From Owenia fusiformis (lineage: Eukaryota): a stretch of DNA of 64,000 bases. Made by a program: the position numbers and the translations under genes. The notes under the pieces were generated by a model that was given only the letters and a program-made list of their open reading frames with translations, had not been told where the DNA came from and made no database searches. Numbering within the stretch: position 1 is the first letter of the stretch; each line of letters begins with the position of its first letter. Shown here in pieces: positions 1-64,000 of this stretch. The stretch is from contig CAIIXF020000001.1 in assembly GCA_903813345.2 (NCBI GenBank), forward strand, positions 16,306,001 to 16,370,000, written 5' to 3'.

Positions 1-216
1 TGAAATCTACATGTAAAAATACATCCAAAATATGGTTTCGAAAATTGTTTATCAACTTTGAAAATTTAATATTTTTTGAAAATGTGACTTCTGGTTCGGG
101 TTGATTCCCACCACATTACAAAATCAATAAAAGTGAAATATCTTTTCTTGTATTGGACATATAACATTTTCTTTTACTGGACATACTTTAATTTGCATAA
201 CTATTCGATACATAAG

Positions 217-1203
217 CACGGGGTACCATCGAATAATTTTGGCAACGTACCGGAGAACGACATTTTCTAAGAAATGGCAATAATTTAGCACAATATATAT
301 TTTTAACTAGAGTTCTATTTTGATTTTGACAAAAGTAAGTATTCCATGCAATAACTATTTCATTCATGAGTTTGTAGGAATTCTGTTGGAACCCAGTTCT
401 GATCAAGTACGAAGTTATTGAAATCGGCGCAGACGGACTTTACTCCGAAAGATGGTTTTTCGATTGTAACTTTTCACAACATTTAAGTATAGACTTTTGA
501 AAAAAGTACAGAATAGTCCTTATACTTTTGAATAATTCTATTATTTCTGATTCACACGACTCTGATTTGTTTAATTAAAAAAAAGTTTTAAAAATATTAC
601 TTAGGAACGTAACCGGAGCTGGGAACGTAACCGGAGCAGATCAGTTGAATTATTTAATCAAAAAAATTAAAATATATGATTTAAAGCACATATACTAATT
701 TAAAAACATACGGGATTGTTCGAATGCGTATTTATTAATATGCTTTAAATCATATATTTTATTTTTTTAAATTATATAATTCAACTGATCTGCTCCGGTT
801 ACGTTCCAAGCTCCGGTTACGTTCCTAAGTAACTTTTTTTTAAATTAAACAAATCAGAGTCGTGTGAATCAGAAATAACAGAATTATTCAATAGTATAAG
901 GACTATTCTGTACTTTTTTTCAAAAGTCTATACTTAAATGTTGTAAAAAGTTATAATCGAAAAACCATCTTTCGGAGTAAAGTCCGACTGCGCCGATTTC
1001 AATAACTTCGTACTTGATCAGAACTGGGTTCCAACAGAATTCCTACAAACTCATGAATGAAATAGCCATTGCGTGGAATACTTACTTTTGTCAAAATCAA
1101 AGTAGAACTCTAGTTAAAAAATATATTGTGCTAAATTATTGCCATTTCTTAGTAAAATGTCGTTCTCCGGTACGTTGCCAAAATTATTCGATGGTACCCC
1201 GTG
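217..1203. mobile_element. Foldback MITE with ~475-bp inverted arms, CAC...GTG termini and 5-bp TSD (Transib/RAG-like non-autonomous element)
   Basis: Starts CACGGGGTACCATCGAATAATTTTGGCAACG at 217 and ends with its reverse complement at 1203; ATAAG on both sides (212-216, 1204-1208); the mirror ORFs 188-406(-) and 1014-1244(+) are products of the palindrome. Superfamily inferred from CAC termini and TSD length only. Confidence 0.85.
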
Positions 1204-1654
1204 ATAAGGGCTATATGAAAATTGAACCACTAAAACATATGTAATTTAGGTTAAAGGGAACTTTCTGCTATACCCGCCAGAATGCTATCTGACCCGAGCG
1301 AGCCACCTGGTGGTATAAACTGGGGGACTCGCATTTGCGTTATTGATTTACAATAGATTAACTGTGGGATTTTCAATCAAGAATTGTCTAGACTAGTAGC
1401 CACAAGCAAGAATAAATTCAATAAAACTTTCACCTGACGAATACTTCTAATAAATGTCAAAGTCTAAATACCGATCAAAACATCTTTATCCCAACGATAG
1501 GGATACAAAGAAGCCGTCTGTCTGTCCGTCTGGAGCATACTTAATTCAAATATCACGCAGATTACACACGGATAATTAATTGAACTATACTCCGGATGGA
1601 CAGACACCAGGGTTTGTTTAAAAAACAAACAGTCGGATGACCGGATACGTTCCT

Positions 1655-2035
1655 ACCACAGGGTTAGGAATTTGACTTTTTCATTTTATGACTAAAAACA
1701 CCCAACTGACCTCCAACTCAACGTACCAGTAATACAACCAATCAAGTAAACAACCAACCAACCAACCAACCAACCAACCAACCAACCAACTTATCTACCA
1801 ATAAACCAACCGCCAAAACAAACATCGATATTCTGTCAATCACTCGGGCAATATTTCAAGCAACTAACGTTGTAATGTACATCGTGCGTTAACTGACAGA
1901 TAAAAACGTCAATAACGTTTGATTGTGCGTCCGTAGAAATCATCATCGTAGAAAACAACAATCGTCGCTATCTTGTCAATCACGCAGACAATAAATCAAG
2001 CAATTAACGTCATCGTACGTGTAAACTGTGTAAAA
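1655..2035. repeat. Dispersed repeat with internal (CCAA)n microsatellite; inverted copy at ~6925-7325
   Basis: AGGGTTAGGAATTTGACTTTTTCATTTTATG... matches the reverse complement of ...GCATAAAATGAAAAAATCAAATTCCTAACCCT; (CCAA)n at ~1750-1790. Confidence 0.75.
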
Positions 2036-2153
2036 TGTTCTTGGCCTATGTGTTTGACAGGTTGAAGAACAAATATGCCCCTGGGATTAGTCTATCTGAA
2101 GTATATACCAATAATACAAAAAAATAGCAAGCATAAAAGAACAATTCGTAAAA

Positions 2154-3244
2154 ATGAGAAAAATGTTCTGTTTTAGAAATCTTTTGAGGATCGGTCTCCT
2201 TGTTGCAGTTTTCTTAATTTTGATGATCACCGTGTCAATTGTTTTGGAAAATGTTTCAATAAGAACAACAGGAACTTCGACAAAAGCAATGCTTTCAGCA
2301 GACGCATCGCTTAGAACAGCGACGGCAGATGATGATGATGATTTCGTGAAAAACTTTCTTTATATTGTGAATTCTAATCAATGCATACGCGACTATCTTT
2401 TACAAATGGACACGTTGGGAGATGCGGGAAATTTGGACGTGTTGGTATTGAGTTATAAATATCCATGTTAGACCATGTTAAGTACATATATGGTCCAAAT
2501 ACAACTTGGGGATCCGGAAGAAATCTTGCTTGGACATATGCTCAGAAACACCTTGGAAAATATTTGTATTACGTTTTCCTTGATGAAGATGTCATATTGA
2601 AACCGACACTTCCAAGATTTTTGCACCAAGATGCACTTACTAAACTGAAATCAAATACTTCCATACTGAGACAATTTGAAGATTTTTTGCTTGAAACACA
2701 ACCTGCTGTTTGTGCACCTCTTCGATCGGTGGATAACCCTTTGAGTATTTCCGACTTTGACGAGTGCTGCCCAGGAGAAGATGATCATGACAAACAATGG
2801 AATCTTCCCGAGCGAATTCCAATGATAAGATTCGATGAGTGTTTTGCAGCATTCCATAATAAAGCTATTGGGTATATAATGCCACTAGATGTACGATATG
2901 ACACAACAAGTTGGTGGGGAGCAGGACAGTACTTGCATATGAAATCCTATTATTATTTTCACCGTCAACTTGCACGGTATACAATCATGACCCTACATAA
3001 CCCCCAGCATTTAGATTATCCTCAAAAACTAATTCCATATGTCGATTTAATTAATATCATCAAATCCCAGGTTCCAAAGTCTTACAGAAATGCAACAATA
3101 TTTACGCAGGACATAGAAATTATGTCAGGTAAAGACTGGGGAAAACATATCTATATTAACCCATTGAAACCAACTTTTGAATTAGCTCCTAAAAATGATT
3201 CAATAGCTCCTTTTAAATATATTGACACCATTAGAAATTTCTAA
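2154..3244 (+). pseudogene. Type II membrane glycosyltransferase-like gene (GT-A, DxD) split by a frameshift near 2465
   Basis: ORF 2154-2471 has an N-terminal TM (IGLLVAVFLILMITVSIVL) and stem; overlapping ORF 2465-3244 has NTTWGSGRN...YLYYVFLDEDV; possible splice acceptor TTTGACAG ending at 2060; AATAAA-type signal not confirmed. Could be a pseudogene, a null allele or an assembly error. Confidence 0.65.
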
Positions 3245-5714
3245 AATCAATTTATTTTCTATAAAACGAATTGTTAAAAGTTAGAGCTAAACTATACCTT
3301 CGGGGTATATGTCAGGCTAAGTAATAGACTCGTGTGCACAATTTGTACGTGCATCAATTTCGTACAGAGCATAATGCCACATTAACAATGAACCACAAAC
3401 TGAAGTTTCTCGCTAATGGGCCCATGGGGGCTTATTTGTAAGAGGGGTTTGCAAAAAAGAAATTTCCCATCTTTTTAAAAGCCCATGGGCGCTCTTTTCG
3501 TGTTTCGAGTGTTTATAAAACATTAAGTTCTCTACCTGCTTGACAAAAGTAGATTAATATGAAAAATTGTGTTGCAAATGCCGCGGCAGAAAATTGCTAA
3601 CTTTTTCGGACTAAATAGCCGGCCGTACCAGTAGTTTTATTTATCATCTTCAATATATATTTCATAAATAAAAACTTACATACTGAACAATTGGCGAAGT
3701 TATATAGAAATGGTCAGCAATATACCAAAAGTGAATATATGTGTGACAGAAATGGCAAACATGGGCGTTCTTTTCGAGGACTTTCAAATAAACGCCCATG
3801 GGAAATAAACACACAGTGGTATTTTTGTAACACTAAGTCGCAGGGGGGGGGGGGGTCATTTAGACCCATTCGGTGATTTTTTATTTATTTTTGAATTTTT
3901 TATTACTAATTTCAATAATGTTGGGATTTAAATACCATTGGTTTTGTTATAAACCTCATTCAATTACCTCTTCAGTAAAGTATTGGTTTTCCAAAAGAGT
4001 AGGTCAACAATTGAGGTCAACGTGACATAGGGTCCGGGGTGTGCTTTTTTACATTTTAGGATTAATTGTTAATTTTCTTTAAAAATTAAATTTTTGGGTG
4101 CCAAAAATGCTATTTTTCTCAAAATAATGGTCCATTATCTTTCAAAAAATCAAAAATCGTGGTTATAACTCATGCACTTTCAAAGATGAATCATGAAAAG
4201 AAAACCCATTGAAATCGATTGAACTGATACACCCTATGCAGACAGAGCCTGTGGGAAATATTGGGTGCGGCGCAAATGAGCGGAGGGTGCGGAGCTAACG
4301 GTCATTTTTGAATTTAAAATTGGGATATTTCTGAAACTAAGCCGTTTTGGGACTTCAAATATACCAAGATATGTGTATTTGACACCAAATATCAATAAAA
4401 TTGTAAAAATAGTAGTGCAATTCATTTTATAGCGACGCAGTATGCCTTAAACAAGGTACGAGGTAACTCAATATTTTATTTTTATTGGCATCAGCTCCCA
4501 CCTATGTAACTTTGCCACTCCATCCCTTATCACCTTGATGTTTACCCAAAAAGTGGAATTCATCTTTGGCTCAAGTTAGAAAAATAACAGAGGCACAAAA
4601 AAACTTGCAAAAAGTACTGTTGAAAAATCGAGGGGGGTCCTGCAATGCAGGGTTAATCTGTAACGGTGATAAAAGCACTACTATAATACAACAACAATAA
4701 ATCATTATGTAATTTAGATTATAAATTTGGAATAGATATATTTTTACAATGAACAATCATAAAAAATACGCCAATAAACAATTAACAATACAATTAAATA
4801 TATATTCTATGTCTCTGTTTTACTGTACATTTAAGATGTAAAAAAAAAATTATTTGAAATAAAAATGTTCACAAATGACTTAATTTTGAGACTTGATACG
4901 CCGTTCTTCGAATGTGTATTTAGAAAGTAAGTTTCGGAGGAATGTTGAATCAAATCCGTGGATTATACTGCACTATTACTACAGGTATTTTGGCATGAAC
5001 ATGAATTTGCACACTGATTGTTGAGCAGTGGATCACACATGTTTCAACAATTAAGAATTGAGAAAAGGATTAGCAATTAGCAATCATTACATTACAAAGA
5101 CAAACGCATATAAATATTCCTCCAGATTATTGTTTTTAACAAGGGACAAAACCAGTACCAAAATCAATATATACTGCTTTCAAAAATTTTCATGGATTTT
5201 ATGTACAAGTGCTTGTGTACAAGCCTTTTATCGATACTGGTACATGTGCAGCTGTACAGTAGGCACAGTCAGACAGTTTAGGCAATAAATAAATGAGTAT
5301 TCGATTTTCCATCACCATTTCCAAACAATGGTGGTTTGAAAAAATTCTCACTAAGCAAATCCATGAGTAAATTATTTATTGCCCAAACTGTATACAGATA
5401 GTTGGTGTGACAATTTGCTAGCAAACATACATCAAATTACTCACATATTATTGAGTCATGTGCTCATTTGGTTGATCATGTGCTTAAATTCTGTTAATAC
5501 AAAAGACTTAAGCAACTGATAACAAGAAACCTTTTTTGCAGAGGTTTTTGCATCGTCACATTTTTACTAAATATTAATCATGTATCTATTGTAAAATATA
5601 GGATGGATATACTGTATTCTGATTGCCTGAAATGTGATAGAGCATGCTTGTTACTATCTCTCTATAAAGTACATTCCATGTAACATACACATTGCTCACC
5701 CAGCTACATCTAGC

Positions 5715-7821
5715 CTATGCATCATCTGAAAAAGTAACTTCTAATGTATTTGGTCCCCCATCTGATGACACAGCAGGATATGCCTGAGGGCCTCCTTCCC
5801 AGGGTGCATCTCCACAAAAATTCCCATTCACATAGAATTTCACTAACATTTCTTGAAAATTGATTTCAGCTTTAACCATGTCTCCTTGAGTGTATTTTCC
5901 AGCTGAGATTTCTAGGGGATGGATTAACCCTGCGCCTCCCATGCTTAGGAATTTTTGTCCAATCGGTTTGTCTCTCATGTATTCTGTTGTGTTGTTGTTG
6001 CTTAGGAACCCCACTGCAGTTTTCCTTGCTTTGTTCTTCATGAAGACCTCAAAATATTGAGTACCAGTTGTGAATGGATTGTCACAGTAAACTGTCCCCC
6101 TGCAAACATAAAATGTTTTTTTTTACTTCTCAGTGCTAATGAGATATTACATTATTATGATGACCTCTTTCAAGATACATGTAGGTAGGTCAGGGACGGG
6201 GAGGCGGGGGAGATTATGGCAAGGGTTGACATTGAGTTGAGAGACTTTTCCTTTAAGAGACCTTGGGATATACATGTACCTTAGCATCACAGCTGGGCTA
6301 AACCTAAAGCAATCAACCAAACACCACAGTTTTTTAATATTATAATTACAATTTGATAGATGTATGGTATTAAAGGCTGAATCAGATCTATTAGGGAGTG
6401 ACAAAATTGCAAGCAATATGTACATTTGACCTACCAATATGTTCCTTACAAGCTCAAATATACATGTAATATCAGGCCTGTCGACTTAACATACAAATGT
6501 TGAACACCTTTCTTCAAATTGTGGACACCTTGGTCTAAATCTGAACACTGTGGCCCACAGTTTGAACACCTTTGTTCAAACTTTATTGCAAAAATAAGAA
6601 ATCTAAAGACTCAGGGGTTTCATTAGCAGCTAGCAGGCAACAGGCGATTTTCACTGGTTGTTTTCATAAAAGCGGCTGTTGTTTTTAGGAACTTTTCAAC
6701 TTTTCCATGTTAAATTCATGATTTCCATTAATTTAGCCTGTTGTTTTCATTTATTTAGCTTGTTGTGAGGAATTTTAGTGAAACCCCTGAGACTACTTTA
6801 CATTCCTTGCAGGGTTACCAACTTTCAAAGTTGCACATTTGTAGACCACCCTTCAACATTTTTACGTTATCATTTTACCAAGAACCTGTAAGAGACTGAA
6901 TTTCGGAAGTCCTAGGTATGTAGTTATTTACACAGTTTACACGTATGATGACGTTAGTTGCTTGATTTATTGTCCGAGTGATTGACAGGATATTGATGAT
7001 TGTTTTCTATGATGACGATTTCTACTAGATATTAAACAAATCTGGAAGATTTACGTATGCGTAAATTGAAACATTATTTGCCGTTATTATGTTATTAATT
7101 AGTGTACAATGTACAATACAACGTTAGTTGCTTGATTTATTGCCTCACTGATTGACATTATATTAATTTTGTTTGTCGTTTTGCTGGTTGATTTATTGGT
7201 AAATAAATGTTGTTGCTTGTTTGGTTGTTTGCTTGATTGGTTGTGTCACTGGTACGTTGATTGGGATGTCAGTTGGGTGTTTTGAGGCATAAAATGAAAA
7301 AATCAAATTCCTAACCCTGGTAGGAAGGTAGGGTACCCAGCTACCTGGTCACCCGGTTTTTTACACAAACCCCCTCCCAAGGTTGGCCTATATTTGGAGA
7401 TCCCAGGCATACGTGTATTTCAAGACATACTCTAAGTATAACAATATGTCAACTCTTCTAATGGTGACATAAAAATCAATTTTTCCTTGGGACATAGAGA
7501 GTGGCCTCTGTAATTACTGAACACACCTGTCTAAAACCTAACCACATAGGCCATGCAAGGGAAAAGAAGTACATGTAGTAAGTAAAGTTTCTATATTGAG
7601 CTTACAACTACACTTTTCCCTTGGCCTATGGTATGTAATTACCTTGGGGCATCCTCACCAAAAACAATTTCTTGGAAATTATCTCTGCTTGAGCACTCTA
7701 CATTATCCAGACCACATACAAATCTGAATTTTGAAGCTATTGAGCTGGTAGTGGTTGAGCAGTACTTCGAGAAAATCAGAAAATGCAAAGTTCGTGTTAT
7801 AATTGTGCTCTTTTCAAGCAT
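5715..7821 (-). CDS. Small SPRY/B30.2-like beta-sandwich protein, 2 coding exons (~187 aa)
   Basis: Exon 1 7821-7643 (ATG...EDAP, AG|GTAATT) joins exon 2 6099-5715 (TTTGCAG|G) in frame: R-GTVYCDNPFTTGTQYFEV...AVGF...YTQGDMV...VKFYVNG...YPAVS, typical SPRY motifs. Confidence 0.75.
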
Positions 7822-8110
7822 TGACAGGCAGCACAGCAGTCAGTGAGTCAGTCAAAGACGAATTTCTCTTGTTTTCTCTCTCGTAACTAATCTGATTAGA
7901 CTCTGGTGAAAGCGAAGACGTCTAACTTATCTGTGCGAATTTACTTGTTTGCTACCCGTGAAGACCCGTTGTTTTAAACATATTTGTGGCGTGTCGAGTA
8001 GTGCCGTGTGCAAAGCATTAACTCCGGTCCTGCACTTCCGCACATTGTTGAAATTTTTTTTCAAAAAAACTCATTTCTTTTGTAGTAATACCCGTTTTCA
8101 CGGTAAGTAA
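7822..8110. promoter_or_regulatory. Probable bidirectional promoter and first non-coding exon of BZW
   Basis: CpG-richer stretch between divergent genes; ETS-like CACTTCCG at ~8033-8040; strong donor CG|GTAAGT at 8103/8104; further donors at ~8506 and ~8544. Confidence 0.5.
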
Positions 8111-8679
8111 GCTATTAAAATGAAATTTGATAAATGCGCATATGATTAAACACCTTGGATTACGAAATGTATTAAAATAAAGCTGCATTTTAATCTCAAA
8201 GCAAAATTATTGACTTTTGAAAAATGCGCAAGGCTCACGGAAGTCCAATTTTCGTCTTTTTCAATGAATCACAATCAGCTGTGTCATATTGTTTACTGAT
8301 TATATCAAGATTGATTCAGTTCCTGGAACATTAAGTTCGTTTATTTATTTCACAACATCAAAAGGGAGGAAGTGAAGCATTTTATCATCAGTCTTCAAAC
8401 ACTCAAAAGTGTTATCAAACAACAAGGGATATTTTTCATTATTCTTCGGGAAGAACTCATCTTCAAATTTTAACACACCTTTATCCAATGGTCATCAGAA
8501 ATTCAAGTAAGTGATCAAATTTTTAAGATTTTCCTCTTGGTCAGGTAAGGGGGAAAGAATTGGTGTTCCATCTCTTGTAAACGAGTTATAGTGGACTGTG
8601 TTGAACTTACGACATATGGGATTATTTTGTCGTGAGACTACTCAACTATGGGATAATTTAAATTTGAAATAATGAATCG

Positions 8680-9530
8680 ACTCATATGGCATATCACTTG
8701 ACATTATTCATATAAATCTGACTGTCGTATGATGTTATTTTTTTTTTTTTCTTATTTGGATTTTTATTTTTTCTTATTTTCTTGCATACGACGAGGGTCA
8801 TACACATTAGGCGCTTCTATATTGCGGGAAATGCTTTCCTGGCCTGTCTACCCAACAAAATTCACACAAATGATAAATTAATTTCTTTGCTTCAACTATA
8901 AAGTATTTAATCTTATGTTAGGCACATAAAACGCTTGGTAATTCGAGAAATATAAGCATGCCGCTTTTAAAATTTTTTCATTTTGCCATACCAAGGTCAC
9001 TTACGGGTTAATCTGAGTCTAGATGTAAAGCTATATCAAAACGAAATCACAAGTATATGTTACACAAAGATTCAGTTGAAAGGGAAGCAGTGGCGTTAAT
9101 AAGGGAAGTAACATGGAAGAGTTATTGTTTCAGAAATGAGAAAAGTGAGTAGTATGAGAGAACGGCTTTGGAATCGATCTCTGTGTAATAAATAATTAAT
9201 AATTATGATTCCGATTCGCTACATGTTTAACATTTAGACTCCCGGAAACAACATTTAGCAACATGGTGGGCGATAATGAAAATATTATTCAATTGTTTAA
9301 TTGTCTAAGATAAGATTTAACACTTTGATGTTATAGCTAAATGATTAATCTATAATTTGTGTGACTTTGGTTAGTATGGTTACCCAGACAGGCCAGGAAA
9401 GCGTTTCCCACAATTTGTTAGCAATTATATCTATGATAAAAATAAATTTCCAAATGTGGACAAGGAATATCAAAGAACAGCATACAACGGTCAGATTTTT
9501 ATGACTTCTTGATATAGGCATCGTATGATC
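8680..9530. mobile_element. Degenerate inverted-repeat MITE in BZW 5' intron
   Basis: GGGAAATGCTTTCCTGGCCTGTCT (~8826) versus AGACAGGCCAGGAAAGCGTTTCCC (~9386); AAATCTGACTGTCGTATG versus CATACAACGGTCAGATTT. Ends approximate. Confidence 0.55.
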
Positions 9531-9649
9531 ATAAACTTAATTGATACAAACACCTTAGATACAAACACAAATACATATTACAGATAGATTAAGTTAATCT
9601 GCAGTATATGTGTGGCCTCCTGTTAATTATAGAGTTTTTTACTCTAATT

Positions 9650-10130
9650 CCATTGTCAAGATATGATTTATCAACAACTCATTTGTAGTCCTCAATGTGT
9701 GCTACTTACTCTCCAAATTATTATTACGGAAAACACAATTACTCTGTAGTTACCAGTTTCACCTCCAGGTGGCTAATTCGAGGGGAATTAACATGGCAGG
9801 GTATTACAAAGTTTCCTTAAACTTGAATATTCATTAGTTTTAGTGGTTCACTTTTCATAAATCCTTATGTATCTGATAGTTACACAAATTAGAATTATCA
9901 TATTATGTCCAGTGAAAGAAAATATTATCTGTCCACTTCAAGAAAAGATATTTACTTTTTGTGATTTTACAACATGGGCATGGGGTCTATGAGGAATCAC
10001 CCCGACCTGGAAGTCACATTTTCAAAGAAAATTAATTTTTCAAAGTTGGTAAACTCATTTCAAAACCACATTTCTAAATGTAATTTTACATTTGGATTTT
10101 GAATTTTGAATTAGGTAAATCATGATTATT
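9650..10130. repeat. Dispersed repeat in BZW 5' intron; uninterrupted inverted copy of the repeat at 1-216 + 1209-1400
   Basis: 9990-10100 is the reverse complement of ~1-110, and 9750-9870 of ~1209-1325; it spans the foldback insertion site without the insertion. Confidence 0.75.
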
Positions 10131-10428
10131 TCTACTCGCATCTAGTCTATTTGGCCTAAATTTTCCTGATTTTGAATTATGAATTACCCCCACATTTATG
10201 GTTGTTTAAAATAGCATACAAGAGAATGAACAATCATTTGCAGGAATGTTTTTTTCCATATACTTGTACATAATGTTTGTATGTAATAATGCAGTGGTCC
10301 TTTTATTGTTTATTTTCTACATTAGTGGATAGACAGTTCAGCTTCACCATAGACTAAAAGGCTAGTGAGACCCAACATATTTTTCTTTACTTATTTTTAA
10401 TTTATTTAATTTTACAGAAGGTCATTGT

Positions 10429-13400
10429 ATGAGTCAGAAGGCAGAAAAACCAGTCCTACAAGGTCAACGGATAAAGACCAGAAAAAGGGGTGAGTTGCTA
10501 CATAATTGTAGTGTAATTTTCATACTGTACAATATATAACTTTTTTACCTTCTCATTCAATTTGTCTTGGCACTTAAAGAGACAACTAAAACTATATTCA
10601 GTACAAGTTGAGACTTTATGATGTCTATTTTTCTAAAAATTCAACAGTTCTAAATTTATTCCAGGATAATACTTTGATTTTTCAGATTTTCAGGGAAGAA
10701 TCTTGTGGATTTGGACATTGATGAATCAACATTTTCGATATCTTCATTTATAATTGATCTAATCTCAAATCTTGTTTCACAAAATATTATTAAGTTTATT
10801 TTGTTGTTTTGAAGACCTTGCCTCCTGTATTATTCTCATGAATTTGTTTTCATCTAAGTTAAATCATTTCTCATTTATTTCTGATAGATGAAAAAGAAAA
10901 GTTCAGTCCTGCTCAATTCCGTGACTCTGTTGTAAAAGGTTTAAACGACGCTGGCAAAGATCTTGATCAGGTAAGGTTGAAGAAATGCTTGCTGTCGCAG
11001 TGTTGCGACAGCGAATCAAATTGCGAGTGCTTATAGCAGGGGGGAAGGAGGTACGGATTCTGGACACCTACTTGGAGGAGGATATATTATAAATAAATTA
11101 GAATTGGTACATGTATGACCTCATATTATCTCTTTTCTGCTTTAAAAGCTTCCATTTATCATTTGACCAAACTAAGAATTCCTTTCATATCATTTGAAAT
11201 TCCACAGTGAATACTAAGCATAAAAATTAAGAATACACTTGCTTGGAGGGGCTGAGCTAAGGTTTTCAGACCAGCTGGTCAAAATGGCATCAAGGACCAG
11301 TTGCCATGTTATTTTCCTATACCTACTGAAAAAATCAACTGGTCTGTACCAAAAGTTACCTGGCAAATGACCAGTGGACATGCCCTTACCTCAAGCCCTG
11401 CTTGCTTGTATTTAAATGTTTAATGTTTGAAATAACATGCAAGATTTGTTCTCCATTTGTTTGACATTATCAATATCTTCTCCAGGTATCTAAGTTCCTT
11501 GATGGGGGCAAACTCGACTATAGGCGCTACTCAGAGACACTTTTTGACACACTTTTTGCTGGAGGTATCTTAGGTAAGAATTAAAAAAGCTCTAAATTTT
11601 AATTTTGAATTAAATGGGTATTATTGCATGCTGTATTGTATCTTATACTCAAATCAAAGTGATTTTGGAGGAGATCACAATCATCACAATCATGGCATGA
11701 TTTTGTTGTCTGCACAACATAGGTAAACCACATTGATTAGATTTTGGGCATGCTGGGATCATTGTTTTTACGATATTGTTCACTATTGGCTTTTTTCTTC
11801 AATCTCAACCTAACATCATTTATATTATATTGATGTCATTTACATGTAATTCTAAAGTGCATTTTCCTTTGAACAGCCCCTGGGGGTTTCTTGGTGGAAG
11901 ATGGAGCGGAGCGGGCGGAATGTTGCGTGTTCCAGTCGGAGGACAGTGTCAAGGCTCTCAAGTTATACAATGAGATGTTCTGCAAGCTGATCCGCAGATA
12001 CAAATACCTAGAAAAACCTCTTTGCGATGAGGTGAAAAAAGTAAGTTTTGAAAAAGCACATATATGGAAAACATTCATAAAATAAACATACCACTGAGCT
12101 TTTCTGTTTTTAGACTGAGAAGGTTATGAAAAAAGCTTTCGTTTTTAGCCGACATATTTATCGGATCAATATGGGTGCTTACTGATAGGGTTTACTGTAA
12201 ATACCCCTGTTAGATTGTATTATACCAGTTATTTTTGAAATACTTTTTTACATCTTGATTTTACCATAGAAAGAACAAAACTTTTAAAATTCATTTTTGT
12301 ATTACAGGTGCTCATGTTCCTGAAGGGATTTACTGAGGAGGAACGCAGCAAACTTGCAAAGATCACGGGGATATTTCTGGCAAATGGCTTCATCCCAGCC
12401 ACTGTGCTCAACAGCTTGTTAGAAGACCAACTAGTGAAACTAGGTAACAACATCCTTAAGTTGTTTCCATTCAGATTTCTGTATCAATTTCACCCAGGTT
12501 TTAGCCTGGATTAAATCCTTTCCATTTGGCTGTGAATCCTATCATTTCACCCAAGCTTCAATCTTTTCACCCAAGTTCTAATCCTTTCATATACAGAGGT
12601 TTACACTTTCAAAACTAATCTTTGTTTTCCACATATTTTATATCTGATAAACACATGTAGCATCACCATGTCCTTAATGGTGTTTCAATTAGAAGAAGCA
12701 GTTGTATTGATGTTTGTTTCATAAGAGAGATCGATGACATGCTATATTTACTTCAAGAGTGAACTCTAAGAGTACAAGTATTTTGTTGTGTTCATCAGTC
12801 ATTGTAATTTTCTACTATGTATATCATATCATCGTGAAGTTGGGTCAACTGAAACTTTGTGAATCAAGATGACAGTCAAATGTACACATTCTGTTCAAAA
12901 TTGATACTTAGAAATATAACCTTTTGTAATCTTATTTGATTTCTTGTAGTTAGTCCATGCTTCAAAATACATAATTTTTGACTTGTGTTTCAGGCTTGGC
13001 TCTTGACTTCACCACCATTATGTTCTCAACGTGGTTGGCGGAGAGGGATATAAACCACATCTACAGTACGCTAAAGAGGGCCAACATGGAGGGAAAACTG
13101 TTGGTGAGTGTTAAAATACATTCTCTATCTTTGTAATAAAGTACTGCCAGGTAACAAAACCCATTTAAATAAACTAGATGCATGTAGAAATGATGTTGAT
13201 TTTTCGTCATTACATGGCGGTTCAAAAAATAATCGGAAATATTTGTTGTCAATTGTATGCAGTACATTTATTGTTTTTTTGAATTGGGATATCATATTTG
13301 TAATATCAGAAAATATGACTTCTATGCTGGGTAGATATCCCATTTAACTCATGTCATAAAATCATGAAAACTGTAATATATTTTCTTGCATTGGACAGAT

Positions 13401-15500
13401 TCAATATTTTCCTTGATTGGACATATTTTTAAACGTTTTATTATCAAACTCAATAAGGTTGTATGAAAATCGATAAATAAATCTAATAATATTGAAGTTT
13501 AGAGGAACTATTTCTTGTATCTGCCATGTTATTTGAAACAAATTAGCCATCTGGTAGTGAAATTGGTAACTGGCTTCTGGCAGCTTGGTTTTTGTGGTAG
13601 TAATATCATCTTCACTTTGTAGTTCGAATTGCATCATATGTGCTGAACACATTGGGGCAACTGAGTTACAGATTGTACAAGAATTTATTTATTTCTCCTT
13701 CATTTATAACTCTATTCATTAATTCAGCTCAAATATTCTTGTATTTTAGTTATTCTTACTTTCCACTTACAGCTTCTGTTCCCACTCAACAAGCGAACTC
13801 AGGAGAATTTTGAGAAACACTTTAGTGCTGCTGGCCTGAATGCCATTTGTGACTACCAGAGGGCGCACCAGAGCTCTGAGGACAAAAAGGAATTAAAGTC
13901 AGAACTTGAAGAAATGATCAAGAATGAGGAGAATTCCAGTGAAATCATACCGTTTGTCAAAGATCAGATGAAAAAGAACAACATTGGGGAATCTGAGGCT
14001 TGTGTACTGGTATGTACTTTTCATGTATCTGTTACTTTATGTCATTTACTTTTTAAAAGAAAATTTTTACTTTGCACTTATCTGAACATTTATTTGCACT
14101 CACTTGAAAATTCATTAACACTCATTTGAGAAATTCCAAACCATTAAAAGGGATATATCAACCACACATGATCAATAACAAACCCTTAATAGTCAGAATA
14201 GGTGAAATAACACTTTTAGGTGAAATGAACAATGAACATTCTTAACTTTGGAAACCTTGTCACTGGATTTTTCCAACATTTCGGAGAGCCATCTGCAGTT
14301 TTATGGTTACTAATCAGCCCTCGTAATACTGCAAGTTTGCTCGGCTTTATCATACTTAGGTACTGGGATATATGTAAGAGCAAACTTGCCGGTATTTTCA
14401 TCTTAATGCAGATCCTTAAATGCTCACGGCATATTGAGGTCTGGTTAGTACCTGTGAGTTGGATGGCCATGCTGTGGACAACTTCTGGAGAGAACAATCC
14501 TCTTTAAATCTTTTCTCAATTAATTTGATGAAATTGAGATGAAACAGTTGAAATTAGGTGATATTTTACTTGAACATATTAACTGAAACTTCCAGATAAA
14601 ATATTCATATGTTTGCGTACGATTATCATAAATGATGCTAGATTATGTGTGTTAGAATGTATTCAAAATAAAATGTATTTTTAGGTGTGGAATACGATAA
14701 TGAATGCGGTAGAGTGGAACAAGAAAGAGGAGTTGGTAGCTGAGCAGGCTGTGAAACATCTCCAGCTGTACGCACCCGTCCTTGCAGCTCTCACAAACTC
14801 CCACAAGTCTGAGCTTTCCCTCATGTGTAAGGTCCAGAACTACTGCTTCAGCAACATTCACCTCATGAAGGTTTTCCAGCGTATCATTGTCCTGTTCTAC
14901 CATGGTTAGTATGAAAAAAGGTTCACTTAAATATACATATACTGTTGTATATAATATGAGTAATATGTAGTTGAATATGGTTTCATGTATATCTATAGAT
15001 GACATATTTTGAATAGACGGTTCAAAGGAATTTATTAACAATTGCCTATCCAAAGGCATTTATTCCACATGTTATTTCACGTCTATTTGTGAATTTTCAA
15101 ATAGTTAGTTAGCTTGTGAAACAATTAATCTAGTACTACAGTAGTACATGTAGTTTGATGTGATACATTTTCTCAAAAATGAACTTGAATAGATACTAGT
15201 AGTTGCAAATGTTCTGAAAATGACAAATTTGCCAAATTCAGTACAGTTTACCACCAAATCAAATCAATTTACACAAGAATGAACATTTGAAAACTTGAGT
15301 ACATGCAATATGTGAAGATATTCTCAATGTGTTTATGTTTTTTTCCTGTTGCAGCTGACGTCCTCAGTGAAGATACAATCATTAAGTGGTACAAGGAGGC
15401 CCACACTAACAAGGGGAAGAGCGTCTTCCTTGAGCAGATGAAATCTTTTGTCGAATGGCTTGAAAATGCTGAGGAGGAATCAGATGAGGAAGAAGATTAA
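10429..15500 (+). CDS. BZW: BZW1/BZW2 family eIF5-mimic protein (5MP, Drosophila krasavietz-like), W2 domain
   Basis: Coding exons 10429-10489, 10888-10970, 11486-11573, 11877-12040, 12308-12443, 12994-13103, 13773-14009, 14685-14904, 15355-15500, all GT-AG and frame-consistent; [44 protein letters not shown]-terminal [12 protein letters not shown]. Confidence 0.97.
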
Positions 15501-16789
15501 TGGGGAAATTCCTCAATATTTTCACGAATATTTGACAATTTATTTGATGGAGAGACTGAATCCTTGAATAGAAAAATGGCATAAATTTGACTAGAACTAG
15601 ATCAGTAGATTTTAATACCAACCATGTATTCACAAAAGCACGAAAAAGTATAAAATAAAATAAAGGTGCAGAATACTGTAAATTGCAAGTTCAAATATAT
15701 AGAGATGAATATTGTATAAAAGGTTCCATCTTTGAAGATATAAAGAAATTGAACTTGATAGTATTTGTTTCAGATTAAGTTGATTCTGTATCATCGTTTA
15801 AAAGTATTTGCTAGCTACTATATAAGATATGTCAATTTTGGATGAACTTTTTATGTAGTGTATTATTTGCACATGTTAATCTAACAGTTACCTAGCACTT
15901 GACAACTGATAGCTGCCTGCACCATTTATGTTTTTGTACCTCTGATGGGCCTCTAATTTCACAGAAATTGTGTTTCTAGATTTTGGCTATTGCTAACATT
16001 ATTTTTTATTTTGATATATTTGATGTATGATAGATATGCAATAATACAACCTGTCACAGTTGAATTGAGCACATATGTGGCTCTTAGAGCAGAGTAGGGC
16101 CATCTGGAAGCACTGGGTCAATAAATGTGCCTGAAAGCAAGAAATTCTGTGAAATTGGAGGTACCGCATTGTAAATATCAACAATATTGATGTCTGTGTA
16201 TTTTGATCTTTGTAAGATCTCAATTTCAAGGGAGAATTGGAATTATGTAGAGAAATAATCAATTTCAGGAATATAATGGAGAAAATATTTTATATTGGAA
16301 TGTATACCAAAAGTAATAACAATAAAATACATGATATTAATGAAGATGAATCGTCTTCTTATTTTCTTCTAGAGATTGATATCAAAGCATATACTCTAGG
16401 AGCAAAGAATAACATTCTACTTATATTGTGTTTTCTTTCTTTTAGCGAGATAAATTGTGACTTAAAAAGGGTGAAAGCGCTGAAACCAGAACAAATCGTG
16501 GAACTTTCCATATATGACCAGACAAACTTGCTGGGTGTAAAAATCAATTGTGCCCAAAATTTCCTCTATTTTTCACTTTTGGCAATTTTTACCCCCACTC
16601 GTAAAATTTATAGGGGTAGGCTTCATGAACATCCATAAAAATTTAGGATTATCATTTATTAGTATCAAAATTTCACCTTTTACCATGATACACATGATAA
16701 GAGATGAGATTCCAGCCAGTTTTTAAAAAACTGAATATTTACCTATCTTTATTAATTCCTTCTATCTTAGGCGATCAGCCAGGGGGATT

Positions 16790-17010
16790 GGTCGGTATCA
16801 AATTAGGGGAATAATTGCCCCCCCCCCCCTAAGTTGGGCCCAGAAAAAAAATTGGCCTCAAAATTTCAAAATATGGGCCCACTTTTCGGTTTTAGGGGCC
16901 CAACATTTTTTTCTCTGACCGGAAATTTGCCCCCCCCCCCCCCTTGTTGGTTCCTGGATCCGCCACTGCCACTAATTTACCATTCAAATTGACTCCTGAT
17001 ACTTTACAGA
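16790..17010. repeat. GC-rich dispersed repeat containing GGATCCGCCACTG; further copies at ~49535-49700 and ~59480-59563
   Basis: GGCCCACTTTTCGGTTTTAGGGGCCCAACATTTTT...GGTTCCTGGATCCGCCACTG is shared near-identically between 16875 and 49571. Confidence 0.75.
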
Positions 17011-17559
17011 AATGTGCCTGTTTTGATTTTTCTTATGTCAATATGTTAACTATAGAAATCTACTATTTTAGAAAATTCCATAATAGACTTTTTGAGAAAA
17101 ATACAATTTGATAAAGCCATATTGATAGCGGTTTATAATGGCAGCCAATGGAGATTTTTCAAAATTCAAACGCCAATATCTTTGGAACTAGGCAAACGAA
17201 AAAAAATCCTTCTTATTTTGAAGATAATCATGTTATTGTAAGATACTAGGAATATGGGCTTTATTACCCTAGAACTGTACTGCAGGGGGTGTTTTTGAAG
17301 ATTGATTAATTAACATGGGGCTCAATGTAAATGTGCAAAATTTTCGAGGCCTGCTTTTATCAACTGGGGCCACTTATCACCACCACTTCGTTAGATATCA
17401 AAATGAATTAATGATGCTTCTGTCAAATAATGGTGCTTTATAGCAGGTACTACTAGTATATTACTGACTATTTCAGCTATATTGGTTTTGCTATAAAACC
17501 ATCAAATCTTTCTGTATACGCAGCCCCCTGTTTATATCCGCTTACTTTCCCGTAACCTA

Positions 17560-17678
17560 TACAGTGCGTATCAAAAAACGCAACAGATTGTTATCTCGGA
17601 AAAGCACAAAACCAGTAATAACAGCATTGATTTCATTCAATGCACCATAAAGCCAAGAGTCTCCTCTTTACAATGATA
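17560..17678 (+). mobile_element. Left part of a Tc1/mariner-like repeat interrupted by the outer LTR element; continues at 45149-~45240
   Basis: Begins TA|CAGTG; the joined sequence CTCCTCTTTACAATGATA|TATCATTCATT matches uninterrupted relatives at ~48865-48930, ~49400-49510 (inverted) and ~55800-55860. Confidence 0.65.
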
Positions 17679-18376
17679 TGTTACAGATCGCTACCCGCAC
17701 AACGACACCACTTGTTACGGATCGCTACATGCACAGCGACACCAATTGTTACGGATCGCGATCGTAACTGTTGCTTCGGGATCTTGTGGTCATTCGGTAC
17801 TCGCGAGGCTCCTTTCTTCTAATCTAACACGACTCCTTTAGATTCGTTTCCTAATTTTATTGTAACTTCTTGATTATCGATCTCCATTATTGATTCGGTC
17901 AGCAGAACTTCAGTAGGCTTGTTATTGTTCCTCCTTTCAATAGTTGTTGAGCATCGTTGTGTGAGTAAAACTTACTGAATCAACAGATCTTGCCGACTTC
18001 TTTATATACCAGGTAAAATACATTATTTTACCTGTCAAAATTGTGCAAATATAAGTAAGAATATTGCTGATTTCATGCTTAGGTAAGCAAGATTCAAATC
18101 ATAATTCTGAGTTGTGATTGGTTGTTGGAAGTTTCAACTTGTCAGAATTCTTCTGATATATCTTTATTTTGGCTGAATATAGTAGCGTAGGGATTCCCCT
18201 GCACTAAAGCAAACTGAGGTCTAAATAGTCATTAATCATAAGAAAGCAGCAAGATCTTTACAATGTTTGAATATGCTGAATATAAATGGTATTTTATATT
18301 GGATAATAAATAATAAATAAATAATGAAGTAATTATATATAATTAAATATAATTACGTACTGACCGAATCATAACA
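17679..18376 (-). repeat. 3' LTR of the outer element
   Basis: Same sequence as 44451-45148; adjoins the PPT. Confidence 0.95.
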
Positions 18377-20199
18377 ATCTCCCCTTCTTTAGAAATTAAC
18401 CATACCTGGTTAATTTACTTTACAATATAAATTATTTATTTATTTATTTTATTTTTATTTTATATTTTTGAGATGATAAACCACATTCCGGCCGCGCAAC
18501 AACCCATTAGGTTGACGTGGTTCCTGGTTCCAATGAATGTGGCGAAAGACCAGGATTACTTTCATGCTCCAGAGTTCATGGTTTAATTAACTGTTAAGAG
18601 GCACTATTTGTAAAAAGGGGGCAGGACACCATTGGAGGGTGGCACATGTCAAATTTTATATTTCAAAAATTTTATTCTTATATGAAAGTATGACCATTGG
18701 GAAGCCAAAATATGTTATTCATTTTTCTCACAGATGATTGGTTAGTGTGTGACACCGTTGCTAAGCAACCCATGTTTGTTGTCTTTTTACAACCTAGAAA
18801 ATGCACCAAAATCAGTGAAAAAAGACATATTTCTAGCTTATGATATGCCAAGAAGATAATCCAAAACCAGTTAATAACCATTTGATTTGTATATGGGACA
18901 TGTTGAAGAGTTCATATGTATTGTTTATTATGACGTCACATTGGTTGCCATGGTAACGGAGCCTTTTCTGGAACATGGGTCAATTAAGAGACGAAATGGC
19001 AGCCATCTTTGGACCCAGTTTGTTTAATAAGCCAGATGTCCCATGTAGAGTGGGTATTACTGTTGGAAAGAGGAGCATTAGAGCTTTCATAATCTGCAAT
19101 AAAATAACTGGGATTTGGGGTTTTCAAGATTTTACAAGCATTTTACTTTTAACTTTTTTTTCGATGTTTTCGGCCATTTCTTCAAGGTTTTCGTGATTTT
19201 AATTGTAAACATGAGGGTCAATATAGAGACGAAATGGCAACCATCTTTGGATCCAATTTGCCAGAAAAGCCAGATGTCCCATGTACAGTGAGTATTACTG
19301 TTGGAAAGAGGAGCATTAGGGCCTTAATAATCTGCAATAAAATAACTGGGATTTTGATATTGTTTAGATGTAGCAATGATTATCATCTTATATCTAAATC
19401 TGCCACATATGATATATGGAGAATAAGGATGACATTGCTGGCACAATAAACCCTATTGGCCAAAATGGAAGGATGTTAGGTCAATATAATTGTCTTAATA
19501 AAGTGCCCATACTCCATTTTTCATTGTTCAAATCATGGGCTTTCAATTATATTTTTTATAAAGAAATGTGTGTTATCAAGCAGGATTATTAATTTAAACT
19601 TCAAATGGATTATAATCATTGAATTGATGGATGAAGTAGTTACAATGCTTCTTTTAACCAATCTCATGTTATATTTGCTAATACTAAGCTACCCCTACCC
19701 CATTTTCCAAAATATAAATTTTCAACGTAATTCGCAATTTAAGTCAAGTAGCACTTAAGATTAGAGTTACATCATGTATGGAGTATTAAGACATGAAATG
19801 TATTTGATTGACTAGATTAAGCCAGCTAGCCTGGAATTGACCAAAAAACCTCTAGACATGAAACATTGATATGTGACAGGTTCTGAATCAGGCTCAAAAG
19901 TGATGAGTCGGCACATTTTATCATATCAAGTTAGAGTTTCAATTTACAAGAAACTTTAAGTATAAGAAGAAAAAATATCCACACCTCTATTTTTATTTAT
20001 TGTGTATCATATCCATCATGATAAACCATGACATCTCAAACCTTCTCAGCCCTAAGGTGAAACAGAAAGAGGCTATGAGTATTACATAGCAATACAACAC
20101 AATTGATGTTTGGAAAATATCCGCAAACTCTTGGCGCAAACTGTACATGATATACTTGGTATGCAGTTCATTTCCCATCTTTCTGACCGTTTTATTTAG

Positions 20200-20316
20200 C
20201 AGTTATGTCCCTATCATTGAATATATGCCTAAGGTCTGTCACCAATATAGCCCGAGCTTGCGAGGGTTATATTACGACAGACCGAAGGCATATATTCAAT
20301 GATACGGACATAACTG
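20200..20316. repeat. 117-bp hairpin with CCCGAGCTTGCGAGGG in the loop
   Basis: CAGTTATGTCCCTATCATTGAATATATGCC...GGCATATATTCAATGATACGGACATAACTG. Confidence 0.8.
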
Positions 20317-22927
20317 TTGTATTACATACTGTGACGGAATGTGGCGTCTGGGCCGAGCGGAAACCCGTGTGTCACTTTAAAACTCTCACGTGGTATGAGA
20401 GCCGGCGGGGAACGTCTGTTGGTGAAAGGATTTTGTTGTGTTGATTTTTATTATATCGTTATGCCACTGATATAACATGCATAAAATAACAGAATGACAA
20501 GGGAAATACACAATGAATAACTTTGAGATGAATGAGTCAATTTAGAGGAATGTGTAAATGGAATTAATTATGATAAAGATTCTGGCCAATATCTATTTAT
20601 ACTTTCTAGCTCCTTTGGTGATGGCTCATGAGCAAAATGAACTGAGCAATCGGTACCTTTGGCTACAATCAATTTCGGCTCGGGAGGAAAATACAATACT
20701 CAAATAGCTTAGCAAAACTTCATACACAAAATGGAGGCCGTCAAAATCCTCCTTATCAATGACTCAATATAAAGCAGGGGCAACTCAATGGGCTCCGGAG
20801 CAAAATGTAATGCTCTCAATAATCAGTGAGTCTCTAAACAAAGCATAAAGTTTCAATAGGCTCCGGAGGAAAATGCAAGACTCCGAATAAATAGCTGAAC
20901 AAGTGGGAGCAACTCAACGGGCTCCAGAGCAAAGTGCAATGCTCCCAAATCAATAGCTAAACAAGCTTGTAAGCAAAACAGGAGCTTTGAGAGCAATTAA
21001 GTACCTATTGCATATGAATTACTACTACCTTGGTTATACCAATTAAGTCACATAGCAATAGTCTTACACTACCTTGCCTCTTTGGAATAAACTCTTTGCT
21101 CCACACAAGTGAAATCGGCTCCGGAGCAAAACGTAAGGAGCAGTTTTGGTAAGAGCAATTTGTTACAGATATGGACAATCTTTATGGTTGTGAATGAAAT
21201 TGAAATAATTGACAAGTCGACAGAAATACTGAGAATGAAAGATAAGAAAATAATGAATGTGTGAACTGTTAAAGTGATAGAACTACGGGGAATAAAGGAT
21301 TGGAAATAACGAATGGCAGGTGGAACGTTTCACAAAGAATGGAATGTAAAAGATTGAATGAAGGAAAGGATATGAATTTGAACTTATTTCCCTTATCACT
21401 CTTGGATTGCAAAGTGGAATTAAAACGGTTATGTAAACTAGATTCTCTCACTCTGACTTCACTTTACAGATCTAACAGAAAAAGTGAATTTAAAGAACAA
21501 ATAACAAGACTTTATTATAATTACCGTATGCAGAATACATGTTCACAACAGCACTGAACGACTTTCAGTATGACAACGCATCTCCGTGTAACGCAAAATA
21601 TATCCAGTTCAAGTTCGTTATAAATCCATAATATAACACCATCAATAGCACAAATATCTGACGTTACTCAATACAGCAATATAAATCCACAATCTGTTAC
21701 GAATCTGTTATAAATCCAAATGATACAATTTTGTTATAATTCCAAAATGCGATCGCAGCTCCTTACTCTTCAACGATTCAAAACTAGACTGACCATTCCT
21801 CGAATGATCGTGAGAACACTAAGATTACGGAACATCTCTTTCCATATAAGGAAATGTTACTATGACAACGAATCTGAATGCTTGCTACAATGTCAAAATA
21901 TCTGTCACATCAAAGACTTAATAAACCTACAGCGAGCTGTCAATCAATTTACTATGTGAGAAAGTTTTTGAAAGTGACGGCAAAATGCCGTAAGAAACAT
22001 AAATCTTGACTGAAAAACACTCTTTTTAAATTACAATATCTCCTAAAGTATGAGATCAAATTCAACGTTTAATACACCGTTTAAAAGCTCAATTCACCCT
22101 TAATTTAAGAAATAATTATTATAATTTATAGACAAATACTCTTCTCTATATTTAATGAGAGAGAACATGAGTAAATAAGAACTAAAATCATGTGTGCCAG
22201 GCGGCCGTGAATTAAATAAAATCACACGTTTACACTAGTTATTTAAACATGTCTTACTCAAAAACCATTATTCCTTTTTGCATGAAATAAAAATGAATAA
22301 ATCGTTAAAAGAATGTTCTTTTTAACCATATATAAAACATAATTTGATCTTGATCAGAAAACCATGAAAATAAAACTTGAAACTAAATAAGAAAAATGCG
22401 CTCCCGCTACACACCCCCCAACTTAGGAACATGTACGCCCTCGTACATACACACAAAAATAGAAGAAGCGGAAAGCATTTTTCTAAAATAACTCAGTTTA
22501 GAGAACATCTTATAAATCCATGAGATAAAATGAAATAGTTAACCTATAACTTATTATGTGTCTCTAAACAATGTTGCACAGTCAAGTGTCCTCCATCTGC
22601 TGCATGGGATATGAACTCATAAACTGCTTTACTCCTACTCAGGTCACTTGTAAGTCCATAATCCGTTATTGGTTCTCGAAAACAGTGTACTCTGATAATC
22701 CCATATCTGTTATAAATAAACTGGTATAAACTGGTATATCAGTCCCTGTTCATTGTTCTCTGGACACTGGTATAAAAGTCTCTTGTCACGGTGGCTTGTA
22801 ATGACGACTACACCTAGGAGTATATGGTAGCCAACATCTCATCTTGTTGTTGGGTCTTTGGGATCCCCTGGAAAAAATCCTCCAGTTCAAAATTGAACTG
22901 GAGTCATCATCACACATTGGTTTATTA

Positions 22928-25900
22928 TCAGTGATGGAACAAACATTTATAGCTCGGAGTTCTTTGTAAATGCAATGTTTCTCCATGAGCCTTAGGAGCA
23001 TTTAACAATCTATTTATCGGAGGACAATCATTACTACAGTTGGACAAACATTTATAAATTTCTCCTCCAGATGTGGAAGGAGGTACAATAGTGTCCAACT
23101 TTGTCTCTCCTGTTACTTTTTCCTTTTTACTCAAGGAAGGTGGCACAGTATTTTGCTCCTCGGTTCTGCCGAAAACCTCTAATAAAGGAAACTCCGGGAG
23201 CTTCTCATGAGCTAACACTTCGGTTTCAAGTTTACACATTTCCCAGGAGGAAGGGAGCTCACCCTCAAATCGTCTCAACTGGTCAACATGAATGACCTTG
23301 GGTTTACCTCCTTTGGGATTAACAATTTTACATGTCAAATCAGATGTTACACTGACCACTTTCCATGGTCCAGTCCATCGACTCTTGGACTTAGGAGTGC
23401 TGTCTTTCATTCTTTGGTCATTCTTAAACCATACAGCATCTCCAGCTACATATAATTTACTTGCAACATGCTCATTAGAATTGCGCTTTCGCTGAGGATT
23501 TTTCCTTGCAGCACAAGTACTACAGGCTCTACAAAATGCACGAGCATCAGCATGTTGCCTATGCCAATAAAATCTGGCTCTAGTTTTCTGGTAAGTCTTG
23601 TTTACTCCAAAATGTCCTGAGCAGACATTGGTGTGGGAGTACTTTAACACAGTCTCCTTCATAGGCCTTGGTGTAATGATTTGAAGGGTACATGAAGTTC
23701 CTCCATCATTCTCCCAAGATCGACATAAGACACCATTCTTAATGGTTAACCTATTCCATTGGGTCCAGTAAGTTTTCGTTATCTCAGACTTACAACTGAT
23801 TTCTTTCCAATGTGGTCTGTGTTTTGAATGGTTCAAGGCATGCCATATCGGACTGATGTGAGGATCTTCACGTTGAGCCTCACTTATAGTTTTTAGTGTC
23901 CATTGCGGGACCTCATTATGTTCACAGTTTAGCTTCCCGGAGGAGCTTTTCAATCCACAGCTGGATTTCTTGTCATTAAGACTCTTAAGCAGAGTGGGAG
24001 CTTTGTGACTCCTCACATTTGGCTCATCTACTGATATCTCATAAATTTCCTCACTTACATTTCCATTGGAGGAATTCAGTAACAAATCTCTATTGTGGTA
24101 ATTAATATTGACTCCTTGTTTAGACAAGATGTCACAACCCAAAATGTTGAACCCACTGAGCTGAGCAACAATTATCTGGCCCTCACAAGTAGTACCACAG
24201 AGATCAACAGAGCATTCTATTGCTCCAAATATCTTAAGATGGGAGCCATCCGCCTGTTTAAATATTTTATTCACTTTACATAATTCAGGCTGATTTTCTA
24301 AGGGTATTTTCTGGTAATCAGCAATGTCAATCATAGTTCTGACTGCCCCTGTGTCTACTAGAAAATTCATAGGGTAGCCACATATCTCAGCAGTAGTTAT
24401 TATTCTCTTCACTTGATTTGAACTATCTACATTCTCAAAACTAATAGGAGCAACAGTAGTTTTCTTATCTCTATCCCTTGACTGTGAAGTCTTGGGAAAG
24501 GTACACTCATTACTGTAATGCCCTAATTTGTCACAATTATAACAGGTTATCTCAGACCTAGGCTTTCTTGAGGACCTTTTCTTTACCAGAACAGTTAACA
24601 GAGCCTCCAGCCTGTCAAATAGCTTGTACAGTGCATCATTACTGACGAGATTACCATCGTTAGCACTGCTCTCAATATCAACTGCACCTATGTTATCTGA
24701 TAATAACGTAGGTTTTTGACCCTTACGAATTCGTTCAGATTCAAGGTAAGACTCTTGTTTGAGAGCAATAGAAATAGCTTCATCTAGTGTATCAGGCTCT
24801 CCCATATTAACCACATCTCGAATCTGATCATCAAGCAATGCTTGTTGAAAGTGAGTGCGAGCAAATCTGTCTTGAGCTTCTCTGGACAGTTCAGGAAATG
24901 CCAGAGCTGCCAAGCGTCGAATGTCTTGGCCTAGTTTTTGCAGTGGCTCCTTTGGCCTCTGCTGTCTACTATGAAACTGAGCTTCATACAATTTGGCCTT
25001 GCCTTCAGGCCCAAATCGTTTATCAAGTGCACTCACTAATTGCTCATATGTATAGCCAGGTTGCAATTCATTCAAAATCTCCAAGGCCTGCCCCTTCAAA
25101 CTGGATGCCAGAAAATCATTTCTAGCATTTATGCTCCAGTTATTTGAGCGAGCACACACTTCAAAATGCCTTTTATAGTCTTGCCATGGACTTGTACCGT
25201 CATACTTATCAGGTTTTATTTTCACAGATTTGTTACTAGATTGGTTATCATTTTTCAATGATCCAATAACTTCTCTTACAACCTGTAATACAGGGGTCAT
25301 ATCAACATCAGGTGACGGTGAAGTAGTACCTGTCACATTTACTGTCTGCTGTGTCTGTGAAATGTTTTCTCTATGTGGAGAACTATTCAACAGATCACAA
25401 TTCGGTACGTGCTCTAACACAATATCTCGTGAGGGAGAACTACTAAGTAAATTCCTCTTATTCCCGCCATACTGAGGAGCACTGGGATGATGTGAATCTT
25501 CCCTTCTTACTGAGAGGAATTTGTTTGGAGCCTCATTTATATAATCAGTATTCATGGCTCCTTTGCAAAATTTTATACCCGTTACATTTCGAGCCATCTC
25601 TAAAGTATTTGACACCTTCATTTCGGGTATCTGGCTCTTTTCTCTAGCCTGTTCATCCAGGTCTGAAACAATACCAGGTAAAGACGGAGGATCACCTCCC
25701 ATCTCTGGTGAACTGTGATTAATTGCACTCTGTCTTTTAAGAGCATGTGACTTCTTATGAGGAGACCTTTCCATCTGCTCTACTAATGGAGCTAACTCCT
25801 CCCTTTCAACACGTGCATCTCCTCCTTTAACAACATCTTGAGGAGTTCTGAACCTGACTTTCTCAAGTTCATTCATCAAGGAGCGATTTTCATTAATCAA
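22928..25900 (-). CDS. Gag-protease-truncated integrase polyprotein (no RT, RNase H or DDE core)
   Basis: Capsid (KPDKYDGTSPW...F), CCHC knuckle CYNCDKLGHYSNEC (~24502-24543), protease FLVDTGA (~24345-24365), integrase HHCC (H...GHFG...CRACSTC, ~23512-23635), then GDAVW...WTGPWKV. First ATG at 25876; the frame continues upstream through one TAG. Confidence 0.9.
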   Translation of the reverse strand: MINENRSLMNELEKVRFRTPQDVVKGGDARVEREELAPLVEQMERSPHKKSHALKRQSAINHSSPEMGGDPPSLPGIVSDLDEQAREKSQIPEMKVSNTLEMARNVTGIKFCKGAMNTDYINEAPNKFLSVRREDSHHPSAPQYGGNKRNLLSSSPSRDIVLEHVPNCDLLNSSPHRENISQTQQTVNVTGTTSPSPDVDMTPVLQVVREVIGSLKNDNQSSNKSVKIKPDKYDGTSPWQDYKRHFEVCARSNNWSINARNDFLASSLKGQALEILNELQPGYTYEQLVSALDKRFGPEGKAKLYEAQFHSRQQRPKEPLQKLGQDIRRLAALAFPELSREAQDRFARTHFQQALLDDQIRDVVNMGEPDTLDEAISIALKQESYLESERIRKGQKPTLLSDNIGAVDIESSANDGNLVSNDALYKLFDRLEALLTVLVKKRSSRKPRSEITCYNCDKLGHYSNECTFPKTSQSRDRDKKTTVAPISFENVDSSNQVKRIITTAEICGYPMNFLVDTGAVRTMIDIADYQKIPLENQPELCKVNKIFKQADGSHLKIFGAIECSVDLCGTTCEGQIIVAQLSGFNILGCDILSKQGVNINYHNRDLLLNSSNGNVSEEIYEISVDEPNVRSHKAPTLLKSLNDKKSSCGLKSSSGKLNCEHNEVPQWTLKTISEAQREDPHISPIWHALNHSKHRPHWKEISCKSEITKTYWTQWNRLTIKNGVLCRSWENDGGTSCTLQIITPRPMKETVLKYSHTNVCSGHFGVNKTYQKTRARFYWHRQHADARAFCRACSTCAARKNPQRKRNSNEHVASKLYVAGDAVWFKNDQRMKDSTPKSKSRWTGPWKVVSVTSDLTCKIVNPKGGKPKVIHVDQLRRFEGELPSSWEMCKLETEVLAHEKLPEFPLLEVFGRTEEQNTVPPSLSKKEKVTGETKLDTIVPPSTSGGEIYKCLSNCSNDCPPINRLLNAPKAHGETLHLQRTPSYKCLFHH

Positions 25901-25903
25901 CTC

Positions 25904-26520
25904 CTATGTCTCACGCTTACAACGAGAAATCTCTTTTTCCATCGTGGCTTTGTAAGCAGACAAACTCTGTTCCATCTGAGACGACAGGATAGGAACCAAT
26001 GAGGAAACTGCCTGTGTCACTTCAGATTTCAGAGTTAAGCTCATGCTAGATACAATTTGTATCACATCTGATTTCATGGAGCCCATGTTAGATTCAATTT
26101 GTGTTACATCTGATTTCATGGAGCCCATGTTAGATTTCATAATATCCACTGTATTGCCAATTAAGTCAATGTTGCTCCACAGATGACTAATTTGGTCACT
26201 CATGGCACTGATTTTGTCTGTCTCTGAGGTTGGCACAGCAGTGGAAGAGCAAGGAGCCGGTTGGCAGTCCTCTCTTTTCTTTTTCCCTTTATAAAACTCA
26301 AACCAGTGTCAGACACATACCAATATCCAGTGGATTTTGCCTTCATTTCAAGGTTAGAATCAGTCTTGGGTGTGCTCATAGCAGCATTACCCTTCTTGAA
26401 ATATACAGTGGGCTCTTGGCTCGACTGAGCACTTGTACCACACTTTGTCAGATCTATTAAATCATCTGAGTCTTTACTTGACTCCATAGTGCTCTTTACA
26501 TGCACAAATCTGACTTTCAA
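25904..26520 (-). pseudogene. Upstream Gag N-terminal part (coiled-coil repeats) separated by one frameshift and one in-frame TAG
   Basis: ORF 25904-26236 is in frame with the 990-aa ORF (ACA TAG GAG TTG) and has repeated MGSMKSDV.QI; ORF 26200-26520 overlaps it in another frame. Confidence 0.6.
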
Positions 26521-27021
26521 TTATCAATAAGCACACCAAATGAGCAATTAAGTTACCTTCGATGAGGAATTATACTACTTTGCTCTTTTCGTTACTACAA
26601 ACTCAGGAGCAATATGTCACTTTTGCGTACGAATTATGCTACCTTGGTACAAACCAATTAAGACACGTTGCAAAAGAATTTACACTTCAATGCACTCTTA
26701 GACTGTGACGATTCTACAGTTCCAAATTTAGTTATATAACTCAGTATAACTAGCAACTGCTCTTCAGCCAACTCCTCTTAAAGAACAATACAAATCAAAT
26801 TGAGCGATCCGGCTAACAATTGCTCACAACAATGTTATATCTGCCTCGTCACTCATAAAAACACGTGTACCTGCAGATGCACGGAAAAACGTCAATTTCA
26901 AAATTTGTTCTTTTTCTCAATATTCAACTTGAGTGGCTCCGGAGCAGTTCTATCACATTAATCAATACAGGCTTTCACTGTCAACTTATATAAAGATAAG
27001 ACAGTTACTAGCACATGAGGC

Positions 27022-27176
27022 ATGAGGACTACCCTCGGTTCATAAAACATACAGATTGAGGACTACCCTCGGTTCAAAGAGCAAATCATGAGGAATACCC
27101 TCAGCTCATAAAGCATATACAGTGAGGTCTACCCTCGGTTCACACAATAAAGTCTGAGGACTACCCTCGGTTCATA
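27022..27176. repeat. Five GAGGACTACCCTCGGTTCA motifs in the gypsy 5' leader
   Basis: Copies at ~27024, 27057, 27090, 27125 and 27156, with variable 13-16-nt spacers. Confidence 0.85.
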
Positions 27177-29497
27177 AATTCACTATATAGCAACTAGATA
27201 GAGCACTTCAATTAGTGGCTCATACAAAGTCACGCTATATCTATTCAATGGAGCACTTCTTTCCACAATGAGAGCAATAAAGTCCCTATTGCATATGAAT
27301 TACAATACCTTGGTTGTACCAATTAAGTCACATAGCAATAGCCTTACACTACCTTGCCTCTTTGGAATGAACTATCTGCTCCGCACAAGTGAGTCTAGTG
27401 ATGAAAGTTTACACATATAAAAAAATCAAGACAAGCAAGCCTTTAACACCGCGAGATTCACTTACTAAATAATCATAATCCCTACGCTGCCACCAATGTG
27501 ACGGAATGTGGCGTCTGGGCCGAGCGGAAACCCGTGTGTCACTTTAAAACTCTCACGTGGTATGAGAGCCGGCGGGGAACGTCTGTTGGTGAAAGGATTT
27601 TGTTGTGTTGATTTTTATTATATCGTTATGCCACTGATATAACATGCATAAAATAACAGAATGACAAGGGAAATACACAATGAATAACTTTGAGATGAAT
27701 GAGTCAATTTAGAGGAATGTGTAAATGGAATTAATTATGATAAAGATTCTGGCCAATATCTATTTATACTTTCTAGCTCCTTTGGTGATGGCTCATGAGC
27801 AAAATGAACTGAGCAATCTGTACCTTTGGCTACAATCAATTTCGGCTCGGGAGGAAAATACAATACTCAAATAGCTTAGCAAAACTTCATACACAAAATG
27901 GAGGCCGTCAAAATCCTCCTTATCAATGACTCAATATAAAGCAGGAGCAACTCAATGGGCTCCGGAGCAAAATGTAATGCTCTCAATAATCAGTGAGTCT
28001 CTAAACAAAGCATAAAGTTTCAATAGGCTCCGGAGGAAAATGCAAGACTCCGAATAAATAGCTGAACAAGTGGGAGCAACTCAACGGGCTCCAGAGCAAA
28101 GTGCAATGCTCCCAAATCAATAGCTAAACAAGCTTGTAAGCAAAACAGGAGCTTTGAGAGCAATTAAGTACCTATTGCATATGAATTACTACTACCTTGG
28201 TTATACCAATTAAGTCACATAGCAATAGTCTTACACTACCTTGCCTCTTTGGAATAAACTCTTTGCTCCACACAAGTGAAATCGGCTCCGGAGCAAAACG
28301 TAAGGAGCAGTTTTGGTAAGAGCAATTTGTTACAGATATGGACAATCTTTATGGTTGTGAATGAAATTGAAATAATTGACAAGTCGACAGAAATACTGAG
28401 AATGAAAGATAAGAAAATAATGAATGTGTGAACTGTTAAAGTGATAGAACTACGGGGAATAAAGGATTGGAAATAACGAATGGCAGGTGGAACGTTTCAC
28501 AAAGAATGGAATGTAAAAGATTGAATGAAGGAAAGGATATGAATTTGAACTTATTTCCCTTATCACTCTTGGATTGCAAAGTGGAATTAAAACGGTTATG
28601 TAAACTAGATTCTCTCACTCTGACTTCACTTTACAGATCTAACAGAAAAAGTGAATTTAAAGAACAAATAACAAGACTTTATTATAATTACCGTATGCAG
28701 AATACATGTTCACAACAGCACTGAACGACTTTCAGTATGACAACGCATCTCCGTGTAACGCAAAATATATCCAGTTCAAGTTCGTTATAAATCCATAATA
28801 TAACACCATCAATAGCACAAATATCTGACGTTACTCAATACAGCAATATAAATCCACAATCTGTTACGAATCTGTTATAAATCCAAATGATACAATTTTG
28901 TTATAATTCCAAAATGCGATCGCAGCTCCTTACTCTTCAACGATTCAAAACTAGACTGACCATTCCTCGAATGATCGTGAGAACACTAAGATTACGGAAC
29001 ATCTCTTTCCATATAAGGAAATGTTACTATGACAACGAATCTGAATGCTTGCTACAATGTCAAAATATCTGTCACATCAAAGACTTAATAAACCTACAGC
29101 GAGCTGTCAATCAATTTACTATGTGAGAAATTTTTTGAAAGTGACGGCAAAATGCCGTAAGAAACATAAATCTTGACTGAAAAACACTCTTTTTAAATTA
29201 CAATATCTCCTAAAGTATGAGATCAAATTCAACGTTTAATACACCGTTTAAAAGCTCAATTCACCCTTAATTTAAGAAATAATTATTAGGAGGCCCCGAC
29301 AGGGGGCCTCCTATTAATTTTATAGATATTATTATTATTATTCTTTATTTATTTATTCTTCCTAAACCTTTTTCTCCTACTTCCAACTACCTTTCAACTA
29401 TCTACTATATGCACCTACTAGGGACCTTGGCTGAACTTGGGGGGAAAGGAATTTTTATCTAGGTCAAGGTCAAAGGTCAAAATCTAGGTCAAATCTA

Positions 29498-29992
29498 CAG
29501 GGCTGTCAACTTGGGACCACCTAATATGAGTGACTTCAAAATGTTGGACACCTAAGTCCAAATCTGAACACTTTTGTCCAAATTTTGAACACCTTTGGCC
29601 AACTTTTAAACACCTTTGGCCAAAGTTTGAGCACCTTTGCCAAACTTTGATCACCTCAAATTTTTCGCGCTCGCTACGCTCGCGATGTCGTCAACGGGGG
29701 GGGGGGGGGGGGGGGTAGGTACGAAAATTTCCAATGAACATGCGTGACATATACGGGATTCGCGTGACAAATCCGAACAAATTGCGTTCGGTTTTTTTCC
29801 GACGTTCGTATTTTTACCGTATCATAAACATATTTCGAAAAAAATTCTACAGAAATATTTTTGCGTGACAATTACCAGGTAAAATGCGTATTTGCGTGAC
29901 ATTTTCTGTCACGCAAAAAAAACTGGCGTGACTTCAAATTCTTCAGCAAATGCGTGACAAATACGCAAATTGCGGGACAGTTGACAGGCCTG
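29498..29992. mobile_element. Short-TIR MITE (hAT-like CAGG termini) nested in the HINE
   Basis: TIRs CAGGGCTGTCAACT / AGTTGACAGGCCTG (13 of 14 match); AATCTA on both flanks; related fragment at ~6473-6585. Confidence 0.7.
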
Positions 29993-30059
29993 AATCTAAG
30001 GTTTTTTCAAGTTTCTCAAATCCTGACACTACACTTCAATATTTTTGGCTGAATTTTTG

Positions 30060-31540
30060 CATACAGATAGATATTAGTATTCTATTAGTCTCAGCCTTTT
30101 GCCGTCTGGAGAAATTTTGCCTAGATTTTGAGATATTGAAGGTCAAAAAAAGGTCAAAAAAGGTCTTTTTTCAACTTGCTTCAAATTGACCAAATTTTTT
30201 TTTGAAACTTATCTACAAGTTCTCAGGATTCCAAATCTGACCTTACTTTTGACCTGTGACCTTTGGTTGACCTTCAGTGACCTCCGAAAGGTCAAAAAAG
30301 TTGATTTTTCAAATTGATTTTCTGGATTCAAATTTAGGAATATTTATTCACAAAAGACCTTCTGAGGTCTAAAAAAGTAAGATTTGCAAGGTCAAAGGTC
30401 AAGGTCATCAAACGAAATCACAAACTATGTTTTCTAAGTTTCTCAAAATTGGAGACTACAAATCAATTTTTTTTACTGAAAGTCAGAATATATATTCCTC
30501 TAAAGGTTCTACACATATTAGCAATTGACTATTTATTAAAATTTTGCTTCAGTTTTGAGATATTAGAACTCAAAAACAGTAAAAAGGTCAAATTTCGAAA
30601 TTTTTCAAGGTCAAATTTCAACTTGCTCTAAATTGACCAAACTTTTTTTTAAAAAGCATCTACAAGATCTCAGGAACTCAAATCTGACCTTAATTTTGAC
30701 CTATGACCTTTATTTGATATACTGAGGTCTAAAAAAAGTAAAATTTGCAAGGTCAAAGGTCAAGGTCATCAAACTAAATCACAAACTGTGTTTTCTAAGT
30801 TTCTCAAAATTGGAGACTACAAATCAATATTTTTTCATGAAAGTCAGGATATATATTCCTCTATAGGTTCTACACATATTAGCAATTGGCGATTTATTAA
30901 AATTGTGTACCAGTTTTGAGATATTGGAACTGAAAAACTGAAAAAAGGTCAAATTTCGAAACTGTTCAAGACTAAATTTCAACTTGCTTCAAATTGACCA
31001 ATTTTTTTTTAAAACTCATCTACAAGTTCTCAGGATTCCAAATCTAACCTTACTTTTGACCTTTGACCTTTGGTTGACCTTCAATGACCTCCGAAAGGTC
31101 AAAAAAGTTGATTTTTCAAATCAATTTTCTGGATTCAAATTTAGGTATATTTATTCACAAAAGACCTTCTGAGGTCTAAAAAAGTAAAATTTGCAAGGTC
31201 AAAGGTCAAGGTCATCAAACGAAATCACAAACTGTGTTTTCTAAGTTTCTCAAAATTGGAGACTACAAATCAATATTTTTAAATGAAAGTCAGAATATAT
31301 ATTCCTCTACTAAAGGTTATACACATATTAGCAATTGATTATCTATTAAAATTTGGCTCCAGTTTTGAGATATTATAGCTCAAAAACTGAAAAAAGGTCA
31401 AATTTCAGAATTTTTTAAGGTCAAATTTCAACGTGCATTAATTCGACCAAACCTTTTTTAAAAATCATCTACAAGTTGTCTGGAGTTCATATATGACTTT
31501 GTACCAGAGATTTGACCTAGAGATTTGACCTTTGGCTGGC
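30060..31540 (+). repeat. Central tandem array of the HINE, about 3 units of ~445 bp (one internally deleted)
   Basis: GGTCAAAGGTCAAGGTCATCAAAC recurs at ~30390, ~30751 and ~31196. Confidence 0.85.
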
Positions 31541-34500
31541 CTTTGAATGTTCAGAAACGAATATAGGGCCTCCGTAAGATTGCTTGCAATCTTAGATCGT
31601 TAGATCTCTAGTTATAATTTATAGACAAATACTCTTCTCTATATTTAATGAGAGAGAACATGAGTAAATAAGAACTAAAATCATGTGTGCCAGGCGGCCG
31701 TGAATTAAATAAAATCACACGTTTACACTAGTTATTTAAACATGTCTTACTCAAAAACCATTATTCCTTTTTGCATGAAATAAAAATGAATAAATCGTTA
31801 AAAGAATGTTCTTTTTAACCATATATAAAACATAATTTGATCTTGATCAGAAAACCATGAAAATAAAACTTGAAACTAAATAAGAAAAATGCGCTCCCGC
31901 TACAATACTTTTATATCATGGCTACGTTATATCAATGATTCCACGTGTCTGTGTGCGAGTGAAATTAGGAAGAAATGAAACATGACGTCCCGATGACGTC
32001 ATAAGATTGTCATGGTAAAAGGTTTGGCGGCTATACAGGAATATATATCCAACCTTTAGCTCCATTGACTTCAATACAAATGCTTCGCTGGGTATGTAAT
32101 ACATATATATATAGCACTCTAATCTGATTGTAAAATTTCCAGGTTATGGATGGAATAAGTGGGGTTATATGGGGCAAAATATAAGTCTTCTGCTAAAAGG
32201 AAACATTTGTTACTAGCTTATTCATCGAAAGAAGGGGAAAAGCCCCAGGGTTCAAAGATGACCACTTTTATAATGTAAATCTGCATTGAGATGACCTATC
32301 GTCCTGATTTGTCCAAATCGACAAACATTAATATTGTTATCGAATAATATTATTACTTGTTATGTTCCAATACTTCACCAATTAATTGTCTTACTTATAC
32401 ATAACCTTAAACCTTTTAGCACACAATATACGCTCTGCGTCAGATTGTAATAATATGTTTTGTAAATAATTTGAATGGAACAATAAACAATAAAACAATA
32501 TAATTTCTGGCGTGCTAACCAATATCATAGCTTGTTATTTCACATCATGGTGAAGAAAGATGTAAGGAATATGCTTACATTGATTAAAACATCAACTGGC
32601 GAGAATTTGCGCAAACAAAGGTGGTTATGTCTGTTATTGCTAAACCTCCCCTTTCCCTCCTCGGATTTCCCTCCTCTCTTCATCGGCAATGTCATTAATG
32701 TACAGGATAACACAAAAAATACCACCAACTAATTTTGGAATAACTTTCTGAATAATTAAGGAATCTATGGGCTTTTTGTATAGATAAAGTGTTCAATGGA
32801 AAAATGATTTAGAATTATCATGTTTTCAGTCCTGGTATGCTCTCAGTGAAATTATCAAACATGTTCAAAAATACAATTTACTTAAAGGAAGAGGTGCGTT
32901 TTTGGCAAATACCCCTATGGTCAAAATGAATCATTCTTAGTGTAGCATGAAAATAGAATGTCATAAAATTCTTTGAAAAGTATTAAAGTGCTTTGGCACA
33001 CATTGGCTGAGATAGGTTGTATTGACTTACATGGGGCTGTGCATCATTGACTTAAAGGTTCAATAAAGAACATAGAAGAAATTTGGGAATCATTTTACCT
33101 TTCCCGAGCTATTAGTGCAACGTTTGGCCTAATGTCTTCTTCGCCATACCTATTTTCTTAAAATGTATCCACTTGTCGACGAATACCACCATGCAGACTT
33201 GCAAATAGACTTCTAAATAAGCAATTGAAAGGTTGAACATCCCGCATTTTGTTTTTTGAAACATTTCTGAATGTCCACCATTTAAAATTGTAACTGCAGC
33301 TGAGATTAGGTAAGACCGCATGTAAGCATGTTTACAGTATAACCGCGGTTGTCTGATATAACCCTATGCATGAACAGGCTATGACTGCCGTTGACGGTCT
33401 ATTACTGGCGACTCTTGCAGTTAGCCTGGTCCACTGACGAAGAAAACTCAAAAATGGAAGACTAAAACACCTCAAATCTGCCCATATCAAGATCTTCTTG
33501 ACAAACGCATGGTATATAGGAAACCGAATGTTGGATAGAACCTTAGGTGAAAACGGGGCTGGAATCCAATGACAATATGACCAGGAAAATCATTAAAAGG
33601 TACGTGAGGAATTTTTCTGTCGATGTCGGGAGCAGATTCCCGGGGATTTAGGATGCCAGTGATTGTGAATATCGGCAGAAATTAGGTACGTTCGGGGGTT
33701 TTCTTTGTAGCTAATGAAAATAGGTGTTAGCCTTGATGAAATATCAAAAATTTGATATATTTTGACACCGGGACCATGATCGTTGGATACGTCTCTGCAC
33801 TATTTATTCAGCCTTCAACATGAGGATATCAGCAGATCCCAATAGAGGCCATTGGTTTCCATTGGTCATAGTGTTTTTTTTGGTATTTTTGTGATAATAA
33901 TAATTTCACAATGTGACACAAATTGTTTATCTCATCAAATGTGCAAATATGATGGCTGCAATCGATTCAGGTCATACTTAAAATTAGATTGTACATTTTT
34001 TCCTTACAAAATGGCTATAGAAAAATGCTCCAAAAACAACTTTTACACTTATCAAAAATCATACAACTTTGTAAAACCATCAACAAAACCAAATGCAAAA
34101 CCAAAGAATATACCATTATATTTCATTATGTAGTAACATATTTGGATAAGATGTAGGGATGGGTAGGATGCAAATGGATTTTGACAGACACAAAATTACT
34201 TGGTTTGGAATCTATGCCTCTACACTTCATGATTGAATTATGACCCTAATAAGTGGCCTATACATTAAAACAGTGCTGAATATAGGTCAACAAGATACTA
34301 GTGTGCATATAAATGTGATAATTAAAGCAGAATACTCATTTTGAAAAATCAGATGAATTATTTTTTTCTCATGGGGAGATCCCAATGGAGAGTGCATATG
34401 GTCCTTTCTGGATTGCTTTCACTAGTTTACACATATATTATCAATAGTATGACATATTAACCAATTTTTCTTAAATCTTCTGTTAAATTTGATAAACTGA

Positions 34501-35364
34501 CTCGCTTATTAGGTATATTTTAAGGAAAACAGATTCTTAATTCTAATAGTTTTGAGTGATTTTGTGTCAGAGCACACCTACACGGAAAATTGGAAAATTT
34601 CCAAGTTGTTGATCCTATGCAAGCATAGAAATCTTTTTCTATTGAACACTCTGTCTACACCTAATATATATGAAGATTCATTAATTGTTGAAAAAGTTAT
34701 TCCAAAATTAGTGAGTGACATGTTTTGTGTCACCCTGTATAAAAAGAACAAAATGGGTCATAAGATCCATGCGGAACTCCTGCAGTTGACAGGTAATTTT
34801 ATAATTATTAAACCTTCACAAACTCCCAATGTAGTATATGGTATGACATGCCATAACGGTAAGGTACAACACAAAGAATGTGAATTTGCGCTAAAATGTA
34901 TCTCAGGTAAATGTACCCGTGCGTTGTACCCTATACTACATTTGGAATTTATTTAGGTTTAATTATGAAATTCACGGTCAAGTTCACTGTCTGTTCACTG
35001 AATGTTGTTACAGACATTCACATCTAAAATATCTAGAAACTAGACCAAATCTTTCTGAAACGATGAAAACATCAGTTTGCTCAAATTGCATCATCCTCGT
35101 GATGTACCTTACCCTGTGCGTACAACTGTCACGCTTAATTTTATCTTATTAAAAAGTCTCAAAAGTACATAAGCTAGTGAGATGGCTTCTTGCTTAAGCA
35201 TTTTATTATCCCATCAAAACGAGGATACAGGAAAACTGTCAGAACGTTCATTCATCTTCCTGTCCCACTGTCCATGTGTTTGGGCGATAAATCAAATACT
35301 GGTTGACAAATTTGATTCAAATTTTACAGGCTTATGCCTTTCGAGCATAGGACAATTTAGCTTA

Positions 35365-35775
35365 GAAGGAATTTTCAAAATGGCCACTCAGTTGATGGAT
35401 TTGGTCCAAAGTGTATATGTTGATACCAAAGGAGCTATGAAAAAGAAGAGATTTTCAAGAGGGTCGATAAATTTCAAAATGGCTGCCATTTTTCATAACG
35501 AAAACATTTTCAAGATTTTAGCTAAATTGCAAGATGGCCACCATTCTTTGTAAAATAATGTTATCGTTCATAACCCAAATACCAGTTGGTTTGGTTAAAA
35601 TTGTATGCGCGATATGCCGATACCTAGAGACAACGGAGCACTGCTCGAGAAGACATTTTTCAAGAGGCCATTGAATTTCAAAATGGCTGTCATTTTCAGA
35701 CAACGGAGCACTGCTCCAGAAGACATTTTTCAAGAGGCCATTGAATTTCAAAATGGTTGCCATTTTCAGAAAAAC
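35365..35775 (+). repeat. Minisatellite of TTTCAAAATGGCTGCCATTTT units, including two ~71-bp copies
   Basis: AGACAACGGAGCACTGCTC.AGAAGACATTTT...GAGGCCATTGAATTTCAAAATGG repeated at ~35628 and ~35698. Confidence 0.75.
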
Positions 35776-38700
35776 ATAATCTTCAAATACCAGTGGACTG
35801 ATTTGACTCAAAGCTGATTCCTAGGGAAAGAGGAGTTCTGTTCAAGCAATTTTTTTCATGATGGGGGCTATTTATCAAAACATGTTTTGTTCGGTGGGAT
35901 TGACTACTCCGTGGAGTGGCTGTTTTCTAGCTACTTAAATAGAATCAGGACCAGCTTTGTCAGTCTTTAGTGCCAATAAAATGTTAAAATCTTCAGTATT
36001 TTTCGTTGAAAGAAGATCCAAGAAGGTATCAATGCTACGACCCATTTAAATTTGGTATAATATTGGTTATTTCCATTCTGGTCATTATTTACTCAAAATT
36101 GTATTTCCATATGGATTTATTAAAAAGGGTTTTCATCAAACATTAAATGTCATTACTGTCAGTACTGCGTCAACCCCAAAAGACTTTCTCGGGGGACAGA
36201 TTTTTTAGACCCAGTGCCCAAAATTCCCGGGATTTTGCGGGACATCCACCTGAATTCGTCAAATTTCTTTAAAGCGAAGTCCCCATGATAGTAAAATACC
36301 AATCCAACTCTCCGAAAAATTATGGATTAGGACCCCAGTTTGTCACTTTTTTAAAAATGTAAGGCTTATTTTCTAAAAAGAGGATCTGTTTTTCTCAATT
36401 TAAACGTATCAAAAGATCTTCTCCACTATATTAATAACTTCTGAAAAGGGCATGGGTATTGAAATGCGATAAAGTTAAAACCACATATCCCATGTTATTT
36501 TCCCATAGGGAAAAATCATGCTATCCAATGTTTTCAGCATGATTTTGGTCATTGAAGATTGATATCTTCAAAACTAGACGTTCAATATCATTCTACTTTT
36601 GAAGATGTTTTAGACCCCTTGTTGAATAATGTTAAGTTTTCATGCAATAAAAATAAGAAAAAGAAGATACTCTTTTGAGCAAATAAGTTCAACATTTTGA
36701 AAAAATAGTTGACGTGGGGTCCCTATTTACAATTTCTCGAATTGTTCAATTGATATGTTTATCATCATGGGGACTTCACTTGAAAGATAAACAAACACTC
36801 TAATTGCGGGACAGTTAACAGGGTAACCACCAAAGACTTCATCGAGGGACAGATTTTTTAGACAAAGTACACTAAATTCAGGGGACATTCAAGGGATTTG
36901 CGCGATTGGGACTTAATGTAAAAGTACTCAAACCAACTTTCAGGTACTGATGATTAATCAAATATAATGCACTTAACTTAAACACGGTGTTAAATAAACG
37001 TCAACACAATCTCACACAATATGCATAGGAATATTATTACGTAGTTTCCGTTATATCTTCACATATCGTTTACATTAACATAAACTTCAGGAAAAATGAA
37101 AGCACTGAGGAAGAGGAAGTAACGCATACGGGTTTTAATAATAAATTAGTGTTTACCAAATTCAGTGTAATGCGTACAACTTTTGCAATACTTTATTAGG
37201 AGGTCAAAGCCGACATTGCGGGACTTTGTGGGACATTGCATATAAGGTTTACACTTAGAGATTGCTTTCCTTTCTGGGCTTCTTTAAGGTTTTTAGTAAT
37301 TTCCCTAATTTGATGTTTATACTTAGATATTTAGCATTACAGAATTATATTCCATTTGAAGATTGAATAATAATCATGCTTGATAAAACGCATTATTTGT
37401 TATAAAAGTGTTATTTTGTGGGAAATTTGTGCAATGAAAAATGGGGTATGGGAACTTTATTAAGACAATTATATTGACCTAACATCCTTCCATTTTGGCC
37501 AATAGGGTTTATTGTGCCAGTAATTTCATCCTTATTCTCCATATATCATATGATAATCATTGCTACATCTAAACAATATCATGTTTGCAACTTAAAATCT
37601 TGAAAAAGTTGAAGAATACTCCAAAATAGCGAAAAAATGGGAAAAGAAAAAAGCATGTCAAATCTTGAATTCTCAAAATCCCAGTTATTTTATTGCAGAT
37701 AATGAAAGCCCTAATGCTCTTCTTACCAAAAGTAATACTCACTGTACATGGGACATCTGGCTTTTCTGGCAAATTGGATCCAAAGATGGTTGCCATTTCG
37801 TCTCTATATTGACCCTCATGTTTACAACTAAAATCACGAAAACCTTGAAGAAATGGCCGAAAACATCGAAAAAAAAGTTAAAAGTAAAATGCCTGTAAAA
37901 TCTTGAAAACCCAAAATCCCAGTTATTTTATTGCAGATTATGAAAGCTCTTATGCTCCTCTTTCCAACAGTAATACCCACTCTACACGAGACATCTGGCT
38001 TATTAAACAAACTGGGTCCAAAGATGGCTGCCATTTCGTCTCTTAATTGACCCATGTTCCAGAAAAGGCTCCGTAACCATGGCAACCATTGTGACGTCAT
38101 AATAAACAATACATAAGAACTCTTCAACATGTCCCATATACAAATCAAATAGTTATTAACTGGTTTTGGATCATCTTCTTAGCATACCATAAGCTGGAAA
38201 TATATCTTTTTTCACTGATTTTGGTGCATTTTCTAGGTTGTGAAAATACAACAAACATGGGTTGCTTAGCAACGGTGTCATACACTAACCAATCATCTGT
38301 GAGAAAAATGAATGACATATTTTGGCTTCCCAATGGTCATACTTTCATATAAGAATGAAATTTTTGAAATATAAAATTTGACCTGTGCCACCTCCTGCCC
38401 CCTTTTTACAAATAGTGCCTCTTAAGCTTTATTCTTAGTCTCCGTCTTCATATCACTATTAGTGTTTATGAATTGTTGTAGCAGTATGGATATGCATATG
38501 TAAATGTCTCTATCCATTCTCTTCTCTTCATAGCATTTGCTAGGTTCACCTTCAGCGTCCATATTCATTATCGATATCACTGATCATAATCCGCATTCAG
38601 CGTTCATATGTTGTGTGATCCATTGATAGATGGCACCTGGTGATTCTTTAGTTCATCTTTGTAGGAGCTACTCGTCTCTGAAGTCATCTTCTTCTTTTGT

Positions 38701-40249
38701 TATTTTATTAGTGATTAATATATTATCATGTTATAATGGTTAAATAAGGTGAGTAAATATGATTACTATGTGAGTAATATGTATGAATACATGCAATGAT
38801 GATACTTGACTAAACTTATCTAACTTATCTCTATACCTAACATCTTATGTTCAATTTACTTTTACATGGAGACATACTTATACCTTGTATGCCCTCTATA
38901 TAAGATTTACAAAATTCTGCCCACCTGCACCTTCCAATAAGGTACAATCCGTTCGGCAGATTATCACACTTCATGCATCTTTAACATCTTCCAATAAGAT
39001 GTTATTCATGATATATGATAAATATATTATAAACAAATTAGAGTTAGTATTATTTACAACTCACTTCAGTCAAAGGCACTGAGGTAATATCGGTTAATAA
39101 ATTATTCGATCAATTAATTATGTACACCTGGATTATATGTTATGATGATACACACGTTATATTTCATAGTAGTTATCATGTGCACACACTAAGTGCATTT
39201 AGTGCATTTATTACTCATGCACTAAATTAGTAAAACATGCTTCGAATATATATTTGGTTATATGTGATTATATATGTCAGATCAATTAATTATTTACATC
39301 TGGTATTTAATTGATCAAAAGGGGATTCTTGAGATGATAGCGTCTGAAGTTTTGGCCTCTTCTTCGCTCTAGACCGTTTCATCATCCAAAAGAGGTCCCC
39401 AACAGAGACCAATTTAAGACAACTATTAACTTTCAGGTCTTCTAGAAACTGCCGGGCCTGTTATAAGCGTTAGTGTGAAATATGATATATATATATATAC
39501 ATGCATATATTTAGCAATTTAAATGAATTCCCCTTTTATTTATGCTTTTTCTTCAAAACTTAAACATGCAATTTATATTCTTATAACACACTTAGTTTTT
39601 CACAAATAACACGCAATGCTTTTAACGCAAACTTTTATCGTCGTTACAAGTATATAAAATGTCATCATGGTCAATATAACATTTGACCTAGTTTTGGGGG
39701 ACATAATGTTTTACAAATTCTTGATCACGACTTATAGTTGTATTCACATGGAACTAATTGTCACATGACGACCTTCTATTCTAATTATGCTCTCCATCGT
39801 CAATAAAACTCAATACATATATTTTTTATATTATTGTCATTCAGTAAATATTTATGACAATCGCAATCGCAACTAGAGCAAAAGAAACACAAATCAACAC
39901 ATCGGTCATATTTATTCCAAACCAGCTTTTTTTCTTTCCGGAACTCAACTGATCCATTTCTGGAGAGCAACAGGTCTTTTGACCTAAGTCATATGTAAAC
40001 CGTTTAACATCTTTGCCATTTTCCCAAAGATTTTTCTAGTAGTATCAAAGTGACCGGTGATTTTCACAACAAATACTCTTCCAAATTTAATTCAACCTTA
40101 GCCGCATTAACAGTTCATTTTAGTAATTAGTTATGTTAAATTTTCATTAAATCTATCATATAATAGGTTCACTCTGGTATATAATTATCTTTGATCATCA
40201 GAAAACAATCAAAGTTCTGATTTATTTTTCAATAACTACAATAAGGTAT

Positions 40250-43200
40250 ATGTTTTGACAGATTGCGCTTACAGCGATACTCATCACATTTTTCTGTCTT
40301 CAACAGAAATACATACTAGTGTGAGGCTAATAGAAGGCCATGATTTCTCATGATGCGCTTACAGCGTATGACCTAATTATCACTCATCGCCGCTTTTATC
40401 AATTGATTATTGGATATTTTCATAATTCTTGCGTAGATTTATTTCCTCATGATAATTGAATTTTTCAGGGTTTTGAAATATCTAAATTGCACTGATAATT
40501 CATTTAGACTCTAGTTAGCGCTTTTTTGGAATATTAGCCGAAATGTAATCCGACTATGGATATCTCCTTTGTCAACTTCTTCAATCGCCAAAGCATCTCA
40601 TAATTCAATCAATAACCCGGTTATTGCTGACTTTTTTTTTTATTTCAGTATATACTTATTTATTTCGTCAAATTACAGCCTTTATATTTGTGTCATTCAT
40701 AATAATTGATTTATAGTCGCGCAATTTTGTTCTATCATAAAACATTAAGTATACCGGTTCCCTGATAATTCCATGAAATCATCTAATATAAATTCGGAAA
40801 TGATCAAATAATAGATAAAAGCTTTAATGTCTAGAAAACTAATAATTAGGAACACGAGGGAATGAATCAGATCCCCTCGCATGGCCATTGACCTTGACAA
40901 TTTTCATTCCTTAATTATATCCACTCATTCAAATTTTTTTCAACACTTATATTTTATATTAACCAATATCACCTAATATTTTAAACAACAAATTATTAAT
41001 GTAACATTTCTCAAATATGTTAACTACACTTCTTCATTGTTCTCTTGGAACAATTACGATAGTATATTTTTTATACCGTATTGGTGTTTATTCTTTTCAG
41101 TATTTTGCTTATTTTTTCCATCTCCTATATTCATCCTCCCTTCACAGAAGTAATGTTTTGACACATGTTTCTAGAGTCAGTCTTCCACCAAACAGGACGT
41201 CTCCTTCATGATGTAAACATGACCCTAAGAAATCATTCTTTCCGGACAATAACAACTTAATTAATGCAATTTTTACAACTCTATTCTATATAATACTTGT
41301 AAGTTGATCGTACACTTACTCTCCTGTCATTAAAGCAGGTTTCTGATTTAATTATCTACATAATTGGGGAATTATTGATTGTTTCCGATTCCCATAATGG
41401 AATTCAAACTTGCTTTATTCTAGCAAATAATGGGGTTCTACTTTTACCCTCCTTAAAACAATTAGTACTTCATAACTCTTCTCTACTTCATAATCATCAT
41501 CTCTCTCATATACATATTTACTCTTATTATACTCGACATCTTCATTACTTATGTTCTCCATTGACTCTTCATTGGTCAATGCTTAATTGCTTTCTATAGC
41601 ATTTCTCATTATCTTATTCTACCATTAAGAATCATTTTGATGTGAGACTAAATCAGGAATGAATCTTTCCTTTTAATGTACTTCACTATCAGATTCAAAA
41701 TATAGCTAATGGGGTTCTATTTGACTCCCATTTTAAATAGCTTTTAAAACTCTCTTAATTTCATTATATCTCTTAATTACATAATACTCATTTTATCATC
41801 ATCATCTTCATATATCATCTTTATTTCTTATGTGTATACACTATATCTTCTTTTATTTATCTATTCCATCGACTTCTCTATGGTCGAGGATCAATTAACT
41901 TCATATGCCCTTCTCCTAACTCTTATACCCTCTAGTTTTAAATCATTTTATTGTGAATTATAATCAGGAGCATTATACCTGTTATTACAATCAGGAGCTT
42001 TTATACCTGTTATCTTCATTTTCACAGACAGATTCGAAACATCCATATGGTTTATCTTCTGCATCAATCATCACAGTGACTGTGTCAAGATCATAACCTT
42101 CGGGTAATATTTTATTTGGCATTCTCCTATTTCTAACTTATCTCATATTTCTAACTTATTCTAACTCATAACAACATATCTCACATTGCTTACGCAAACG
42201 TAGGTGTAGACCATTCATTGACCATCTGATACCTTTTTGATAAAGGTATAATCAGCTTCATTTAATGACTTGCATATTTTGCAAGGGTCAGCCCACTGTT
42301 CCTACTTCTTGACTTTTATACCTACGATGGGTATTTTAGTCATAAATCTTATTAACTTCTCACCTACTCTCTTTCAGTGCGGTGTAACCTTAAGTTATTC
42401 ACCTTTATGAATGGAATCATTTCTCTAGATTCCTCTCAAATTTTCTTATATGTGATCTTACTTTAATTATGTATCATTTCTTGGTAGAAACTTGTCTACT
42501 TGATACTTTATTACGGATTACCGTTTCAAATCTATATTTTTTAACTACGTTAGGTAGTTATTAACTTTTAACAACTGATATTAATTTACTATACCAGTAT
42601 CAGCAACAGGTTTTGTTTTTATTTTGGTTTTCGACGGGTCACAATAACCTAACTTGCCTGAAGCAAAGAGCTCATAAAATATTAAGGCATGTGTTTACCA
42701 TGCATATGATTCTCTTGGATCCTGCGTTCAGGAGTTAACTTAGGAACTTGTGACACGTATGTACCTGTACCTTAACATTATCATATTTTTTTGCAGAGGT
42801 ATGCATACTGCATTTACCTTCTCACGAAAGTTTATTTATACCCCTTTTAAACTGACAAATATGCTTGCGCAAGTATTTTCAATACAATCATTTAGCATAC
42901 TTCAGCACAAAACTACAAAAGGGACTAAATCATTTGTAATCTTTCTTATAGACCTACTCCTGGTCATAAATTGACTGGATCGAGAATATATTGCTTAACA
43001 TTTCCCTTCGAGAGATTTTCGTGAAGTCTATTTTGACTAGCATAAACAGTTAGTCTTGATTTATGTAGGTTTCTTGATTCAATATGAGAATACAATTATA
43101 AAATGGCTTCAATTAAAATTTTTATGTTAAAGTTATTCATGATTTCATGTAATATTTATTCAAAAAATCGACAATTTGCATTTTGTCCTATTTAATCCTT

Positions 43201-44205
43201 ATATGACAAATAACATCATCGGAATACTTACCTGTCTGATTGTTATTTGTGTGAACGTTTTTCTTTTAAATTTAACCTTTCATTTCCGGTTCTTAATGTT
43301 CTAATTTAAAATTCAGGATAGACCTAAATATCATAATTCAATAGGCATACGGCTTTTAAAAACTCTGTGTCAATTAAAGACTTTTTGAGCGCCTGTGTCA
43401 ACAAGACACTTTGCCACATTACCAAATAATTTTGCTTTTCAAAGCATTTTCTAAATATAAATCTTTCCTGAATCTCAAAGTCTACTATAAATTTCTCGCG
43501 AGGATTGTCGTCAACATTCTTTCTCGAACGAAACTTAAGTCTTCGCATCTCTAGACTCGGCTTTTGGCGTTTAAAGAGTCAACTTGACGCGTTTTATCGA
43601 AATTTTGAGTAACTAACTCACTTTTGTTATTTTCCAACTCTAAATGTATTTGATTTATACACTCAGCTAACCAAAATGCTGACTCGGCAAAAACGAGATC
43701 ACTTGATTGCTTGGAAATAACAATTTTTTTTTAATTCTGGGAGAACGTTTTTGTTTAAAATTTTGCGTTTGTTCCAACCCAGCTGCAAATGCGATGCTAA
43801 ACGTTTGATATCTTTCACGATCTTAACTGTCTTAATTGATTTCTGAATCCTAGAAGGTGATCGAGCTTGTATATTACACATTTTCCTACTTAAATATATT
43901 TGAATTGTTCTAATTTGTTCATTGTTCCGCCACTGTAAGTCGCAATTAACATTGTTAAACAATTTTACAGGGCTTTGATTTAAAGCATTTCCATCAAATG
44001 TTTTTATTCTAAATTTATTCTGTACCTCATTTCTATTTTGGATCAAAATCTCTAGCCTATTCATTTTTCTCTTGAAGTTCTGCATAATGACCTTGTCTAA
44101 CTATTAATGAATCTATAAATAGCCTTGTAAATCTGGGTTCTGACCTGGTTCTAAAATTTTTAATTCGACTTGAATAACTACCGTTATGATCTACTCTACT
44201 CATTA
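40250..44205 (-). pseudogene. Heavily decayed gag/pol relics of the outer element
   Basis: 43699-44085 reads IKTFDG...IQIYLS...DIKRLASHL (capsid-like); DTG codons near 42595 (protease-like); faint RT-like words (RDYKS ~40715, LKNS ~40460, RNHGL...EKC ~40290-40350) among many stops. Confidence 0.4.
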
Positions 44206-44450
44206 TCATTTATCATAATTCTTAACGAAATTCTGAACCTCGTTTTCCTCAAACCACTGTACAGCTATTAATTATCTGTCTTAAACCTAACTTCTCGCTT
44301 GGCATTTTAGGGAAAAATTTATGTTAGTTGATGTATGATGAAAACATGCTTTTTTCATGCATTTATTAATACTTACATAACCGTTCTTTCTTTTATCTAC
44401 GGCAGCTTCAACTTGAATTGTTACCTTTATTACCCGGCAGCTCCACCAAT

Positions 44451-45148
44451 TGTTACAGATCGCTACCCGCACAACGACACCACTTGTTACGGATCGCTAC
44501 ATGCACAGCGACACCAATTGTTACGGATCGCGATCGTAACTGTTGCTTCGGGATCTTGTGGTCATTCGGTACTCGCGAGGCTCCTTTCTTCTAATCTAAC
44601 ACGACTCCTTTAGATTCGTTTCCTAATTTTATTGTAACTTCTTGATTATCGATCTCCATTATTGATTCGGTCAGCAGAACTTCAGTAGGCTTGTTATTGT
44701 TCCTCCTTTCAATAGTTGTTGAGCATCGTTGTGTGAGTAAAACTTACTGAATCAACAGATCTTGCCGACTTCTTTATATACCAGGTAAAATACATTATTT
44801 TACCTGTCAAAATTGTGCAAATATAAGTAAGAATATTGCTGATTTCATGCTTAGGTAAGCAAGATTCAAATCATAATTCTGAGTTGTGATTGGTTGTTGG
44901 AAGTTTCAACTTGTCAGAATTCTTCTGATATATCTTTATTTTGGCTGAATATAGTAGCGTAGGGATTCCCCTGCACTAAAGCAAACTGAGGTCTAAATAG
45001 TCATTAATCATAAGAAAGCAGCAAGATCTTTACAATGTTTGAATATGCTGAATATAAATGGTATTTTATATTGGATAATAAATAATAAATAAATAATGAA
45101 GTAATTATATATAATTAAATATAATTACGTACTGACCGAATCATAACA
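44451..45148 (-). repeat. 5' LTR of the outer element
   Basis: Adjoins the PBS through a 2-nt spacer; TATA-like TATATAAAG on the minus strand at ~44772-44780. Confidence 0.95.
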
Positions 45149-46049
45149 GATATATCATTCATTGATATTTGGTCATGGTTGAGCGAGTAATCATTCCATT
45201 TGCAAAGTGGGCCAAAATTAGCTTTGGGCCAAGTTCACTGGCATGTAGCGATTATAGCGATACTGGATACTTTACTGAATTGTGTCGAAGTTAGACGTGT
45301 GGTGCGGAAGTTAATATGCAGATGACCATTATTTCAATGTTATATTGTTTGTAGGCAAATTGAGATTAGGCCATTGTAGTATTTGTTTCACGCATACATA
45401 AAGCATAACGCATTCAAGGGTCACATTTATCATTAAACCAATAACTCAAACATATGACCTTGTACACCGACCACCTCTTGAAATCAATGCAGGCCAATTT
45501 CAACGAATGCAAACGGTGGTCTATAAAAGAAACATAATCAAGCATGACCACGTCCCAACTTCTTTTGTTTTCTTTACAACTAAGCTATGACTGCAGTCTA
45601 TTCAGTGTTGCGTATCGAACCTTGTTTATTATAAAAATAGTGCAACAACAAGCAGAATTCACACATTTACCTTATACTTATTCTCAACTGAAGACATTGA
45701 ATTTATCTCTTAGGTTTTACATTATAAATATCTTAACATGCAGAATACGAAAATAGAGGCTTAGGCCCAACTTTGTATTGATTTTATGAAAATAATCTGA
45801 TTTTAGAGAAATGAAAAGAAAAATGTCCACACCCTACACAAAATATTTATGGTTCCCCGGGAATACGTATGTGTTGCTTTATATTAGAATCGTATTCCAG
45901 TTACAGAAAGAAGTACATATCATGCTAAACTATATACATATATTTATCGTCTATTATCCTTTGACAAGAAAAGTAGAGAATAAAAATGAAAAATTTAAAA
46001 AATTTAAAAAAGGAAATAACATTAATTTTTTAGAAAACTACTTGGTATA

Positions 46050-48160
46050 TGATAAAGCAGATATGTGCGGTCGGTTTGGATATGGGGTTTATCCCTCGTG
46101 AGATATGCACGTCTACCTTCGGTCCCTATGGTCCATCAGGTAGATATAGAGATTATCCTATATGAGGTTCAGGATATTGGGATTACCCCGAGGCAAATAT
46201 AATATATCTGTCCGAGGGCCGCAGGTCCCGAGGGAAAATATATTTTATTCCATAATACTACTGTTTTTCCAGGGAAATATGAAGGAATTAAAATCGTATT
46301 GAATCGTATTACATGAAAAAATCGTATTGTCCCCTGGAAAAAAATCGTATTGGAGCGTATTTCATGAAAAAATCGTATTGTCCCCGTGAAAAATCGTATT
46401 GGAGCGTATTGACCTATTTTTTAGTTTCCCGGTTATTTTATTTATTTATTTTATTTTTCAAACAATGTGCATTTATTAATATAACGTTTGCATTATCCAA
46501 ATGTAACATTCTAGAGGGATGTATTATGGAATAAATAGGTTATTTCTGGTCAGGATTGAATATGGGTTTTATTCCTCGGAAAATATGATATTGACCTTGG
46601 GCAATATGATATTGACACTCGGTCGCTGCGCTCTCGGTCAATATTATATTACCCTTCAGTCAATATCATATTGTCCCTCGGAATAAAACCCATATTCAAT
46701 CCCTCCCAGTAAATAACCTATATGTATTCCATACCTGATGAGGTTTCAGGGGCATATCAACCGGGAATATATTCCATATCCGGCAAATATTTTTCGTATG
46801 TCCCGCTCCGACGGAGCTCCGGGACATATAAATCGTATGTCCCGCTCAAAAAAAATGTTAAAAATAAATTCGGGAAAAAAAATTGAAAAAAATTTGAAAA
46901 AAAAGTTTTGAAAATATTCTGAAAAAAAATTATGCCAAAAAAGGTGAAAAAATTGTGAAAATAATGTGGGAAAAAAAATTTGAAAAAAAAATTTGGAATT
47001 TTTTGGGGATTTACAATACATCTTCCCTTGGTCCTTTCGGTCCCTCGGGAAGATGTATTGTATATCCCTCGGATATTCCCTGTATTCAAAACATCCCAGT
47101 GCATAACCTTTATGTATTTCATACTTTAGTGGGTTTGGGGTAGATATCACCCGGGAATATATATTATATCTGAGGAGCGGGCAGGATATAATGTATATGT
47201 CCCGCTCTAGGCCAAATGCGGGCAGATATAATATATCCATCCCACTCCCGGGAATTTTTTCAAAAGTTTAAAAACTTGAAAAATTTAAATTTCAGAAGTT
47301 TAAAATTTTTCAAAAAGTTTAAATGTTACAATTTTATTGTATTGAACCGAAGGAATATTATGAAAATGTTAAATATAAATTGTGCTTTTACAGTATAGGC
47401 CTATCTTGTCATTTGAAAAAGGTGATAAAGGTTATATCTACCCCAAGCCCACTCAAGTATGAGATACACCAGTTATGTACGGTCGATTTTGGATACAGTG
47501 TTTATCCCGCGGGAAATATGTGTATCTCCCTTGGTCCCTGCGGTCCCTCATGAGATACACATATTTCCCTTGGGATAAACCCTGTATCCAAAACCTCCCA
47601 GTACATAACCCTTATTTATTCCATAGTTAGCATAATATTCATAGGATAACATGTGAAAATAAAAACGGTATTTTTGTAATCAGTGGTAAAATATGATATT
47701 TTTGACAAATTTTCACTTAACCATAGCATACGGTTTTTTAGTCACGACATACAATCAAAACGAGGCTAAGTGTCAACATCGCCGGATCGTTTGGAAAATT
47801 CGATTTAAATCACTTAATTTCCGACGATTCTGACGATGGCTTTAACTATGGAATAAAAAGAACATCCCATGATTTACTCGTGATATGATTTTAATCCATT
47901 CATGGATATTGATATCTGCACTCTCTCGCTACGCTCGCTCGTGCAGATATCATATGCATTCGTGGATAAAAATCATATCTCTCATAAATCATAGGATATC
48001 CTCTATATCCCATGGTTGATATAGATCGAATATCACATGATGATATATTTGATATGTGGACCAAGATATCATATTTTAGCAAACGATTTACAAACCATCG
48101 AATATCACTTTTAAACTATCGAATATCACGTCTTAAAAAGTGATATTCGATGGTTTCGAA
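46050..48160. repeat. Cluster of short foldback hairpin repeats
   Basis: Hairpins at ~46526-46733, ~47020-47070, ~47471-47610 and ~47866-48000, with loops such as CTCGGTCGCTGCGCTCTCGG, GGTCCCTGCGGTCCCTC and CTCGCTACGCTCG. Confidence 0.75.
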
Positions 48161-48839
48161 TTTTTTCAAAAAATGAATTTTGAATATTTGATGACGTAAA
48201 TCAAGATAATTTCTATTCGTATCTTGTCTATTCCACAGGTTTGGGAAAGTGTACAGGAAATCGAATGTATTCTCGTGTGCATTACAATATCCACATTGAA
48301 ACATTTTTGGCCTGCAATGGACGTATAATGGATTAGAATATGAGGCCGTGTTATCATTCAAATGTAAAGTCATGGTATTGGGTTGCAAGTTAATATCAGA
48401 TTCAATGCAAATTAATCATCTAATATCAGATGCGCGATCAGTCGAATAATGTAATTTCAGGTCATCAGTTCGATTTCTAGCAGTTGTTCTAACGACACGG
48501 TATTACTAGACTATCATGTTATAAATACACACACATATAAATAAATCAAACTGGTACACGATATAAGCACGACTGCTCTTTCAATTGAGTATAAATGTTG
48601 ATAAACTTACCCGGAAGCCAACACATACACGTTTAGACGGTGCTATTTTCAGTTCAGTGTAAGAGTAAATGCCCGGATATCGAAGCTTTTTCGTGTAAAG
48701 TTTTAACCAAGCATGTAGTCTCGGGTTATATTGCGTGTAGAAATTATCGATATCAGGGCCGCTACATGCCAGTGAAGTTATAAACATTACAAAATTCAGT
48801 GTTCGGAGCCCGATGCAATATTGGAGAAAACATAAAACC

Positions 48840-49520
48840 AATGGCTATGCTGACTGCATCCTTTTCATTCAATGTACCAAAAAGCCAAATTACTCCTCTT
48901 TGCTATGGAATATCATTCATTCACAGGGAGTCATCTCTGGCCGAATAATCATTAATTTTCCAAAGTGGGGCAAAATTCGGCTGGGACCCAAGTCTTAAAC
49001 ATTGCAAAAGTCAGTACAATGGGAATAGGGGCTATTGGGAGAAGGTTTGACAGGTGTGGCATAGACAATAAAGTGTTCATACTCATACTCTTGCAAGAAT
49101 ACATCCTATACCCCTCCAAATTGCCACCAATTCCATGCATATAAAGATGCACTCATCTGTCCACGTCGTGCATGGTTCAGCCCTGAGTCATCTGTGGGCT
49201 AAAGCAGAGAAAAGCAGCACATGGGCAATTCTTTCTCGAAGCTTTGCAATATCTGGTGGAGGAATTGTGAGCACAGATGCTCCTGAGATAGCTCCAAAAG
49301 AAAAAGTCACAACAATTCAAGTCAGGGGAACTTCCATGTGCACTTTGCCCCCGTTCTGATTTTTTCAATATCTAAAACTTGGTACAGAGCCGATTTTGAC
49401 CCACAGTGCAAATGGAAGGATTTCTCACCCAACCATTACCACATGTGAATGAATGACATATCATTGCAAAGAGGAGAGACGTGGCTTTATAGGACATTGA
49501 ATGAAATTGATGTAGTCATC
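48840..49520 (-). mobile_element. Internally deleted Tc1/mariner element with transposase C-terminal relic
   Basis: Minus-strand SPDLNCCDFFFWSYLRS (ORF 49177-49368) matches the SPDLxPxDFFLWGYLK motif; degenerate inverted arms at ~48850-48985 and ~49385-49515. Confidence 0.75.
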
Positions 49521-49763
49521 ACTAGCCCAAGAAAAAGGCCCCAAAAAGTGGGCCTTTTTGGTCATTACTAGGCCCACTTTTCGGTTTTAGGGGCCCAACA
49601 TTTTTCCTCTGACCGGAAATTTGCCCTCCCCCTCTTGTTGGTTCCTGGATCCGCCACTGCCACTAGTTCACCATTCAAATTGACTCCTGATACGTTACAG
49701 CTTTTCAAGTTACTGAGTACATACGATTTACTCAAAATTGGCCTGGACGGAAAGTAAAAAATC

Positions 49764-49777
49764 TCGCGCATGCGCGA
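49764..49777. promoter_or_regulatory. NRF1-like palindrome upstream of the STELLO-like gene
   Basis: TCGCGCATGCGCGA, 75 bp before the ATG. Confidence 0.45.
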
Positions 49778-49852
49778 TCAAGGAAGGGTAGCGTGATACT
49801 ATGTATATCCAGTAGTTAATCAATCAAGATTGATCAGTCTAGGCGTAATAAA

Positions 49853-52800
49853 ATGAGAGGACCAAAAAAGCAAAGAATTATACGCCTAACTATTGTTAGC
49901 ATCATTCTAACTTTTTTGGGGGGTTCTTATCAGATAGTTAAACAGGATTTTAGGGAAGAAGTTGATGTCAAGGAAGCATACGATGTCAAGAAAGAGGTTG
50001 GTGTCGAGGAAAGATTGAATTTCAACGAGTTCGATGTTAAAAAGGAATCTAATGTCAAGACAGTACCTCAGAGAAAAGTTCCTGAAGTAAAAGAAAACCC
50101 TTCTGTAGGCACCTTCAAAAATGATTTTAGGGAAGAAGTTGATACCAAGAAAGCGTACGATAAGAAAGAGGTCCAGGTCGAGGAAATGTTGAATTCCAAC
50201 AAAGAGCCCAATGTTAAAAGGGAGTCTGACGCGGGAACTCAAATAAAAGTTGCTGAAGTAAAAGAAAAACCTTCTGTAGACACCATTAAAAATACAGATA
50301 AATGGATAATAGTTACAAGTATAGCATCCCCTACAGAGGATATAAAAAGTTTGGCAACATTGTCAGAATGGCAACTACTAGTTGTTGCTGACACAAAGAC
50401 TCCAAAAGACTGGCAGTAAGTACTATCTATATAGCTAGTAATTTAGATGATGATTGATTTAAAATTAAGTTTTTCAATGTATGTAGAATACAAAATCTTC
50501 ACTTCTATATTCTTTAATAACATACATTGCAATATAAAATGGATATCATGTAAAATATTCAATAAGCTTCAACTATAAATTTGTTTCAGTTTGAATGGGG
50601 TTATATTTCTTAGTATAGCTGTGCAGCAATCTCTTGGCTACAAGGTCCTAGAACATATACCATATTCAAACTATGCCCGCAAGACTATAGGACATCTATA
50701 TGCAATTCAGGTGAGTAGAAGTACATACAGTAGAACCTGTGTAAGTGGAACGCCCTTGTGACCACAAAAAAGTGTTTCATTTTCAAGGTGTTCTACTTAC
50801 ATAGGTTCATTAACATGGAGTCAATATATGGGCTAGAGGACTTTTAAAAACCTGTTCCACTTGTGAGGTATTCCACTTACAAATGTGTTCCACTTAGCAG
50901 TTTCTACTACCTTCTATATTTGATCAGATATCCAAATACTTTTTCTGAAAATATATTGAGACTGTGTGATAGAAACATCGGGATACGTTTTGCACACTTC
51001 CCATCCCTTCTAAGTCATTGTAGAGTTGTTGCTATATTTCGTTTTTCGTCATAGAAGACATTTGCATCTTAAAACTCTTACCTTCCTTATGTTAATGGAA
51101 TACTATTTACTCATAAAAATCAAGAACATGCACGTTTTACGTCTCCAAAATAAATAAGTCGTTATTTTGGGAAGGGGGGTAGGGGGGTAATCTCCCAAAA
51201 GTACCATGAACCAATCTTTATCTATATAACGGCCAGGCCAGGGTATCACTTACACTATTACATCTCTAATACTTCGGGTCTATAGACACTACCCTGCGCG
51301 CAGAGACAAAAGACGAAGCCATCTTTTAAGGAGCAAAGTCGAACGAAATGGTAATAGACACCAAAATGTTAAGCGACAACACAATACAATCATTTCTGGA
51401 CACTTATTATATGGCATGGGATCGATTAGTATTGTGTCGTATCTATAAGCATTTTGCTGGTTGCCAAAGGGAAGCACACATCACTCAAACCAATTATCGA
51501 AATTATCAATACAGAAACTAATTAAATCAATTGTTAAAATCAATTTCCGTTACGCCGCTACACGTTGCTCTGGGCGTCTAGATAGCGGCTTGATATTATC
51601 AAAAAATAATTATTGATTCGACTTTGATTTGATTATTGATTATTGAGTTTTGACTTCTTGTTAAGAGAGGGAGAAGTGGCCTTACGTTTTCTGAAAATAC
51701 AAAACATAACTTGGATAAGCACGTAGTTTGCAAATATTAGGCACACAGTTTGGGAAATCCATATGAATGTTGGCACTCAGTTTGATAGAAAAATCACGTC
51801 ATGGCGTATACTAGTTTCGAGTCCTGCCTGCCTTTCGTTTTGAAATAGGTGCGCAGTTTGTTAGCAGTTTCAAAACATCATTGGGAGTGTCAGCTTTCAG
51901 AATCACATTAACTCCATTTATAAGTATTTTTGGTGAATGCAAAATATATATTAACCCGTTCATCCCCAAGGGGTCATTTATTAATTTCATGAAATCAATT
52001 TCAAAATGATTAATATCCCTTCGGCCAGAAAAGATTATTTCAAGGTTTACAATAACCAATTCAGTGTCAAATTATACTTTGGGGAATATTTAAGGGTTTG
52101 AACACAGATAGCCTGAAATAGTGGTCATTAAGTGACGTGCAGTGACTGCATTATGCCACAAAATGCGTAAACATTTCTGTTTTCGGTAGAAATGATATTC
52201 GAAATTAGTGTGTACACATATGCGTTTACTTATTTTTTCCTGAGAATATTAAGAAAGCAGCAAGTGCGTTTTGACTTAACATGAAAGTATGCACGCTTAA
52301 CGTAACATCATCATATCCCTTTTGACCTCATTATCTTTTTAAAAATGCCCATACGTTTTCACATAAACCACCCTCCTACCCTTATACATGGGCTTTAGTT
52401 GAAAACACATGTCTCATATAAACAAAGGAGGGGAGCAAAGTAACATATTTGATCATAGAAAGTGACACAAATATGTCAATTATGCAATAAAAGTACATCT
52501 CCCCTGTTTTGTATGAAAAATCAACAAGGCGACAGTTTCCCCTGTCGCCTAAGAGTGTCGATTATTTTTATGAGAATATGTTTCCCTAAGTTATATAATT
52601 AAGGTCGGTTGAAGATTTAATATATATTCACGTTTTTGCTAAAATAATAAATAACCATTATGTTAGGTCTTTTAGTATTTTTTTGAACTGATACGCTTCT
52701 AAGATATGAGATCTATTAAATGGGAATGGGGATCTTAAACCGAACTTCTGAGACGGACCTGTTTGAATCCCATCTGATATTTTATAAAATGGCCAGCTAA

Positions 52801-55055
52801 AATCATATTTTCATTATATTACTGTAAAACCTGTCGTCGTGAACATCTATTTATAGTGAACACCTGTCTTTAGAGAACATCTTTCCTCCACACATACTCT
52901 ATTGACTTCTGTATAAACCACCCTCTCTGTAGTGAACACCTACCAACACGGAACATTTCTTTCGGAGAATGTATGTATATGCTCAATATACACAGGTTTT
53001 ACTGTACATATAAGATTTGCATTTTACACTCTACCCTTTGCTACCACTCAAGTATCTAGATTTTTTCAGCATGGTGCCAAAGTTATTTATGAAACGGATG
53101 ATGACAACCATCCAACTGATGGCCTCAGGGGTTTCATAACTACTAGCAAGATGTATGGCGTTGTACCATCAACAAACACGACTGTTCTGAACGCTTACGC
53201 TTACTATGGACAGCCGACGACATGGCCCAGAGGTTACCCATTGGACAAAATCGGGGACAGTATTTCGAGCGAGTACAATGCAGTGAACTGGAATACACCA
53301 CTGATACAACAAGGAGCTGTTAATGGTGATCCAGATGTAGATGCCATCTATAGACTAACCCGTAAATCAAATTCCAAATTATTAAATTTAACTTACGATG
53401 GTTTCATGCCGCCTTTGTTTTATCCAAAAGGTACATTTGTTCCTTTTAATTCCCAGAATACTTTGTGGCATTATGATGCATTCTGGGGTCTCATGCTGCC
53501 AATGACCTTGACATTACGTGTAACTGACATTTGGAGAAGTTACTTCACACAGACCCTACTTTGGCTTATTGATGGTCATTTAAGTTATATGCCCCCTAAT
53601 TGCTACCAGTTCAGGAATTATCATTCTTACATATTGGATGCGCAAGATGAAGGAAAGCTGTACAACCAAGCCAGTGAACTCATCACGTTTTTATCTACTT
53701 GGAAATGTAAATCAAATAGCCTTTCTATGTGTATGCAAATATTAGCAGATGCTATGGCGCACAAAGGATTTTGGGAAACTGCCGATGTTAAGCAAGTAGG
53801 CGCATGGTTGCAAGACCTTGTTACTATTGGATACAAGTTTCCGGCTATTACTACAGAACAATATGACGAACCCGTTGACTTTCCAATCACTCTTCAGTCT
53901 GATAATCGATTCCCCGTGTCTGTTCCCTCAGATTCAAAACTGCTTTATATTGGAGCGAAAAAATCCAAGATCAAAAATCTTCACTACAACACATGCAATA
54001 GCTACAGATACGAGTCTCCCAAATCTAGCCAGAGCGATAAACATCAACTGACACAACCAATCCCAATTTTGTTGCTGGTTATATTCAATACGCCACATTA
54101 TGAGAGTATTCCATACTTAGAGGAACTTTATGATGGTCATTTTGCAAAGACACTATACTGCGGTCCGGAAATGCCACACAAAGCTATCCTTCATGAATGG
54201 GAAATAAATTTTGTTACATTTAAGCAAGCAGGTGAGCTTCCGGGTAGCTACAACTATGAGTGTTTACTGAAGGTTCTCAAACTAGGATTGAGAGTGAAAG
54301 GTATCTTAACTATCGCTGATGACGCAATCATGAAAGTTAAAGCAATCACCAAGCTACCTTTAGATGAGGTATGGTTTAATCCGATAAATTTTTACTCAGA
54401 GAGGGAATTTTCAAAAATTGCTGAAGACACCTCGAAAATTGATCTAAAAGAGCCATTTATACTTAAAAACAACAAGGACAAGATCGCATCAGTGGAACAT
54501 GGCAAAATTTCACTTTGCAACATTTCAAACTTGCAGGGCAAATGTGAAATCACCAACCGTAACACACGACTCATGAAGTATGAAATGAACATTAAACATG
54601 CATTTGACGAGCTTTACCAATTACAGAATTCAAGCAAAGTTATTCAATCATTTCTTGTTGGTCTCTCTAAACACCTTTTCGGTAAGAAAAGGATAATATG
54701 GCAACCTTCAGATGTGTTTTACATACCACAGAAACATTTTGAAATGGCAGTACCCATTGTGGATGTCTTCTACAGACATGAGGTATTCCTTGAGTATGCA
54801 GTTCCAACTATACTGCACTCATTAGGAGTTAAGTACAGCAACATGGCCATGGCTGCATATAACTGGAATTATGGTGGAATACGTGATAAGCCATGGATAG
54901 TATTCTCATCATTTTTGAACAGTTCGCTTACATTCCTTCATCCTGTTAAATTAAGTGGAATAGTGAAAAACAATAGTGATATCACTAAAATTTTCTGTGA
55001 TGCTATGAATAGCAAGCACTTTGTGCATCCTTTTGGAAACGAATCCTCAAGTTAA
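49853..55055 (+). CDS. STELLO-like (DUF288) Golgi glycosyltransferase-like protein, 3 exons
   Basis: Exons 49853-50415, 50590-50710, 53070-55055; TM anchor; KWIIVTSI...WQLLVVADTKTPKDW, YARKTIGHLYAIQHGAKVIYETDDDN, WPRGYPL, PDVDAIYRL, PFNSQNT, RVTDIWRSY. Confidence 0.92.
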
Positions 55056-55131
55056 AGTCTCAGTAAAGTCTTCAGTGCAACAATAAACTAGAGATGGATA
55101 TCACAGACGGAGCTTGTGTTGAAATTCTTAA

Positions 55132-55731
55132 AGGGGTATTCCTTGCCAGACCATCTCTCTCCTTATATGGTAGCTATAACCATATACATACTTTGCAAGT
55201 TCATCAAAAAACAGAAAAATGTTTTGAAATGGTCATAATTGATCACTTAAAAATGTAGTGCTCAATTCCAGTAGGCTGCCATCTTTTAAAATTTCACTCA
55301 GGAAGTGATGTCATCGACTCTCAACTTGCATATAACATTAGGTAAGGAGCTATTAGAATTACTAAACCAGCTGAATATTTTTTTCAATTTGGTCTATAAT
55401 TAAAATCCTTTTGATGATCTCTTCTTTAGTTCTAAGTTGACAACTCCTGAAAATATTTTTACACAGAAGATAAGGGCTTCTTGTTTAGAAGTGATTTTGT
55501 ACTTCTTTCCTATACTGTAATAGACAAAGTTATAACAGGTGAGAGTCGATGACATCACTTCCTGAAAGAAATCTGAAAAGATGGCAGCTTACTGGGAATG
55601 AGTACTACATTTTTAAATGATCAATATTGACCATATGAAAAAATTTTCCCTTGTTTTGCTAAATATGTAAAGTATATATATGATTGTAGCTACCATATCA
55701 GGAGAGAAATAGTCTGGCAAGGAATGTTCCT
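55132..55731. mobile_element. Kolobok-like MITE with long TIRs and TTAA TSD
   Basis: TTAA|AGGGGTATTCCTTGCCAGAC...GTCTGGCAAGGAATGTTCCT|TTAA; arms about 200 bp. Confidence 0.75.
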
Positions 55732-55982
55732 TTAAACATCAATGCAGGGCGTTTAAAAACGCAACAAATAAAAACCAAAAACAGTGATGACTGCATCTAT
55801 TTCACTCAATGTACCATAAAGCAAAATTTCTCCTCTTTTCAATGATATATCTTTTATTTACAAGGGGTAATATAATGGATGGTTGAATAATCATTGTTTT
55901 GCACAGTTGGTTCTTAATTATAATGACTGTACAATAGCTGAATACTATAAAGGAGTACGGAACGAAGAGAAGATCACGATCT

Positions 55983-58900
55983 TTACTTGCTGCATACTGC
56001 ACACGTAAGTTCGTATCCTTGGTGGTAGTTTGGACAAGGGAGAGCGCCACAATGGGCCTCAACTAAGTAAAGCAATCCCCCATCCTTGTTCTCATATCCA
56101 CTTATATCTGCCTCGGGTGCCTCATCAACGCAAATAAACTCCGACTTCTGTTGAGTGTGATGCTGGCTCATGAGGTAGCCATTATACTCTCGTGTCCATG
56201 TATCAGGGCATGACTTTTGTGCAGGAATCATAACACCACTGCTTCTGTCAGGGACTCTGCAAACTGCGCACACAGCGTCGTGGTCATGAAGCCATGTGGA
56301 AGGTTTACTTGGGTCGGGGTAGTTGTCTGTTTTGAATGGGCTATTGACCTGAATTTCATACTCGACTCCGTAGATATAGGCCCCTGACTGTTCACCATCT
56401 GTGGTCTTGCCCCATTCTGGCACCTCTGGGAGACAAAGGTAGTTACTTCCTGACCCAGTGTGTGTATAGTGAGATAGTCCCATTATGCCTGGAAACGTGA
56501 GGATACATTGTTCATGCATAAATGCAAGGCGCATTCAGTAGTACATACGATCTCTAAGAATAAAACGTTTTCCTTCGATTCCTCATTTATTTTCTTAAAC
56601 ATACCACTTTCATCTAACGACCACTGTACAAATATACTTTTAAATAACATAATTTTTGTATACCATCGTATGACATTTGATTTAATGCAGAAGTGTCATG
56701 TTTTTAGAAATAATGCTCATTTGCTCCCAAACACATCTGTTTATGCAAAATTTAATAAACCCAATTTCCTCAGCAATTTGCAAAAATCGTGGATTCTAAA
56801 TGACAAACACGATACTAAGTTGCCATGGTATTACCTGAATATAACTTCTCCCTATTAACCGGACAGGTTGTTCTCCCCCATCTCACATAAACAGCACCTC
56901 CTGCGGGACCACCTATCCCAGGAGGTCCTCTAGGGCCAGGTGGTCCTGGGCTACCCTGTATACCAGTAGATACATTTCTGGACTCATCCTGGCGAAATGT
57001 ATCCATCAGTTTTGTGACATGCTCTTCTGATAATCCATGACCATTTGATCCCTACAGAACATATGGAAAAATGAAGAAAAACAAGTATTTTTTCATATTA
57101 CTTTAAAATACCACAATAAATATATCCTTCCATTCAAGGACTACCTTGTCATACGCATGTTTTCATAAACACTTACATCCTTCCCATCTCTACCAGCGAT
57201 TCCATCTCTCCCAGGTAATCCATCTCTCCCGGGTGGACCGGGTGGCCCGCCTGGTCCTATCAATCCATCTCGCCCATCTCGACAATACCCAGCGTTACCT
57301 TCAACGACAATGGGATTTGTGTAGAACAATTAGATAAAAATTTGATCGTTAATTCACCAAACATATTTGTCAATATTAGGGAAATACCAGCGCTTACATT
57401 CTCTTTTAAAATGGCGGACGGTAGGTGTCGATTGTTCTAGTTCTAGTTCTTGATTATTTTCATTGTTACAATTTAGTCATACAAATTAATCCGCATCGGT
57501 ATTTGTTTTGTAACAATTTGTAACTTACATTTATAGTTTTTGATTGTACTTGTATCTGTTATTGTGTATGTATAAGGTGTCATGTAACGTGACGTTTTGT
57601 AAATGCATTTTTACTTGTTTCACAGTTTTTACTTGATTCACAGTTTTTAACGTACACTTGCATTCTAGCTCTAACATCACAGTTCATGTCTGTTCAAGCG
57701 CTTTTGAACATGGTGTGTACTGTTTTTATTGTAATCTCATTTATTTGAGCTGTGCTCATTCTGTTTTTTTTAAAAATTTTTAATTAGAAATTTTACATGA
57801 ATTTTCACCTTGGTGAAAATTATTTCCACCTCGGTAGAAACTATTTACTACGCGTAAAAAAAATAATTTCCACCGCGGAAATTAATTTTCACCGCGGTGG
57901 GAAATAATTTCCACCGAGGTGAAAATAGAATAAAAAAATTTAATTCAAAAATCAAAACAAAAAAAATAAAAAAAACGAAAATTCTTAATTCCGAAAAAAA
58001 ATTCATGTCCCTAATAAAGCTTCGTAATATACACTTATTATATAATCTTTAGGTGGTTAGACAATTAGTTATGGTATAATCGTTTATTTCAATTAGTACT
58101 TAGAAATATATATGTAACATTATGTAATATCGCCAAACAAAACTCATTCTTGTTTGTTATTAGTTTATCAACGTAATTAGCTAAAGGCCTTATTGAAAAT
58201 TTTGGTAAGCTATGTCTGATAACGATTAACAGAAGCACACATATACGATATTCTTTGTAGTACAAGGAAAATTCCTCTTAATTAAGTAGAATCGTTTAGA
58301 TTTCCTCAATTAGCTTGGAAAGTCGGATATCCCGATTTCAGATTGACTCACTCCCTTTCAAACTATCAACCCTTTATTTACATCATTGGATGTATGACAC
58401 AGTGACATTTTAGAAAGCACAAATCATAGCCGAGGAGCAATAATACTCACTTGCAGGTGTAATTTGACGCTTCCTTCGCTTCAGCTGAAGAACGGATTCG
58501 TCTTGCTTAACATCTGTTTTATCACCATCATAAATGTTGTCGTATATCAACTGCTGAAAATATAGTATATTGGTATGTTTATATATAATATTAAGGCTTG
58601 GTTAATACCCAGGGATACCATCACCAAAACATTGTTCATGACGATGCAAACGTTCTTTAAAATAGATAAAAATCCATTTAAGGATTTCCGAGTTCAGAAA
58701 GCCAGATTGAAAAAGTAAGTCATAAAGGAACAGCCTCTCATAAAACTTATCAATAACGGGCGAAAATTCAATACTCCCTCATATCTGTTTTGTTGCTTAC
58801 AAAATCTCCATCTTTCACGAAACACAGCATAGTTAGATGGACCGTGTTAAACTTAACATTCCTGATCATAGTTATAAATCCTGATGATACTATATTGATT

Positions 58901-59146
58901 ATGATGAGTAAGGAGTATTAAAAACACTAAATATACAACATTATTAGTTGGTCTGTATACCTGCAATTCAAGACTATCCATACGGGACCTAAGTTCATTA
59001 ATCTCATCTCTTGCTCCATTTAGTTCCTTTATTCCTTGTTGCAATTCGTAATGAAATGTAATTGTGCAAGTCAGAGACGCAATAGCTAGTCCGATAGTGA
59101 ACACAATGGCAATGGATACCAAACACTTTTTTTCTTCATTTTCCAT
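55983..59146 (-). CDS. Type II membrane short-chain collagen (C4-like) with furin site and Cys-rich C-terminal domain, 5 exons
   Basis: Exons 59146-58961, 58553-58451, 57298-57177, 57051-56835, 56488-55983 join in frame; TM, coiled coil, RRKR, CRDGRDG, Gly-X-Y runs, GGAVYVRWGRTTCP, NYLCLP, CAVC, EYNGYLM, ELTCAVCSK. Confidence 0.92.
57800..57927. repeat. Palindromic ~21-bp minisatellite in the collagen gene intron
   Basis: Units like ATTTTCACCGCGGTGGAAAT repeated about 5 times. Confidence 0.6.
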
Positions 59147-59564
59147 TTTGTTTATTAATCAGTTCATGTCTTTTCTCTGAGCCGTTTCTGAATGACTCGT
59201 GTTTATAATTATTTTATAATTACAGTTATTGACTTCCCAGTTCAGTTTTAAATACGTCTAATAAAATTAGAAACAGTAACAGAGAGACTAGCAACGCCAA
59301 GAGACAATGGAAATTCGATAACTTCCCGGATGGTAAAGACACCATTGTGACTGACTAATTCTGATCAACTGACTTATTATAGGAGGATGTCAACAACTTG
59401 AGCCCAAAGAACCTAGAAATGTTATGCCTGATATGCCATCTTCGCTAAAAGAGATATATTGCTTGAAATTTTTACCTTAATTTTTGGGCCCAATTTTCAT
59501 ATTTTCTGGGCCCAACTTAGGGGGGGGGGGCAGGCCCCATGCCCCCCCCCGGATCCGCCACTGT

Positions 59565-59925
59565 ATATGGTGTACCAGATACCATCATTTATGTCTTTGT
59601 CCTCTTTCAAATGATACTTTTTTTTCCACAGATGACTGAGCAATTAGGGATTTAGGTTACCATGTCAGAAATGGGTTTGTGCCAGTAGACCTTCCACTGC
59701 TGCAACAATCCTGGTCCTTAGATCATCAACGTCTCTTGGTGATGTTGTGTAGACTCTATCCTTGAGATAAACCTAAATAACCACCCTGGCATAGTCATTT
59801 CAATCCCTCATCCAGTCATTCATGAAAGAAAAAGTGGCACAAACCCATTTCTGACATGGTCACTTCAATTTCTTAGAACTCAGTCATCCGTGAAGTAAAA
59901 AAGGCAACTGTGGTATCATAAAAAG
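59565..59925 (-). mobile_element. Mariner-derived MITE with transposase fragment
   Basis: Inverted arms CCATGTCAGAAATGGGTTTGTGCCA / TGGCACAAACCCATTTCTGACATGG enclose minus-strand YLKDRVYTTSPRDVDDLRTRIVAAVE (~59692-59770). Confidence 0.7.
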
Positions 59926-61115
59926 GACATCTTCATATTGAAGAAATAAGCTATTGAATATGTAGCCTAACAATTCTCTTACATATTCATAGCACCAATT
60001 GATACCCTATGTGCCTCAGGTAAAGTTTTCAAAGAATTCGGCTTATTTATTGCTGAGAAACTACTTTTTCAAATCGCTTCCCATTTTTAGTAGAAACGCT
60101 TTGAAGTTCTGACTGCGTTCCTCCGTATGGGATCTTTAGACATGCTATCTTGAATTTTTTAGTACTCGCACAACATTTATGCAATCTTTTTTTTTATATT
60201 TTTACAACTTGCAAACGATACTCCTGGGCTGCTTTGTACAAAGTTTCAATGAATTTGGTTCATCAGTTGCCGAGAAAAGATAAGTGATTCAATTTTGAAA
60301 CTCCCGATATTCCAAACGGTAACTGGAGCTATAAAATTAAAAATAAAAAACTCATTTTTTTACTTTTGTCAAAGGAAAAAGGCAATATCGAGAGTGGAGA
60401 CGACTATGGATATGCACCTTAAAATTTGAAGAAAATGGGAAACGATCGAGTAAATGACATTTTAACAGTTCAATCTTTCAGTACTTCATCTCAATTCATC
60501 ACATGTCAGTTGTCACGTCATTCCATTCCAAGTCATTCCATTTATGTCTGAATTAAATATGTTCCGTTAGATGTTTATTATGATTTTCATTTGTATAAAC
60601 ATGTTTACAAATGAAGCAGTTCCCAAGCGTGAAGGACTTATCTGTAGATGTGGATTATCACGTCGGAGGATATTCCACGAATTTTATCAAAAAGTTCAAG
60701 GTTTAGACATTTCAGTAAATTCTTAAAGGCTCTTCCTCAACTAATTTCAATGGATTAAAAACTTAAAATAATAAAATATTTCCAGATCCACAGCTCAGAA
60801 CGATTATGCTTTTGTAATTACTTAATAATAAGCGATCTCGTTGTTGATTTTATGTGATATGTGAGACGACATGTTGGTGCTTTAATACGACGTACATACG
60901 TATATGTGCAACAATCTCCTTTAAAGTAAAGCATTAAAAAGTTTACTTTGCTCTTGATGGCCATGATCTTGGTAAACAATTCGAAATCATAAAAGGTCAA
61001 GTGTTCAAAATAAACATGATTCAAATATAAACAAAAATATTTTCTTAAAAATTATAAAACACACAAAATAAAGAAATACACACACCACATCTGGATTAAA
61101 AAGAAATATTTCAAA

Positions 61116-63279
61116 ATGGAGAATAAAGACAGAAAATGTTTGACATCCATTGCTATTGTGTTAACTATGGGGCTTGCTATTGTGTCTCTAGCTTGCTCAA
61201 TTACATTTTATTACGAATTGCAACTAGGAAAAGAGGAAACCAGGAAACTGAAAGAACGCATTGAAATGCTGGAAACACTAGTAAGTAGAATCAATTTTTA
61301 TGAATATATTTATTATGTATTATACAGGGAACACGACGTTTTATCTAACAACACTTTGTCAACCGTGCATCGCATTGTTTAATCATCAAGTCCTGAATAT
61401 ATTGTCTCATATGCAAAATTATGTTTGAACTTCGAATTATTTCAAAATAAGTGATAAAAACAATCACTCATTGTGACGTCATATTTCCCATAATTCACAA
61501 GTGTAGTACAGTAACACGCGGTCAATAATATGATATCCCATGATGCACAAGTGAGGTACAGGCAAAAATGTTGACCGCTAGTTGACCAATCAGATGCGAG
61601 TATTTACACTGAGGTACTAACAATTAAAATTATTCACCGCTCGTTGACCAATCAAAATCGAGTATTTCAACTGAGGTACTAACAATAGTCACAGTATAAT
61701 GTTTGAGGAAATTTCTTTGGTCGTTTGAGACAATTAAATACAAAAATACCAATATTTAGCTTGTGAATATCTTCTAATTTAAGTATTTTCCTAAATTGTG
61801 GAGAGGAATCGTTTCTTCTAGCCCTGTTTGTAATTAGACTAAGAATCGTTTTTGTACTTTTAGAATTTGAAACAATAAAGCTTTAGTTGCTGTTCCTCAG
61901 AGAAGAATACAATAATTTATATGGATATATATGAGAAAGTAGTAAATACAGGCCCTATAGATATCATTGCAGTGTGATTTTTCCTATTTTTAATCTTGTA
62001 AAGAATTCCAACTACTTGTGATATTTAGGTAGATACATGAGCAATATGTTCATTCCATTTTAGTTTATCATCGATAATAACTCCAAGAAAAGTAGTCTTT
62101 GAAATTCTCTCAATAGGTATATTTCGAATTTTAATATTTAGCATTTTTATTTCAAATGTTTTTGATTTCTGTGAATTAAAGATCATGAATTTAGATTTTT
62201 CTGTATTAAGCGATAGTTTATTTACACGTAGCCATTCGTCAAGAATTTCTAATTCAGAGTTTACATGATTAATAAGAGTACTTAGATTTTTATGTGAGCA
62301 GAGGAGATTTGTATAGTATAATTTTTGAAGAAGTATCTCATGATTAACAGTATCAAATGCTTTAGATAAGTCGATAAAAATGGCAATATTAAAATCTTTC
62401 TTTTCAATTCAATGGGATTAATATAATGTCTCTAAGAAGCTGGTAATAGCCATATATGTAGATCTAGTTTTCCTAAAGCCAAATTGATGTTCACAGAAGA
62501 TTTTGTATTTTTCTAGAAAATCTATGAGTCGATTTGCCATTACTCGCTCCAGCACTTTTGAGAATACTGATAATAGGGAGTTTGGTCTATAATTATTGAA
62601 TTTAGTTTCACCCTCCTTTTTGAACATAAGTTTGATTTGACCTTGGCCAGGGCTTTTGTATCCAAGTTCTTTAGAGATTTTGCTCATTTCATAATTTGAG
62701 ACATCTGATAGGAAAATTGACCTGTTAAAATTTTTTTCAAGTTCTTTTTTCTAAATAATACCTTGGCTGTTTCAATACTACATGTAATAATCCCCATCAA
62801 GATTTTTGTTTGAAACGTCTCCACAGATCATCACCATATGGGTTTTAAAATACATGGTGATAGAGATTATTAATCAAGTCTGATATAAACGGTGACAATA
62901 ACTGTCATTAAACAAGAATTTCGCAGTATTTCTTTTCAGTATAGTTGAGTACGTATTTGAGGAGAGCTCGAACTAAGATTAGATGATGCTCTTTACGTAT
63001 GAACTTGCTGTCTGGTTCCTTGATATGTGTTCCCCATGAGTCAAAATACCTTGTTTGTCCCGCAGTGGTAGCTGTACAAGGAGTGGTGATCATGCCCAAC
63101 GTTCTTTGTGAAGATTCGACAATCAAAATTCACGTATACTAGTACGTTATGTTTATAATTGTATACTCATTTTCAGCAATGGTCGTAAATTTATGATGGT
63201 GACAAAACAGATGTTAAACAAGATGATTCCATACGAATGATTCGGCGTAGAAAACGCCAAGCTGCAAGTACTGCTGCAA
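61116..63279 (+). pseudogene. Divergent paralog of the short-collagen gene (first 2 exons; rest beyond the window) with an in-frame TAA
   Basis: Exon 1 61116-61280 MENKDRKCLTSIAIVLTMGL...; exon 2 63177-63279 (103 nt, same length as in the paralog) reads CAA TGG TCG TAA then IYDGDKTDVKQDDS...RRRKRQ. Confidence 0.7.
61790..62770 (-). mobile_element. Degraded non-LTR (CR1/L2-like) reverse transcriptase fragment
   Basis: YRPNSLLSVFSKVLE...HQFGFR, IFIDLSKAFDTVNH, FLGVIIDDKLKW, with frameshifts and deletions. Confidence 0.85.
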
Positions 63280-63639
63280 GTAAGCGCTAGGCTATATAGA
63301 GAAACGCCATTCAATAATTTTGGTATTATTCAGATAAGAGGTAATAATATATCATATCAGGAAATGACTACAATGCAGCATTTAAAATCCACATATACGG
63401 CAAGTTAATAAGTTATCGGCGCTGTCTGTTGCGGAAAGGCCATTTTGTGGAATGGTGGAAATAAGGGAGCTCTCTTGTAATGATGTGTCGCGCATGCATT
63501 GTTACACATTTTGTGGCGTAATCCAGAGGATCCTCGCTTTTAACTTGATAATGTGACGTTTTTGAGAAAAATGTACACACATGAAAATCCTTTCGTCCTC
63601 CACATTTACCTCTATATCCCGAAACATTTTAGACGAATA

Positions 63640-63880
63640 ACTCTGATATCATATATATATTTAAACCTGGCTGAACTCTGACACAGAGAAGCAATGTGCA
63701 TCTCTTTTCTCTGATTATACACCGTATTTCTCTTCTAGAACTGATCGTGCAGGCGGGGGTGCTGCTTTATTCATTTTTAATGGTATTTGCCACAAATTCA
63801 GACATGATATCAAATTTCACGATGATCAGTGCAATTCCTTAGCCATTGAAATTGTCAACCAACAATCTAAGAACATCATC
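63640..63880 (+). mobile_element. Degraded LINE APE-endonuclease fragment
   Basis: TWLN...SSRTDRAGGGAALFI motif. Confidence 0.5.
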
Positions 63881-64000
63881 CAAGCCGCAAATGTGCTTCG
63901 GTTAGGCCGATTTCTACTTCCGCCGGGACGTCATAAAGTCCGATATTTCGATTTCGTCGGTAGAGCCCCAAATCACCCAGCCATTTTTGATTGTTCCTAA

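Follow-up and report, generated by a model that had tools for sequence, protein, structure and literature searches.

A naturally polymorphic LTR retrotransposon family of Owenia fusiformis with several putative primer-binding sites and a probably moved LTR edge

During reverse transcription of an LTR retrotransposon, minus-strand synthesis begins at the base directly 5' of the primer-binding site (PBS). The position of the primer tRNA thus sets the U5 end and defines the inner edge of the LTR, and natural cases in which this edge has visibly shifted are hard to find. In the stretch of Owenia fusiformis DNA that we analysed (64 kb, hereafter the window), the U5 end of an LTR is built as a tandem array of 34-nt units, each of which has a U5 end (...GTAACA), 2 nt and a segment that starts with TGG and resembles a PBS. 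The question raised by this locus is how several LTR termini and several apparent primer-binding sites came to be stacked at one LTR end, and which of them defines the LTR of the present copy.

The array belongs to an LTR retrotransposon of 27.5 kb on the minus strand of the window (17679-45148), the features of which are collected in the table below. From a self-BLAST of the window, we observed that its two LTRs are in direct orientation, are both 698 bp long and are 100% identical, with TG...CA ends (TGTTA...TAACA). The target-site duplication (TSD), TATC on the element strand, is only 4 bp long, for which a chance match alone is expected once in 256. As the TSD abuts the outermost GTAACA, this GTAACA is the integrated end, in agreement with the original prediction that integration had used the outermost terminus. 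The 18-mer TGGTGGAGCTGCCGGGTA, which occupies the PBS position next to this end, occurs once in the window, and we infer it to be Ala-like.

Features of the outer LTR retrotransposon and of its U5-end/PBS array (positions in the window; sequences in the last column are on the element strand unless stated otherwise)
Feature	Position	Strand	Details
5' LTR	44451..45148	-	698 bp; starts with TGTTATG, ends with GATCTGTAACA
3' LTR	17679..18376	-	unit 1 at 17757-17724, unit 2 at 17723-17690, terminus at 17689-17679
Target-site duplication, upstream copy	45149..45152		TATC on the element strand, GATA on the plus strand
Target-site duplication, downstream copy	17675..17678		TATC on the element strand, GATA on the plus strand
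Polypurine tract	18378..18390	-	AAAGAAGGGGAGA; directly upstream of the 3' LTR
Interior	18377..44430	-	~26 kb; nested LTR element at 20330-29288 and other repeats
U5 motif GCGATCC	44525..44531	-	opens each duplicated block; recurs at the unit junctions (GCGATCC / GCGATCT)
Unit 1	44496..44529	-	GATCCGTAACA (44529-44519), AT, TGGTGTCGCTGTGCATG (44516-44500), TAGC; within U5
Unit 2	44462..44495	-	GATCCGTAACA (44495-44485), AG, TGGTGTCGTTGTGCGGG (44482-44466), TAGC; within U5
Unit 3 terminus	44449..44461	-	GATCTGTAACA (44461-44451), the true LTR end, and AT; followed by the live PBS
Live primer-binding site	44431..44448	-	TGGTGGAGCTGCCGGGTA; 18-mer starting with TGG, 2 nt past the 5' LTR
Worn unit 4	44400..44424	-	GTAACA, AT and TCAAGTTGAAGCTGCCG; degenerate, Ala-like, in the interior, after ATAAAG

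We looked for coding capacity in the element. Only one ORF of at least 150 aa is present in 17000-46000, and it is part of the nested element. Among ORFs of at least 70 aa, 19 of 50 were scanned against Pfam, two of these lying inside the nested element; the 17 chosen ORFs outside it gave no match at E<=0.01, and one of the two inside it gave weak coiled-coil-type matches only. No Pfam match was obtained either for the 37 sense-strand ORFs of at least 45 aa in 29289-44450, which were taken from 101 ORFs on both strands; ORFs of 45-69 aa were covered on this strand and in this interval. As no recognisable gag/pol of its own (RT, RNase H, integrase) was found, the outer element is treated as non-autonomous. 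It is best explained as a young, recently inserted, non-autonomous and non-coding LTR retrotransposon.

Several other repeats were observed in and around the interior. The nested LTR element (minus strand) has LTRs of 1792 bp with 99.83% identity and an ORF of 991 aa (22928-25903) with zinc knuckle, aspartic protease, and integrase zinc-binding and C-terminal domains; this ORF has no RT or RNase H match in Pfam. A PBS-like TGGTGGCAGCGTAGGGAT is located 1 nt past the LTR end of the nested element, and its outer flanks, CCTCC and GTATG, form no target duplication. A stretch of 293 bp that adjoins its 3' LTR (22119-22411) recurs with 100% identity upstream of its 5' LTR (31612-31904), 9.5 kb apart, which suggests a tandem or recombinant arrangement of the nested element. 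An inverted repeat of ~760 bp in the interior of the outer element (18594-19357 and 37673-38425, 95% identity) may represent two copies of another mobile element. Satellite-like tandem repeats that are 87-92% identical occupy 30169-31497, with spacings of ~361, 449 and 807 bp, and a ~130-bp repeat with a C-rich start (16876-17009 and 49571-49700, 92.5% identity) flanks the outer element beyond its TSD.

In the array itself, units 1 and 2 are located inside both LTRs, unit 3 has the live PBS, and the worn unit 4 follows. Tandem Repeats Finder (TRF) reported a period of 34 with 2.6 copies, 88% matches and a score of 141 at 44444-44531, and it found the same array in the other LTR at 17679-17759. 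Both observations bear out the original prediction, which had described three TAACA ends at a 34-bp period together with a worn fourth one, and had stated that two of the units recur in the other LTR; the minus-strand sequence that it quoted (44560-44385) is present as written. The motif GTAACAAKTGGTG has five exact occurrences in the window, all of them in the two arrays, and one further occurrence with a single mismatch; 0.21 were expected from shuffled sequences, and none of 100 shuffles reached six matches. The 14-mer that opens the inner segments was found four times, in the arrays only (0.10 expected). The TRF score and the two motif counts exclude a chance origin of the array. Misassembly was also rejected, the same three units being present in both LTRs and in a contig of another sequencing run, which is possibly the source sample of the assembly. 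No LTR end is located at 59993-60005, where the motif occurs with the single mismatch.

When the four units are aligned, 14 columns are invariant, with GTAACAA among them. The repeated block is not the same throughout. Units 1-3 repeat a block of 34 nt (GCGATCC...GGGTA) that ends at nt 19 of the primer segment, and units 3 and 4 repeat one of 32 nt (GTAACA...ATAAAG). These are two separate duplication events over one module, with differing breakpoints.

We examined whether other copies in the species have the same structure by aligning four public runs, labelled as the same species, to 44200-45300. Three of them (X16, X17 and X18) are raw reads of one sample, of which 369, 342 and 406 reads, respectively, were placed (1117 in total). 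The fourth (X1) consists of contigs from a single further run, possibly the one from which the assembly was made. Over 44422-44495, which comprises unit 2, the terminus of unit 3 and the live PBS, the depth was zero in X16 and X17; in X18 it was 3.46 at 44422-44458 and 0.22 at 44459-44495. Further upstream in the LTR, the depth in these three runs was in the tens.

Twenty-six of the raw reads bypass the array and join 44503 to the interior. Three distinct junction variants were observed, all of them at the array/PBS spot: 44503 is joined to 44395 with CCC (plus strand) in between (12 reads), to 44392 with GTACCC in between (3 reads), or to 44391 with 32 letters in between (11 reads). All three forms have the element-strand sequence ...GATCCGTAACA-AT-TGGTGTCGCTGTGC-GGGTA and then continue into the interior (AAAGAAAG... 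or C-AAGAAAG...). A worn stretch that is similar to unit 4, ATGAAG-GTAACA-AG-TTGAAGCTGTC, precedes the interior in the form with 11 reads. The TGG segment of the single unit in the 26 reads has its first 14 nt in common with unit 1 and its end, GGGTA, in common with unit 2. The sample therefore contains copies that have one unit, with a segment of the inner-spacer type in the PBS position. We also observed that position 44436 in the live PBS is changed in all four X18 reads that cross this site, and that other copies are without 5 nt in the worn unit 4. Behind 45148, 44 raw reads have loose ends with an agreement of 0.49-0.59 among the loose ends listed, and this low agreement indicates many different insertion flanks.

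The raw-read depth at 44755-45050 was ~3-5 times that at 44533-44700, and loose ends with an agreeing consensus were found at 44733-44735 (13-19 reads per run, among those listed). This indicates a commoner LTR subfamily, which shares only the U3-side part of the LTR, 44733-45050 in the window. One consensus (agreement 0.76-0.92, among those listed) is shared by 9-11 reads per run that depart from the window before 44541; they represent a subfamily with a different but related U5 end.

Among the X1 contigs, one of 183 nt covers 44377-44562 with all three units and has a further PBS variant, in which two substitutions and an inserted TA are present; its unit 4 has lost 5 nt. The word depth of this contig was 150.7 compared to 13.3 for the adjoining interior contig, a contrast that suggests several three-unit copies, word depth being not equal to copy number. 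In another X1 contig (299 nt, depth 32.4), a single unit is joined straight to an Ala-like PBS, and the U5 is diverged (21 other letters). Both the number of units, one versus three, and the type of the PBS vary among copies in the species. A unit number fixed in every copy, which the original prediction had named among the outcomes that would speak against it, is contradicted by the existence of both one-unit and three-unit copies.

The array might be due to the host, in that a tandem duplication by replication slippage, unrelated to priming, could have reached the other LTR in one transposition cycle. Tandem duplications of short blocks are frequent, units 1-3 match each other at 88%, and the TGG starts would simply have been inherited from a duplicated PBS. 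However, the module was duplicated independently with differing breakpoints, and several structural variants in the reads cluster exactly at the U5/PBS junction. The position of the block end is also relevant in this respect. The end of plus-strand strong-stop DNA lies one base before m1A58 of the tRNA. According to the accessible part of PMC8599865, this DNA stops 18 nt into the tRNA and read-through adds more tRNA sequence; the end of the duplicated 34-nt block is within one base of this strong-stop end. The recurrent rearrangement centred on the PBS argues for errors of reverse transcription over those of host DNA replication, and we judge a host-side duplication to be very improbable as the origin of the array.

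Recombination between subfamilies offers another route. Copy-choice between co-packaged RNAs, or unequal DNA recombination, could have stacked inner-type and Ala-type modules, and no primer switch within the lineage would then have occurred. Both single-unit subfamilies are indeed present, the inner type in the raw reads of X16-X18 and the Ala type in the X1 contig with the diverged U5, and the 13-nt common block GCGATCCGTAACA could have provided the homology for such a switch. However, with one type shared by units 1 and 2, at least one plain duplication would still be required, and the U5 of the Ala-type contig is unlike that of the window, hence this contig is no direct parent. We regard a recombinant origin as unlikely.

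We then compared the two types of primer segment. Position 7 of the PBS is A in the live site and C in the inner type. The A corresponds to U70 of the tRNA, which together with A73 fits tRNA-Ala by the G3:U70 rule. If both sites are exact complements, the C versus A at position 7 means that they pair with different tRNAs. Overall, the inner type is separated from the Ala-like type by only ~3 substitutions and one indel, and it is one base too long in the Ala-like T-stem register. Judged from its letters, the inner type may have a second tRNA as its partner, or it may derive from an Ala site by decay or as a chimera.

Searches for the tRNAs gave the following results. In the window, ARAGORN found no tRNA gene and Rfam none at the gathering score. 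For a tRNA-like 3' end of the inner type, a query in the standard tRNA register that combined 13 nt with generic letters for the T-loop was run against metagenome contigs; none of the 42 matches was in a tRNA gene, a result of little weight as the contigs are mostly prokaryotic. The 18-mer made of LTR end and PBS had no match in viral contigs; its six matches in bacterial genomes were located in ordinary bacterial contigs and were taken as chance. In the literature, the PBS strings were found only in unrelated primers and constructs.

The original prediction had interpreted the array as the product of stepwise priming at ever newer downstream PBSs, each for another tRNA, so that the LTR would be a chronological repeat-spacer record. 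The part of this claim by which the inner spacers are former primer sites has gained support: the inner-type segment is in the PBS position in the 26 single-unit reads of other copies, the unit number is variable, and the live PBS is of another type than the inner segments, with A (Ala-like U70, by the G3:U70 rule) versus C at position 7. The strictly downstream order, on the other hand, found no support. The most decayed unit, the Ala-like unit 4, is located downstream of the live PBS, and in 11 reads also behind an inner-type PBS; units 1 and 2 are of one type and do not represent two primers; and no tRNA match was obtained with ARAGORN and Rfam in the window or in the mostly prokaryotic metagenome scan. 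The differing breakpoints point to repeated, direction-free slippage rather than to an ordered archive, and we consider such an archive unlikely.

The units could also be maintained by selection as a multi-primer device, with several usable sites in the leader for different helpers or primers, or as a buffer against PBS-directed silencing. Consistent with this, no gag/pol domain of its own was found in the ORFs scanned, and one module was duplicated at least two times with differing breakpoints. Engineered retroviral vectors with two PBSs reportedly start at both sites (Voronin and Pathak 2004). In the accessible part of PMC12853362, PBS sequences are described as targets of 3'-tRNA fragments. 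However, compared to the PBS type of the other copies, units 1 and 2 differ by 2 and 1 changes, respectively, and unit 4 is heavily decayed, a drift that looks like neutral decay and not like maintenance. The RNA fold of the array is also ordinary (-49 kcal/mol, z = -1.33; 22 of 200 shuffles fold equally well). A selected device is, in our view, quite improbable.

We consider it probable that the U5-end/PBS module was duplicated repeatedly in the course of reverse transcription, and that priming at a downstream unit drew the upstream units into the LTR. We reconstruct the reverse-transcription origin, the tRNAs involved and the order of events as follows. The module would comprise the last 13 nt of U5 (ending with CA), the 2 nt trimmed by integrase, which removes two bases after CA, and a primer-binding segment of ~19 nt. 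Its duplications most likely arose at the PBS, the end point of plus-strand strong-stop DNA, by slippage or by misalignment of the plus-strand transfer; slippage during host DNA replication is a possible source of a unit as well. Because reverse transcription sets the U5 end at the primer, the LTR would grow by downstream-unit priming, its boundary being fixed by whichever unit carries the tRNA primer. As the LTRs are identical and both end at unit 3, the last replication was, by these rules, primed at 44448-44431. In the lineage of the window copy, minus-strand synthesis would have begun at the third unit, and units 1 and 2 would thereby have been absorbed into U5 and copied to both LTRs. The TGG segments of these two units would then represent the PBS type that is still in the PBS position in the single-unit relatives. 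The different, Ala-like PBS of the third unit may have been acquired through a switch of primer, or from the Ala-type subfamily through recombination.

A more specific mechanism for the generation of units can be imagined, in which the U5-end/PBS module would act as a self-renewing primer-switch cassette and read-through of strong-stop synthesis into the T arm would stamp new 34-nt units. The six bases after GGGTA-G at each junction are CGATCC, identical to the U5 motif one period upstream. They are presumably what read-through into a T arm with G52-G53-A54-psi55-C56-G57 would add. The CGATCC at the 3' end of the read-through product would then pair again with this upstream motif, and a fresh 34-nt unit would be templated by whichever tRNA had primed. 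By this means, a non-autonomous element might try new primers, from the inner type to the Ala-like one, with the old site kept, and dated ex-PBS units would remain inside the LTR. A change of helper, or PBS-directed silencing by 3'-tRNA fragments, might be the driver. We hold such a cassette to be doubtful.

Whichever way its units were generated, the window family is best described as a naturally polymorphic multi-PBS LTR retrotransposon, the LTR edge of which has probably moved. In the literature searched, with most subscription journals outside its coverage, we found no natural LTR that has internal tandem U5-end/PBS modules; the only related cases were the distant second PBS of Gypsy and an engineered two-PBS vector. 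Within one species, the family forms a polymorphic series of copies that have one unit with either PBS type, or three units and a worn one; such a series gives a direct view of LTR growth, of primer switching and of errors in strand transfer. The family is also relevant to annotation tools, in which a single PBS outside the LTR is assumed. If the inner type matches a second tRNA, the family would provide a natural case of a retroelement that switched its primer tRNA.

The repeated duplication of the module and the downstream priming that we propose can be compared with several known systems. The PBS is normally single and located outside the LTR, and the canonical junction has CA, ~2 nt that are removed by integrase, and an 18-nt PBS starting with TGG. 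Unit 3 has this layout beside the interior, and each unit of the window has CA, 2 nt and TGG. Unlike the canonical case, the window element has two additional copies of the layout in U5, in both LTRs, and a further, decayed one in the interior. The closest engineered parallel is in the retroviral vectors with two primer-binding sites that Voronin and Pathak are said to have described (J Virol, 2004), in which a start at the downstream site reportedly carries the upstream PBS into the LTR. The window copy likewise has tandem PBSs in one leader, with the upstream copies embedded in the U5 of both LTRs. Those vectors, however, are man-made and have defined PBSs, whereas the window family is natural, polymorphic and non-autonomous, with up to four units and at least two PBS types.

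In its overall structure, the element is similar to LARD-type elements, which are large non-coding, non-autonomous LTR derivatives. It has a long interior in which no gag/pol was found, intact LTRs, a putative PBS, a polypurine tract and a TSD. It differs from them in that its ~26-kb interior consists largely of other repeats and the nested element, and the analysis revealed no helper element.

Primer pairing beyond the PBS is represented by the U5-T-psi-C pairing of avian retroviruses and by the primer activation signal of HIV. The CGATCC located 8 nt upstream of each TGG segment is the complement of a T-arm stretch G52-G53-A54-psi55-C56-G57. From this we infer a link with the T arm of the tRNA; every unit of the array has the CGATCC, which may simply belong to the duplicated block. 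For lentiviral genomes, the accessible part of PMC8599865 describes complementarity to the tRNA past the 18-nt PBS, up to position 55. In Ty3 and Gypsy, a second or bipartite PBS near the 3' end of the RNA pairs with another part of the same tRNA, as described in the accessible part of PMC1635307. As far as that text goes, these elements resemble the window element in having more than one tRNA-binding segment per genome, and they differ from it in that their second site is no repeat of the LTR end with the 3'-end PBS (PMC1635307).
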